IMG/VR virus record: IMGVR_UViG_2734482567_000007
Strand: one strand, 5' to 3'
Length of the DNA: 38,873 bases
Origin: a virus
Lineage: Duplodnaviria; Heunggongvirae; Uroviricota; Caudoviricetes
In this document: positions 1-38,873 of the stretch, piece by piece
Layout of the letters: every line of letters begins with the position of its first letter
How positions within the stretch are numbered: position 1 is the first letter of the stretch
The notes under the pieces: generated by a model
Databases searched by the model: none
What the model saw: only the letters and a program-made list of their open reading frames with translations
What the model was told of the DNA's origin: nothing
Made by a program: the position numbers and the translations under genes

Positions 1-83
1 TGATGGCAAAGTGTTCCTTACACAGGCGCAGCTGGCGATGCTGCTGGAAGGTATCGACTGGCGACATATAACCAGGTGAATCA

Positions 84-239
84 TTTGATACCGACAAGGG
101 GTTTAGTGAAAGGAGGTGAAATCACCTGTAAGATACTGAAATAAAACAGGTGATGGCTAGATGTGCGGATAAGGTCTATTTGATACCGATTGTGCAATAA
201 TTAGTCATTTATTATAAAATCGGCAACTCATTTGATACT
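84..239 (+). repeat. Left-end transposase-binding-type repeats (3 copies of TTTGATAC[C/T]G at 84-93, 179-188, 231-239)
   Basis: Three same-orientation copies in the ~230 bp outside the repressor gene; the same motif recurs at the other phage end; Mu-type ends carry multiple A-binding sites (established knowledge). Confidence 0.6.
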
Positions 240-298
240 GTGGTTTTAGTCTTTTAAGGCGTTCCAAACAATGCGAAATACTCGATATAGTGCAAAAT

Positions 299-327
299 GC
301 GGGCTAATGCTATTAACCCGCTTTTGG
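299..327. terminator. Bidirectional intrinsic terminator at 3' end of repressor gene
   Basis: GCGGG-13 nt loop-CCCGC hairpin flanked by AAAAT upstream and TTTTGG downstream; overlaps the last codons and stop of the minus-strand repressor ORF. Confidence 0.5.
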
Positions 328-858
328 TTCTACCGCGTTAGATTTGCGACTTCTCTCAGTTTCTTCCAAAATCTCTCTGACGCGTTCGTCAGACATACCT
401 TCAAGCTGTAATGCAGCTATTCTTTTCCTTCCTTCTAAGCGGATTAGATCTTGATTTTCAGGCTCTAACAACCGAGCTAAGTACTTGGCTCCATTCAGAA
501 CCAAATTTTTCGATAGCTGCTCTAAGTCTTTTTCATCAAGTGCGCTGATAATCGTCATAATTATCTTCTTGCTTTCATCTTGATTTTCCTTGATCTCACA
601 CCGATTCACTTGTGATGCATCACTGAATCCACATAGCCACTCAACACTTACTCCTTCGATAGACGCAATCTGAAGGGCGACACTTAAGGATGGCTCAGTG
701 CCACGAGACAGATAATTGTTTAGTGTTGAAAATGAAAGCCCCCAATCTCTTGCTGCAGCTCTGACGCTGCGGGAGCCAATCAGCCTTTTCAGACGCTCAG
801 CAATGCTTTCTTTTCTACCACCAGGAAAAGAAAGAGATGTTGTTGTTTGCTTGTTCAT
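313..858 (-). CDS. Prophage repressor, XRE/Cro-CI-type helix-turn-helix
   Basis: 181 aa, leftmost gene transcribed away from ner-A-B as in Mu; N-terminal HTH-like segment (SIAERLKRLIGSRSVRAAARDWGLSFSTLNNYL); ATG at 856-858. Confidence 0.7.
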   Translation of the reverse strand: MNKQTTTSLSFPGGRKESIAERLKRLIGSRSVRAAARDWGLSFSTLNNYLSRGTEPSLSVALQIASIEGVSVEWLCGFSDASQVNRCEIKENQDESKKIIMTIISALDEKDLEQLSKNLVLNGAKYLARLLEPENQDLIRLEGRKRIAALQLEGMSDERVREILEETERSRKSNAVEPKAG

Positions 859-1043
859 TTTCTTTTCTTCCTATCAATTTGAAATTATTAACTTTTAGTG
901 TTGTCAGCAACCATTGATCCACAATAGACAAAAGAAAGATGTTTTTTTTGCTTTACATGAAGCAGAAGTGGATCAATACTTATATCAAACTTGATAACTA
1001 AGTTTAGTTATCAAATTTCGTAACTTTTTAGGATAGATGAATC
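859..1043. promoter_or_regulatory. Divergent early promoter/operator region between repressor and ner
   Basis: Noncoding 185 bp between divergent genes; near-perfect palindrome TTGATAACTAAGTTTAGTTATCAA (991-1014); inverted pair ATTGATCCAC (913-922) / GTGGATCAAT (969-978); multiple TTGAT(A/C) half-sites. Confidence 0.55.
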
Positions 1044-1274
1044 ATGGCGAGAAATGAAGTTAAGCCTGATTGGCATCCTCAAAGAATTTTGGGGGAAGTC
1101 AGAGCCAGAGAAGGAAGCATGAGGGCGCTGGCCCGTAAAGCTGGCGTGGGTCAGAACAATCTGTACAACGCGGTATACCGCCATGTTCCCAAGTATGAGG
1201 GGATTATCGCGGAATGCCTGGGGGTGCCGCCCGAGGAGATTTGGCCCAGCCGCTACATTCGTAAGGTCGCGTAA
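1044..1274 (+). CDS. ner: Ner-like DNA-binding early regulator
   Basis: 76 aa; DWH...ALAR...IWPSRY signature resembling Mu Ner; position immediately upstream of transposase. Confidence 0.8.
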   Translation: MARNEVKPDWHPQRILGEVRAREGSMRALARKAGVGQNNLYNAVYRHVPKYEGIIAECLGVPPEEIWPSRYIRKVA

Positions 1275-1276
1275 TT

Positions 1277-3364
1277 ATGTTTGCTTCAGTTAAAGAACTG
1301 GTTGGATTACCGGGGATGCCGGGAACGGAGCAAGGCGTTCGCTATTCAATCAGGAAGTATGCAACCAGCGAAACCAGCAGACGCCGCAAGAAAGGCGCTA
1401 AAGGTTTTGAATACAGCATTGACTGTTTACCTGAAGTGACACAGCAGGCATTACGCGAACGTTATGCCCTGCAACTGATGACGCAAAAAGCCGATGAATC
1501 ACCGGCTCCGGTGGTGACAAAGGCCAGACGCTCGTCTGCCGTGGTTGATGCGGTGGAGGCATATCGCGGATCACCACAACTGATGGTCGAACGCCTCAAT
1601 GCCCTGACTGAAAACCAGCGCCAGGTGGCAGACGCACGCATTGCGATCGTCAGTGAGGTGCTGAAATTCACGCAACAACCCGGTTTCAGCTGCGCTAAAG
1701 CTATCCGGTTCCTCGTTAACAGCCTGGCACGATCACAACTGGACGAGCGCATTGTGGCAATGGTTGAGACGGCGAACGCCAAAAAGGGAAACAGCCGCGC
1801 GTTGAGTGAAATCACGCTGAAACGCTGGATTGCGGCCTTTAACAAGGCACAGAACGCCGCTGAACGCCTGCTTTTACTGGCACCGGGTAAACGCCAGGAA
1901 ATAAAAGCCGAAGATATTAACTGGCTGCCCGAATTTCTGGCGCAGTATCGCCAGTCAAACGGCCGACCAATGACCGAGGCTTACGAGGATTTTGTTGCTG
2001 AATGGCAGCACCGGCACGCTGATGAGCCTTATATGCTCGATATCATGCCCTCTTATGACACCATTCGCCGCGCAATGAAGAAACTGCCGGAAGTGGTGAA
2101 ACAAAAAGGCCGGGTAACTGGCAGTGAATACCGTCAGCTTGAGGGATTCACGCGCCGCGACTGGTCCAGAATGCCGGTGAATTATGTCTGGATTGGTGAC
2201 GGTCACGGCATGAAGCTGAAATGCGCGCACCCGGTTCACGGGCGGCCATTCGCACCGGAAGTGACCTTTGTTATCGACGGTGGCACGCGCTTTGTGGTGG
2301 GCTGGAGCCTTGACCTGGCTGAAAATGTTTTCGCCGTAGCCGGTGCCATACAGCACGGTATTCGCCATCATGGCAAACCGTTTCTGTATTACTCGGATAA
2401 TGGCTCCGGGGAAACCGCCGACGTCCTGGATAAGGAGATTGTGGGGATACTGCCACGACTGGGGATTAATCACCCGACAGGGATTGCCGGTAATCCGCAG
2501 GGACGGGGCATTATCGAACGGCTTAACCGCACATTACCGATGCGCATAGCCCGTAAATACCGCACCTATTTCGGGAAAGGAGCAGATCGCGAGACGTTAC
2601 GTAAAACCAACCGCGATTTACGCTCGGCATTCAGTGCCCTGCAACAGGGCAAACGGCTGAACGCCCGGCAGCAGTCAGCGATGCGTGATTTACCGTCCTG
2701 GTCTGAACTGATTGATGCCATTCGTGACGGTGTTGAGTGGTACAACAACCGGCCGCACGATGAATTACCCATGAAGCCGAACGGTAAACATTACAGCCCG
2801 GCGGAGTTCAGAAAAAAACGCCTGGCGGAAGAGGACACGGAAATTGAATGGCTGTCCGATGTTGAACTGCGGGATATGTTCCGGCCGATGGTGGAGCGCC
2901 CTGTAAGACGCTGTGAAATACGCTGGCTGAATAATATTTACTACGCGCCCGAGCTGCGTGACGAGCATGGCCGTAAGGTACTTATCAGCTATGACATTCA
3001 TGATGCCGAACGAATTACCGTGCGCCGCCCGGATGGCAGCGTGATTTGCGAGGCGGTATGGGACGGCAATAAACGCGAAGCCTTCCCTGTCAGCGCGGAA
3101 TACTACAAACAGCAGCAGCGCCTTAAAGGCATGCGTAAACGCGCAGAGGAAAAAATCCGTGATGCCGAGGATGAGGTTGTCAACGTGCTGGAGCACAAGC
3201 CGCAGGAGCCCTGGCTGGAAAACATATACCGCCCTGTGGGTAATACGGTGACCGTTCAGCAACCGGTCGCTGACGATGAACCTGATGAAGAATACGAGCG
3301 TAATTTCCAGCGGGGATTGCAACTGCTCGAAGCGAAATTAAAAGAAAGTGATCCGCTGGCCTGA
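1277..3364 (+). CDS. A: Mu-type DDE transposase (MuA homologue)
   Basis: 695 aa; position after ner; WIGDGHGMK and downstream acidic residues consistent with DDE core; size close to MuA. Confidence 0.85.
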   Translation: MFASVKELVGLPGMPGTEQGVRYSIRKYATSETSRRRKKGAKGFEYSIDCLPEVTQQALRERYALQLMTQKADESPAPVVTKARRSSAVVDAVEAYRGSPQLMVERLNALTENQRQVADARIAIVSEVLKFTQQPGFSCAKAIRFLVNSLARSQLDERIVAMVETANAKKGNSRALSEITLKRWIAAFNKAQNAAERLLLLAPGKRQEIKAEDINWLPEFLAQYRQSNGRPMTEAYEDFVAEWQHRHADEPYMLDIMPSYDTIRRAMKKLPEVVKQKGRVTGSEYRQLEGFTRRDWSRMPVNYVWIGDGHGMKLKCAHPVHGRPFAPEVTFVIDGGTRFVVGWSLDLAENVFAVAGAIQHGIRHHGKPFLYYSDNGSGETADVLDKEIVGILPRLGINHPTGIAGNPQGRGIIERLNRTLPMRIARKYRTYFGKGADRETLRKTNRDLRSAFSALQQGKRLNARQQSAMRDLPSWSELIDAIRDGVEWYNNRPHDELPMKPNGKHYSPAEFRKKRLAEEDTEIEWLSDVELRDMFRPMVERPVRRCEIRWLNNIYYAPELRDEHGRKVLISYDIHDAERITVRRPDGSVICEAVWDGNKREAFPVSAEYYKQQQRLKGMRKRAEEKIRDAEDEVVNVLEHKPQEPWLENIYRPVGNTVTVQQPVADDEPDEEYERNFQRGLQLLEAKLKESDPLA

Positions 3365-3437
3365 AATAAAAAAATAACCCGAGGGGTGACTCAGGTTATT
3401 TGAGGTTTCAGTCTCGGAGAATGCTGTCTCAAGCGAG

Positions 3438-4379
3438 GTGAATAATATGACCGATATTAACGATGTAATCAAGACCATTGATGAACTTATTGATGGCGGC
3501 GTACTGACGCAGTATGCCATCGCCAGAGAGGCGGGAATTTCCGACGGCACATTATCGGCTTTCCGTAAGGGAAAATATAAAGGCGATAACGCTGCTGTGG
3601 CTGCTTCCCTGCGCTCCTGGTATGAGAACTGGAATAAACAAAGCGCACTGCCGGAACCGCCGCAGTTTGTGGAAACTCAGACAGTCCAGGAGCTGCGCGC
3701 ACTGTTTCAGGCGGTTCGCCTGATGGGCTGTATTAACGTTATTGTGGGCGTACCGGGTGTGGGTAAAACGGCCACTGCCCGTAATTACTGCCAGGAGCAA
3801 CCAAACACCTGGATGATCACCCTGTCACCCGCGCACTCCAGCGTCACGGAGTGTCTGCTGGAGCTGGCCGATGCGCTGGGGATTGATTACACCCGCGCGA
3901 ACAAAGGGGCATTATCCCGCGCCATCCGCCGTCGCCTGATGGGAACGCGTGGACTGGTGATTGTGGATGAGGCGGATCATCTTGGTATTGACGGTCTGGA
4001 GCAACTCCGGGCAATTCAGGACGCCACGGGGATCGGGATGGTGCTTATTGGTAACCCGCGCGGATTGTTTAAAGGTGGACGCCGCGCCTTTGATGATTTA
4101 TCGCGCCTGTTCAGCCGTCTTGCCCGTACAAAACAACTTCGCAAGGCCAAAAAGGCGGATGTGCTGGCCATTGCCATGGCGTGGGGGATCAGTGGTGAGG
4201 CCGAGCTGGCCGTCATGCAGGCTATCGCTGAAAAGCCGGGAGCGTTACGCGTTCTGACACATACGCTTAACCAGGCGTGGCTCACCGCCAGCGGTGAAGG
4301 CGCGGCGCTGACAGAAAAACATATTAATGCGGCCTTTAAAGAGGTTTATACCAACCCTGAATTACTCTCACAGGTGTGA
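3438..4379 (+). CDS. B: Transposition ATPase (MuB homologue, AAA+)
   Basis: 313 aa; Walker A GVPGVGKT, Walker B VIVDEAD; directly downstream of A. Confidence 0.85.
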   Translation: MNNMTDINDVIKTIDELIDGGVLTQYAIAREAGISDGTLSAFRKGKYKGDNAAVAASLRSWYENWNKQSALPEPPQFVETQTVQELRALFQAVRLMGCINVIVGVPGVGKTATARNYCQEQPNTWMITLSPAHSSVTECLLELADALGIDYTRANKGALSRAIRRRLMGTRGLVIVDEADHLGIDGLEQLRAIQDATGIGMVLIGNPRGLFKGGRRAFDDLSRLFSRLARTKQLRKAKKADVLAIAMAWGISGEAELAVMQAIAEKPGALRVLTHTLNQAWLTASGEGAALTEKHINAAFKEVYTNPELLSQV

Positions 4380-4603
4380 TTATGGCGGTATTTAATATTC
4401 CTGATATTTACGGACGCTTTTACCTGGTTAATTTCGATAACGTGAAGGTGATTTCACTGGCCGAAAATAAAGAATGTGGCGATTTACTTTTTGAATTTAA
4501 TGACCGCACACGAATGGTGATATCTGCCGGACTTGATCGCGAAGGTGCGACAGAAGTTTACAGCGGAATATGCCGTTCTGTTGGTGCGAAACAAGTCAGC
4601 TAA
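4376..4603 (+). CDS. Small early protein (Kil position by synteny only)
   Basis: 75 aa ORF, ATGA overlap with B stop; function not recognisable from sequence. Confidence 0.4.
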   Translation: MIMAVFNIPDIYGRFYLVNFDNVKVISLAENKECGDLLFEFNDRTRMVISAGLDREGATEVYSGICRSVGAKQVS

Positions 4604-4870
4604 ATGAGGTGTTATATGAATATGCAATCCTGCGGTAACAAAATGAATTTATTCGACTCCCTGAACAGCGCGCGCCGTCTGACCGAACTTGCCGGTGCGG
4701 TACTGGAACGCAGTAAGCGCTATCCGCAACGTTTTGCACTGAAAACCACGCCGCCGGTAGGCAACGTGCAGGGAACCGGTGAAATTGAAATCACCATACA
4801 GACCAACGGCCTGCGCCGCCGTGTGAAGGCCACCCGCATCAGCGGCTGCACGGTTTACTGGGAGGTGTGA
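4604..4870 (+). CDS. Hypothetical early protein
   Basis: 88 aa ORF in tightly packed early operon; start uncertain. Confidence 0.35.
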   Translation: MRCYMNMQSCGNKMNLFDSLNSARRLTELAGAVLERSKRYPQRFALKTTPPVGNVQGTGEIEITIQTNGLRRRVKATRISGCTVYWEV

Positions 4871-4871
4871 G

Positions 4872-5153
4872 GTGAAAAAAAATCTCATTGCATGGGCGTG
4901 GTCGAGTGGTCTTATTGAGTTTGGTTACGTCCTGCCGGAAGGTGCATTGCCGATAGTTGCCGGAAAGCCTGCCACGGTACGGCATGTGATTGAGGTTATG
5001 GCGCGTCATGGACGTGATGAACAGGAGCAGTTACTGGTTCCGGGGATACCGGAAGCGGTGACGGAGGAAGAAGCCTTTAATGCCATGATTCGGTTCTGCC
5101 GTGAGGTTAGACGCCGGGTCAGTTATCCAAACAGAACGAGGACCAGAGGATGA
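4872..5153 (+). CDS. Hypothetical early protein (GTG start)
   Basis: 93 aa ORF; contiguous packing with neighbours. Confidence 0.35.
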   Translation: MKKNLIAWAWSSGLIEFGYVLPEGALPIVAGKPATVRHVIEVMARHGRDEQEQLLVPGIPEAVTEEEAFNAMIRFCREVRRRVSYPNRTRTRG

Positions 5154-5422
5154 GTAAAGTCGTACGCATTATTTTCGAATACAAGGAAGATGTTATCTGC
5201 AAAAACTCTGATGGCAGCACGCACAGAGGGGTAAGTCTGGATATACGTTCAACCGGAATAAAGAAGAAAGATAATGGACCCGCCATGATTTTTGGGGTGG
5301 TTATGCTGGCAGAAAGCAGAAACTTCGCAGAGTTTGTGGCAATGAAAGCCAGTGCATTCATGAAAGACAGAGGCATGGCTTCCGGGGTTATTAACGGTAA
5401 TGAATTTAATCAACAGGGGTAA
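5150..5422 (+). CDS. Hypothetical early protein, paralogue 1
   Basis: 90 aa; N-terminus MSKVVRIIFEY shared with next gene; overlapping stop/start packing. Confidence 0.45.
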   Translation: MSKVVRIIFEYKEDVICKNSDGSTHRGVSLDIRSTGIKKKDNGPAMIFGVVMLAESRNFAEFVAMKASAFMKDRGMASGVINGNEFNQQG

Positions 5423-5426
5423 TTCC

Positions 5427-5720
5427 ATGAGCAAAGTACGCGTTATTTTTGAATTTAATCATGTTTCGCATGACGAAAAGTTGGCAGGCAATGACTGTGT
5501 TGAAGTGCATGAAAAGATTGGAGTGGATGTGAAAACAGAACGTGATACGGATAACAGGCCGACGTCACTCTGTGACGTTTATGCAAGTATTCTCCAGTAT
5601 CACAGTCCTGCAATTATTCAGTTTCTCTCAGCGGAATTTCAGGCATCTGCACAGTCTTTTGGAGCGGATGCCATCATTAAACGCCACCGCGTGCATAAAG
5701 CATCAGGCACACTGCAATAA
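5427..5720 (+). CDS. Hypothetical early protein, paralogue 2
   Basis: ATG at 5427 with AGGGG 7 nt upstream; N-terminus MSKVRVIFEF paralogous to preceding gene. Confidence 0.45.
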   Translation: MSKVRVIFEFNHVSHDEKLAGNDCVEVHEKIGVDVKTERDTDNRPTSLCDVYASILQYHSPAIIQFLSAEFQASAQSFGADAIIKRHRVHKASGTLQ

Positions 5721-5731
5721 GGAAAAACAAA

Positions 5732-6262
5732 ATGGCTAAACGCGTTACAAAATTAAAGGCCGCAGCCGAGGCGGCACCGCAGACCCGGGAAGAAGTCAGC
5801 CGTGATATCCGCACCCTGGGAGATATTCAGCGAGAGGCGCTGCGCCTGGAAACGGCGATGAATGACGAAGTGGCAGAAATCACCGCCCGTTATACGCCGC
5901 AGATTGAAAATCTTAAAAAGCAAATCAAAGTGCTTTTTAAAGGGATTCAGGACTGGTGCAAAACCAACCGTGATGAGCTGACGAACGGCGGCAAAACCAA
6001 AACAGCCAATCTGACCACCGGAACGGTGTCATGGCGGCTGGGAACGCCATCATGCAGCGTCAGCCGTGATGTGGAAGGTGTGATTGAAATGCTGCGCCGT
6101 ATGGGGCTTGAGCGTTTCATCCGCACGAAAGAGGAAGTGAACAAGGAAGCCGTCCTGGCGGAGCCGGATGCTGTGAAAGGCATTGCCGGTATCAAGGTGA
6201 ATAAAGGCGCTGAAAGTTTTTATGTCGAGCCTTTTGAACAGGACGCCGGACTGAATAAATAA
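5732..6262 (+). CDS. gam: Gam host-nuclease inhibitor (Mu Gam family)
   Basis: 176 aa; strong resemblance to Mu Gam along the length (RLE...EITA..., CKTNRDELTNGGKTKTANLTTGTVSWR, ERFIRTKEEVNKEA). Confidence 0.85.
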   Translation: MAKRVTKLKAAAEAAPQTREEVSRDIRTLGDIQREALRLETAMNDEVAEITARYTPQIENLKKQIKVLFKGIQDWCKTNRDELTNGGKTKTANLTTGTVSWRLGTPSCSVSRDVEGVIEMLRRMGLERFIRTKEEVNKEAVLAEPDAVKGIAGIKVNKGAESFYVEPFEQDAGLNK

Positions 6263-6407
6263 CACCGCATTAATCAATTAAATATCACTTCATTTTAATT
6301 ATGGCGCTCGCGTCAGGGGACTGCTTGCGCCTGAAAACAGAAAATAAGGGTTAAGAAATATGAAATACGTTTATATCGTCATTAATAATGTGGTGGGGAA
6401 ATAAATC

Positions 6408-6941
6408 ATGATTGATGCAAAAGTGCTTGAAGGGGTTAAAAACTGGCTGTGTATTTATGGCCGCCTGACCTGCGGTGTACTGGCTGAAAAAATGAATATG
6501 CCGCCATCCTCCATGGTTTATTTTCTGCGTGATGCGGTTGATGCAGGCGTGCTGACGGAATGTAACGGTTTTTATGATATTCCGCGTCCCCGCCCGGTGC
6601 AGCCGGTTCGTCGCAAATGCAGCCAGGAATCTGCGGCTGATGATGTTCAGTGGTGCGGCTTCAGAAAATCCCTGCCATGGATTGAGGGGCATGATATTCC
6701 GTCGATGGCGTGGGAATTTGCTCAGGGCGTTCTGACCTGTGAAACCGTTTATGTGGTGGCTGAAGTTGATGAGCAGGCCATGAAAGAAGGCGTGCCCCAG
6801 TTTGTGATGGCGTATATCGACATACGCCTGGGCGTCATTATCTGCGGTTTAAGCGGCTGGAATATCACTGAACATGTTCTGCGCTACCTGATTGTTGACC
6901 GGACAGCAGCGCCTGCCGGGATATCTGCGGAGGTGGCGTAA
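6408..6941 (+). CDS. Hypothetical early accessory protein
   Basis: 177 aa ORF after 145-bp intergenic gap; no recognisable motif. Confidence 0.4.
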   Translation: MIDAKVLEGVKNWLCIYGRLTCGVLAEKMNMPPSSMVYFLRDAVDAGVLTECNGFYDIPRPRPVQPVRRKCSQESAADDVQWCGFRKSLPWIEGHDIPSMAWEFAQGVLTCETVYVVAEVDEQAMKEGVPQFVMAYIDIRLGVIICGLSGWNITEHVLRYLIVDRTAAPAGISAEVA

Positions 6942-7456
6942 TGTTCTTTAAAACATCAAACCCTTCCGCGCTGGCTGCGTGGCAAAAATACCAGCAGGAC
7001 TGCCAGAAAGTTAAGGATGAGGCAAAACGCCTTGAGGCCGTGCTGAATGTTGCGTGCCGGTCGGTATTTGTATCCGGTATCAGTGGATTTTACTTTAAGG
7101 GACTGCGTTTTACGGAGGACAAATATCCTTTTCATCGCGACTTATGGCGAAAACCGACTGCGTCGAATGGCTGGAGCTGCACACCGCGCACATCACGTAT
7201 CCCTAAAACCCTGCGTGTTGCCTCTGATGAACTGAACAGTCTGTGGCGTGAATATTCGCCCGTCACGTATGCCAGAACCGATGCGCTGTTGTTCTGGTTG
7301 GGTATTGATTTCTCGGCAATCCTGTTTGGCCCTGTGAAGTGGTTCTGCGTTGACGATGTGATTTACCTTCAGTGCGGCGTAAAACCCGCAAAACAGAAAA
7401 TGACCGAAATACTGTCTGATGAGTTTTATGCTGCTGAAAAGCGAGTCAGGGGGTGA
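6941..7456 (+). CDS. Hypothetical early accessory protein
   Basis: 171 aa ORF, start overlaps previous stop. Confidence 0.4.
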   Translation: MFFKTSNPSALAAWQKYQQDCQKVKDEAKRLEAVLNVACRSVFVSGISGFYFKGLRFTEDKYPFHRDLWRKPTASNGWSCTPRTSRIPKTLRVASDELNSLWREYSPVTYARTDALLFWLGIDFSAILFGPVKWFCVDDVIYLQCGVKPAKQKMTEILSDEFYAAEKRVRG

Positions 7457-7459
7457 TGC

Positions 7460-8011
7460 ATGATGAAATTACAACCCATGGGACTAAAAGGTCGCGCCCC
7501 CGCTCATGTCCGTCCGTGGACACCTGAAGAAGATGCGCTGCTGATTGCGCTTTATTCATCCACCCCGGTTAAGGATATTGCTGCCAGAATAAAAAGAACT
7601 GTCTGGGCTGTATATAACCGGACTGGTGTATTGCGCAGTTCATACCCGGAGTTACTGAAATATAAACACCCAAGATTTACACCTGATGAAGATAAGTTTA
7701 TTCGAAAAAATGCCAGAACAATGACCTGCCAGCAAATGGGAGAATATCTCGGACGTAATAAAGATTCTGTCAGATGTCGGGCAGGAATGATTGGTGCTGG
7801 ATTAACAAAGTGCGGAGAGTTACGCCCCGGCACGCGCATATCTGATGATGATGTACGTCTTATACGTGAGCTGCGTGATTCCGATTACCCACGCCGTCTG
7901 TCATTCCGGGAAATTGGCGAAAAGTTTGGAATATCTGAACATTCTGCTCACGCAGTTTATTACCGTCGCCGGACTGCCGAGGACGCTGTATTACGGGAGT
8001 TAACGCCATGA
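7460..8011 (+). CDS. Putative DNA-binding protein with Myb/SANT-like repeats
   Basis: 183 aa; repeated W/F-TP-[ED]ED motifs (WTPEEDALLIALY, FTPDEDKFIRKNA) and C-terminal HTH-like segment; locally AT-rich. Confidence 0.4.
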   Translation: MMKLQPMGLKGRAPAHVRPWTPEEDALLIALYSSTPVKDIAARIKRTVWAVYNRTGVLRSSYPELLKYKHPRFTPDEDKFIRKNARTMTCQQMGEYLGRNKDSVRCRAGMIGAGLTKCGELRPGTRISDDDVRLIRELRDSDYPRRLSFREIGEKFGISEHSAHAVYYRRRTAEDAVLRELTP

Positions 8012-8340
8012 TAACGACCTTATTTGTTGAATCAGATGAACCTCTTGTGTGTGCCGCCGGAATGCCGCTCTGTGGCGGAACGCTGACCGGCGTTTATTTC
8101 GGGGATTTGCGCGGTTATCCCTGGCATTCACTGGATGACGCATTTCCGCCTGATATGGAGGCTGTCGTGCTGATTGTTCAGTATGGTGACCAACAGGAAC
8201 TGCGCATCGGCCATATGGGGTATGAAGGCTTTTTTATTGATGAAGAAACCGGAGCCTGCCTTGAAGATGAGGACGGACAGGTGACGCACTGGTGCCATCT
8301 TTCGGCCTTGCCGGAATTACAGGGGATACATAATGGATGA
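8008..8340 (+). CDS. Hypothetical early accessory protein
   Basis: 110 aa ORF overlapping previous stop. Confidence 0.35.
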   Translation: MITTLFVESDEPLVCAAGMPLCGGTLTGVYFGDLRGYPWHSLDDAFPPDMEAVVLIVQYGDQQELRIGHMGYEGFFIDEETGACLEDEDGQVTHWCHLSALPELQGIHNG

Positions 8341-8476
8341 GCAAATTGTTGAATGTCCCACCTGTGGAAATGAGGACCCGGAGTATCTGAAAGAGTGCCC
8401 ACATTGTGGTGAGATAAAATGTAACCACTGCGATATGGGCGACGACACTGCATGTATAAATTGTGAGGATGAATAA
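8333..8476 (+). CDS. 47-aa C4 zinc-ribbon protein (not in supplied ORF track)
   Basis: ATG at 8333; MDEQIVECPTCGNEDPEYLKECPHCGEIKCNHCDMGDDTACINCEDE with CxxC pairs; tight packing with neighbours. Confidence 0.4.
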   Translation: MDEQIVECPTCGNEDPEYLKECPHCGEIKCNHCDMGDDTACINCEDE

Positions 8477-8477
8477 T

Positions 8478-8765
8478 ATGGAAAAAGAAATCAAATTTGC
8501 GCCTAAATCTATCGACGAAGAACTGGCTAAAATCGGCATGCTTGAACGTATGCGGGACATTATCGAATATGCGATAAAAGAAAATCTTGCAGCCAGAGAA
8601 GCCCTTTTGATAATGGAGCGGGAGATTAACCTGATTAAGGATGCTGTATCTCTGGATAATAAAATAGCCCGCGAGGAATACGTTCGCCGTAGGCTCGGTG
8701 TTGATGGTTCAGCAATTCTTACATCTGAACATTATGCAAAAATTTTTAATCTTTTTCAGCGGTAA
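8478..8765 (+). CDS. Hypothetical protein (AT-rich)
   Basis: ATG at 8478 with GAGGA 8 nt upstream; 95 aa; AT-rich codon usage unlike phage core. Confidence 0.4.
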   Translation: MEKEIKFAPKSIDEELAKIGMLERMRDIIEYAIKENLAAREALLIMEREINLIKDAVSLDNKIAREEYVRRRLGVDGSAILTSEHYAKIFNLFQR

Positions 8766-8985
8766 TCCCCATACAGGCCCGGAGATTGTCGAAATGCCAG
8801 TCGGTATTAATATATGAGCCATCCTGGATATCTTCTGCATTTTCCGGGGTAGAGTTTTTTTGAGCGAGATTGATAATATGTATTGCCTCCTCACGGGAAA
8901 TCAGCCCCTTATCGAACAGGGTTACCATAAGATTTCCAGCCATTGTGAATGCGGCAACATCAAGTGCATTTTTTATATCTGACAT
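8746..8985 (-). CDS. Hypothetical protein encoded antisense to the early operon
   Basis: 79 aa; strong RBS AAAAGGAAAAATCT before ATG; convergent with and overlapping 3' end of previous gene; AT-rich. Confidence 0.45.
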   Translation of the reverse strand: MSDIKNALDVAAFTMAGNLMVTLFDKGLISREEAIHIINLAQKNSTPENAEDIQDGSYINTDWHFDNLRACMGITAEKD

Positions 8986-9013
8986 AGATTTTTCCTTTTA
9001 TGTTAATTGACAT

Positions 9014-9041
9014 GGCGGTGCGGTAACACCGCCCATTTTTT
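9014..9041 (+). terminator. Intrinsic terminator-like hairpin upstream of gemA
   Basis: GGCGGTG-CGGTAA-CACCGCC perfect 7-bp stem followed by ATTTTTTAT. Confidence 0.5.
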
Positions 9042-9055
9042 ATGGAGCCACGATA

Positions 9056-9568
9056 ATGAATCGCGCTTCCCTGATTACCTTAATACATGTCGCAAAACGC
9101 GATCTACAGCTTGACCATGATACCTATACATCCGCGCTGCTGGCAGCCACCGGCAAATCCAGTTGCCGTGATATGTCACCCGGTGAGTTATCCCGCGTGC
9201 TGGATGTTTTCAAAAAACGCGGTTTTAAAGTGCGTCAGAAGCCGGTTAACCGGGCCTTAAAACCGGGTACGGTGACCGCCAAAATTCGCGCCATCTGGAA
9301 AGTGATGCACCGGCAGGGATTTATCTCTGATGGCGGGGAAACGGCCCTTAACCGCTGGGTGAAATCGCAGACGGCCGCGCAGAACGACGGCGAAGGTGTG
9401 GCTAACTGGCAGTGGCTGGAGCAACAACCCGCGCTGGCCTCTGATGTGCTGGAGCGTCTCAAACGCTGGCACCGCCGCAAAATGCTGGCAGCCCTGGATA
9501 TGTCGGAACGTGCAGTGATGAGTTATGAGCGTGTTTGCAGGCTGTATGAAAAATCATTCCCCCGTTAA
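9056..9568 (+). CDS. gemA: GemA-like early regulatory protein (Mu gp16 family)
   Basis: 170 aa; position immediately before early terminator and activator gene as in Mu; sequence character matches GemA family. Confidence 0.6.
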   Translation: MNRASLITLIHVAKRDLQLDHDTYTSALLAATGKSSCRDMSPGELSRVLDVFKKRGFKVRQKPVNRALKPGTVTAKIRAIWKVMHRQGFISDGGETALNRWVKSQTAAQNDGEGVANWQWLEQQPALASDVLERLKRWHRRKMLAALDMSERAVMSYERVCRLYEKSFPR

Positions 9569-9572
9569 CCCC

Positions 9573-9604
9573 AAATCCCGCCACAGCGCGGGATTTTTAT
9601 TTTA
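9573..9604 (+). terminator. Intrinsic terminator at end of early operon
   Basis: AAATCCCGC-CACAGC-GCGGGATTT hairpin followed by TTATTTT, 5 bp after gemA stop. Confidence 0.7.
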
Positions 9605-9638
9605 AACTTGCCCTGTGTAATGATGACCGGAGGCGGGT

Positions 9639-10061
9639 ATGGCTGAAACACAGATGAGCATGTTTGGTGACAGCGAACAGCTGCACGCGCTGATTGACCG
9701 TCTGGATGATATTCCTGATGATGAGCTGAAAAAGAACTGGCCCGGCACGCTGCGGGACCTGGTTGATGTGATCAGTGCTGAACTGCACCGTCAGGGGATT
9801 GAACCTGCTCAGGCGGGAATGCTTGCCCGTAAGGTTGCAGCCGCACAGGCCGGGTACATGGGCGGGCGTGGTTATTATCTCCCGGTCGGTGAATCCCTTT
9901 TCACCGAACTGCGCAATAATGAAATTTTTTCCCGCTGGAGCCAGGGCGAAAAAATTGAAACCCTGCGCCGCCACTACCAGATGTCAGAGACGCAGATTTA
10001 CTCCGTTATCCGCAACCAGCGTCGCCTGCATCAGGAACGCACGCAGCCACGGCTTTTCTGA
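9639..10061 (+). CDS. Mor/C-family transcriptional activator (middle/late gene activator)
   Basis: 140 aa; GGAGG RBS; position between early terminator and lysis genes; C-terminal HTH-like region typical of Mor/C family. Confidence 0.65.
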   Translation: MAETQMSMFGDSEQLHALIDRLDDIPDDELKKNWPGTLRDLVDVISAELHRQGIEPAQAGMLARKVAAAQAGYMGGRGYYLPVGESLFTELRNNEIFSRWSQGEKIETLRRHYQMSETQIYSVIRNQRRLHQERTQPRLF

Positions 10062-10132
10062 TATTCCGCAAATCCTGCCCCCTTTTCCTCACGGTTACGC
10101 TGACTCAGAGAACACCATGAGACAGCGTAACA

Positions 10133-10633
10133 ATGCCAAAACTCCCCGCACCCCTGCGTAAAAAGCTGATTGCCCTTGTTCTGGCCGGAGCCGGGACGTT
10201 CACCATTGCCACGCACTACACCGGCTACTGGGAAGGGAAAGAAAACACCACGTACATTGATCCCACCGGCACCCCCACCATCTGTTACGGCCATACCGGC
10301 CCGGATGTGAAACCGGGGATGACAAAAACTGATGAAGAGTGTCTGGAGCTGCTGGAAAAGGACATGAAATGGGCCTTTGCGGCTATCGATCGTCATGTTC
10401 AGGTGCCGCTTACCCGTGGTCAGACGGTGGCGCTGGCCTCCTGGATTTTCTGGGCCGGTGAAACGAACTTTCGCAACTCCACGCTCCTGCGCCTTATCAA
10501 TGCCGGGCAGATGCCCGCGTCCTGTAAGCAGTATATCCGCTGGATTTATTCAAAGGGGGTAAAACTCCCCGGTCTTGAGGCCCGCCGTTCGGCGGATGAA
10601 TGGTTATGTCGTTACGATTTGCCGAAAGTCTGA
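10133..10633 (+). CDS. lys: SAR endolysin (T4-type lysozyme fold)
   Basis: 166 aa; N-terminal Gly/Ala-rich weakly hydrophobic segment (LIALVLAGAGTFTIAT) then E-x8-D-x5-T catalytic spacing (WEGKENTTYIDPTGTPT). Confidence 0.75.
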   Translation: MPKLPAPLRKKLIALVLAGAGTFTIATHYTGYWEGKENTTYIDPTGTPTICYGHTGPDVKPGMTKTDEECLELLEKDMKWAFAAIDRHVQVPLTRGQTVALASWIFWAGETNFRNSTLLRLINAGQMPASCKQYIRWIYSKGVKLPGLEARRSADEWLCRYDLPKV

Positions 10634-11096
10634 ACCGCTTCTGGCGACCGCTCATGATTGCGCTGCTGTGTGCCGTTGTGCTGCTGCGGGGTGTGCTGTG
10701 TCTGCGGTGAACAATCCCTTACCGGCCCTGATTGCCGGAGGCTGTATGGCGGCGCTGGGGGTGATGAGCGTGCTGGCTGCCGTGGTATGGGGAATGCACC
10801 AGAAGACGCAGCGCCTTGAGGACAATAATCATGTGCTTGTGCGTGAACGGGACGAAGCCCGTCTGGTGCTGGCAAACCAGCAACGCACCCTGCAACTCAT
10901 TTCACAAATCAGCAAGGCGGCCACGAATGAAAAACAGCAGAACATGCAGCACAGCGAGGAACAGCAGAGCATTGTCCGCCGGTCACTGGCAACGGTGCCT
11001 GCTGCCGCTGTGCCTGTGCCTGATGATGTGGCTGACCGGGTGCGGCGGGCCGTCTGTGAAATACGTGCCGGTGAAGCCGGTGCCGATCCCCGCTGA
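10575..11096 (+). CDS. Putative i-spanin (Rz-like); true start probably internal
   Basis: Hydrophobic segment LPALIAGGCMAALGVMSVLAAVVWGM followed by charged coiled-coil-like region; overlaps endolysin 3' end. Confidence 0.45.
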   Translation: MRPAVRRMNGYVVTICRKSEPLLATAHDCAAVCRCAAAGCAVSAVNNPLPALIAGGCMAALGVMSVLAAVVWGMHQKTQRLEDNNHVLVRERDEARLVLANQQRTLQLISQISKAATNEKQQNMQHSEEQQSIVRRSLATVPAAAVPVPDDVADRVRRAVCEIRAGEAGADPR

Positions 11097-11298
11097 ATGG
11101 CTGGCTGACTGCCTGGTCCCTCCCGCGCCGCAGCCGTTCACGTTTGGTGCATCGGTCACTTACAACCTGCAACTGCTGGCGGTGATTAAAAACTGCAACG
11201 TGGACAAGGCCAGCATCCGCCGTCTGGAGACACAGCGACAGCATGAATTTACTGATATGGCCGGAACGACTGCTGTTCCGGCAGGAAAGACGAAGTAA
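10927..11298 (+). CDS. Putative o-spanin (Rz1-like lipoprotein), overlapping i-spanin in another frame
   Basis: Lipobox LTGC with Cys, Pro-rich mature region with Cys residues; out-of-frame overlap with 3' end of i-spanin; start codon uncertain (10927 or 11023). Confidence 0.45.
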   Translation: MKNSRTCSTARNSRALSAGHWQRCLLPLCLCLMMWLTGCGGPSVKYVPVKPVPIPAEWLADCLVPPAPQPFTFGASVTYNLQLLAVIKNCNVDKASIRRLETQRQHEFTDMAGTTAVPAGKTK

Positions 11299-11308
11299 GG
11301 AAAAAGGT

Positions 11309-11536
11309 ATGGATGATTCAGATTGTGCTCAGGCAGTCATGGAGCGTGCAACAGAACGCGCCCTTTGTGACCGGCTGACACGTAAGCGCCGGGTGGCGGA
11401 GACACCGGGCAGGCGTGTATGCGCGGACTGCGGGGGTGACATTCCGGCTGCCCGTCTGGTTGCCGTGCCGGATGCCATCCGTTGTGTGAACTGCCAGAAC
11501 ATCATGGAGGCCGGTCATGTGGGTCAGCATCGTTAA
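11309..11536 (+). CDS. DksA/TraR-type C4 zinc-finger protein
   Basis: ATG at 11309 after AAGGAAAAAGG; CADCGGDI...CVNC motif pair. Confidence 0.55.
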   Translation: MDDSDCAQAVMERATERALCDRLTRKRRVAETPGRRVCADCGGDIPAARLVAVPDAIRCVNCQNIMEAGHVGQHR

Positions 11537-11828
11537 AGATTATGTCGTGCCGATCCTGTCGGCAACGGCCACAGCCGGGGGGATCTTCATGGCGCTGATG
11601 CGCAAAACCTTTGTCCCCCGCGAGGCCTTTGAAAAACTCTCCGACCGGGTTGAGCGGGTGGAGAGCCGGATTTCCGGCCTGCCCACGCAGCAGGAGGTGA
11701 ACAGACTCAATATCGAAATCACCACCCTGCGCGGTGAGCTTAAGGCCACCAATGCCACCCTGAAATCCGTCTCCCATCAGAACGAACTGCTGCTGGAGCA
11801 GGCTGTAAGGAAAAAACACAATGAGTGA
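11517..11828 (+). CDS. Membrane-anchored coiled-coil protein (possible lysis accessory/releasin-like by position)
   Basis: 103 aa; N-terminal hydrophobic segment VVPILSATATAGGIFMALM then heptad-like charged region. Confidence 0.4.
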   Translation: MWVSIVKDYVVPILSATATAGGIFMALMRKTFVPREAFEKLSDRVERVESRISGLPTQQEVNRLNIEITTLRGELKATNATLKSVSHQNELLLEQAVRKKHNE

Positions 11829-12111
11829 TTTCATTACTGAAGATCAGCGTCTTGTCATTCTGCGGTCGCTGGCGGATTACAACGGCGAACTGGGCGAATC
11901 CGTGCTTCAGGACTGCCTGGATGATTACGGTCACCGCGTGTCCCGCGACACCGTTCATACCCACATTGCCTGGCTTGCCGAGCAGGGACTGGTGCGTAAG
12001 CGCACGCTTGTTAACGGTTATTTCATCGCTGAACTGACCGGCCGGGGTCAGGATGTGGCGGAAGGCCGCGCCACCGTTCCGGGTGTGAAGAAACCACGCG
12101 CAAGGGGGTAA
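11821..12111 (+). CDS. Hypothetical protein upstream of terminase
   Basis: 96 aa ORF, tight packing. Confidence 0.4.
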   Translation: MSDFITEDQRLVILRSLADYNGELGESVLQDCLDDYGHRVSRDTVHTHIAWLAEQGLVRKRTLVNGYFIAELTGRGQDVAEGRATVPGVKKPRARG

Positions 12112-12113
12112 CG

Positions 12114-12695
12114 ATGGATAAGCCAGCGCGTGGCCGTGTACGCAAGGTGGATTTGCTCCCCGACAGCATCCGTAAGCCGCTGCTGGAAATGCTGCGTGAA
12201 AAACGTCTGACGCAGGTCCAGATCCGCGAGGAAATCAACCGTCTGATCCGTGAAGCAGGTCTGCCGGAAGAGCAGCAGCTCTCACCGGCGGCCATCAGCC
12301 GGGAAGCCTCCCGTAATGAGCTGATTGCCCGTAATCTGCGTGATTTACGCGAGCAGACAAAAGCCATGATGGCCGAACTGGGGGATAAGCCGACCGGTGA
12401 AACCACGGCACTGATTCTGGAGATGTCCCGTGCCCTGATGTACCGCCGTCTGCGTGCCGCCACCGAATCCCTGAACAGCGACAGCGATGTGGATATGCGC
12501 CTTATTAAGGACATCCTCCTGTCGGCACAGCGTGCAGAAAGTGCCGCCGAGCGCAGCATTAAGCGTGAAAAAGAAATCCGGGCCGCATTTGCTGAAGAGA
12601 TGGCGAATGCGGTCACCGATGAGTTGCGCGGCGTGGATGGCATGAGCGAGCAGATCGAATTCCGTATCAGGCAGATGCTGCTGGGTAAGGCGTAG
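12114..12695 (+). CDS. Putative terminase small subunit (Mu gp27-like)
   Basis: 193 aa, immediately upstream of large terminase; basic N-terminus with HTH-like character. Confidence 0.55.
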   Translation: MDKPARGRVRKVDLLPDSIRKPLLEMLREKRLTQVQIREEINRLIREAGLPEEQQLSPAAISREASRNELIARNLRDLREQTKAMMAELGDKPTGETTALILEMSRALMYRRLRAATESLNSDSDVDMRLIKDILLSAQRAESAAERSIKREKEIRAAFAEEMANAVTDELRGVDGMSEQIEFRIRQMLLGKA

Positions 12696-12705
12696 GAGGT
12701 GAATC

Positions 12706-12954
12706 ATGGCAACAGATAACCGCTCACTGATGAGCAGTGCCCATCAGAAAGCATTCAGTCTTGCAACACAGTTACCTCCTGAAACCATAAAGGTATGTCG
12801 TGAGTTGACTGAACTCAGCATTGCCGGGGAAATATCCCTGGAACAACTGCATTCGCTGCTGGCAGAGGCTGCCACTGATGAGTTGAGCGGCGTGGACGTG
12901 ATGACTGAAGAGCTTGAGTCCCGAATCAAAAGCATTCTGACAGGTAAAGCATGA
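12706..12954 (+). CDS. Small protein whose C-terminus duplicates the terminase small-subunit C-terminus
   Basis: 82 aa; ...TDELSGVDVMTEELESRIKSILTGKA versus ...TDELRGVDGMSEQIEFRIRQMLLGKA of preceding gene, with matching nucleotide similarity. Confidence 0.45.
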   Translation: MATDNRSLMSSAHQKAFSLATQLPPETIKVCRELTELSIAGEISLEQLHSLLAEAATDELSGVDVMTEELESRIKSILTGKA

Positions 12955-14618
12955 TGAACAAAGCCAGAGAAACGTCGCCTTCACTGATGCAAATGACGCC
13001 TCCCCGCAAAATTGATCTGTCAGGTGAAAAAGCCCTGCTGGGCGTGGATGTGCCGGACAGCCTTGATTTGCCCGGTGATATGCCGGTGTTTCTGGATTAT
13101 CAGGCCCGCTGGTTTGCAGATGAAAGTCAGGTCTGCATCGCGGAGAAATCCCGCCGCACCGGTCTTACCTGGGCGGAAGCCGGGCGTAACGTCATTACTG
13201 CTGCAAAACCGAAGCGTCGTGGTGGCCGCAATGTGTTTTATGTGGGATCAAAGCAGGAGATGGCGCTGGAATATATTTCTGCCTGCGCGCTGTTCTCCCG
13301 TGCCTTTAACCAGCTGGCAGATGCTGATGTGTATGAGCAGACATTCTGGGATCGGGATAAAAAAGAAGAAATTTTGACCTACATGATCCGCTTTCCGAAC
13401 AGTGGATTCAAAATTCAGGCATTGTCTTCCCGTCCGTCAAACCTGCGCGGCCTTCAGGGGGATGTGGTGATTGATGAAGCCGCGTTCCACGAGTCACTGG
13501 ATGAGCTTCTCAAGGCGGCAATGGCGCTCACTATGTGGGGCGCGCGCGTGCGTATTATCTCCACGCATAACGGCGTCGATAATCTGTTTAATCAGTACAT
13601 TCAGGAAGCCCGCGAGGGGCGCAAGGATTACAGCGTCCACCGCATAACCCTGGATGATGCCATTGCGGACGGGCTGTACCGTCGTATCTGTTACGTCACC
13701 GATCAGGAATGGTCACCGGAAAGCGAGCAGAAATGGCGTGATGATCTCTACAAAAACGCCCCGACCCGTGAGGATGCCGACGAGGAATACGGCTGTATCC
13801 CGAAAAAATCCGGCGGTGCCTATATCCCCCACGCGCTTATTGAAATGGCGATGATCCGCGACATCCCGATTCTGACGTTTGAAGCCCCGGACAACTTCAT
13901 CAGCCGTGCCGCATGGCTGCGTGAATCGGAAGTTTTAACCTGGTGTGAAGAACATTTAAAACCGCTTTTAGAGAAATTAAATCCCCGTTCCCGCTTCAGC
14001 TTCGGGGAAGACTTTGCCCGCACCGGTGACCTGTCCTGCTTTGTGCTGCTGGAAATCACCGAATCCCTGGCAAAGCGCGAGGTGTTTCGCGTGGAGCTGC
14101 GCAACCTGCCGTATGCCCAGCAGGAACAGGTGATGATGTACATCCTGACCCGCGTTCCGGCGCTGGTCGGTGCGGCGTTCGACGCCACCGGTAACGGCGG
14201 CTATCTGGCAGAGGCCGCACTGCTGGCCTTTGGCCCGGACATCATCGACTGCGTGATGTTGTCGCCGAAGTGGTACGGCGAGTGGATGCCAAAACTGAAA
14301 GCCGAGTTTGAAGATCAGAATATCCTCGTCGCCCGCCATCAGACCACGCTTGATGATTTGCGCCATGTGAAGGTAGTGAATGGTATCCCGCAAATCGACA
14401 AGGGGCGCACGAAGGACCAGAACGCAACGGCTGCGAACGCCCGCCGCCATGGTGATTTTGCCGTGGCGCTCTGTATGGCAAACCGGGCGTCATACATGGA
14501 GGGCTTCATCCTGGATGAATCAGCCTGTCAGGCGCTACAGGAGCGGTCGCGGGCAATGGAGGGCGGTTATCGTGATGACGATGAGGCATATCATGAATTT
14601 GATCGGGGGGGCTGGTAG
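12951..14618 (+). CDS. Terminase large subunit (Mu gp28-like)
   Basis: 555 aa; position; VVIDEAAF Walker-B-like motif and C-terminal nuclease-like region. Confidence 0.75.
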   Translation: MMNKARETSPSLMQMTPPRKIDLSGEKALLGVDVPDSLDLPGDMPVFLDYQARWFADESQVCIAEKSRRTGLTWAEAGRNVITAAKPKRRGGRNVFYVGSKQEMALEYISACALFSRAFNQLADADVYEQTFWDRDKKEEILTYMIRFPNSGFKIQALSSRPSNLRGLQGDVVIDEAAFHESLDELLKAAMALTMWGARVRIISTHNGVDNLFNQYIQEAREGRKDYSVHRITLDDAIADGLYRRICYVTDQEWSPESEQKWRDDLYKNAPTREDADEEYGCIPKKSGGAYIPHALIEMAMIRDIPILTFEAPDNFISRAAWLRESEVLTWCEEHLKPLLEKLNPRSRFSFGEDFARTGDLSCFVLLEITESLAKREVFRVELRNLPYAQQEQVMMYILTRVPALVGAAFDATGNGGYLAEAALLAFGPDIIDCVMLSPKWYGEWMPKLKAEFEDQNILVARHQTTLDDLRHVKVVNGIPQIDKGRTKDQNATAANARRHGDFAVALCMANRASYMEGFILDESACQALQERSRAMEGGYRDDDEAYHEFDRGGW

Positions 14619-16207
14619 TGGGACGCATCATTGATACTGACGGAAAACCTTTCTCCTTTGACCCGGAGATGCAGAGTGCCGCGCTGGATATTCCGCAGAT
14701 TGCCAGCCGTTATATTGAACATCCGGCTTCGGGTATCACCCCGAACCGGGCGGCGCAGTGCCTTCGCGGGGCTGAACGTGGCGATCTGATTGCCCAGTCC
14801 GATCTGGCCGCTGATATTGAAGAAAAGGACACCCACCTTTTTGCGGAGCTGGGCAAGCGACGTCTTGCCATTCAGGGGGTGCCATGGAGTATTGAGCCGC
14901 CACCGAACGCCAGCGCGAATGAGAAAAAGGACGCGGAAATGCTCGACGAATATCTGCATTCCGCAGACTGGTTTGATGCCATGCTGTTTGACGCCACGGA
15001 TGCCATCCTGAAGGGCTATTCCTGCATGGAAATTGAGCACGGGATGCTCGGTAAAATGCACATCATCCGCGCCATCCGCTGGCGTGACAGCGGGCATTTC
15101 TGCCTTAACCCGGATGATTTGAGCGAACTGCGGCTGCGTGACGGCAGCCATGCCGGGGTGGCGTTTCAGCCCTTTGGCTGGATAGTGCATCAGTCGCGTT
15201 CACGCACCGGCTACGGTGGTGCGACGGGGCTTGTCAGAACGCTTATCTGGCCGTTCATTTTCAAAAACTATTCCGTGCGCGATCTGGCGGAATTTCTGGA
15301 GGTGTACGGCCTGCCAATGAAGGTCGGGAAATACCCGTCCGGGGCAACACCGGAGCAGAAAAGTGCCCTGATGCGGGCGGTGATGGATATCGGGCGACGT
15401 ACAGGCGGGATCATCCCGGCCGGGATGTCGCTGGAGTTTCAGGCGGCAGCGAACGGTCAGGCCGATCCGTTTGAAACCATGATTTCGTGGGGTGAGCGTT
15501 CCATCTCCAAAGCAATACTCGGCGGCACGCTGACCACAGAAGCCGGAGACAAAGGCGCGCGCTCGCTGGGTGAGGTGCATAACGAGGTGCGCCGGGAAAT
15601 CAGGGATTCTGATTTACGCCAGCTGGCTGCAACCCTGAACCGCGATCTGGTGTATCCGCTGTATGCCCTGAACACCGCCCACGCCATTGATATCCGTCGC
15701 CTGCCGCGTATCTGTTTCCAGACCAAAGAACCGGGGGATATCACCAAAATAGCCAGTGCGGTGATGCAACTCAGTGCGGGGATGGATATTCCTGATCCCT
15801 GGGTACGGGATCAGACCGGTATTCCACAGCCCACGCCCGGTGAAGCCATATTCCGTGTCCGTCAGAGCAGTAATGAACCGGCCATGCCTGACAGGGAAAC
15901 GCTACCGGAAAAACAGGAAAAGACAGAACAGACGGCGCTTTCAGCCCGACTGCCGGAAGCGAAAAACACGCCGCGTGATGAACTGGACGACATGGGGGAC
16001 GCGGTGCCTGCCCGCCGCTTACAGGAGGCCATCGATCCGGTGCTGGAGCCGGTCATTGATGTCATCAGAACGCGGGGGCTGGCGGAGGCACTGGCAGACC
16101 TGCCTGCCCTTTACCGTGAAATGGATGATTCCCGCCTGATGACGCTGCTCAGTGATGCCATGTTTGCTGCGGAAATGAAGGGGATGCTGGATGGCTCAGG
16201 GGATTGA
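14618..16207 (+). CDS. Portal protein (Mu gp29-like)
   Basis: 529 aa; position after terminase; size and composition typical of Mu-like portal. Confidence 0.75.
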   Translation: MGRIIDTDGKPFSFDPEMQSAALDIPQIASRYIEHPASGITPNRAAQCLRGAERGDLIAQSDLAADIEEKDTHLFAELGKRRLAIQGVPWSIEPPPNASANEKKDAEMLDEYLHSADWFDAMLFDATDAILKGYSCMEIEHGMLGKMHIIRAIRWRDSGHFCLNPDDLSELRLRDGSHAGVAFQPFGWIVHQSRSRTGYGGATGLVRTLIWPFIFKNYSVRDLAEFLEVYGLPMKVGKYPSGATPEQKSALMRAVMDIGRRTGGIIPAGMSLEFQAAANGQADPFETMISWGERSISKAILGGTLTTEAGDKGARSLGEVHNEVRREIRDSDLRQLAATLNRDLVYPLYALNTAHAIDIRRLPRICFQTKEPGDITKIASAVMQLSAGMDIPDPWVRDQTGIPQPTPGEAIFRVRQSSNEPAMPDRETLPEKQEKTEQTALSARLPEAKNTPRDELDDMGDAVPARRLQEAIDPVLEPVIDVIRTRGLAEALADLPALYREMDDSRLMTLLSDAMFAAEMKGMLDGSGD

Positions 16208-17522
16208 TTTAGGTTATGCCGCCACGCTTCCCTCAAAAGAGACGGTGGCATACTTCCGCGCCAAAGGGGCGCATATCAGCTGGAACTGGTTCGAAACAGA
16301 CGCGGATGTTCATGCCCGCTCATTCACGGCAGCAAAAACGGCACGGCTGGATGTGGTAACCACATTACAGGCCGAAGTGCAGCGGGCCATTGATGAGGGG
16401 ATTTCACAGAAAGAATTTATCCGCACACTGACGCCACGCCTGCAAAAGCTGGGATGGTGGGGAAAGCAGATTGTGGTGGACAGCGACGGTAACGCGGAAG
16501 AAGTGCAGCAGGGCAGTCCCCGTCGTCTGGCGCTGATTTACAACGTGAACACCCGTGTGGCTTACAATGCCGGGCGTTACACGCAGATGATGAACAACAC
16601 GGACACGCATCCGTTCTGGCAGTATGTGGCGGTCATGGACAGCCGTACCCGCCCGTCGCATTCCGCCCTTAACGGTCTGGTATTCCGCTATGACGATCCG
16701 TTCTGGAAAACACACTACCCGCCCAATGGCTGGAACTGCCGCTGCCGTGTGCGGCCATTGTCTCAGGCCCGTCTGGATGCAATGGGGTTATCCGTTTCAT
16801 CCGGTGAGGATCATCTCTCCACCCGCAATGTTGAGGCTGGCGTGGATAAACAGACCGGAGAAGTCAGAGAAATGCCGGTGACCACATATTCAGATGGCGC
16901 CAGAACCATGACACCGGATGTGGGCTGGTCATATAACCCCGGCTCGGCAGCGTTCGGCACAGACCAGGCGCTGATCCGCAAACTGATCGAGGTGAAAAGC
17001 CCGGCGTTACGGGAAATGGTGGTTCAGGAGATGAACAACAGCCCGGAGCGGCAGCTGGCGTTCCGCATCTGGGCAAAAAACATCATGCAGACCCGGCGAG
17101 GTGGTAACGATATCCGCACGCTGGGCTTTATGACTGAAAGCATTGCGCAGGCAGTGGAAAGCCGGACGGGAACGCCACCGGCCCGCCTGCTGGCGATGAG
17201 CGGTAAAAATGTGCTCCATGCGGACAGTGTGAAACATCAGAATGACGGCATCGCTCTGACGCCGGAGGACTTCGGGCGCTTACCGGCAATGCTGGCAAGG
17301 CCAAAAGCGGTACTGTGGGACAAACGGCACAACAATCTGATGTATATCGTGGAAAATCAGGATGGCAGTGTGCAGATTGCCGTTAATGCACCGTACAGTC
17401 TGAAACGTCAGCCCGACAAACTGGATGTGATTGTGAATGCTTACCGGGTTATCAATATGGATAAGCTGAAATCGGATATCCGGGGCGGAATGCTTGAGGT
17501 GCTGGAAGGACAAATTGATTAA
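16191..17522 (+). CDS. Head morphogenesis protein (Mu F-like)
   Basis: 443 aa; motif DSRTRPSHSALNGLVF...NGWNCRCRV typical of F-family minor head proteins. Confidence 0.75.
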   Translation: MAQGIDLGYAATLPSKETVAYFRAKGAHISWNWFETDADVHARSFTAAKTARLDVVTTLQAEVQRAIDEGISQKEFIRTLTPRLQKLGWWGKQIVVDSDGNAEEVQQGSPRRLALIYNVNTRVAYNAGRYTQMMNNTDTHPFWQYVAVMDSRTRPSHSALNGLVFRYDDPFWKTHYPPNGWNCRCRVRPLSQARLDAMGLSVSSGEDHLSTRNVEAGVDKQTGEVREMPVTTYSDGARTMTPDVGWSYNPGSAAFGTDQALIRKLIEVKSPALREMVVQEMNNSPERQLAFRIWAKNIMQTRRGGNDIRTLGFMTESIAQAVESRTGTPPARLLAMSGKNVLHADSVKHQNDGIALTPEDFGRLPAMLARPKAVLWDKRHNNLMYIVENQDGSVQIAVNAPYSLKRQPDKLDVIVNAYRVINMDKLKSDIRGGMLEVLEGQID

Positions 17523-17607
17523 CGGTCAGTGGCGGGGGTCGAACCCGCATACATGATCCACCCGGAGGCAGGCACCGACTTTACCAGTTAAGCGTACACT
17601 GACCGCC
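17523..17607 (-). other. Structured tRNA-like element (T-arm plus acceptor-like stem), not a canonical tRNA
   Basis: Minus strand shows GTCAGTG...CACTGAC 7-8 bp terminal helix enclosing GCGGG-TTCGACC-CCCGC T-arm-like hairpin; no acceptable anticodon arm found. Confidence 0.3.
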
Positions 17608-17643
17608 TGTTTATTTTATATTCATCCTTTATGCGGAGGCAAT

Positions 17644-18117
17644 ATGTCATCCATTGATGCAGCTGTCGTTGTTGACGTTACGCGTCTCCAGCGAGTGTTT
17701 GCCCGGCTTCAGTTTGTGGGCGGCGGAAAAGACCTGGCCCGCAGTGTGGCGGCGAGTCTTCTGTCATCGTCAGAAATGGCGTTTGAGCAGGAAAAAGAGC
17801 CGGATGGTGAACGCTGGCATGACTGGTCAGATCCTTACCGTGAGTGGCGTACCCGTAAGGGATACACGCCCGGCAAAATCCTGACGCTGAACGGCGATCT
17901 GGCCCGCCGCCTGACCACGGATTATGGCGATACCTGGGCGCTGATTGGATCAAATGAACCTTATGCAGCCATTCATCAGTGGGGTGGCCTGCCTGGTATG
18001 CCACCGGGACCGGCGGCCATTGGCGCACGTCCGTATATGGGCTTTGATCAGGTGGCAGAACAGGAGATCATGGACGAAATCAGAAAACGCTTTAAAAAGG
18101 CCACAGAAACGCCGTAA
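17644..18117 (+). CDS. Virion morphogenesis protein (Mu G-like)
   Basis: 157 aa; GGAGG RBS; position between F and I as in Mu. Confidence 0.6.
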   Translation: MSSIDAAVVVDVTRLQRVFARLQFVGGGKDLARSVAASLLSSSEMAFEQEKEPDGERWHDWSDPYREWRTRKGYTPGKILTLNGDLARRLTTDYGDTWALIGSNEPYAAIHQWGGLPGMPPGPAAIGARPYMGFDQVAEQEIMDEIRKRFKKATETP

Positions 18118-18294
18118 TGGTTTAAGGTATGCAAACGTATTACCTTACCCCCTTCAGGCGCGTGTCGTGATTTTCTAACCTGTATTTAACGGGCTTTAAA
18201 ATCTGCGTGAAGCGCCTTTCTCATTCCCCCCCTGTCAGCACTTTCTGAAGTCCCGCAAAACCAGCCCCAAAAATACCCGGCTTATGCTGCCGGT
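18118..18294 (+). promoter_or_regulatory. G-I intergenic region: candidate late promoter and, by synteny, candidate centrally located strong gyrase site
   Basis: 177-bp noncoding region at the genome centre between G and I homologues; contains CCCCC/CCCCCCC runs also seen upstream of the endolysin gene. Confidence 0.35.
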
Positions 18295-19428
18295 ATGAAG
18301 ACAGAAAATCACCCAAAAGACGCAAATCGCCCCTCCGGTTTAGCCGTGCTTTCAGCTTCGCTGACTGCATCCGGCGACGGATGGTGTCAGTTACTGCCAG
18401 CCGGTCGGGTAAAGGCCCGTGACGGTCGCCCGGAAAAACCGACTGAAGGCTGGCTGATTAACGAATCCGCCTGTAACCGGATGAAAGCCGGGCTTTCCGC
18501 CCTGCATCAGCCGTTACTGATTGATTATGACCATCACTCCGTGAATGCGCAGAAAAACGGATTCAAGGCTATTGCTGCAGGATGGGTTAAGCCGGAAAAC
18601 ATCGAATGGCGTGAGGGTCAGGGGATTTTCATTAAACCTGAATGGACACCACAGGCACAAAAACATATTGATGACCGTGAATATGCCTATCTGTCTGCAT
18701 ATATGCATTATTTCGCTGACACCGGGGAACCCTACCTGTTGCGCATGGCTTCCCTGACGAATGATCCGGGTATTACGGGTATGAACCCTGTCGCGGCACT
18801 CAGTGCTGATGATCTCTATGTCGTTTCCCCTTCTCAGGAGCAATCCCCCATGAATGAGCAATTACGCCAGTTGCTGACGGCGCTCGGTCTGACCGTGGCT
18901 GACGGTGACGAATTTACACCGGAACTGGGCACGGCGGCGCTGTCTGCCCTTACCGGGATCAAAACCCGTGCGGATGCGCACGACACCCTGAAAACGCAGG
19001 TTGCCAGCCTGTCGGCAGAACTGGAAACCGCAAAAGGCACACCAACTGGCGGCACTATTGATCTGACGAAATATGTGCCCGTTGAGACGTATAACGCCCT
19101 GCGTACCGAATATGCCGCGCTGTCGGCACAACACGGCAGCACCACGCTGGAGCAGTTGCTGGATAAGGCCGAGTCCGAAGGACGCATTTTCAAAAGCGAA
19201 CGCGGATACATGGAAGGACTCGGACAACAGATTGGCGTCGCGGCACTTTCTGCACAGCTTGACGCCCGCCAGCCGGTTGCGGCTCTGACCACTCTTCAGA
19301 CCGACACCGTAACCGTGCCGGATAAAAAGACCGCCACCGCTGTGCTGTCGGCTGAAGATATCGCCGCCGCACGTCTGTTGGGTAAAACCGAAGCCGAGTT
19401 CCTGAAAATGAAAGAGGAAATGCAATAA
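18295..19428 (+). CDS. Head maturation protease/scaffold (Mu I-like)
   Basis: 377 aa; position before major head protein; Ala/Leu-rich coiled C-terminal half typical of scaffold domain. Confidence 0.7.
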   Translation: MKTENHPKDANRPSGLAVLSASLTASGDGWCQLLPAGRVKARDGRPEKPTEGWLINESACNRMKAGLSALHQPLLIDYDHHSVNAQKNGFKAIAAGWVKPENIEWREGQGIFIKPEWTPQAQKHIDDREYAYLSAYMHYFADTGEPYLLRMASLTNDPGITGMNPVAALSADDLYVVSPSQEQSPMNEQLRQLLTALGLTVADGDEFTPELGTAALSALTGIKTRADAHDTLKTQVASLSAELETAKGTPTGGTIDLTKYVPVETYNALRTEYAALSAQHGSTTLEQLLDKAESEGRIFKSERGYMEGLGQQIGVAALSAQLDARQPVAALTTLQTDTVTVPDKKTATAVLSAEDIAAARLLGKTEAEFLKMKEEMQ

Positions 19429-20375
19429 TGCCTACCCCGATTACACCGGCGATGATCACCGCCCTGATGACGGGCTACCGTTCTGATTTTCAGGCCGGGA
19501 TGTCCATGGCTCCGTCGCAGTACCAGAAAATTGCGATGACCGTGCCGTCCACCTCGAAATCCAACACCTACGGCTGGCTGGGGCAGTTCCCGCAGTTCCG
19601 TGAGTGGATCGGCTCCCGCGTCATCGAGAAGATGAAAGCCTATGGCTACGCCATCGTGAACAAAACCTTTGAAGGCACCGTTGCCATTAGCCGCGATGAC
19701 TTTGAAGACGACAATCTCGGCATCTACTCCCCGTTATTCCAGGAAATGGGTCGTGCCGCTGCGGCACAACCGGATGAACTGGTCTTTGCTGCACTGCGTG
19801 ATGGTCTGAATGCGGCCTGCTATGACGGCCAGAACTTCTTTGATACCGAACACCCTGTTTACCCCAAAGTGGATGGCTCCGGTGATGCACAGATGGTCAG
19901 CAATATGTTTGTGGCAAAAACCGGCTCTGTCGGTGCACAGGCGGATTACAGCGGCCCGGCCTGGTATCTGCTTGACTGCTCCCGCGCGGTAAAACCGCTG
20001 ATTTATCAGGATCGCCGCAAAGCCGAACTGGTTGCCCAGACAAAAGTCGATGAAGGCCGTGCGTTTACTGATAACGAGTTTGTGTTCGGTGCTTCCGCCC
20101 GTCGCAATGTGGGCTACGGCTTCTGGCAGATGGCCTACATGATGCAGTCACCGCTGACGCTGGATGCGCTGTGGCACGGCTGGTCAGCCATGCGTGACTT
20201 TAAGGCTGACGGTGGCCGCAAACTCGGCATCAAACCCACCCATATTGTTGTCCCCACCTCGCTGGAAAAACAGGCGGTGCAGCTGCTGGAGCGCGAGCTG
20301 TTCGCAGACGGTAACGCCACAGTCTCTAACGAGATGAAGGGCAAGCTGGAGCTGGTTGTCGCGGATTATCTGTAA
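19428..20375 (+). CDS. Major head subunit (Mu T-like)
   Basis: 315 aa; position and size; ATGA overlap with I stop. Confidence 0.75.
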   Translation: MPTPITPAMITALMTGYRSDFQAGMSMAPSQYQKIAMTVPSTSKSNTYGWLGQFPQFREWIGSRVIEKMKAYGYAIVNKTFEGTVAISRDDFEDDNLGIYSPLFQEMGRAAAAQPDELVFAALRDGLNAACYDGQNFFDTEHPVYPKVDGSGDAQMVSNMFVAKTGSVGAQADYSGPAWYLLDCSRAVKPLIYQDRRKAELVAQTKVDEGRAFTDNEFVFGASARRNVGYGFWQMAYMMQSPLTLDALWHGWSAMRDFKADGGRKLGIKPTHIVVPTSLEKQAVQLLERELFADGNATVSNEMKGKLELVVADYL

Positions 20376-20382
20376 ACGGTGA

Positions 20383-20401
20383 GCCGGGCTTACGGCCCGG
20401 C
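20383..20401 (+). terminator. GC-rich hairpin downstream of major head gene (no U-tract; possible attenuator/stabiliser)
   Basis: GCCGGGC-TTACG-GCCCGGC perfect inverted repeat 8 bp after stop. Confidence 0.3.
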
Positions 20402-20418
20402 CCCTGCGGAGGGCAAAT

Positions 20419-20778
20419 ATGAATGAACATCACACTGTGGCAGCAACAGATGATTCAGGCCTTCAGGTCAGTGGTGACAGTCCTGTCACGGTACTGGCAG
20501 AAGTGCGTTGCAGTCGTACGCATTTTCGTCGTGCGGGGTTCCTGTTCATGCGGGGACGCCAGCAGGTTGACGTCACCCCGGAGCAGCTTGCCCGACTGGA
20601 AGCGGAGCCATGCCTCACTGTACGAATACTACAGACGCCTGGTGATGATGCGGGAGCCGTGGCGGGTGTGGTTCATGCAGAGACCGGTGCAGATTTAGCC
20701 GAAGCCGAAACCGTACAGGATGCTCCCCGGAAAAAGACCGGCAATAACGCCAGACAGGCGAAAAAGGCGCGCGCATGA
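20419..20778 (+). CDS. Hypothetical head-completion region protein
   Basis: 119 aa ORF with GGAGGG RBS. Confidence 0.45.
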   Translation: MNEHHTVAATDDSGLQVSGDSPVTVLAEVRCSRTHFRRAGFLFMRGRQQVDVTPEQLARLEAEPCLTVRILQTPGDDAGAVAGVVHAETGADLAEAETVQDAPRKKTGNNARQAKKARA

Positions 20779-21194
20779 ATTACGCCACCGAAACCGATAT
20801 GCGGGCACGTTACCGCGAGGATTTGCTCAGGCCATTACTGGCCGTGCCCCGTTCGGATGAACCGGACACGCGCAAGCTGAACCGGGCACTGACGGACGCG
20901 TCTGCCCTTATCGACAGCTATCTGTCTTCCCGTTACACGCTGCCGCTGGCGGTGGTTCCGGCGGTCCTTGTTCAGCATTGCTGCACGATTGCCTTTTATT
21001 ACCTGTGCGATCAGCGGGCATCCGATCAGGCGCGTGACCGTTACCGTGAGGCGCTGGCCTGGCTGAAAGATGTCATGAACGGTAACGTGCCGGTCGGCGT
21101 GGATACAGACGGTGCGGCCCCTGAATCCGGGGATTTACCGCAGGTGCAGTCTGATGCGGCGGTGTTCGGGCGCAACCAGAAGGGCTTTATATGA
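20775..21194 (+). CDS. Head-tail connector-region protein (Mu gp36-like)
   Basis: 139 aa; overlapping stop/start; position. Confidence 0.5.
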   Translation: MNYATETDMRARYREDLLRPLLAVPRSDEPDTRKLNRALTDASALIDSYLSSRYTLPLAVVPAVLVQHCCTIAFYYLCDQRASDQARDRYREALAWLKDVMNGNVPVGVDTDGAAPESGDLPQVQSDAAVFGRNQKGFI

Positions 21195-21754
21195 TTACGG
21201 AAACCGAGCAGGCGTACATCGCCCGTATCCGTGAGTATTTCGGGAATGAACTGGTGTCTGTTGACACACATCCCGGCGACTGGAGCGACAGCGTACTGCG
21301 CACCATGCTGATTAACGCCCCGGCTATCTATGTTGCCTGGCTGGGTGCCGGTGAAGGGCGTACCCGTGGGCGTCTGGTCAGTCACTGGGTGTTCTACGTC
21401 ATCGGCGACATGCTCAATGGCCGTGAGGTCAGCCGTCCCGGGCTTTATCAGATTGTGGCCCGCCTGATTACCGTGCTGGACGGCTTCAGAGCAGAAAAAA
21501 CCTCACCGCTTTACTTTGAAAAGGCGGTCAACGGTTACACCGAAACGCAGGCAGGCAGCGGTGCCGTGATGTACGCCCTGTATTTCTCATGCGAGGAAAT
21601 GATCGACCCGCTGACGGATATCAGCTCGCTGGATGATTTCCTGCGCCATTACGAAACCTTTACCGAACCGGAAGGCACGCCGGAATTTAAGGCACACATC
21701 CGTCTGCCTGGTGCAACTGCCGCCGGTGAAAACGCCGGACTGTCAGAGGAATAA
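21191..21754 (+). CDS. Head-tail region protein (Mu gp37-like)
   Basis: 187 aa; overlapping stop/start; position. Confidence 0.5.
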   Translation: MITETEQAYIARIREYFGNELVSVDTHPGDWSDSVLRTMLINAPAIYVAWLGAGEGRTRGRLVSHWVFYVIGDMLNGREVSRPGLYQIVARLITVLDGFRAEKTSPLYFEKAVNGYTETQAGSGAVMYALYFSCEEMIDPLTDISSLDDFLRHYETFTEPEGTPEFKAHIRLPGATAAGENAGLSEE

Positions 21755-21757
21755 CAG

Positions 21758-22036
21758 ATGACAACCATTTTTATTAAACCTGCGCCGGGATGCCTGATCC
21801 GCGATCCCGACACGATGACTCCGCTCTCTCAGGACGGGGAAGAGAAACCCTTCACTCCGTTCTGGTGCCGCCGTCTTAATGATGGCGACGTCATTGTGGT
21901 GGATAAAACGGCGGAGCCTGCCCCGGCTGCCACAACTGCTAATACCGGCGCGGCGGCAAAACCAGCGGGAGCGGTAGCAGAAAAAACTGCGGCGGTGGCT
22001 GAAAAAACCGCAGCATCAGATAAGGGGACGTCCTGA
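21758..22036 (+). CDS. Small structural-region protein
   Basis: 92 aa with Ala/Pro/Thr-rich tail; precedes sheath gene. Confidence 0.45.
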   Translation: MTTIFIKPAPGCLIRDPDTMTPLSQDGEEKPFTPFWCRRLNDGDVIVVDKTAEPAPAATTANTGAAAKPAGAVAEKTAAVAEKTAASDKGTS

Positions 22037-23538
22037 TGATTAACTTTGATTATATCGGCGATAACAATCGCATTCCGCTGGTACAGATTGAAATCAATAA
22101 TTCAATGGCCGTGACCGGCACTCCACCACAGCGTCAGGCGGTACTGTTGTTTGGTCAGGCTGCAATGAAAGACACTACCATTCAGGGGCGCGGTCAGCTT
22201 GATGTACCAGTACGTATTACCCGAGCTTCACAAGCAAGAGAACTCTGGGGGCGAGGTTCCATGATTGCACTGATGGTAGAGGAATTTATCGCCATTAACC
22301 CTGACACAGAGTTATATGCCATTGCACAGGGGGCTGGAACAGGTCAGTCCAGGGCATGCGTGATGAATATCATTGGAACAGCATTGGCAGACGGGGTGTT
22401 AAGTGTTTACATCGGCGGTCGCCGTTACCTCCTGCCCGTCAGTAAGGGGAAAAAAGGTAAAGAGCTTGTGGAAGAGCTGGCTAAGGTCATTAACGCTGAC
22501 ACTGATGCGCCATTCACTGCTATCGCAGCTGAAGTCAGTGGTGATAATGCTGAAGGACTTAAAGGCAGCATGGGGGTTAACGCCCGCTTTATCGGTGAAT
22601 GCTCAGCTCATGATTTACGGGTGAACTATTATGACGGTGAAACTACACCGGCCGGTCTTACGCTGGAGCTCGTCGCGCCAACACAGAAGGCAACAAACCC
22701 CGATATCACCCGTAGCGTCTCAGGGATGGGGAATCGTCAGTACAACTACATCGTCATGCCCTATAAGGATGCGGCAAATCTCAAAATTCTGGCGGATGAA
22801 CTGCTGAAACGCTGGGGACCGGTAAAAATGTCGGACGGTATGGTCTGGATGGCGCATACCGGCACCTTCGGTACGGCAACCAGTTTTGGTGAATCCCGTA
22901 ATGACTTCCTGTTTACCTGCACTTCTATTCCTAAAGCACCAGAGCCGGATTATGTCTGGGCTGCCTCCATTTGTGCGGTCTGTGCGCCCTCCCTGTCAAC
23001 GGATCCGGCCCGACCATTACAGACACTGGCGCTGCCTGCCCGTATGGCACCTGAAGCACCGGATCGTCTGACGCGGGAAGAGCGAAACAGCCTGCTTTAT
23101 ACCGGCATGTCCACGGTGACCGTCGCGGCCGCGGATGTGGTGCAGATTGAACGTCAGGTGACGATGTACCGTCAGAATGCATACGGCGAAATCGATCCCA
23201 GCTATCTGGATGTGGAAACCATCTACACCCTGTCATATCTGCGTTATTCCCTGCGCACCTTTATCACGCAGCGTTTTCCGCGCCATAAACTGGCTGATGA
23301 CGGGACGCCCGTTCGTGCCGGTCAGAATATCGTGACACCGGAGATCATGAAACTTCAGTTAATTTCGCTGGGGGAAGAATGGGTGGATCTGGGACTGGTC
23401 GAAAATCTGGACACCTTTAAAAAGAATCTGCTCGTGGAGCGCAACACAAAAGACCGTAACCGTCTGGATGTGATGTGTACACCGGATCTGGTTAACCAGT
23501 TCCGCTTCATGGCCGCGCAGATCCGTTTCATTTTGTGA
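22036..23538 (+). CDS. Contractile tail sheath protein
   Basis: 500 aa; followed immediately by tube gene; size typical of Mu L sheath. Confidence 0.8.
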   Translation: MINFDYIGDNNRIPLVQIEINNSMAVTGTPPQRQAVLLFGQAAMKDTTIQGRGQLDVPVRITRASQARELWGRGSMIALMVEEFIAINPDTELYAIAQGAGTGQSRACVMNIIGTALADGVLSVYIGGRRYLLPVSKGKKGKELVEELAKVINADTDAPFTAIAAEVSGDNAEGLKGSMGVNARFIGECSAHDLRVNYYDGETTPAGLTLELVAPTQKATNPDITRSVSGMGNRQYNYIVMPYKDAANLKILADELLKRWGPVKMSDGMVWMAHTGTFGTATSFGESRNDFLFTCTSIPKAPEPDYVWAASICAVCAPSLSTDPARPLQTLALPARMAPEAPDRLTREERNSLLYTGMSTVTVAAADVVQIERQVTMYRQNAYGEIDPSYLDVETIYTLSYLRYSLRTFITQRFPRHKLADDGTPVRAGQNIVTPEIMKLQLISLGEEWVDLGLVENLDTFKKNLLVERNTKDRNRLDVMCTPDLVNQFRFMAAQIRFIL

Positions 23539-23546
23539 GGTAAGGC

Positions 23547-23912
23547 ATGAGCGGAAAACAGTATCAGGGCACGGCCACCATCCGTGTGAACGGGCAGGAG
23601 TACGACACCCTTGAGGGGGCCACGTTCTCCCCGTCCGGCTTTGAGCGTGAAGTGGTGAAAGGCGCGAAAGTTTACGGCTATCGCGAGAAACCCCGTGAGG
23701 CGACGCTGGACTGTAAATTCCCGGCGGGCGGAGAAGGTTCACCGGCTGCCGATGAAATCAACACCTGGACTGCGGTCACGATTGAGTTCGTGGCCGATAC
23801 CGGTGAAGTCCACATGATGACGAAGGCCTGGAGCAGTGAACCGGCCTCGCTTGACGGTGGTGGTGATATCTCCGCGAAGTTCGCCAGCGCCACCAGTACC
23901 CGTGTCCAGTAA
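23547..23912 (+). CDS. Tail tube protein
   Basis: 121 aa; position between sheath and chaperone/tape measure. Confidence 0.75.
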   Translation: MSGKQYQGTATIRVNGQEYDTLEGATFSPSGFEREVVKGAKVYGYREKPREATLDCKFPAGGEGSPAADEINTWTAVTIEFVADTGEVHMMTKAWSSEPASLDGGGDISAKFASATSTRVQ

Positions 23913-23926
23913 TCAGGAAAAATGTA

Positions 23927-24403
23927 ATGAGCACACGTAAGAAAAAAACGGCGGTTTCTGACGAGGCCGTGATGGAGGCTATCCGGGATGCACTTGAAGA
24001 CGGCGATCCCCGCACCGCCGGGCTGGCTGAACAACTGGCGAACGGCTATGTGGATCTGCTCGACGGTCTGCCGTTCGGGGAATCCCGTGAATACCGCGTC
24101 ACCTTCCGCGAACTGACGGCAAAAGACAGCATTGATGCGGAGAGCGAGGCCGAGCGTCTTATGGAAACCCGAAACGGTCCGGTTCTTGTGGCCTCACCGG
24201 CACTGCGCGGCATTGCGCTGCTGCGCCGTCAGATTGCCGCTGTCGGCCAGATTGAGGGGCCATTGTCTCCGCGTCAGATAGGACAGCTCAGCGAGCGCGA
24301 TCTCTCCCGACTGATGGCGGCAGTAAGCCTGCTTGATTCCGCGATGGCCGGAAAGCTGGTCGCTGAACGGGGGCGACCAGATGCAGTGCCGGGATCAGAT
24401 TGA
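23927..24403 (+). CDS. Tail assembly chaperone-like protein
   Basis: 158 aa acidic protein immediately upstream of tape measure. Confidence 0.5.
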   Translation: MSTRKKKTAVSDEAVMEAIRDALEDGDPRTAGLAEQLANGYVDLLDGLPFGESREYRVTFRELTAKDSIDAESEAERLMETRNGPVLVASPALRGIALLRRQIAAVGQIEGPLSPRQIGQLSERDLSRLMAAVSLLDSAMAGKLVAERGRPDAVPGSD

Positions 24404-24527
24404 AGAAGCCGCAATTGTGCTGGGGATGGTGACAAAAAGCGGCCCGGAGTGGGCGCTTAACCTCCCCTTATCGCAGCTTTACCGGCACTGCCGACAGACC
24501 GAAAAAATTCTCAGAACGAAGCAGTAA
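24381..24527 (+). CDS. Small ORF overlapping chaperone 3' end in another frame (separate gene or frameshift extension)
   Basis: ATG at 24381 inside longer ORF 24333-24527; overlaps chaperone 3' end in +1 frame; ends 3 bp before tape measure. Confidence 0.3.
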   Translation: MQCRDQIEEAAIVLGMVTKSGPEWALNLPLSQLYRHCRQTEKILRTKQ

Positions 24528-24530
24528 CCC

Positions 24531-26588
24531 ATGGCAAAAAACCTGAAAGCCTCCCTGATTGTCGATTTACTCGGCAATATTTCTGCCAAATCCCGCCAGT
24601 GGTCACAGGAGCTGGGGGCATTCTCCCGTTCCGGCAGGACGGGGCTGGGTGGTCTTGGAAATGCAGCACGTCGTGCCGGTCAGGAGACAGAACTTGTCGG
24701 CTCCCGTATGCAGCGAACGCTTGCCGGTGTTCGTGGCAGTATCCGCACGGTGACGTCAGATTTTGACCGCCTTCAGGGCAGCATTACCGGCACCATCGGG
24801 CGGATAAGCAACCTTTACGGGATGCTGGCGGGAGGGGCTGCGGTCTACGGGTTTAATAAAGCCTTTATCCGCCCGGCCGCAGAGATGGAGAACTATATTC
24901 TGCGTCTCAACGCCATTAATCATGGCGATACGGCAAAAACGGAAGCAGTGAAAGCCTGGGCGGTACAGAACGCCAAAGACACCACCTGGGGGCTGGCGGG
25001 GGTTATGCAGGAATACGCCTCCAGTCGCGGGTTCGGTATGAGTGACAGGGAAGCCCGTCGCTTTATTACCATGCTTCAGGATCAGGGCGGCTATCACGGC
25101 TGGTCACTGTCAGATGCACAGGGTGCGTCCCTGCAACTCAAACAGATGTTTGCCCGCCAGAGTATCCAGGCAGCGGACGCCAATATTCTGACCGGATACG
25201 GGATTAACGTTTACCAGTTGCTGGCCGATAAGCTGGGTGTAAACCAGAAGATCATCCGTGAGAAAGGCGAGAAAGGAAAACTGGGACCGGACAGCATTCG
25301 CCTGTTATTTCAGGTGATGGCCGAACAGGCAAAAGGTGCCCAGAAAAACGCCATGAATTCCTGGACGGGAATGACGTCCATGATGGGCGATGTCTGGGAC
25401 GGATTTGCCCGCGAGGTGATGGCAAAGGGACCGTTTGACAGCCTGAAAAAGAGCCTGAAAGGCTTTCTGGATTATGCTGATGCGGCACAGAAAAGCGGCT
25501 TACAGGATAAGCTGGCCACACAGACGGCCTCAGCCCTGAATCAGGGATTTGAGTATGCCAGAGACGCTGCGACCGGCTTTTACCGGGTCATTCAGAAAGT
25601 CAGGGAAACGCTTCAGGCACTGCGCGACGCCGGTTATGGCGATGCGCTGGATCGCATTGGTCAGGGTGCGCAGACCGCCGCAAAGTACCTGATGTATATG
25701 TATCTCGCCTCCCGTGCGCTGAAGGTGCTCAGGTTTGCGGGGACGGGGGCATTACGTCTCGGCGCAACCCCCTTACGCTATGGCATGGCGATGACCTCCG
25801 TGCTGACGTCGCCCTTCCGCAAACCGCAGACCACTGTACCGGGAACGCAGCCCGGACGCGCTGGCCGGTTCCTGAATTTCCTTACCGGGGTAAATCCGGC
25901 TGCCGTTCAGCCCGTGCTGGTCACCAATTGGCCTGCGGGTGGCCTGGCCTCAGGTGGCGGGGATGTGGTGGTCAGCGGTGACGGCAAAACCGTGCGCGGC
26001 CGTAAAAAACGCGGCCCCGGACGTGGACGGGGTGTCACGACCGTCGTGACTGCCGGTGAGCAACTGGCGGAGAGTGCCGGTAAACAGGGCTTCTTCGGTC
26101 GTATGATGAGCCGTGCCGGTGGTCTGCTAACGGCGGCCGGAAACCGCATGGGGCTGGGGCGTTTTGCCGGGCTGTTCCGTGGTGCCGGTCGGCTGGGTGG
26201 TGGTGCCCTGTGGGCCGGTGCCATGGCGGCTCCTGTACTGCTGGACAGCAGCGCCAGTGCAGCCGATAAAGCCGGTGCCGTGGGTTCCCTTGCCGGAAGT
26301 ATCGCCGGTGGCGCGCTGGGGGCGGCTGCCGGTCCGGTCGGGGTTGCCATTGGTTCCACGGTGGGCAGCTATCTCGGTGATTATCTGGGGGGCTGGCTGA
26401 CGCAGGCCTGGCAGAAACTGCGTGGCGGCAGTGACGAAAACGGCGGACAGGCCACCGCGAAAACCGCCGCACGGGTGGAGCTTGTTGCCCCTGAAGGCTG
26501 GCGGGCGCGCAGTATTGATGTGGATGATACCGCACAGCATGGCCTGGATGTGAACGTCTGGAACGGAGGGAACTATGGCCTCTACTGA
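24531..26588 (+). CDS. Tail tape measure protein
   Basis: 685 aa; Gly/Ala-rich C-terminal third; position after tube and chaperone. Confidence 0.8.
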   Translation: MAKNLKASLIVDLLGNISAKSRQWSQELGAFSRSGRTGLGGLGNAARRAGQETELVGSRMQRTLAGVRGSIRTVTSDFDRLQGSITGTIGRISNLYGMLAGGAAVYGFNKAFIRPAAEMENYILRLNAINHGDTAKTEAVKAWAVQNAKDTTWGLAGVMQEYASSRGFGMSDREARRFITMLQDQGGYHGWSLSDAQGASLQLKQMFARQSIQAADANILTGYGINVYQLLADKLGVNQKIIREKGEKGKLGPDSIRLLFQVMAEQAKGAQKNAMNSWTGMTSMMGDVWDGFAREVMAKGPFDSLKKSLKGFLDYADAAQKSGLQDKLATQTASALNQGFEYARDAATGFYRVIQKVRETLQALRDAGYGDALDRIGQGAQTAAKYLMYMYLASRALKVLRFAGTGALRLGATPLRYGMAMTSVLTSPFRKPQTTVPGTQPGRAGRFLNFLTGVNPAAVQPVLVTNWPAGGLASGGGDVVVSGDGKTVRGRKKRGPGRGRGVTTVVTAGEQLAESAGKQGFFGRMMSRAGGLLTAAGNRMGLGRFAGLFRGAGRLGGGALWAGAMAAPVLLDSSASAADKAGAVGSLAGSIAGGALGAAAGPVGVAIGSTVGSYLGDYLGGWLTQAWQKLRGGSDENGGQATAKTAARVELVAPEGWRARSIDVDDTAQHGLDVNVWNGGNYGLY

Positions 26589-27933
26589 CACGCCGGGGCG
26601 TGGCTCCTTTCGTGGCGTACCGTTCCTGGTTTATCAGGAGCAGCGGGAACGGGGCGGACGTAACATTGTGCGCCGTGAATACCCACTGCGTGAAAGCGGC
26701 GGTGCGGATGATCTGGGGCCAAAACTCCCGGAGTTCACATTCACGGTTCTGGTGACCGGAGACGATCTTCAGACACAGCGAAGCCGCCTGCGTGATGCGC
26801 TGCGTGCACCCGGTGCCGGTGAACTGATGCACCCGGATTACGGCACGTTAAACGTGCTGATAAACAGCTTTGAAAGCCGTTATAACGCCAGCGAGCAGGG
26901 AACGGTTGAGTTCACGATCAACGTGATCCCCGCCAGTGACGATACCGCCCCTGCGGTGGCAGAAGATACGGCAGCTGCGCTGGAGCAGAAAAGCGGCTCA
27001 GCAATGAATCAGCTGTTTAACACGCTTTCAGACGGCTGGACGGTGATTTCAGACGGTCTGCATGATGTACAGGCCATGACCGACACCATCAGCGATAAGA
27101 TTGATGCACTGGAGAATGCCGTTTCGGGGATGGGGATTGTGCAGGATATCAGTGCCTTTACGGCCAGTTTTACTGCCCTGAAAGGCAATGCCGCCGCCCT
27201 GATTAATGCGCCCCGTCGCATGGCTGAATCGCTGGCCGGAATGTTTGCCGTGCTGACCGGGCTGCCCGGCGATCCTTCCCTGTCTCTGACCGGAAAAGCC
27301 GGAACGCCGTCCGGCAGCCTGACCACAAACCGTGACAGCATGGCAGAGCAGGCCATGCCGCAGCTGTACCGCACACTTTCCTCCCTGCGTTACACCCTCA
27401 GCGAACAGGATGATCCACAGCGCCTGATTGGCCTGACGCCTGCGGCACAGAAAAATATCCGTCTGCTGCGGAGCGTGATGCAGAGTGCAACCCTGGTGTC
27501 GCAGGCACAGACGCTCGGAAAACTGCTGGATCAGGTCATCCGGCAGAATACGACGCACGTTCAGGATACTGACCGTTCGGGCGGACTGGCCTGGCTGGAA
27601 AGTTCTGCTGATGTGCAGCGTATCAACCGGGATTTGAGCGATGCCATGGAACAACAGGTGCTGGATCTGTCCGCACAGGGCTATACCGGGACTGCCCTTG
27701 CATTACGTGATGCAGGGCTTGCGCTGACAGAAGATTTAACCACACGGAGCGTGCATCTTCCCGGTGCTTTTCAGGTCATGGTTCGCACCACCGAACCGGC
27801 ACTGGTCACGCTGTACCGTGCCACCGGCAACAGCAGTCGCTGGCAGTATTTTGTCCGCAGAAACAATATCCCCGATCCGGTTTTTGTTCCGGGTGGCCGC
27901 AGCGTGGAGGTGATCAGTGAGCAGCAGGATTGA
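26575..27933 (+). CDS. DNA circularisation (Mu N-like) tail protein
   Basis: 452 aa; position after tape measure; overlapping start. Confidence 0.6.
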   Translation: MASTDTPGRGSFRGVPFLVYQEQRERGGRNIVRREYPLRESGGADDLGPKLPEFTFTVLVTGDDLQTQRSRLRDALRAPGAGELMHPDYGTLNVLINSFESRYNASEQGTVEFTINVIPASDDTAPAVAEDTAAALEQKSGSAMNQLFNTLSDGWTVISDGLHDVQAMTDTISDKIDALENAVSGMGIVQDISAFTASFTALKGNAAALINAPRRMAESLAGMFAVLTGLPGDPSLSLTGKAGTPSGSLTTNRDSMAEQAMPQLYRTLSSLRYTLSEQDDPQRLIGLTPAAQKNIRLLRSVMQSATLVSQAQTLGKLLDQVIRQNTTHVQDTDRSGGLAWLESSADVQRINRDLSDAMEQQVLDLSAQGYTGTALALRDAGLALTEDLTTRSVHLPGAFQVMVRTTEPALVTLYRATGNSSRWQYFVRRNNIPDPVFVPGGRSVEVISEQQD

Positions 27934-29041
27934 ACTGTATATCGGTGGCAGTATTTTTTCCGGCTGGCTGACGGTCAGCGTCCGTCGCTCGCTGGAGCAT
28001 CTGGCCGGGTCGTTTGAACTGGGGCTGATGCTGCCCGGTGAGCGCATCCCCTCAGCCCTGCGAACCGGTCAGTCCCTGACGCTCAGAATTAACGGGCAGA
28101 CGGTCATCAGTGGCTGGCTGGATCAGGTCAGTCAGCGGATCAGTGCAACCCGTCATCAGATCAGCATCAGCGGTCGGGATAAAACCGGCGACCTGGTGGA
28201 CTGTGCCGCCATCCATCCCGGCAGCCAGTGGCGCAACCGGACGCTGGCACAGATTGCCGCAGATTTATGTGCGCCCTTCGGGATAGCCGTGCGCTGGCAG
28301 GTTAACGACGACACGGCTGCACGCCCCTTCAGCTCTTTTACGCTGGAAAACTCAGAAACCGTGGCGGATGCGCTGACCCGTGCTGCCCGGCATCGCGGGG
28401 TGCTGGTGACCAGTAATGCTGACGGCGATCTGGTGTTCACCCAGGCAGGAAGCCAGCAGACGGACAGACTGGTGCTGGGAGATAACCTGCTTGATGCCGA
28501 TTACAACACGGACTGGCGAGGACGATACAGCGAATACCGTGTCCGGGGACACGGGCGCGGTGGTGGCAAACGGGGAGACAGCGAATCCGCCGCCCGTCTG
28601 GCAGCACCTGTGGGCGTCATCAGTGATGAGCAGATCGGCCGCTACCGGTCGAAAATCATCCTCGCCGATCAACAGACAGACACCACCGGTGCACGGCAGC
28701 GTGCCCTGCGTGAAATGCGCCGTGCGATTGCCCGTTCAGAACGGTTTTCTGCCACCGTGCGTGGCTGGTTCCGGGATGATGGCCGGTTATGGGATGTCAA
28801 TCTGCTGACCGGTGTTTCAGCCCTGCGTTTCGGTATAGAACAGACTGAACTGCTGGTCTGTCAGGTGGAGTTTTTACTTGATGAACATAACGGGGAAGTC
28901 ACCCGGCTGGTACTGGCACCGCGTGACGGCTTTATCGTTCCGGCAGAGCCGGACAGTAAGGGCCGGGGTGGTTCCGGTGACGATGTTGATGCCTTTATTC
29001 GCCAGCAGATGAAAAAACAGGGGATCAGCTTTGATGAATGA
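27917..29041 (+). CDS. Baseplate hub / tail protein (Mu P-like)
   Basis: 374 aa; position; overlapping start. Confidence 0.65.
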   Translation: MSSRIELYIGGSIFSGWLTVSVRRSLEHLAGSFELGLMLPGERIPSALRTGQSLTLRINGQTVISGWLDQVSQRISATRHQISISGRDKTGDLVDCAAIHPGSQWRNRTLAQIAADLCAPFGIAVRWQVNDDTAARPFSSFTLENSETVADALTRAARHRGVLVTSNADGDLVFTQAGSQQTDRLVLGDNLLDADYNTDWRGRYSEYRVRGHGRGGGKRGDSESAARLAAPVGVISDEQIGRYRSKIILADQQTDTTGARQRALREMRRAIARSERFSATVRGWFRDDGRLWDVNLLTGVSALRFGIEQTELLVCQVEFLLDEHNGEVTRLVLAPRDGFIVPAEPDSKGRGGSGDDVDAFIRQQMKKQGISFDE

Positions 29042-29645
29042 TGAAGTGTTCAGCCGCCTGATTGCCCCGGTAACGCGCGGTATTCGCCTGTTGTTTGGCC
29101 GGGGCGTTCTGACCGGCACACATGACGAACTGAAAATGCAGAATGTGCAGCTCACCGGCATGGACGGCGAAACCTTTGATGATGTGGAGCGTCCCCAGCA
29201 GTACGGGCAGATCAGCGTTCCCCTGCCGGGTGCGGAAACCTTTTTTGCCTGTCTGGGCGGACAGCGGGATCAGACTGTGGTGCTTGTGGTGGAAGACCGG
29301 CGCAGCCGCCCGACCGGACTCACAGCCGGAGATACGGGGGTGTATCACCATGAGGGGCACCGGATACGGTTAACAAAGGATGGTCGCATTATTGTGACAT
29401 GCAAAATGCTGGAGATTTACGCCGATGAGGGGATGCGGGTGGATACGCCGGAGGCCACCTTTACGGGCAATGTGACGGTGGATAAAAACCTGCATGTTAA
29501 GGGTAATTTCGTGCTTGATGGTACAGGTAAATCAGACGGGCTGTTCACGATGTCTGATGCCGTTATTGCCGGGATCACCTATTCCGGCCATGTGCATCAG
29601 GATAACGGCAAAGGCAGTAAGACAGGAGCGCCGGAGAATGGCTGA
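29031..29645 (+). CDS. Baseplate spike/assembly protein (gpV-like)
   Basis: 204 aa; position; overlapping start. Confidence 0.6.
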   Translation: MMNDEVFSRLIAPVTRGIRLLFGRGVLTGTHDELKMQNVQLTGMDGETFDDVERPQQYGQISVPLPGAETFFACLGGQRDQTVVLVVEDRRSRPTGLTAGDTGVYHHEGHRIRLTKDGRIIVTCKMLEIYADEGMRVDTPEATFTGNVTVDKNLHVKGNFVLDGTGKSDGLFTMSDAVIAGITYSGHVHQDNGKGSKTGAPENG

Positions 29646-30075
29646 TATTGCAATTGTATGGGATCAGGGGTGCGGTTCGCTGCAACTGAACGGTGCCGAC
29701 TTGCTGACGGATGACAGTCTGCTGACGGCCGTTCTGATTTCGCTGTTTACTGACCGCCGGGCGCTGGCATCGGATGAAATCCCTGACGGTACGCGCGACC
29801 GCCGGGGATGGTGGGGAGACAGTTTTCGCCCGCGCCCCATTGGCTCCCGTCTGTGGCTTCTCAGCCGGGAAAAAACGCTGGCCTCGGTGATAAGCCGTGC
29901 CCGTGCTTACGCGGATGAGGCGCTGGGCTGGCTCAGTCAGGATGGCGTGGCGTCATCCGTGGTCTGTCATGCAGAACGTGTGGGACACGCGCGGCTGGCG
30001 CTTTCGGTGCGCATAACCCTGCCTGATGGTTCAGTGAGGCCCATGATTTTTTATGCTGATCTTAAGGGGGAGTAA
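29638..30075 (+). CDS. Baseplate wedge protein (gpW/gp25-like)
   Basis: ATG at 29638 overlapping previous stop (ATGGCTGA); 145 aa; position before J-like gene. Confidence 0.6.
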   Translation: MADIAIVWDQGCGSLQLNGADLLTDDSLLTAVLISLFTDRRALASDEIPDGTRDRRGWWGDSFRPRPIGSRLWLLSREKTLASVISRARAYADEALGWLSQDGVASSVVCHAERVGHARLALSVRITLPDGSVRPMIFYADLKGE

Positions 30076-31157
30076 TGCCTTATCAGCCTTTACCGCTGGC
30101 ACAGTTAATCACGCAGACACAGCAGGATATCAGCCAGCGCCTGCCCGGCTCGCAGCCGGGTGTGAATGAAACCACCCTGAATGCCATTGCTTACGCTCAG
30201 GCAGGGTTATCTGCTCAGGAGCATGAGCATCTGGCCTGGATTGCGCGTCAGATCATCCCGACCGAAGCCGATGAAGCCGAACTGCTGAAACACTGTGCAT
30301 TCTGGGGCGTCATGCGTAAGCCTGCCTCTCGGGGGGACGGGCCGGTTCAGCTGATGCTGACCACGGATGCGGGGATCAAGGAAGGTGTGCTTCTCCAGCG
30401 AAGTGATGGCGTGGTTTACCGTATCACCACCTCCCTGACCGGTAAGGCCGGTACGCTGAATGTCAGTGTGGAAGCCGAAAGTGCCGGTCGTGCGGGGAAT
30501 GCCCCGGCAGGGACAAAACTGACATTTATCACACCGCAGGCGGGGATCAACCAGACGGCCACGGTGACCGGAACGGGGATCACCGGTGGTGCGGATGTGG
30601 AAACCGTGCCGGAGCTGCTTTCCCGTCTGGTTTTCCGGGTGCAGAATCCACCGTCCGGCGGCACGCAGTATGATTTTGAACGCTGGGCGCGTGAAGTGCC
30701 GGGCGTGACGCGGGCATGGTGCCGCCCGGAATGGCCGCAGGCGGGCAGCGTGGGGGTAACGTTTGTTCAGGATAATAACCCGGATATTTTCCCCGGTGAC
30801 GGTGATGTTCAGCGGGTGGCGGATTATATCCGCAGTCATGATGATCCGGCGACCGGCCAGCCTGTCGGACAGCCTCTGGGGCCGACGGTGACCGTGTTTA
30901 AACTGACCAATAAGCCGGTGCCCTTCAGCATCAGGATCATCCCGAAAACACCGGAGAATCAGGCGGCCGTAAAACAGGCGCTGACCGACCTGTTGTATAA
31001 CGAATCCCGGCCCGGCGGTCTGGTTCTGCCGTCGTCTTTCTGGCGGGCGGTGGCAGGGGTGAAAAATCTGGAGGATTTTGAAGTGCGCAGTCCGCTGACG
31101 TCAGTTCAGGCGGGAGACAGTGAGCTGCTGACGGTAGGAGAAATCACATGGCTGTAA
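30075..31157 (+). CDS. Baseplate J-like protein
   Basis: 360 aa; position; overlapping start. Confidence 0.65.
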   Translation: MPYQPLPLAQLITQTQQDISQRLPGSQPGVNETTLNAIAYAQAGLSAQEHEHLAWIARQIIPTEADEAELLKHCAFWGVMRKPASRGDGPVQLMLTTDAGIKEGVLLQRSDGVVYRITTSLTGKAGTLNVSVEAESAGRAGNAPAGTKLTFITPQAGINQTATVTGTGITGGADVETVPELLSRLVFRVQNPPSGGTQYDFERWAREVPGVTRAWCRPEWPQAGSVGVTFVQDNNPDIFPGDGDVQRVADYIRSHDDPATGQPVGQPLGPTVTVFKLTNKPVPFSIRIIPKTPENQAAVKQALTDLLYNESRPGGLVLPSSFWRAVAGVKNLEDFEVRSPLTSVQAGDSELLTVGEITWL

Positions 31158-31708
31158 CCCTGACCCCGCATCAGCGCGCCCTGTTGCAGTTACTGCCTGA
31201 CGGGCTGGCATGGGACAAGCGTCCGTCATCCGTACTGGCATCATTATGTCTGGGCCTCAGTCATTCGACAGCGCGTGTATCCTGGACGGGTAAACAGCTG
31301 CTTGCCGAGCGTTTCCCTGACACGTCGCGCCTGCTGCTGGAAGACTGGGAGCGTTATCTCGGGCTTCCCGAGTGTGATATGGCCGGAGCCACCCTCACGG
31401 AGCGACAGCGTTATGCCGGAAATAAATACCGGATGAAGCCCTCGCTGAACCGTGAATTTTATATCCGGTTTGCGGCGGAGTTTGGTTATCAGATTGACAT
31501 TCAGCCCTCACCGGATTCGCAGTGGGTCAGTATTGTCACGATTAACAGTGAAACCGGCTACCGGAATATGAATGTGCTGGATGATATTCTCACGCCGCTG
31601 CGTATTTATGAAGGCGGTGCGCTGGAATGTATTCTGAACCGTTATAAGCCTGCATGGCAGACGTTTATTTACGTTTATGCAAACAGCCATGAAGAGGAGA
31701 CTATTTAA
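31148..31708 (+). CDS. Baseplate/tail-fibre-adaptor protein (Mu gp48-like)
   Basis: 186 aa; immediately upstream of fibre gene. Confidence 0.55.
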   Translation: MAVTLTPHQRALLQLLPDGLAWDKRPSSVLASLCLGLSHSTARVSWTGKQLLAERFPDTSRLLLEDWERYLGLPECDMAGATLTERQRYAGNKYRMKPSLNREFYIRFAAEFGYQIDIQPSPDSQWVSIVTINSETGYRNMNVLDDILTPLRIYEGGALECILNRYKPAWQTFIYVYANSHEEETI

Positions 31709-32153
31709 TGTTTCATGTTGATAATAATTCCGGCGTGGCGAATATGCCTGCGCTGGCACCGGCGCAGAGTAATACCACCACCTGGTTTACCGAAGGTGAC
31801 GGACAAAAAGGTATCAGCTGGATTGGTCAGGACTGGCTGAATATTCTCCAGGCCGAACTGCTGAATATTCTGGCTGAAGCCAGTATTCAGCCGGATAAGG
31901 CGCAGTTAAACCAGCTTACGCTGTCCATTAAAGCCATTATCGCTGCGAATGCCTTTTCCCGGAAAAATAACCTGAAAGAAATTGCTGATGCCGGTGCGGA
32001 GGCCCAGCGTCTGGCCCGTGGTTATCTTGGTCTGGGGACGCTTGCCACAAAAAACAGTCTTGGTCCCGCTGACGTTAATGCCCTGGCGAAGGATCAGAAT
32101 CTCGCCGACCTGGAGAATAAGGGAACCGCCCGTAATAATCTGGATGTTTACAG
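31708..32153 (+). CDS. Tail-fibre protein, N-terminal constant part (3' truncated by N gap)
   Basis: ORF runs into the N run; N-terminus typical of Mu/P2-type fibre anchor region. Confidence 0.65.
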
Positions 32154-32403
32154 NNNNNNNNNNNNNNNNNNNNNNNNNNNNNNNNNNNNNNNNNNNNNNN
32201 NNNNNNNNNNNNNNNNNNNNNNNNNNNNNNNNNNNNNNNNNNNNNNNNNNNNNNNNNNNNNNNNNNNNNNNNNNNNNNNNNNNNNNNNNNNNNNNNNNNN
32301 NNNNNNNNNNNNNNNNNNNNNNNNNNNNNNNNNNNNNNNNNNNNNNNNNNNNNNNNNNNNNNNNNNNNNNNNNNNNNNNNNNNNNNNNNNNNNNNNNNNN
32401 NNN
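32154..32403. other. Assembly gap (250 N)
   Basis: Uninterrupted run of N. Confidence 0.99.
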
Positions 32404-32427
32404 GGCTGTCTATAGCGCGGCGATTTT

Positions 32428-32493
32428 TTTGATACCGATTTGCATTTCATTTGATACCGCTGAAAAACGCCGATACGCAACTTATTTGATACT
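32428..32493 (+). repeat. Right-end transposase-binding-type repeats (TTTGATACCG at 32428-32437 and 32450-32459, TTTGATACT at 32485-32493)
   Basis: Same motif as at left end, immediately downstream of mom stop on the minus strand and abutting the N gap. Confidence 0.6.
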
Positions 32494-32538
32494 AAATCGG
32501 CGCTTTTCTTTTGAGTTTTAGAATGAGTTTTTAAGCGT

Positions 32539-33276
32539 TCATTCACTCTCTTTCAAACCAGTTTTAACTGTTTGTGGTTTTGGGTAAGGCTGGACTTTGA
32601 ATAGCTTTGTGTTAAGGCGTTTTCTGGCTCTCTTGTCCAGAAACCGGATGTAACGAAACTGACGGAATTTATGAACACTGGCTCTGTCGATATTAGCCCG
32701 CAGATGTTCACCTCGCTGTCCTCCTCGTTTGATTGCATTCTTGCAAATCTCGTGATACCACTCGCCATCAAGTTCATAGAATGTTGTTTCATGACTGCCT
32801 ACATAATCAAAATTGCTTGCCTGGTACACGACACCAAGACAGCCACAACGCTCATCTGCAAACGACTGAACCCACTGCACCTGCGGATAAAGTTGTCTGA
32901 TTAGTTTGAGCGCGTAACTGATTGCCCTTGATTCGGAGTTTCTCGGCATACAGTCATGCAGCCATAACCGGTTAAGCTCCATATATTCGCGGTTCTGCGT
33001 GCCAGTTACGACGCGTGCACCATTGTTTGGATTAAGGGCATAACCCCATTGCATTACGCCAACCAGCTCCCGTTCTGAAAATATGCCCAGATGAAGGTAG
33101 GAATTATTTACGAAACGATGGCTGTAATGTTTATTGACGACGACCAGCCGGGCCAGCCAGCAACTTATTGTCTCAACCCGTAACTCACGGGAGCCATAAC
33201 CGACGATATTGTCGTTATAGTGAATAAGTTCAGGCGTGCTGATGATACGGGATGTAACTTGCTTTCTGTTCCCCAC
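32539..33276 (-). CDS. mom: Mom-like DNA modification protein; start inferred as GTG at 33276 inside 3' end of com
   Basis: Last gene before the phage end, immediately downstream of and overlapping a Com-like zinc-finger gene; mom frame has no ATG near com stop; GTG at 33276 preceded by AAGGA (9-nt spacing). Confidence 0.55.
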
Positions 33277-33430
33277 GACAGGATTTCCTTGTGTATGTGG
33301 GGTGCTCTGTGGCGCTCTGAGATGTGATTTGATTGAGGGTTTTACAGCGCGGACATTTAACTTCCAGATAACTGAAGCTGGCTCGTGCCAGTAGCTTGTT
33401 ACAATGTCGGCACCGTATGTTTCGATACAT
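33230..33430 (-). CDS. com: Com-like zinc-finger translational activator of mom
   Basis: 66 aa from ATG 33430 (GGAGG upstream); CRHCNKLL...CPRCK zinc-finger resembling Mu Com; overlaps mom start. Confidence 0.7.
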
Positions 33431-33570
33431 GGCCGCATAACCTCCTGCTTTGTTGTTGATATCTTTATCACTCAATCGATCGACAAAAACGATCGATTTG
33501 ATTTATTTAATTGATACAACAAATAACACGAAATGTCATTAGCGAAAATTTATGAGTTTGATCACTAATT
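33431..33570 (-). promoter_or_regulatory. com-mom upstream regulatory region with clustered GATC sites
   Basis: GATC at 33478-33481 and 33491-33494, each within a CGATCG palindrome, and a third at 33560-33563, in an AT-rich region upstream of com. Confidence 0.45.
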
Positions 33571-33686
33571 TTAAACGGTGCTGTAACGCATAAGTGCTGA
33601 ATGATTGTACATTTGAATACCGCAAAGCAAACAAATCAACTAATTTATAGAAGTCAATTGGTTAATTGCCAGCGTAAGAGGCTGCT

Positions 33687-33980
33687 ATGGACAATCATGT
33701 AACGACGAGAAATCGAAAAATGATTGAAAATGCGGAAATCTATAATGATTATTTTTCCGATTATTCAGATGCCTGCAAATACAGTTCGAGTGCGGGAGAG
33801 TTCATATGCTTCAACTTTTTTATTAAATCTTATGTTTTTCCTCCACAGCAAGAAGATGGAGGTGTGCCACCTCCTGAAATCACTTTGCACCGTATAGCCT
33901 CCGTCTCAATGATGGAGCAACAGGCTAATGAGCTGTATAGCATTCTGGGAACGATTCTACAAAAGCGTGAATCGGACTAA
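33687..33980 (+). CDS. Hypothetical AT-rich protein, divergent from com-mom
   Basis: 97 aa; RBS TAAGAGG 5 nt before ATG; markedly AT-rich relative to phage core. Confidence 0.45.
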   Translation: MDNHVTTRNRKMIENAEIYNDYFSDYSDACKYSSSAGEFICFNFFIKSYVFPPQQEDGGVPPPEITLHRIASVSMMEQQANELYSILGTILQKRESD

Positions 33981-34062
33981 TGATACCGGTTCATTTGCCT
34001 GCCCGGATGGGGAAGCAGGATTGACTGCTCCATAAGCAGCTATATTTCTGAATACGAAATAC

Positions 34063-34142
34063 TATCCAGCGATTACATATGGCTGGATAGCGGCAAAGAT
34101 GTTTTCATTAGTGTCAAACCGGCAGAGGACACCACCGGTTTG
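34063..34142. other. Two palindromic elements between convergent genes (TATCCAGC/GCTGGATA and CAAACCGG/CCGGTTTG)
   Basis: Perfect 8-bp inverted repeats at 34063-34089 and 34115-34142; the second ends 5 bp before the stop of the 84-aa gene. Confidence 0.35.
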
Positions 34143-34147
34143 TATTG

Positions 34148-34402
34148 TTACATCATGGTACTGTCAGTTCCGGGCTGAGCCGGGTCTGGTTGCTCTGGCT
34201 GCGCGTCGGTTTTCGGCTCATTATCAGCATCACTGGCCGCAACTGCTGGCCCAATAAGTTTTGCCAGCACTTCATCAACGTAAGTGTCGATTTGTGCCTC
34301 AAAATCCTTGCGGACCTGCGCTTTCAGCAACTTATTTACTTCACCGGAATACAGTGCCTGTTTTACCAGGTCTTCAGTGACGGTGCCTTTAATTTCTGGC
34401 AT
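34148..34402 (-). CDS. Hypothetical acidic protein
   Basis: 84 aa; strong RBS AGGAGG 6 nt before ATG; Asp/Glu/Pro-rich C-terminus. Confidence 0.5.
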   Translation of the reverse strand: MPEIKGTVTEDLVKQALYSGEVNKLLKAQVRKDFEAQIDTYVDEVLAKLIGPAVAASDADNEPKTDAQPEQPDPAQPGTDSTMM

Positions 34403-34437
34403 GTATATCCTCCTTATGCGGGAATAAAGCCCTGCAA

Positions 34438-34620
34438 TCAGGGCTGGGTCGGGTCTTTTGGGAGCGGAGTTACCTGCGCTGTTTTACTGAGTTTTTCAGC
34501 TGCTGCGTCCTCAATTTTGCGGCGAACATAATTTCTGATGGCCTTATAACCACCACTCACCAGATATAACGCACATACTGCCGTGCAGAAATACAATAAA
34601 ATAAGCTGTAAAAATGTCAT
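34438..34620 (-). CDS. 60-aa single-transmembrane peptide (candidate small membrane toxin or lysis/exclusion peptide)
   Basis: ATG at 34620 preceded by GGGAGGG; N-terminal hydrophobic helix MTFLQLILLYFCTAVCALYLVSGGY followed by basic/charged tail. Confidence 0.45.
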   Translation of the reverse strand: MTFLQLILLYFCTAVCALYLVSGGYKAIRNYVRRKIEDAAAEKLSKTAQVTPLPKDPTQP

Positions 34621-34635
34621 TATCCCTCCCAATTA

Positions 34636-34758
34636 TTGACATGGTGTTGACACCGGTAATATCTGTTAGGTAAAAAGGTGCACTGCATTTTTTGCTTTGG
34701 ATATAACGATCTTTTTGCCGCCGGTTTCTTGTTTTCCCTTACCGGCGGCATTTTTTTA
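34636..34758 (+). ncRNA. Candidate small RNA transcription unit antisense to the leader of the 60-aa peptide gene
   Basis: TTGACA (34636-34641), 15-bp spacer, TAATAT (34657-34662), then intrinsic terminator GCCGCCGGT...ACCGGCGGC + TTTTTTT (34717-34757); no plus-strand protein gene to serve. Confidence 0.35.
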
Positions 34759-34764
34759 TCCTGC

Positions 34765-36819
34765 TTACGCGTTATTCACTTCCACCACGATACTGTCAAT
34801 CAGTACCGGGTAAGTCGCATTTTTAGTGATATCGGTCACGCGCAACTTGTCTGCCGTAAACGTGCCGACCGGAGACTGCGACAGCATGAATGGTGTCCCG
34901 TCCTTACCATCAATGACCGGCGTCACCTCAATACTGTTGTTACCGGCAAAACGGAAGCCCAGCGTATGCCATTCGTTATTAAATGCGCCGAATGACCCCA
35001 GCTTCGTGTTCTGCGCCGTGTTTCCTTTGTGATACATCACGTTAAGGTCTGTGGCATCGCTCTGTACGTAGAACGATGCCAGCAGGTTATGACCGGCATT
35101 TCCTTCCAGAGTAACCCCTTGCGGCAGGGCAGAAACCGGCCAGTACAGCGCCAGTGCGTACTGATTAGCCGTAAGCGCGCCATCGAGTTTAAAACGACAA
35201 CTGACAAGACCACCTTTACCCAGCAGGTCCGCACCATTACCAGCATCATGCTCAAGGTACCAGGGGGCTCTTCCTGTTTCCTTGGTCAGTTTCATTGCCT
35301 TACCCCCGCTGGCTCCGGCATCATCCACGATTTGAGCCTTGCCACCTCCGGCAGCCCAACCCTGTGGTGTCAACCGTCCTTCAGACTCAGATGCCCGGTA
35401 AGCAAATAGCGTACTCATCGTCGTGGTGTCTGCGGGTGGCGTGGACGGTTTTGATGGTGTATCAGGTGACGGCTTCTCATCCGGTGGTGTCACGGTCTGC
35501 CCACGCATCAGTTCAGCCGTGCGCCCTGCATGGAGCATAATAGCTGAGGCCAGACGGTCTGAAATGACGCCCCTGCGTGCCCATGAGCTGAAATGGCTGT
35601 CACGCTGTGTCGAAACAAAACTGCCCTGGGTTCGGGATGCTGCACCGTAATACCCGACAGCCACAATATCCGGGTCTTCCGCCGGAGCATTCGTTGGCGT
35701 GCTCTGTCCATTCTCATCCGTCAGGAACGGTACAAAGAAAATTTTCTGTGCTTCCTTGCCTTTGTAGCCACCGTATACTGCCTCATATTTATCGGTGCCA
35801 GCGTTTTTCCAGTAATACGTGGTATCACCGCAAATCCACGGCACCGTGGTGGCATTTCCACTCACGCACTGCGCAGCAAGCGGAGCCAGGTCAGTTCTGA
35901 ACTGCTGAACCATGGCCGTGAATAAACTATTATGCTGCTGGCTTCCTGAGGCAAGGTCTGCCTCTCCCTGCATCCAGACCACAGCCAGAAGTTTGTTTTT
36001 CGGGTTTTTCGCCAGCGCGACTTTGGTGCGGCTTACCAGGTCCTGATACAGAGGTTTACCGGCCCCCCAGCGTGAAGAATCAGCGGAAGCACCGCTGGCC
36101 TCACTGAATGAGCCGTCGGCTCCAGTGGTGAATGCTGACCCGCCACGACAACAGGGCACCAGAAGTATCCCGGCATTCTGTGGGATATAGGGAAGCAGTT
36201 TTTTGGCAATATGCAACCCCTGACCGACAGTCCCGTACTGGCCTTTTGCCAGATCAGCTTTCGGGTGGTTTATCCCGCTCATATCCTGAACATCATGCAG
36301 GCAGTGGTCTGCCGGAATGATGTCGTTGTATGTACACGACGTACCGTTGGGCGTTACCGTACTGCGGCGTGCCAGTTGCTTAATGCGTGGGTCCGGGCGG
36401 TCAAACGAATCCGGTAACGGCAGCCCCTCGCCGTAGGCCATGCCATTTGACTGACCCGCGAGAATGACAACAAAGTAATATTCCGGCTCTGAACTGCTGC
36501 CATTCGTGCTACCGGAAGGCCCGGCGTTATCCGGTGCATTCCAGTCGGAGGGCGTGAGCGTTCCGGCCACGTCAGATGTGATTGGAATGATGCCAGTCAC
36601 GCCTGAACTGGTGATTTCTGCACTGGGATTACCGGATACCGGCATTACCCATAATGGCTCTTTCGTGCTGAAGCGGATCACGCAGTCTGCGAAGGTGATC
36701 CCCCCTTTATTACCCGAAGGGCGGAAAGGGCTTTCAATAAATGCCACCGTGCCACCGGCAACCTTGACTGAAAACTCTCCGGGCATGGCGGAGAGCATTT
36801 TCCACTTGGAGTCTGACAT
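34765..36819 (-). CDS. SGNH/sialate-O-acetylesterase-like carbohydrate esterase with C-terminal lectin-like domain (NanS-p-like)
   Basis: 684 aa; YYFVVILAGQSNGMAYGEG esterase motif; Pro/Ser/Thr-rich linker; C-terminal beta-rich domain; inserted between gin and com. Confidence 0.5.
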   Translation of the reverse strand: MSDSKWKMLSAMPGEFSVKVAGGTVAFIESPFRPSGNKGGITFADCVIRFSTKEPLWVMPVSGNPSAEITSSGVTGIIPITSDVAGTLTPSDWNAPDNAGPSGSTNGSSSEPEYYFVVILAGQSNGMAYGEGLPLPDSFDRPDPRIKQLARRSTVTPNGTSCTYNDIIPADHCLHDVQDMSGINHPKADLAKGQYGTVGQGLHIAKKLLPYIPQNAGILLVPCCRGGSAFTTGADGSFSEASGASADSSRWGAGKPLYQDLVSRTKVALAKNPKNKLLAVVWMQGEADLASGSQQHNSLFTAMVQQFRTDLAPLAAQCVSGNATTVPWICGDTTYYWKNAGTDKYEAVYGGYKGKEAQKIFFVPFLTDENGQSTPTNAPAEDPDIVAVGYYGAASRTQGSFVSTQRDSHFSSWARRGVISDRLASAIMLHAGRTAELMRGQTVTPPDEKPSPDTPSKPSTPPADTTTMSTLFAYRASESEGRLTPQGWAAGGGKAQIVDDAGASGGKAMKLTKETGRAPWYLEHDAGNGADLLGKGGLVSCRFKLDGALTANQYALALYWPVSALPQGVTLEGNAGHNLLASFYVQSDATDLNVMYHKGNTAQNTKLGSFGAFNNEWHTLGFRFAGNNSIEVTPVIDGKDGTPFMLSQSPVGTFTADKLRVTDITKNATYPVLIDSIVVEVNNA

Positions 36820-36904
36820 CGTCTTTTCTGCCTGTTTCTGAATTAAACAGAGTCAGAATAGCGACCGCTGAAAAATATGTGTTTTGCGGAAATTCAAAAA
36901 AGCG

Positions 36905-37477
36905 TCACGGTACTTTTGGTGACGGAGCTGGTGAGGCAGGAAAATAACGATAAAGGGTGGAAAGGCCAATATCAAATATCAGTGCGATTTGTTTACGGGA
37001 CTCGCCATTAGCCAGCAAACGGGCGATTTGCTCCCGCTCTTTCTCTGTCAGTTTCTGAGGTCTGCCGCCATGACGCCCCTGAGCACGGGCAGCAGCAAGA
37101 CCCGCGCGTGTACGTTCAATAATGAGTTCCCGCTCCATTTCCGCCAGCGCGCCCATTATATGGAAAAAGAAACGTCCCATGGGAGTGGATGTATCAATAT
37201 TGTCCGTAATGCTGCGGAAGTTAACGCCGCGTTGCCGGAGTTCTTCTGTTAAAAGGACAAGGTGCTGCATACTGCGTCCAAGGCGATCCAGTTTCCAGAC
37301 CAGCAGGGTATCCCCTGGCCGGAGTCGCTTTAATGCGCGTTTAAGTCCGGGACGCTCCCTTGTCTTACCGCTTATTCTGTCTTCGAAAAACAGCTCACAT
37401 CCTGCACATTCCAGCGCATTTCTTTGTAGCGCCGTATTCTGGTCATTTGTTGACACCCTGATATACCCAATCAGCAT
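36905..37477 (-). CDS. gin: Gin/Hin/Pin/Cin-family serine DNA invertase
   Basis: 190 aa; near-identical N-terminus to Mu Gin (MLIGYIRVSTNDQNT...GDTLLVWKLDRLGRSM...GRFFFHIMGALAEMERELIIERT); adjacent to gix site. Confidence 0.9.
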   Translation of the reverse strand: MLIGYIRVSTNDQNTALQRNALECAGCELFFEDRISGKTRERPGLKRALKRLRPGDTLLVWKLDRLGRSMQHLVLLTEELRQRGVNFRSITDNIDTSTPMGRFFFHIMGALAEMERELIIERTRAGLAAARAQGRHGGRPQKLTEKEREQIARLLANGESRKQIALIFDIGLSTLYRYFPASPAPSPKVP

Positions 37478-37523
37478 ACGATTTCCTTATTATAAAAAGC
37501 CGGAATTGTCGCATGAGGAATAA

Positions 37524-37907
37524 AACAGAGTTAATCCTGGCTTTCCTGAAAACCTCGGTTTACGGGAAACGGTAAACAGGGCGGCGAATGCCCTGCCATC
37601 GGACGGCACCGCCGTTGCCGCGAACAGGCTGGCAAATGCCCACACAATTAATGGTGTTCCCTTTGACGGGACGCAGGATATCACTATCTCATCAGGAACA
37701 GTAACCGCCATAAGACTGGGGTCGGTGACCGCACATATGCCCGGAACATGGGAAAGCTGGGATCTGAATCTGGGGGGCGGCAATGTTCTTACCGGAATTA
37801 AAGTACAGGATGTCGGTAAGAATACGGCAGATAACGTCGGCGGCGTGTATTACCGGCCGTTGCAGTATCTGTTAAATGGAGCATGGGTGACGGCTGCAAG
37901 TATATAA
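37524..37907 (+). CDS. Alternative tail-fibre C-terminal cassette (no start codon; expressed only after inversion)
   Basis: Open frame from IR into variable region ending at 37907; shares ...NGVPFDGTQDI with the minus-strand cassette and then diverges. Confidence 0.55.
   Translation, partial: NRVNPGFPENLGLRETVNRAANALPSDGTAVAANRLANAHTINGVPFDGTQDITISSGTVTAIRLGSVTAHMPGTWESWDLNLGGGNVLTGIKVQDVGKNTADNVGGVYYRPLQYLLNGAWVTAASI
37543..37568. other. gix-type inversion crossover site (left)
   Basis: TTCCTGAAAACCTCGGTTTACGGGAA, matching the Mu gix/hix core AAAACCTCGGTTTAC with imperfect dyad symmetry; 65 bp from gin start. Confidence 0.7.
37555..37624 (+). repeat. Left inverted repeat of invertible segment
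   Basis: 70 bp with one mismatch to the reverse complement of 38804-38873; encodes the shared fibre segment ...RAANALPSDGTAVAAN... Confidence 0.8.
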
Positions 37908-37938
37908 TGATATTCAGAAGGCCTTCCGGCCTTCTTTA

Positions 37939-38460
37939 TTACTGTGGCTGCTCAGGCCATTTAATGGCGTTAAATTCAGCTTCTGTTTTAATGGCGGGTA
38001 GTTCCATTTTCTTCACCTGACTGATGTATGCCATCCATTGGGTAAGTGCTGCTCTGTCTTCATCGCTGATGGTGCCCAGTTGTAGCTCCGTTCTCCAGTC
38101 ATTAATTTTTTCATATGCCTGATTAAGATATGACTGGCGCATTGCTTCCAGTTTTCTTGCGTAGTTAACCGGAATACGGGAGATTATGCCATTATCAAAC
38201 TTCCAGTTTCCTGAAATATCCGTGCCTTCAGGGAGTTCATCGACCTCAACCACAGAAAACCCCGCAGGATACAGCGCCGAGGCGTCCTGTGATATTGAGC
38301 AGATAACGCCGCTGTCAGGTGTTATGCAAAGTTTATATTTTTTGGTGAATAATGGCAGGGATTCGTAGAAATCCTTACCATCTTCACTCTGGAAATACTG
38401 AACATTATTACCATATGGCATATTTTCAGGATAATAACGGGTTATATTTTTTAGTTCCAT
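37939..38460 (-). CDS. Tail-fibre assembly (chaperone) protein, U/Tfa family
   Basis: 173 aa; GGAGG RBS; immediately downstream of minus-strand fibre cassette; typical Tfa C-terminal region. Confidence 0.75.
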   Translation of the reverse strand: MELKNITRYYPENMPYGNNVQYFQSEDGKDFYESLPLFTKKYKLCITPDSGVICSISQDASALYPAGFSVVEVDELPEGTDISGNWKFDNGIISRIPVNYARKLEAMRQSYLNQAYEKINDWRTELQLGTISDEDRAALTQWMAYISQVKKMELPAIKTEAEFNAIKWPEQPQ

Positions 38461-38511
38461 AAAATCCTCCTGGAAATAAATCTGTTTTAAAATATATTAT
38501 TTACTGACTAT

Positions 38512-38873
38512 TTATAACTGAGATACCGTAATCCATGTACCTCCGACTAATTTTTGCAGGGGTCTGAATGCTATAAAATCGTTTGAAGCATCAACTTTAC
38601 TGTCAATCTGCAGGCCTGCCATAACATTACCGTACGCAGAGTAATATGCCCCACCGTACATTACCTGCCTGTTCTCTGCTCCCAGCCTGATATCCTGGAT
38701 ATATCGGGAATCCGCATCCTGCTGTGTTATACCAGAAGTGATGTTTATGTCCTGCGTCCCGTCAAAGGGAACCCCATTAATATTTCTTGGGGTGGCGAGT
38801 CTATTCGCGGCAACGGCGGTGCCGTCCGATGGCAGAGCATTCGCCGCCCTGTTTACCGTTTCCCGTAAACCGA
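38512..38873 (-). CDS. Tail-fibre variable C-terminal cassette (5' truncated at window edge / gix site)
   Basis: Open frame from window end to TAA at 38512-38514; begins with IR-encoded ...NRAANALPSDGTAVAAN then variable region; followed by assembly gene. Confidence 0.6.
   Translation of the reverse strand, partial: GLRETVNRAANALPSDGTAVAANRLATPRNINGVPFDGTQDINITSGITQQDADSRYIQDIRLGAENRQVMYGGAYYSAYGNVMAGLQIDSKVDASNDFIAFRPLQKLVGGTWITVSQL
38804..38873 (-). repeat. Right inverted repeat of invertible segment, ending in right gix half-site (38860-38873)
   Basis: Reverse complement matches 37555-37624; TTCCCGTAAACC + GA at the very end of the window is the right half and centre of a gix site. Confidence 0.8.

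Follow-up and report, generated by a model that had tools for sequence, protein, structure and literature searches.

The plus strand of the spacer between an esterase gene and a DUF1378 gene, at the right end of a Mu-like E. coli prophage, most probably carries an independent small RNA (sRNA) gene that is an allele of the Hfq-bound sRNA EcOnc33 and acts mainly in trans, a reading to which we assign a probability of roughly 0.75. The window, by which we mean the whole 38,873-nt stretch of DNA that was analysed, had been described in an earlier note from its letters alone, and the plus-strand small-RNA gene opposing a peptide gene that was proposed there is borne out: the element is homologous to an RNA that has been detected by Northern blotting and found bound to Hfq, and it is convergent with the esterase gene. 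The pairing of that RNA with the peptide as a type I toxin-antitoxin-like system did not fare as well and is weighed below together with the other explanations of the locus.

Homology to EcOnc33 and the arcA chimera

EcOnc33 was reported as an Hfq-bound sRNA encoded on the minus strand of prophage Sp6 of E. coli O157 Sakai (Tree 2014, PMC4104026, Table S2), where it is listed in 5/5 Hfq-CRAC datasets with a predicted Rho-independent terminator and a Northern band of ~71 nt; our literature search found no paper that names it in its main text. All 35 bases of its Northern probe, AAATGTCGTTATATCCAAAGCAAAACATGCAGGAC (PMC4104026, Table S3C), fall within the Sakai spacer between ECs_1527 (esterase) and ECs_1528 (DUF1378), and the strand of the probe places the RNA antisense to both genes. 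This Sakai spacer is the homologue of window positions 34621-34764, with an identity of 82% over 201 bp and of ~81% over the RNA. Probe mapping and spacer homology together identify the plus-strand RNA of the window as an allele of a known, experimentally detected, Hfq-bound sRNA, and like EcOnc33 it lies in the interval that separates the stop codon of the esterase from the start codon of DUF1378, in antisense orientation to either gene. The two RNAs share their slot, antisense orientation, promoter box, terminator and seed region, so that the window allele is tied to EcOnc33 by homology, by synteny and by the conservation of promoter, terminator and seed. They differ in their carriers, a lambdoid prophage for EcOnc33 and a Mu-like prophage for the window allele, in a G-to-U change in the window seed, in a terminator loop that is 5-6 nt shorter in the window, and in an extra TTGACA and an extra TAATAT hexamer upstream in the window's clade.

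A host target is indicated by the RNase E-CLASH tables of Waters et al. (PMC5286369, Table EV7), in which EcOnc33 and ECs5359 form a replicated chimera recorded in both orientations. ECs5359 is arcA, the best-scoring recorded CLASH partner of EcOnc33 in O157 Sakai (PMC5286369), and the chimera spans the arcA start codon. ECs1528, the Sakai DUF1378 gene, has no entry in the RNase E-CLASH tables of that study. With the arcA start region the Sakai RNA is predicted to form a duplex of -24.5 kcal/mol, an energy matched by 0.4% of shuffles; the window allele reaches -17.5 kcal/mol (2.2% of shuffles as good), its weaker predicted pairing being due to the G-to-U seed change. The Sakai counterpart of the window seed is CUGCAUGUUUUGC, and almost all variants of the EcOnc33 type retain the form CTGCAT[G/T]TTT(T)GC, locus L039 being the clearest exception. 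When seed energies were scanned across the whole window (5135 tiles; mean -12.8, sd 3.1, best -25 kcal/mol), no second target within the prophage stood out except the site antisense to the RNA itself. What is said here of expression, Hfq binding and trans chimeras comes from the literature on the Sakai homologue, by extension from which the window allele would be expressed and would find its targets.

Promoter, terminator and a shared slot

The coordinates of the sRNA gene and of its neighbours are collected in Table 1. The earlier note had placed a sigma70-like promoter at TTGACA 34636-34641 and TAATAT 34657-34662; both hexamers are indeed at these positions, but they are not conserved, and the homologous loci, which the note itself had named as the place to look for a refutation, differ at both. 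The consensus promoter scan reported no plus-strand promoter at the site, having missed this pair because its 15-bp spacer lies outside the scan's range of 16-18 bp. The two extra upstream hexamers are specific to the window's clade and, judging from the alignment of related loci, are probably not the main promoter.

Table 1. Features at the sRNA/DUF1378 site of the window.
Feature	Position	Strand	Basis or remark
DUF826 gene, 84 aa; constant downstream partner of DUF1378	34148..34402	minus	Pfam PF05696, E 6.4e-16; synteny
DUF1378 gene, 60 aa from ATG	34438..34620 (stop codon included)	minus	Pfam PF07125; RefSeq WP_000143468.1
Shine-Dalgarno GGGAGGG of the DUF1378 gene, 3 nt ahead of ATG	34624..34630	minus	read from sequence
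Promoter of the earlier note, TTGACA-15 bp-TAATAT	34636..34662	+	both hexamers present; homologues read TTGATA or TTGGCA, and TAATAC
Conserved -35 box TTGACA of the sRNA promoter	34647..34652	+	GGTGTTGACA invariant in alignment A1
Conserved -10-like box TAAAAA, 18 bp past the -35 box	34671..34676	+	in 31/32 unique slot sequences
Predicted sRNA, ~73-76 nt, EcOnc33 allele	34682..34757	+	5' end inferred from -10 box, ±~3 nt
Putative seed CUGCAUUUUUUGC, largely unpaired 5' part of the RNA	34683..34695	+	part of EcOnc33 in arcA CLASH chimera
Intrinsic terminator: 10-bp stem, 15-nt loop, U7 tail; likely Hfq-binding 3' end	34716..34757	+	fold; conservation
NanS-p-like carbohydrate esterase gene, 684 aa	34765..36819	minus	SASA + DUF6645 domains (Pfam PF03629, PF20350)

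The conserved -35 box begins 11 bp downstream of the TTGACA of the earlier note (34647 against 34636) and aligns with the TTGACA of two further sRNAs, PasA and PasC. The combination TTGAC-N19-TAAAAA occurs once in the 38.9-kb window, against 0.02 occurrences expected by chance. Across all 84 DUF1378 loci that we compared (32 unique sequences) the -35 box reads TTGAC(A/T/G), or TTTACT in one unique sequence that represents two loci, and the -10-like box reads TAAAAA, or TTAAAA in a single locus. The spacer between them stays at 17 or 18 bp even where indels have shifted the -35 box: in a variant with an 11-bp deletion (the L075-L090 group) the other TTGACA has been recruited and a 17-bp spacer to TAAAAA kept, which argues that the promoter box is under selection. 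TAAAAA is without the usual T at position -7, leaving the strength of this promoter uncertain. The distance from this promoter to the start codon of DUF1378 is 15-26 nt in all loci.

The intrinsic terminator described in the earlier note (34717-34749 plus T7) was found in its place, and its stem extends to 10 bp: GCCGCCGGT (34717-25) pairs with ACCGGCGGC (34741-49), a U34716-A34750 pair is added at the base, and the T7 run follows at 34751-57. A 78-nt RNA folds at -23.6 kcal/mol (z = -4.2 relative to shuffles), and in alignment A1 the terminator stem and the T-run are conserved and the loop carries indels. The minus strand can form this hairpin too, but what comes after it there is A-rich and has no U-tract, indicating that the terminator works in the plus direction only. 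The esterase stop codon lies 7 nt past the sRNA T-run. The RNA had been estimated at ~90 nt; counted from the conserved -10 box, its start would lie near 34682-85 and its length would be the shorter one given in Table 1. The Sakai RNA is predicted at ~82 nt versus the ~71 nt reported, so its 5' end may be processed or may start further downstream. In line with the earlier statement, no protein gene on the plus strand is credible at this site, as the only open reading frames there are antisense to the esterase gene and have the terminator inside them.

The 84 loci comprise 80 IMG/VR DUF1378 loci, gathered by an alignment-based DUF1378 search of the viral collection, together with the window, Sakai Sp6, phage 933W and strain JE86-ST02; a single-protein DUF1378 search of genome contigs gave no confirmed relative. 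In 84/84 loci a promoter box, a GC-rich hairpin and a T-run lie on the strand opposite the genes, and the T-run ends a few bases from the esterase stop codon. These loci resolve into 32 unique spacers, 28 unique predicted RNAs and about six unrelated clusters of RNA bodies, and a locus from Citrobacter farmeri has the same build. Wherever the flank extends far enough (78/80), the gene immediately upstream of DUF1378 is the esterase gene, and downstream of DUF1378 the 80 IMG/VR loci have a class II holin gene in 52 cases, as in a lambdoid late operon, and com in 23, as at a Mu-like end. Read from these alignments, the slot keeps its promoter and terminator and swaps its RNA bodies across lambdoid and Mu-like prophages, and EcOnc33, PasA, PasC and an Esr41-like RNA of phage 933W appear as residents of one slot. 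The covariance-model search suggested in the earlier note, carried out with Rfam on the window and 12 related loci, brought none of the slot RNAs to any gathering threshold, and Rfam contains no family for the RNA of the window.

Other occupants of the slot were seen along the way. At least five more RNA bodies, unnamed and absent from Rfam, have the same TTGAC-N17/18-TAAAAA box and terminator; they lie at L009 2122-2286, upstream of DUF1378 in L031, L038, L072, L087 and L088, and at L092 3342-3500, one of them being that of Citrobacter farmeri.

PasA and PasC (EcOnc51/52) of EPEC E2348/69 are Northern-validated and Hfq-dependent (PMC8550237; bioRxiv 10.64898/2026.05.13.724894). Like the window sRNA, they are convergent genes that abut the stop codon of a sialate esterase in '> < >' orientation and end in a U-run terminator, and their promoters resemble that of the window sRNA in a TTGACA-N10-CTGT..AAAA pattern. 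In contrast, their RNA bodies and seeds are unrelated to those of the window, the mean column identity of alignment A2 being 62% with conservation confined to promoter box and terminator, and the E2348/69 loci have no DUF1378 or DUF826 gene. Membership of the window RNA in a PasA/PasC family by body or seed was rejected, since the RNAs are unalignable outside promoter box and terminator. Among the RIL-seq targets of PasA are two esterase mRNAs, E2348C_0688 and E2348C_1246, at their 3' ends. In the E2348/69 prophage PP2 a second promoter-terminator module (TTGACA...GCCAGCG/CGCTGGC + T7; L002 2760-2890, minus strand) stands in tandem between PasA and the esterase stop codon, and this module probably accounts for the 236-nt minor form of PasA.

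The Rfam model of Esr41 (RF02676) matches window positions 34677-34759 weakly, at 22.2 bits and E 0.13 relative to a gathering threshold of 102 bits. Esr41 resembles the window RNA in its U-rich 5' part followed by a CCGCC-type terminator but differs from it in the seed, and identity with Esr41 was rejected because the score is far below threshold and because Esr41 is located in the SpLE1 island of O157, not beside an esterase gene. The slot RNA of the Stx2 phage 933W (L010 2866-2943, minus strand) is Esr41-like, with a UUUUCUCCAU core and the best Esr41 score (28 bits, E 0.0015), a resemblance that explains the weak Esr41 match in the window; the comparison also suggests that Esr41 on SpLE1 derives from the esterase/DUF1378 slot family. 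The anti-sRNAs AsxR and AgvB and other convergent sRNAs at lambdoid moron sites (Tree 2014, PMC4104026) are similar in being short, Hfq-binding and antisense to late-operon cargo genes, with conserved 3' and variable 5' parts. However, their sequences form another family, and their slot is a separate one that precedes the esterase gene (3' of stx); AsxR was found at its own site in 933W.

The DUF1378 peptide and the cis readings

The peptide gene opposite the sRNA is present as it was first described, a 60-aa minus-strand open reading frame from 34620 to 34438 with a strong ribosome-binding site. Its product matches Pfam DUF1378 over the full length (E 9.4e-32, 109 bits; gathering cut-off 25) and corresponds to PHROG 494; these two, both families of unknown function, are its only family-level matches. 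Kyte-Doolittle means of 1.9-2.1 across residues 1-22 indicate one membrane helix (residues ~2-24), and residues 25-36 hold five K/R and zero D/E and form a basic juxtamembrane tail; hydropathy and residue counts agree with the N-terminal transmembrane helix and basic tail of the earlier note, and the peptide is probably a single-pass membrane protein with its N-terminus out and its C-terminus in. The family alignment has an invariant motif, LYFCT..LYL.SGGY, and across 5.8 billion proteins DUF1378 forms only 76 clusters, all from Escherichia, Shigella and Citrobacter. No known type I toxin family was matched in Pfam, PHROG or NCBIfam, the last returning only sub-threshold MnmH matches, and the consensus promoter scan found no minus-strand promoter upstream of the open reading frame. 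Folding of its leader gave nothing significant or conserved (z -0.96, -0.15, -0.42 and +1.88) and no shared structure. A pairing of CCUUUUU with the Shine-Dalgarno sequence, by which the leader would hide the ribosome-binding site, appears in the minimum-energy fold of the window and was rejected as non-significant and as missing from both the centroid structure and the homologues. Lambdoid prophages carry the gene within their late operon, where it is flanked by those for the esterase and the holin. DUF1378 of the window is an ordinary family member, a small membrane protein of the esterase-DUF1378-DUF826 block. Overlapping its stop codon, directly before the DUF826 ribosome-binding site, is a hairpin (AGCCCTG-attg-CAGGGCT, then TTTATT; 34424-34454, minus strand) that might work as a weak attenuator between these genes or as a stabilising structure there.

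The RNA had been proposed to be antisense to the leader of the peptide mRNA, and this holds in so far as it is complementary to any transcript that reads through from the esterase gene, but not in the sense of an overlap with the ribosome-binding site: between its 5' end (~34682) and the Shine-Dalgarno sequence (34630-24) lies a gap of ~50 nt, filled by the sRNA promoter. That complementarity, which extends along the whole RNA (~75 nt), is the basis of the best-surviving alternative, a putative cis antisense regulator that would base-pair, where the esterase and DUF1378 genes meet, with late transcripts or with those reading through, or would act through convergent transcription, with cleavage or interference as the outcome. 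Such a regulator would reduce leaky expression of the genes downstream, which are DUF1378 and DUF826 and, in a lambdoid phage, also those for lysis, possibly alongside a trans role. The constant distance of the sRNA promoter from the DUF1378 start codon, the position of the slot just upstream of the pinholin cassette in lambdoid prophages and the RIL-seq pairing of PasA with esterase mRNA 3' ends are consistent with it, and the great diversity of slot RNA bodies fits cis-antisense action as well as a trans role; the Mu-like context, however, has no lysis cassette downstream. CLASH and RIL-seq are uninformative on cis pairing because late transcripts are scarce in lysogens. On balance we consider such cis regulation unlikely.

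Bolder, and in our view very unlikely, is the proposal that the slot is a dedicated site for exchangeable sRNA cassettes with dual jobs, acting in trans on host mRNAs during lysogeny and gating DUF1378-DUF826(-pinholin) in cis, with DUF1378 as a lysis or exclusion peptide active at the membrane and restrained by the antisense RNA. This dual role comes close to the toxin-antitoxin idea of the earlier note, according to which DUF1378 would be a membrane toxin and the antisense RNA would pair with its mRNA leader to block translation or trigger decay. The locus does share with hok/sok, tisB/istR-1, ldr/rdl and ibs/sib a small hydrophobic peptide gene adjoining a small-RNA gene of opposite orientation. 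In favour of such a pair, the peptide is built like a small toxin, any transcript reading from the esterase gene into DUF1378 would be a perfect complement of the RNA, an opposing sRNA gene stands beside DUF1378 in 84/84 loci, and the RNA bodies vary freely, as expected if only cis complementarity matters. Yet the co-occurrence is explained equally well by the invariant esterase-slot-DUF1378 synteny, and the locus differs from the known type I systems in having no overlap of start regions (the RNA stays ~50 nt away from the Shine-Dalgarno sequence and the ATG), no detected toxin promoter, no structured leader and no toxin-family match. Moreover, sRNAs of the same build, PasA and PasC, occur with no DUF1378 gene at all, the Sakai homologue is Hfq-bound and has trans targets with no ECs1528 chimera recorded, and the seed is conserved within the EcOnc33 type as expected of a trans-acting RNA. 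We regard a type I toxin-antitoxin-like pair as highly improbable; the gap, the failure to find a promoter for the peptide, the unstructured leader, the lack of a toxin family and the trans-target homologue leave it unsupported.

That there is no RNA gene at all, the hairpin and T-run only stopping stray antisense transcription into the esterase gene and the box being a chance or minus-strand feature, would suit the non-canonical -10 box and the silence of the consensus scan on the plus strand, but can practically be set aside given a box that is conserved in 84/84 loci through indels and body swaps and is so rarely expected by chance in the window, and given Northern blots that detect EcOnc33, PasA and PasC (PMC4104026, PMC8550237).

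Prophage context and meaning

On the minus strand of the window, baseplate and tail-fibre genes are followed by an invertase gene (36905-37477), the esterase, DUF1378 and DUF826 genes, and com/mom (32539-33475), the marker of a Mu-like right end. The 901 bp surrounding the sRNA/DUF1378 site are 100% identical in 14 complete E. coli chromosomes, and of the sRNA spacer itself at least 14 complete E. coli genomes have an identical copy and ~340 more a copy related at 80-89%. A megablast of the region against phage records gave no match, and a more sensitive search of the same records returned only two Stx phages, both with an inserted Mu-like element. No promoter above chance was found for the esterase block downstream of the invertase gene. 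The esterase-sRNA-DUF1378-DUF826 block, whose usual home is in lambdoid late operons before the pinholin gene, is transplanted here into a Mu-like prophage, with the invertase gene on one side and com/mom on the other.

Two other features of this end of the prophage were observed. A run of 250 N (masked or unknown bases) occupies 32154-32403, just past mom at the prophage edge; in NZ_AP022815 the side of the edge next to mom borders ybfB and rhsC. A 97-aa open reading frame (WP_000571916.1; 33687-33980, plus strand) is oriented opposite to its neighbours and has no Pfam, PHROG or NCBIfam match, and two weak promoter-like sites lie at 33666 and 33724.

Taking the element as an EcOnc33 allele that acts mainly in trans, we propose that a sigma-70-type promoter (TTGACA, 18 bp, TAAAAA) would direct transcription from the start deduced above to the U-run of the intrinsic terminator, yielding an RNA of ~75 nt with a largely unpaired U-rich 5' part, a terminator hairpin and a U-tail. 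The prophage would produce this RNA during lysogeny, Hfq would bind it, and its seed CUGCAU(U/G)UUUUGC would pair with host mRNAs, for which the translation start of arcA is the Sakai example; its gene would have a fixed place, with a NanS-p-type esterase stop codon on one side and the DUF1378 gene on the other. An sRNA of this kind belongs to a known class, the prophage-encoded Hfq-dependent sRNAs convergent with cargo genes, and what is new, going by homology and synteny, is an EcOnc33 allele in a new, Mu-like host element.

No new toxin-antitoxin system emerges from the analysis. Instead, a spacer that had no annotation is assigned to EcOnc33, a published yet functionally uncharacterised Hfq-binding sRNA, both the likely promoter and the likely length of the RNA are corrected, and the recorded arcA pairing points to a host target that can be tested directly. 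The block of esterase, sRNA, DUF1378 and DUF826 genes travels as one piece between lambdoid late operons and the ends of Mu-like prophages, and a single slot with a constant promoter and terminator and swappable seeds is useful for the annotation of prophage sRNAs and for studies of how their targets diversify.

Follow-up and report, generated by a model that had tools for sequence, protein, structure and literature searches.

A gap of only 94 bp separates gin from com in phage Mu, whereas in the stretch of viral DNA analysed here (38,873 nucleotides, IMG/VR record IMGVR_UViG_2734482567_000007, hereafter the window, whose positions are used throughout) the distance between them is about 3.47 kb. 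This locus therefore carries a net insertion of about 3.4 kb and raises the question of what the additional DNA encodes and what its product might do. The original prediction had recognized an insertion at this place, which we confirmed, but its estimate of about 3.2 kb was slightly too small. The inserted DNA holds an uninterrupted open reading frame encoding 684 amino acids plus a stop codon (34765..36819, minus strand), and an identical coding sequence is annotated by RefSeq in complete E. coli genomes (WP_001284083.1). Profile searches assigned the protein to phrog_143 (E 1.7e-296) and revealed significant matches to the Pfam family SASA (PF03629; residues 117–312, E 1.5e-13) and, in the C-terminal part, to DUF6645 (PF20350; E 7.4e-68). 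Among PDB entries, residues 110–428 matched the NanS esterase 3PT5 (E 1.8e-117) and residues 469–683 matched 6YP6, the C-terminal lectin-like domain of NanS-p (E 7e-98). The NanS-p enzyme family is known from Shiga-toxin prophages, and the 684-residue protein shares with its lambdoid members the SASA/SGNH esterase and the lectin-like DUF6645 domain, with a Pro-rich linker between them; the NanS-p of lambdoid 933W is 66% identical to it. The proposed resemblance to NanS-p-type esterases, and with it the SGNH/SASA-type motif (LAGQSNGMAYGEG, residues 120–132), the Pro/Ser/Thr-rich linker and the beta-rich C-terminal domain, were thus borne out by these matches.

Read from its N terminus, the protein consists of an all-beta domain (residues 1 to about 82; 36574..36819), a first linker rich in Gly, Ser, Thr and Pro (residues about 83–110; 36490..36573), the SGNH/SASA esterase domain (residues about 111–430; 35530..36489), a second, Pro/Ser/Thr-rich linker (residues about 431–468; 35416..35529), which was delimited by reading the sequence between the two PDB matches, and the lectin-like jelly-roll domain (residues 469–684; 34768..35415), all encoded on the minus strand. 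Residues 83–100 of the first linker had pLDDT values below 50 in a predicted structure; single-sequence AlphaFold2 modelling of the whole protein gave a mean pLDDT of 33 and was unusable. The chromosomal NanS (YjhS) of E. coli, represented by 3PT5, has the same catalytic domain with the GQSN and R-x-S-H motifs, but it is a single-domain enzyme (337 residues in the 3PT5 chain, any expression tag included) with neither an N-terminal module nor a lectin-like domain at its C terminus.

Conserved SGNH blocks have been described for NanS-p, and those of the 684-residue protein, GQSN at residues 122–125 with Ser124, CCRGGS at 223–228, WMQGE at 282–286 and RDSH at 406–409 with His409, are NanS-type variants (PMC10462455). 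Conservation of the catalytic Ser and His was evident in an alignment of 122 homologues that included the 933W NanS-p: Ser124 and His409 were invariant, as were G122, Q123, G226, Q284, G285, E286, R406 and S408, and N125 was kept in 121 of the 122. Block IV reads RSSH or RASH in Stx2a-phage NanS-p (PMC10462455); most of the homologues have RDSH, which retains the His. The aromatic residues Y510, Y515, Y540 and F611 of the phi24B NanS-p sugar site (PMC10462455) are likewise kept, as Y554, Y559, Y584 and F654. NanS-p esterases act on Neu5,9Ac2 and mucin (PMC8065619, PMC8319020), an activity demonstrated only for lambdoid alleles (PMC8065619). The SGNH/SASA domain would be expected to O-deacetylate the sialic acids of mucin glycans, Neu5,9Ac2 among them, by means of Ser124 and His409, and the C-terminal jelly roll would probably keep the enzyme on the glycan. 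By eye, the N terminus contains no hydrophobic stretch resembling a signal peptide, as is also the case in lambdoid NanS-p, and release of the protein from the cell therefore probably depends on phage lysis. Homology gives good support to an esterase function, and the gene very probably encodes a functional, prophage-borne sialate O-acetylesterase of the NanS-p family. Another reading of the gene, as an inactive remnant or a tail-fibre paralogue, is extremely improbable: the frame is intact, the catalytic residues are invariant and the 90%-identity cluster of P0007, a protein identical to the 684-residue one, has 599 member sequences. Pfam and PHROG showed no tail-fibre homology, and an ordinary tail-fibre paralogue was rejected on this ground.

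The esterase gene does not stand alone. On the same strand it is followed by genes for a small DUF1378 protein with a hydrophobic N-terminal segment (34438..34632, RefSeq start 34620; PF07125, E 1.2e-31) and a small acidic DUF826 protein (34148..34402; PF05696, E 6.4e-16), for which, as for the rest of the cassette, PADLOC and NCBIfam returned nothing useful. Two strong RNA hairpins directly past the DUF826 stop codon (34040..34145, minus strand) had a folding energy of -50 kcal/mol (z -4.06), a stability reached by 0 of 200 shuffled sequences, and probably form the 3′ end of the cassette transcript. DUF1378 comes after nanS-p in lambdoid prophages as well, and one of these (L032) has the order Q, nanS-p, DUF1378, DUF826, holin; the three genes thus form a cassette that also occurs in lambdoid late regions. 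There, nanS-p follows Q and stx and precedes the holin gene, whereas the window gene, with DUF1378 and DUF826 kept, lies outside any such region, between gin and com of a transposable Mu-like myovirus, and is therefore not under the lambdoid pR′/Q late promoter. Upstream of it, a scan for promoters and terminators performed no better than on shuffled sequence and gave no convincing promoter, and no site of the Mu C-protein type was found by eye; the timing of its expression is something that we infer.

On its upstream side the cassette adjoins the gene for a gin-type DNA invertase (36905..37477, minus strand; Pfam Resolvase and HTH_7), with a weak hairpin and a U6 tract past the gin stop codon. 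On the downstream side lie com (33230..33430, minus strand; Pfam Zn_ribbon_Com, RefSeq) and mom (32539..33276, minus strand; Pfam Mom, E 1.6e-77, RefSeq). Alignment with Mu, the JNE Mu-like phage and CI5 placed the right-hand insertion junction at a GATC cluster upstream of com (33474..33530, minus strand), which is homologous to the Mu region just past gin. The inserted stretch also contains an orphan open reading frame on the plus strand (33687..33980, RefSeq start 33720) in low-GC DNA (GC 0.37–0.39), with no match in Pfam, PHROG, NCBIfam or PADLOC. The Mu-like backbone seen in the original prediction is supported by annotated Mu-type head and baseplate genes (gpT head subunit, gp46, gp47 and gp48) and by 92% DNA identity between the window prophage and the LC727895 Mu-like phage; open reading frames labelled A and B by position only are 94–99% identical to their counterparts in the JNE phage. 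In the window, the block comprising attR, mom, com, the cassette, gin and the G segment follows 250 N (32154–32403) and is inverted relative to the tail genes; despite this, complete genomes have the same gene order from gin to com. The carrier is a Mu-like (Sp18-type) E. coli prophage with the cassette near its right end.

What is new in this protein is its N terminus. Lambdoid NanS-p proteins carry DUF1737, whereas the 684-residue protein has an unrelated beta domain of about 80 residues followed by the Gly/Ser-rich linker. DUF1737 (PF08410) gave no match to the complete protein (E cut-off 0.01) or to residues 1–100 (E cut-off 10), and in precomputed Pfam assignments it was present in a group of proteins of about 647 amino acids and absent from a group of about 680–691. 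N-terminal identity to lambdoid NanS-p proteins was 12–18%. At the DNA level, nanS-p of L032 matched the window from 36487 to 34486 with 87% identity, so that homology to the lambdoid gene starts at about residue 111, the beginning of the esterase domain just past the first linker. The lambdoid DUF1737 module has been swapped at a domain boundary for the beta domain. On either side of this boundary the protein has behaved differently: within the Mu type, the N-domain is 96–100% identical (84–85% for two proteins with a later start), and identities range from 80 to 99% in the esterase domain and from 80 to 97% in the C-terminal domain. DUF1737-bearing lambdoid NanS-p proteins, one close relative among them confirmed in a lambdoid prophage, are 84–92% identical to the window protein in the esterase and 81–93% in the C-terminal domain.

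The relatives found for the N-domain, with 30–60% identity, all belonged to Mu-like prophages, whose hosts were E. coli, Salmonella and one other. When residues 1–110 were run with HMMER against all of 1.84 billion cluster representatives, only one distant relative, from Salmonella, was returned; full-length relatives may hide under lambdoid representatives in such a search. Word-indexed protein searches with the N-domain yielded fragments only and evidently miss full-length proteins, and a profile scan of genome contigs with the N-domain alignment gave no match. The best fold match was to small cupin-like barrels, including those of CENP-C and Mif2p.

Modular tailspike and tail-fibre enzymes have exchangeable N-terminal adaptors that bind the particle. 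The window protein resembles them in combining a variable N-terminal module with a horizontally exchanged enzymatic and binding part, and in the position of its gene, which adjoins tail-fibre genes in related prophages; it differs in having no homology to known adaptors and no sign of trimeric spike architecture. A precedent is gp84 of phi24B, reported to be a capsid-decorating protein in which DUF1737, absent from the window protein, is the part that binds the capsid hexons (2026 preprint, bioRxiv 10.64898/2026.04.10.717836). By analogy, the N-domain may be an anchor specific to the phage type, fastening esterase and lectin to the Mu-like particle, either at the capsid or in the baseplate and tail-fibre region, and particles so equipped might attach to sialylated mucus or to glycans of the cell surface, or modify them; we consider both proposals tentative. 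Besides the gp84 precedent, they draw on the exchange at the domain boundary, on an N-domain that tracks the Mu-like lineage, to which its relatives are restricted, whereas the remainder of the protein exchanges sequence with the lambdoid pool, and on several prophages in which the esterase gene comes immediately after the module of tail-fibre and invertase genes and the N termini vary. Other observations point away from display on the virion: no similarity to known structural or decoration proteins was found for the N-domain, nor was a paralogue in an HMM search that covered every reading frame in the window, in Mu and in related loci; two phages with structural proteins 90–98% identical have N-domains that are just 61% identical; and in a related esterase (L037) the N-terminal part amounts to only about 40 residues and contains no folded module. 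The broader conjecture, that the N-domain is a new virion anchor and that NanS-p proteins in general are displayed on particles and interact with mucus through anchors swapped per phage type (DUF1737 in lambdoid and P2-like phages, the N-domain in Mu-like phages and other modules elsewhere), seems to us somewhat doubtful.

The N-domain might instead serve folding or oligomerization of an enzyme that acts only in soluble form, a public good set free by lysis that feeds surviving lysogens on O-acetylated sialic acids. We consider this reading slightly less likely than not. NanS-p enzymes let lysogens grow on Neu5,9Ac2 (PMC8065619), cupin-like barrels such as those of CENP-C and Mif2p are often dimerization modules, and the gene lies after gin, outside the structural operons. 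A purely soluble role leaves unexplained, however, why the N-terminal module is exchanged by phage type exactly at the boundary and why it is nearly invariant next to a catalytic part that varies. Published work has already considered an action of NanS-p on bacterial glycans (PMC8065619), and such an action would fit the proximity of esterase and tail-fibre genes in related prophages: the enzyme would deacetylate O-antigen or a capsule such as one of O-acetylated polysialic acid, and thereby aid adsorption or alter the lysogen surface. This we regard as unlikely, since the catalytic and lectin domains are so similar to those of enzymes active on Neu5,9Ac2 and mucin, and the N terminus lacking a signal-peptide-like stretch speaks against an action on the surface of the lysogen itself. 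If the N-domain has no anchoring role, the locus is an ordinary accessory (moron) cassette; set beside the phi24B result, the swap raises the hypothesis that N-terminal modules of the NanS-p family may be phage-specific particle anchors, which, if true, would bear on how temperate phages interact with mucus.

The gin–com interval was compared across Mu-like prophages, and the cassette recurred between the two genes in HH35, M3, CI5, the JNE Mu-like phage and Sp18 of O157:H7 Sakai. The arrangement is thus not unique to the window and was already present, unremarked, in the Sakai genome, where the Sp18 gene, ECs_4993, is labelled as encoding a hypothetical protein. ECs_4993 and its counterpart in the Mu-like phage within the Stx phages LC727881 and LC727895 have the same three-module architecture, with an N-domain of the same family (about 60% identity), and also lie after gin with DUF1378 and DUF826 neighbours. 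Their block of gin and cassette is a diverged allele, with 61–78% protein identity to that of the window, in a phage that is otherwise 90–98% identical. The presumed benefit of NanS-p enzymes to pathogenic E. coli is access to the O-acetylated sialic acids of gut mucus as food; to our knowledge, discussion of these enzymes has centred almost exclusively on those carried by lambdoid Stx phages. The esterase and lectin pair is also carried by transposable Mu-like prophages, including one in the reference O157:H7 strain, and counts of nanS-p per strain that rely on DUF1737 or on adjacency to stx therefore miss copies. The host sites of these prophages vary, with insertions disrupting a diguanylate cyclase gene, flgL, yfcU and sorM.

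The original prediction, a 684-aa protein with a LAGQSNGMAYGEG motif and a Pro/Ser/Thr-rich linker encoded in an insertion between gin and com, was confirmed by ORF reading, a RefSeq CDS and comparison with phage Mu. The uninterrupted 684-codon ORF (34765..36819, minus strand; the esterase gene) is flanked upstream, in the sense of its strand, by a gin-type invertase gene (36905..37477) and downstream by com (33230..33430) and mom (32539..33276), as identified by ORF and Pfam analysis, with two small ORFs and one opposite-strand ORF between it and com/mom. The identical CDS in complete E. coli genomes is WP_001284083.1, a 'DUF6645 domain-containing protein'; the motif occupies residues 120-132 and the linker about residues 431-468. 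The gin-com spacing is about 3.47 kb in the window versus 94 bp in Mu. Alignment of the window with Mu, a related Mu-like phage (JNE phage) and the Mu-like prophage of E. coli CI5 revealed that the GATC cluster following gin in Mu lies just upstream of com here, which sets the insertion limits at about 36904 to about 33530. Beyond the helix-turn-helix region, the gin C-terminal tail reads ...LYRYFPASPAPSPKVP in the window versus ...LYKKHPAKRAHIENDDRIN in Mu (window 36905-36950 versus L028 4100-4174), so the left-hand boundary of the insertion falls inside the final codons of gin. In one E. coli M3 locus (L002, 9454-9760) gin is absent, a 28-residue remnant alone matching, and the esterase gene thus directly follows the tail-fibre segment; another prophage locus (L035) likewise lacks gin.

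A 250-N run at 32154-32403 splits the tail-fibre gene S, and window 32404-38873, comprising approximately 7 nt of flanking host DNA, attR, mom, com, cassette, gin and G segment, has the opposite orientation to that in complete genomes. The window end falls inside a copy of the approximately 140-bp G-segment inverted repeat, and the inversion appears to be a product of scaffold joining or misorientation at the invertible-segment repeats rather than a biological feature.

The proposal that a Mu-like backbone carries a NanS-p-type esterase was supported by an HMM search, which gave a Pfam SASA match (PF03629, residues 117-312, E 1.5e-13), and by a search of solved structures, in which residues 110-428 matched the 9-O-acetyl-N-acetylneuraminate esterase NanS/YjhS (3PT5, E 1.8e-117) and residues 469-683 the crystallised NanS-p C-terminal domain (6YP6, E 7e-98). 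Pfam DUF6645 (PF20350) matched residues 533-650 (E 7.4e-68) and phrog_143 residues 71-684 (E 1.7e-296). Across 122 aligned homologues, 933W NanS-p among them, residues G122, Q123, S124, Q284, G285, E286, R406, S408 and H409 were invariant, so that the expected conservation of the catalytic Ser and His (S124 and H409) held. The phi24B aromatics proposed to line the sugar site, Y510, Y515, Y540 and F611 (PMC10462455), align with Y554, Y559, Y584 and F654. Together with the experimental activity of EHEC-prophage NanS-p enzymes on Neu5,9Ac2 and mucin O-glycans (PMC8065619, PMC8319020), the domain and structure matches and invariant residues make membership in the NanS-p family, with a predicted esterase function, well supported.

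Full-length homologues fell into two architectures: approximately 647-aa proteins with DUF1737, SASA and DUF6645, the lambdoid NanS-p arrangement (one member confirmed inside a lambdoid prophage), and approximately 680-691-aa proteins without DUF1737, whose members with examined context were all in Mu-like prophages. Window 36487 to 34486 is 87% identical in DNA to the lambdoid prophage of M3, the homology starting near residue 111, at the N-terminal edge of the esterase domain, and running on into the DUF1378 gene. Identity among Mu-type proteins is 96-100% in the N-domain (residues 1-85; 84-85% for two whose annotated start lies later), 80-99% in the esterase domain and 80-97% in the C-terminal domain; lambdoid proteins are as close to the window protein as Mu-type ones in the esterase (84-92%) and C-terminal (81-93%) domains, with an unrelated N-terminus. 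These domain-by-domain identities and the homology boundary indicate that the catalytic and lectin parts recombine with a common pool, whereas each phage lineage keeps its own N-terminal module. The testable idea raised by this gene concerns that exchangeable module.

The N-domain matched nothing in Pfam at a cutoff as loose as E 10, and no paralogue was found within the phage. Exhaustive HMMER searching of 1.84 billion representatives returned one distant relative only (30% identity), in a Salmonella enterica Mu-like prophage, where it follows gin and leads into an esterase domain; phrog_4772 (approximately 79-aa phage proteins of uncharacterised function) resembles this relative (E 1e-5). 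Other versions occur in a Mu-like phage that lies within Stx phages LC727881 and LC727895 (59-60% identical), in ECs_4993 of Sp18, a Mu-like prophage of O157:H7 Sakai, and in an IMG/VR prophage, in a 784-aa esterase directly after a tail-fibre assembly gene. AlphaFold2, run on a six-sequence alignment, modelled five beta strands and a disordered linker (pLDDT 76-90 for residues 1-70, 63 for 71-80), and fold searches returned nothing beyond generic cupin-like hits and uncharacterised small phage proteins. In other enterobacterial prophages, NanS-like esterases of 705-786 aa directly follow tail-fibre or invertase genes (L035 8983-11337, L037 8956-11073, L038 6714-9074) and have N-termini of three types (an N-domain homologue, a stub of approximately 40 residues, and another kind); one esterase has an additional C-terminal extension of approximately 100 residues, and homologous 124-130-aa ORFs follow the gene in L035 and L037.

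A 2026 preprint describes the phi24B NanS-p, gp84, as a capsid-decorating protein whose DUF1737 hexamers plug hexon centres, the esterase part being processed off (10.64898/2026.04.10.717836). The window protein, unlike gp84, lacks DUF1737 and has its own N-domain instead. Because exactly this hexon-binding module is replaced in a phage-type-specific manner, the N-domain might be a putative anchor to Mu-like particles, an idea that we regard as possible but rather doubtful. It accords with the precise swap boundary, the tracking of the N-domain with phage lineage and the recurrence of esterase genes with differing N-termini beside the tail-fibre/invertase module. However, the N-domain resembles no known structural protein, the N-terminal module is almost absent from one related esterase, and the N-domains of the window phage and JNE phage are only 61% identical against 90-98% for structural proteins, a divergence that is part of a diverged gin-plus-cassette block. 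DUF1737-type NanS-p proteins also occur in P2-like phages, so DUF1737 itself is not bound to one capsid type. In these P2-like (Peduoviridae) E. coli phages the homologue lies just after the lysis genes (L030 1-1464, L029 1-1251); both copies end at a record edge, and the DUF1737-like N-terminus was read in L030 only.

Downstream of the esterase gene, Pfam identified a DUF1378 gene with a hydrophobic N-terminal segment (34438..34632) and a DUF826 gene (34148..34402), neighbours of nanS-p that the cassette shares with the lambdoid late region. The M3 lambdoid prophage has the order Q antiterminator, nanS-p (DUF1737, SASA, DUF6645), DUF1378, DUF826, holin, lysozyme, Rz; in 933W a DUF1378 homologue comes after nanS-p, and Pascal et al. 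(PMC10462455) noted genes for DUF826 and DUF1378 proteins in the interval from nanS-p to S. Beyond the DUF826 stop codon lie strong hairpins (z -4.06), which suggest that the three genes end as a single transcription unit. The sole hairpin signal upstream of the esterase gene was a weak one of 6 bp plus a U6 tract on the gin 3′ side, and a sequence scan of that region gave no convincing promoter candidate.

The 4.2-kb region was present at ≥80% coverage in 25 of 5426 complete E. coli genomes, window-type N-domain DNA in 28 (four more with a 69% match) and related Mu-like head genes in 234, mostly Sp18-like; Sp18 carries a diverged allele. The prophages disrupt a diguanylate cyclase gene, flgL, yfcU and sorM, and these differing sites fit insertion by transposition. 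A complete Mu-like phage of this lineage lies inside Stx-converting phages, with an annotated 4-bp target duplication at its flanks (LC727881.1 35677-75644), and this composite record thus holds a Mu-type NanS-p homologue inside an Stx phage. The literature searched, which did not reach several key subscription papers, contained no link of nanS-p with Mu-like phages, Sp18 or ECs4993. With its new architecture and context, the window gene is a variant within the known NanS-p family, not a new kind of system, and is already present, unremarked, in reference genomes.

Convergent with the cassette is a 97-aa orphan ORF (33687-33980, plus strand; RefSeq start at 33720), situated in DNA of low GC (0.37-0.39) and without a match in Pfam, PHROGs, NCBIfam or PADLOC. 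Its position, apparently a site of variable cargo, is taken by a zinc-ribbon-like 64-aa ORF in JNE phage, ECs_4996 in Sp18 and a different small ORF in CI5. Some related Mu-like prophages carry a C5 DNA cytosine methyltransferase gene in place of mom (L003 4820-5872, L027 9420-10472, L035 12785-13837). Com still precedes and overlaps it, which suggests that a Com-type mechanism controls translation of another DNA-modification enzyme. ORF 22036-23538, assigned by position as tail sheath, is 71% identical between the window and JNE phage versus 94-98% for neighbouring structural proteins, which marks a local mosaic replacement.

Follow-up and report, generated by a model that had tools for sequence, protein, structure and literature searches.

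A compact invertible tail-fibre tip switch with a single assembly gene in a Mu-like Escherichia coli prophage

Introduction

Switches that exchange the tip of a phage tail fibre by DNA inversion are textbook biology, and sequences of the Sp18 family have been available since 2001. The distal tip domain of the Mu fibre is the part bound by the Mu assembly protein Tfa (U), and e14 has both tfaE and tfaP. Mu itself, with the order S-U / U'-S', has two tfa genes. The locus described here has one, so in one of its two states the chaperone gene and the expressed fibre gene are on different strands. The invertible host-specificity region of Sp18 was previously noted as 'distinct from those of Mu' (PMC2669165).

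We analysed a 38,873-nucleotide stretch of viral DNA (IMG/VR record IMGVR_UViG_2734482567_000007), referred to below as the window. The switch that it carries is not news in itself; what is notable is the minimal design, in which two tips of about 90 amino acids have one chaperone gene between them. No explicit description of an invertible segment with a single tfa was found in the literature searched.

Results

The window is a two-piece scaffold. A run of 249 N (positions 32155 to 32403) joins the two assembly pieces, and the right arm (32404 to 38873) is reverse-oriented relative to complete genomes. The window stops exactly on the core dinucleotide of gixL, the second crossover site, and lacks the outer half of this site as well as 83 nt of the constant part of the fibre gene S (Sc). 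With the second site half present and Sc on the separate scaffold piece, the full picture was obtained from relatives that are 99 to 100% identical. In a blastn comparison with L092, a genome in which tip B is expressed (B-ON), the match stopped at window position 32153 (L092 position 12064), and the gixL core lies at L092 position 12148; the right arm of the window is collinear with L092 as far as that core. With the right arm flipped back, the order would be baseplate genes, Sc (about 178 codons), gixL, cassette B, tfa, hairpin, cassette A (inverted), gixR, gin, cargo genes, com, mom, and the right end.

It is very improbable that the right arm is flipped in the source genome itself, by a genuine large inversion (for instance one between gixL and a site far away), and not through a scaffolding artefact. 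The arm does stop exactly on the gixL core, where an event mediated by Gin would break. However, the junction is occupied by the N run, and many draft genomes break their contigs 70 to 130 nt upstream of gin homologues, which is at the gix repeat. Furthermore, the 7 nt past the right end of the prophage (GACAGCC) start with GACA, which is also the end of the left flank; this resembles a target-site duplication, as an ordinary insertion would leave. The left flank is multi-copy, with 10,699 places in E. coli genomes, and contigs therefore break at the prophage ends.

The gin-proximal crossover site, gixR, was found at 37543 to 37568, where an earlier sequence-only reading of the window had placed a gix-like site. 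It consists of 26 bp (TTCCTGAAAACC TC GGTTTACGGGAA) with the TC core at 37555 to 37556, is present in the same form in relatives L001 to L009, and agrees at 21 of 26 positions with what we take to be the sequence of Mu gixR. The complete gixL of the relatives reads TTATCGATAACG TC GGTTTACGGGAA. In the 99 to 100% identical relatives both sites are complete, stand in inverted orientation, and have a TC core each, and the inversion breakpoints of genomes L091 and L092 are at the gix core. An inverted repeat had been described as 70 bp long; the repeat is there, but its arms (37555 to 37633 and 38795 to 38873) measure 79 nt at 95% complementarity. The left arm encodes the common stretch GLRETVNRAANALPSDGTAVAANRLA, and the last 14 nt of the right arm are the inner half-site and core of gixL (GA, equivalent to TC). 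The window contains exactly two copies of a 33-nt core of this repeat, whereas shuffles predict 0. A second repeat block of 50 nt (37647 to 37696 versus 38732 to 38781) matches at 84%.

Just outside the segment, as anticipated, is an intact gin gene (36905 to 37477, minus strand) for a serine DNA invertase of 190 amino acids (Pfam Resolvase, E=2e-51; HTH_7, E=5e-15). The protein is 72% identical to Mu Gin and conserves the catalytic YxRVSTxDQ motif. The gene is frameshifted in two degenerate copies, those of L001 and L003. Synonymous-site diversity among 31 gin homologues was lower in codons 1 to 30 (0.43 to 0.60) than downstream (0.75 to 0.87), a pattern compatible with an embedded element, such as the Fis-dependent recombinational enhancer that invertase genes of this kind have in their 5' part, but also with translation-start constraints. 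Between subfamilies, the intergenic stretch from gin to gixR is not conserved.

This segment, which the sequence-only reading had proposed to be G-like and invertible, is a genuine and active inversion switch of a Mu-like E. coli prophage. FORC_029 and NCCP 13983 carry the prophage at the same insertion site, with flanks of 12,147 and 11,062 nt (23.2 kb) that have 0 mismatches. The two isolates differ solely in the 1,319-bp segment from one crossover core to the other, which is exactly reverse-complemented. Both junction types are found in many complete genomes. The junction that joins Sc to tip A (A-ON) is present at full length in 24 complete genomes and the B-ON junction in 6, with 17 and 5, respectively, of all matching records at 99% identity or more; in the Sp18 type the counts are 186 A-ON versus 16 B-ON, and both sets of orientation counts are confounded by clonal relatedness. 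Relatives L007 (O157) and L008 (O111) have the same Tfa protein accession and opposite orientations.

The constant part of the fibre gene in the window (31708 to 32154, plus strand) comprises 149 of about 178 codons, being cut by the N run, and is identical to the start of the S proteins of L002 (293 amino acids) and L001 (296 amino acids). Residues 1 to 198 match Mu S (phmmer; 5yvq_A, E=9e-46; 8ju3_A, E=9e-47). The two facing cassettes are as originally described, with a common GLRETVNRAANALPSDGTAVAANRLA...NGVPFDGTQDI followed by divergence. Cassette A (37557 to 37907, plus strand; 116 codons and a stop) is an alternative fibre C-terminus with a Mu-type distal tip; it faces away from tfa and is silent in the window configuration. 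Cassette B (38871 to 38512, minus strand; 119 codons and a stop) is the expressed tip in the true gene order, with tfa next. An in-frame fusion of Sc to cassette A was seen in L002, L091, and 22 further genomes, and a full-length S of 296 amino acids with tip B was seen in L001.

The variable parts are indeed unusually short, at about 90 amino acids, and are essentially the distal tip domain alone of Mu Sv and S'v. Both cassettes end in a domain with the Mu distal-tip pattern RLG ... G.V.TG ... RPxQ..ING.W and have the C-terminal motif RPxQ..xxGxWxT in common. Alignment to Sv and S'v had been suggested as a check. Tips A and B, together with the tips of four relatives, align with the last approximately 70 residues of Mu S and S', with invariant G, R, Q, G, and W columns; the scores for the tips against the Mu tips are weak (domain E-values of 0.55 and 12), and the likeness rests on the aligned conserved motifs. 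The tips are probably miniature versions of Sv and S'v that keep only the last fibre repeat (NGVPFDGTQDI) and a distal tip domain of about 65 amino acids. In structures 9cuy and 9mjn, which are of distant fibres with a similar tip, the tip is unresolved and a chaperone is not mentioned.

The suspicion that the plus-strand cassette might be degenerate did not hold. Both tips bear the codon-level signature of purifying selection. Among A-position tips, pairwise dN/dS was 0.06 to 0.32 in a comparison of six diverged copies whose synonymous sites are close to saturation. Relative to the A-position tips of relatives, 10 residues (around ...MTQSTADGRY...) are missing from cassette A. The A tips diversify as intact open reading frames, as genuine receptor-binding tips do.

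The sole tail-fibre assembly gene, tfa (37939 to 38460, minus strand), encodes a protein of 173 amino acids (Pfam Caudo_TAP, E=5e-19; phrog_136, E=5e-56) that is homologous to Mu U (5yvq_B, E=4e-16), and it is co-oriented with cassette B. Between the stop of B and the start of tfa is an AT-rich spacer of 51 nt (38461 to 38511, minus strand) with a strong AGGAGG ribosome-binding site. The stop codons of the convergent cassette A and tfa are separated by 31 nt, within which a GC-rich hairpin (AGAAGGCC-TTCC-GGCCTTCT; 37916 to 37935, plus strand) is predicted from a consensus match only; it has a T-rich tail in the direction of A only.

Exactly one tfa was found in 10 of 10 relatives (L001 to L010, 81 to 100% identical), and in each of them it shares its orientation with the cassette in the B position, not with the one in the A position. 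The sequence-only reading had claimed one assembly gene, co-oriented with one cassette, unless a second gene was located beyond the window. There is no second tfa past the window end, where complete relatives have Sc directly beyond gixL. Neither the window nor the ten relatives have a Mu-style assembly gene for each cassette (U and U'), each co-transcribed. The expectation that the other cassette is expressed without a co-oriented chaperone agrees with the PGAP annotation of the A-ON state, in which the full 293-amino-acid fibre gene is convergent with tfa. Three mouse strains (M1, M3, and M18) have retained Sc-A after the loss of B and gin, and an intact anti-oriented tfa is still there. The design with tips of about 90 amino acids and a single chaperone gene is conserved in no fewer than 230 complete E. 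coli genomes, most O157:H7 among them, and in most of those assemblies the chaperone gene is oriented the wrong way relative to the expressed fibre.

A sigma-70 consensus scan of positions 36800 to 38873 found no promoter-like site upstream of tfa on the tfa strand and 5 sites in total versus 4.0 expected. In a position-weight promoter scan with random phage windows as the baseline, the 160 nt upstream of tfa in three spacer types scored at the 60th to 97th percentile, with no common element. When the region from the gin side into the segment and the repeat arms reading inward were included, the overall range was the 42nd to 97th percentile, again with nothing in common. The spacers upstream of tfa are of three unrelated types (51, 79, and 86 to 120 nt), and there is therefore no conserved regulatory element upstream of tfa. 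Control of tfa through a Mu C-protein box (searched as TTAT-N6-ATAA, which we take to be the motif) or a C-rich motif, as upstream of the lys and I genes of the phage, was considered and rejected; the sole CCCC upstream of tfa belongs to RPLQ codons and is absent in relatives.

Discussion

These results are consistent with a mechanism in which Gin would act on the TC cores of both 26-bp gix sites, recombining them and inverting 1,319 bp. In the B-ON state Sc would be fused in frame to tip B, giving a fibre of 296 amino acids, and tfa would be co-transcribed. In the A-ON state Sc would be fused in frame to tip A, giving a fibre of 293 amino acids, with tfa on the opposite strand, behind the hairpin. 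Swapping the fibre tip probably swaps the host range. By analogy with Mu G(+)/G(-), the A and B states would be expected to confer different receptor specificities. It is highly likely that the region is a host-specificity switch of an Sp18-like, Mu-like E. coli prophage, and part of the work of Asadulghani et al. is counted as literature support for this explanation.

The chances that one Tfa chaperones both tips are roughly even, and such a role requires tfa expression that is independent of orientation. The N-terminal 90 residues of Tfa are 72 to 96% identical across relatives whose tips differ strongly. Similarly, Mu U and U' are 70% identical in the N-terminal domain, whereas the Mu tips are merely 39% identical. 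The conservation of this fibre-binding domain, together with the RPxQ..xxGxWxT motif common to the tips, suggests a generalist Tfa. In other phages this tip type is followed within 0 to 17 nt by a gene annotated as a putative tail fibre assembly protein (POP15), by generic 'tail fibers protein' genes in the tfa position (a P1-like record), or by an unannotated open reading frame of 194 amino acids that is likely tfa (TH18).

Tfa might instead serve tip B alone, with tip A folding without a dedicated chaperone or with one from the host or another prophage, and with inversion toggling both the tip and a Tfa cap. This possibility is rather unlikely. The invariable co-orientation of tfa with the B position, the hairpin whose T-rich tail would end the Sc-A transcript ahead of tfa, the failure of the scans to find an A-ON promoter for tfa, and the retention of Sc-A in the mouse strains all favour it. 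So does the Gp53-like knob that is the tfa-less cassette of P2-like prophages with one tfa, although among these a tip-specific need is plausible for L013 only, in which the tfa-linked cassette is collar/gp12-like (in L036 and L057 it is a Gp53-like knob). However, tips A and B are homologous to one another and to the two Mu tips, each with a Tfa of its own, other phages have a confirmed or likely tfa immediately downstream of this tip type, and the same mouse strains retain an intact anti-oriented tfa. That inversion toggles two things, the tip domain at the fibre end and whether Tfa is made, is doubtful. Mu Tfa reportedly remains on the fibre tip and itself binds LPS. If the two-way toggle were true, B-ON virions would be Tfa-capped and A-ON fibres would be uncapped, folding without a chaperone. 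One chaperone gene would then provide a two-layer host-range switch, and tip A would be a natural Mu-type tip independent of Tfa. It is also conceivable, but improbable, that the A-ON state is non-infective or fibre-defective, so that the switch turns infectivity on and off and does not choose between two host ranges. An anti-oriented tfa for which no promoter was found, in a tip type that is normally coupled to a downstream tfa, would fit this explanation. However, with purifying selection as strong as the dN/dS values indicate across deep divergence, A-position tips that never make a working fibre are hard to explain, and these tips diversify as intact reading frames. That the segment is a relic past switching, with cassette A a remnant in decay, is scarcely credible. 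The 10 residues missing from cassette A and the frameshifted gin of L001 and L003 might suggest decay, but gin is intact in the window, and the relic interpretation is refuted by the exact inversion between isolates with identical flanks, by the 24 complete genomes in which A is the expressed full-length tip, and by the purifying selection on A-position tips.

The orientation of tfa relative to the expressed fibre in most assemblies poses the question of whether Tfa proteins act as generalists whose expression does not depend on the late operon, or whether certain Mu-type tips are Tfa-free. The answer is relevant to host-range engineering of phages and tailocins via tip swaps, and cassettes of 90 amino acids are a very small exchangeable specificity module.

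The segment shares with the Mu G segment its position in a Mu-like genome, after gp47 and gp48 and before gin, com, and mom, and the joining of Sc to alternative C-termini by inversion. Homologous in the two systems are the distal tip domains, Sc (E about 1e-46), Tfa (U, E=4e-16), and Gin (72% identity). In both, the gix sites are 26 bp long, and their 2-bp core falls at the same position within the reading frame of S. However, the segment is 1.32 kb here and 3.0 kb in Mu, and the variable parts have about 90 amino acids here (the tip only) and about 330 in Mu. The spacer from the tip stop to tfa is 51 to 86 nt here and 2 nt in Mu, and gin and com are separated here by an inserted NanS-p-like esterase cassette.

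Sp18 of E. coli O157:H7 Sakai and its relatives have the same order of Sc, gixL, tip, tfa, tip, gixR, gin, and DUF6645 protein, also with one tfa, and the DNA of the compared regions is about 76 to 89% identical. The Sp18-like synteny is gp47-gp48-S-[tip/tfa/tip]-gin-DUF6645-DUF1378-DUF826-com-mom. Nucleotide matches across the module are 92 to 100% to window-type genomes and about 76 to 89% to O157-type relatives. In contrast to Sp18, tip A of the window lineage has the 10-amino-acid deletion, tip B is unrelated past the common framework, and the C-terminal half of tfa and the spacer are different.

The P1 C segment with Cin and the e14 P segment with Pin are likewise serine-invertase switches that exchange tail-fibre C-termini. 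A tip in the P1-like record MH422554 is 52% identical to tip A, but that record has two convergent genes in the tfa position, one for each cassette. Single-tfa invertible segments were also found in P2-like prophages of Siccibacter turicensis (L013), Enterobacter soli (L036), and Mixta theicola (L057), with tfa genes in other genera counted with an iterated Tfa HMM. As in the window, these segments of 1.25 to 1.7 kb are bounded by inverted repeats beside a Gin homologue and contain two facing cassettes with just one Caudo_TAP gene, which in the assemblies runs in the same direction as the cassette nearer gin. They differ in having a P2-type H fibre backbone (Phage_tail_fib N-terminus) and Gp53-like knobs or collar/gp12-like tips. 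A tip-specific chaperone need is a natural explanation for L013, whereas tips A and B both belong to the Mu type, which binds Tfa.

Inversion of the fiber segment

The sequence-only reading had proposed a G-like invertible segment, and comparison of complete genomes demonstrates that the segment inverts and that the switch is active in nature. FORC_029 and NCCP 13983 carry the prophage at the same insertion site, with flanks of 12,147 and 11,062 nt that have 0 mismatches, and the 1,319-bp segment between the TC cores of the crossover sites is an exact reverse complement. Junction-specific searches found both orientations rather than a single one. The junction that joins the constant N-terminal part of the tail fiber gene S (Sc) to cassette A (A-ON) was full length in 24 complete genomes, and 17 of all matching records had at least 99% identity; the corresponding numbers for the junction with cassette B (B-ON) were 6 genomes and 5 records. 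Several genomes carry two prophage copies in opposite states. In the more distant O157/Sp18 subfamily, junctions with the tail fiber assembly gene tfa anti-oriented were present in 186 genomes and those of the other orientation in 16, but clonal descent confounds such orientation ratios, which carry no information on switching rates. The skew in the O157 type could reflect either clonal descent or impaired inversion. O157 and O111 relatives have one Tfa protein accession in opposite orientations.

The elements expected of such a switch were located. The gin-proximal crossover site, gixR (37543-37568; TTCCTGAAAACC TC GGTTTACGGGAA), is where a gix-like site had been predicted and is close to the Mu gix site. 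The second site, gixL, lies within S and reads TTATCGATAACG TC GGTTTACGGGAA in complete relatives; the window stops at its core. From the gixR core, an inverted repeat previously put at 70 bp extends over 79 nt (37555-37633 versus 38795-38873; 95% complementary), and a second block of 50 nt (84%) also brackets the segment. The 33-nt repeat core occurs exactly twice in the window and in 0 of 100 shuffles. Just outside the segment, as anticipated, is an intact serine invertase gene, gin (36905-37477, minus strand; 190 aa; Resolvase and HTH_7 domains), with a product 72% identical to Mu Gin. Across the window gin and 30 homologues, synonymous diversity was 0.43 to 0.60 in codons 1 to 30 (37388-37477) versus 0.75 to 0.87 downstream. 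This low variation is compatible with, and only hints at, a recombinational enhancer (Fis) embedded in the invertase gene, as in the Mu and Hin systems.

In the O157 relative (L007), the outer half of gixR (about 5040-5070) lacks 1 nt (ATCCCTGAAACC versus TCCCTGAAAACC in the O111 relative, L008), and the inner half is also altered (GGTTTACGGGAT).

Genome order and assembly of the window

The window is a Mu-like prophage with transposase genes near its left end, followed by tail and baseplate genes on the plus strand. The tail fiber gene starts at 31708 and after 149 codons enters a run of 249 N (32155-32403), to the right of which mom, com, the cargo genes, gin, and the switch lie on the opposite strand. 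The same prophage is present in complete E. coli genomes at 99 to 100% identity in the order gp47, gp48, S, the segment, gin, the DUF6645 protein gene, DUF1378, DUF826, com, mom, and the right end. All are on a single strand there, save tfa and one cassette within the segment and a short reverse open reading frame before com.

In a blastn comparison with L092, one of an isolate pair with an inverted segment, window positions 20098-32153 were collinear, and 32411-33525 and 34116-38873 were reverse-complemented, stopping exactly at the second gix core; 83 nt of S are absent from the window. The prophage proper begins at position 67 (TATAACC...), and its right end reads ...GCGCTATA. The 66 nt of flank on the left side have 10,699 matches across 3,268 E. 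coli genomes, plasmids included, and are therefore part of a multicopy element, probably an insertion sequence. The 7 nt past the right end (32404-32410) are GACAGCC. Their first four, GACA, also close the left flank and resemble a target-site duplication. Because of the L092 comparison, the multicopy flank, and the flanking GACA, we read the window as two draft contigs, broken at the multicopy flank and the gix repeat, that were put together with one piece facing the wrong way. The multicopy flank would explain why contigs break at the two ends of the prophage. Once the order is corrected, the window shows the B-ON state, with Sc, gixL, B, tfa, a hairpin, inverted A, gixR, and gin in succession.

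Contigs of many draft Enterobacterales genomes end 70 to 130 nt upstream of a gin homologue (L015, L017, L020, L022, L024, L026, L029, L033, L034, and others). Contig breaks at the gix inverted repeat are routine in assemblies and offer an inexpensive way to find invertible segments genome-wide.

Between gin and com/mom the window has a cargo block that Mu lacks: a 684-aa protein with a sialate O-acetylesterase (SASA) domain and DUF6645 (34765-36819), DUF1378 (34438-34632), and DUF826 (34148-34402), all on the minus strand. This block resembles the NanS-p cassette that Stx phages carry beside their lysis genes. Overlapping com and mom homologues (32539-33475, minus strand) adjoin the right end, and four GATC motifs lie in the region around the com start. 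Conservation thus extends to the Mu DNA modification module.

Alternative fiber tips

As proposed, the segment holds two facing cassettes, both open when read inward from the repeat arms: A (37557-37907, plus strand; 116 codons) and B (38871-38512, minus strand; 119 codons). They have GLRETVNRAANALPSDGTAVAANRLA and NGVPFDGTQDI in common and diverge thereafter. Sc is similar to Mu S residues 1 to 198 (E value about 1e-46), and both cassettes can be aligned over their final ~70 residues with the Mu S and S' distal tips. The tips follow the pattern RLG ... G.V.TG ... RPxQ..ING.W, with the G, R, Q, G, and W columns invariant in the alignment, and the B tip of one relative is nearly identical to that of Mu S. 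From these alignments, the cassettes appear to be the variable parts of Mu (Sv and S'v) minus about 250 aa of shaft, which accounts both for the unusual shortness already remarked upon and for a segment of 1.3 kb versus 3.0 kb in Mu.

It had been asked whether the plus-strand cassette is degenerate. It is not: among six diverged equal-length copies of the A-position cassette, pairwise dN/dS was 0.06 to 0.32 with synonymous sites near saturation, and most assemblies have A as the expressed tip. The window tip A is without 10 residues found in other A-position tips, and this type is perfectly conserved among genomes that have it.

A second prophage copy in E. coli AST46 (L003, 3242-5123) is degenerate, with gin frameshifted and the cassettes hybrid and frameshifted. 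Its ON cassette, A-like at the start, passes by a frameshift into tip B sequence, a structure suggesting that the tips have recombined with each other.

Invertible fiber cassettes are systematically misannotated as pseudogenes. In DLI.5a (L001), JE86-ST05 (L002), and L091, PGAP either breaks the silent cassette up into small "hypothetical proteins" or names it "phage tail protein, incomplete, missing N-terminus." PGAP also calls a spurious antisense open reading frame at window positions 37490-37783.

A single tail fiber assembly gene

The only assembly gene in the window is tfa (37939-38460, minus strand; 173 aa), co-oriented with B (Pfam Caudo_TAP, E value 5e-19; phrog_136, "tail fiber assembly protein"). 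Directly past the window end, where a second copy might have lain, complete relatives have Sc and no second tfa. Exactly one tfa in the same layout, co-oriented with the B-position cassette, was present in 10/10 relatives (81 to 100% identity; O157, O111, STEC, mouse, and marmot strains). The single assembly gene is therefore the design of this element and not an artifact. The corollary that the other cassette is expressed without a co-oriented chaperone also held: JE86-ST05 has an annotated 293-aa fiber of Sc plus A that is convergent with tfa, and DLI.5a has a 296-aa fiber of Sc plus B followed by tfa.

In mouse isolates M1, M3, and M18 (M3, 4000-4870), cassette B and gin have been lost, and Sc-A and an intact anti-oriented tfa are kept; a remnant of a B-type tip lies upstream of tfa in M3. 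This variant is a naturally locked A-ON prophage.

The 31 nt between the A and tfa stop codons are filled by a GC hairpin (37916-37935) with a T-rich tail in the A direction only. In A-ON, the late Sc-A transcript runs into this hairpin, with tfa on the opposite strand, and would stop. In B-ON, transcription could continue via B and tfa into gixR and gin in the sense direction. Thus, the asymmetry of the hairpin possibly makes Gin supply unequal between states. The O111 relative differs in having the T-run on the tfa side.

How tfa might be expressed in A-ON bears on whether one Tfa serves both tips. The gene has its own strong ribosome-binding site, and the spacer from the B stop codon to tfa is unusual, at 51 to 120 nt in the family versus 2 nt in Mu. 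A consensus scan of 36800-38873 gave no sigma-70-like promoter that could serve tfa. Upstream of tfa, the family has three unrelated spacer types, and these had no consistent promoter signal. No conserved element was found in the gin-gixR gap among the relatives compared, and no match to a late-promoter box was convincing.

At the protein level a shared Tfa is plausible. Tfa is homologous to Mu U, the chaperone bound to the fiber tip in PDB 5YVQ (E value 4e-16). In Mu, U and U' share 70% identity in the N-terminal domain, whereas the tips are only 39% identical. North et al. (2019) reportedly found that Tfa contacts the fiber tip through its N-terminal domain. In this family that domain (residues 1 to 90) is 72 to 96% identical among relatives with strongly different tips, and the C-terminal half is a mosaic with 45 to 91% identity. 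This conservation of the N-terminal domain would fit a generalist chaperone that recognizes the conserved tip end. We therefore rank highest, at about an even chance, a Tfa common to both tips and expressed in either orientation from a putative promoter. It is possible instead, with a probability roughly half as great, that tip A folds independently of this Tfa. Phages elsewhere that carry this kind of tip have a confirmed or likely tfa 0 to 17 nt past the fiber gene (annotated as a putative tail fiber assembly protein in POP15, generic "tail fibers protein" genes in the tfa position of a P1-like record, and an unannotated 194-aa open reading frame in TH18), so this tip normally travels with a chaperone gene. 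That A-ON, with its anti-oriented tfa, is a fiber-defective state is improbable, and the purifying selection on A tips argues against it.

Comparison with known invertible systems

Mechanistically the switch matches Mu G/Gin, P1 C/Cin, and e14 P/Pin, and the recombinase, sites, and observed inversion of the serine-invertase switch class are all present. The element has the Sc, tips, and Tfa of the Mu S/U module but not one chaperone per cassette. It belongs to the Sp18-like family. One sentence in an earlier study describes an invertible host-specificity region of Sp18 with genes distinct from those of Mu, and Sp18 DNA was efficiently packaged (Asadulghani et al. 2009, PMC2669165). No published description or discussion of the single-chaperone layout was found in the literature searched.

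A Gin profile scan of one genome per species recovered P2-like prophages in Siccibacter turicensis (L013, 4196-5927), Enterobacter soli (L036, 4662-5939), and Mixta theicola (L057, 4638-5937). Like the window, these have a segment bounded by inverted repeats, an adjoining Gin homologue, two facing cassettes, and a single Caudo_TAP gene, but with Gp53-like knobs or collar/gp12-like domains as tips. The single-chaperone layout is thus not restricted to Mu-like phages. The two tips in S. turicensis are of different types, so a tip-specific chaperone requirement is an easy explanation there.

The segment is a compact single-chaperone variant of the classic system, present in many sequenced genomes and not analyzed before. 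It overturns nothing, but it provides a small, clean natural system for asking whether Tfa is a generalist and whether every Mu-type tip needs it.
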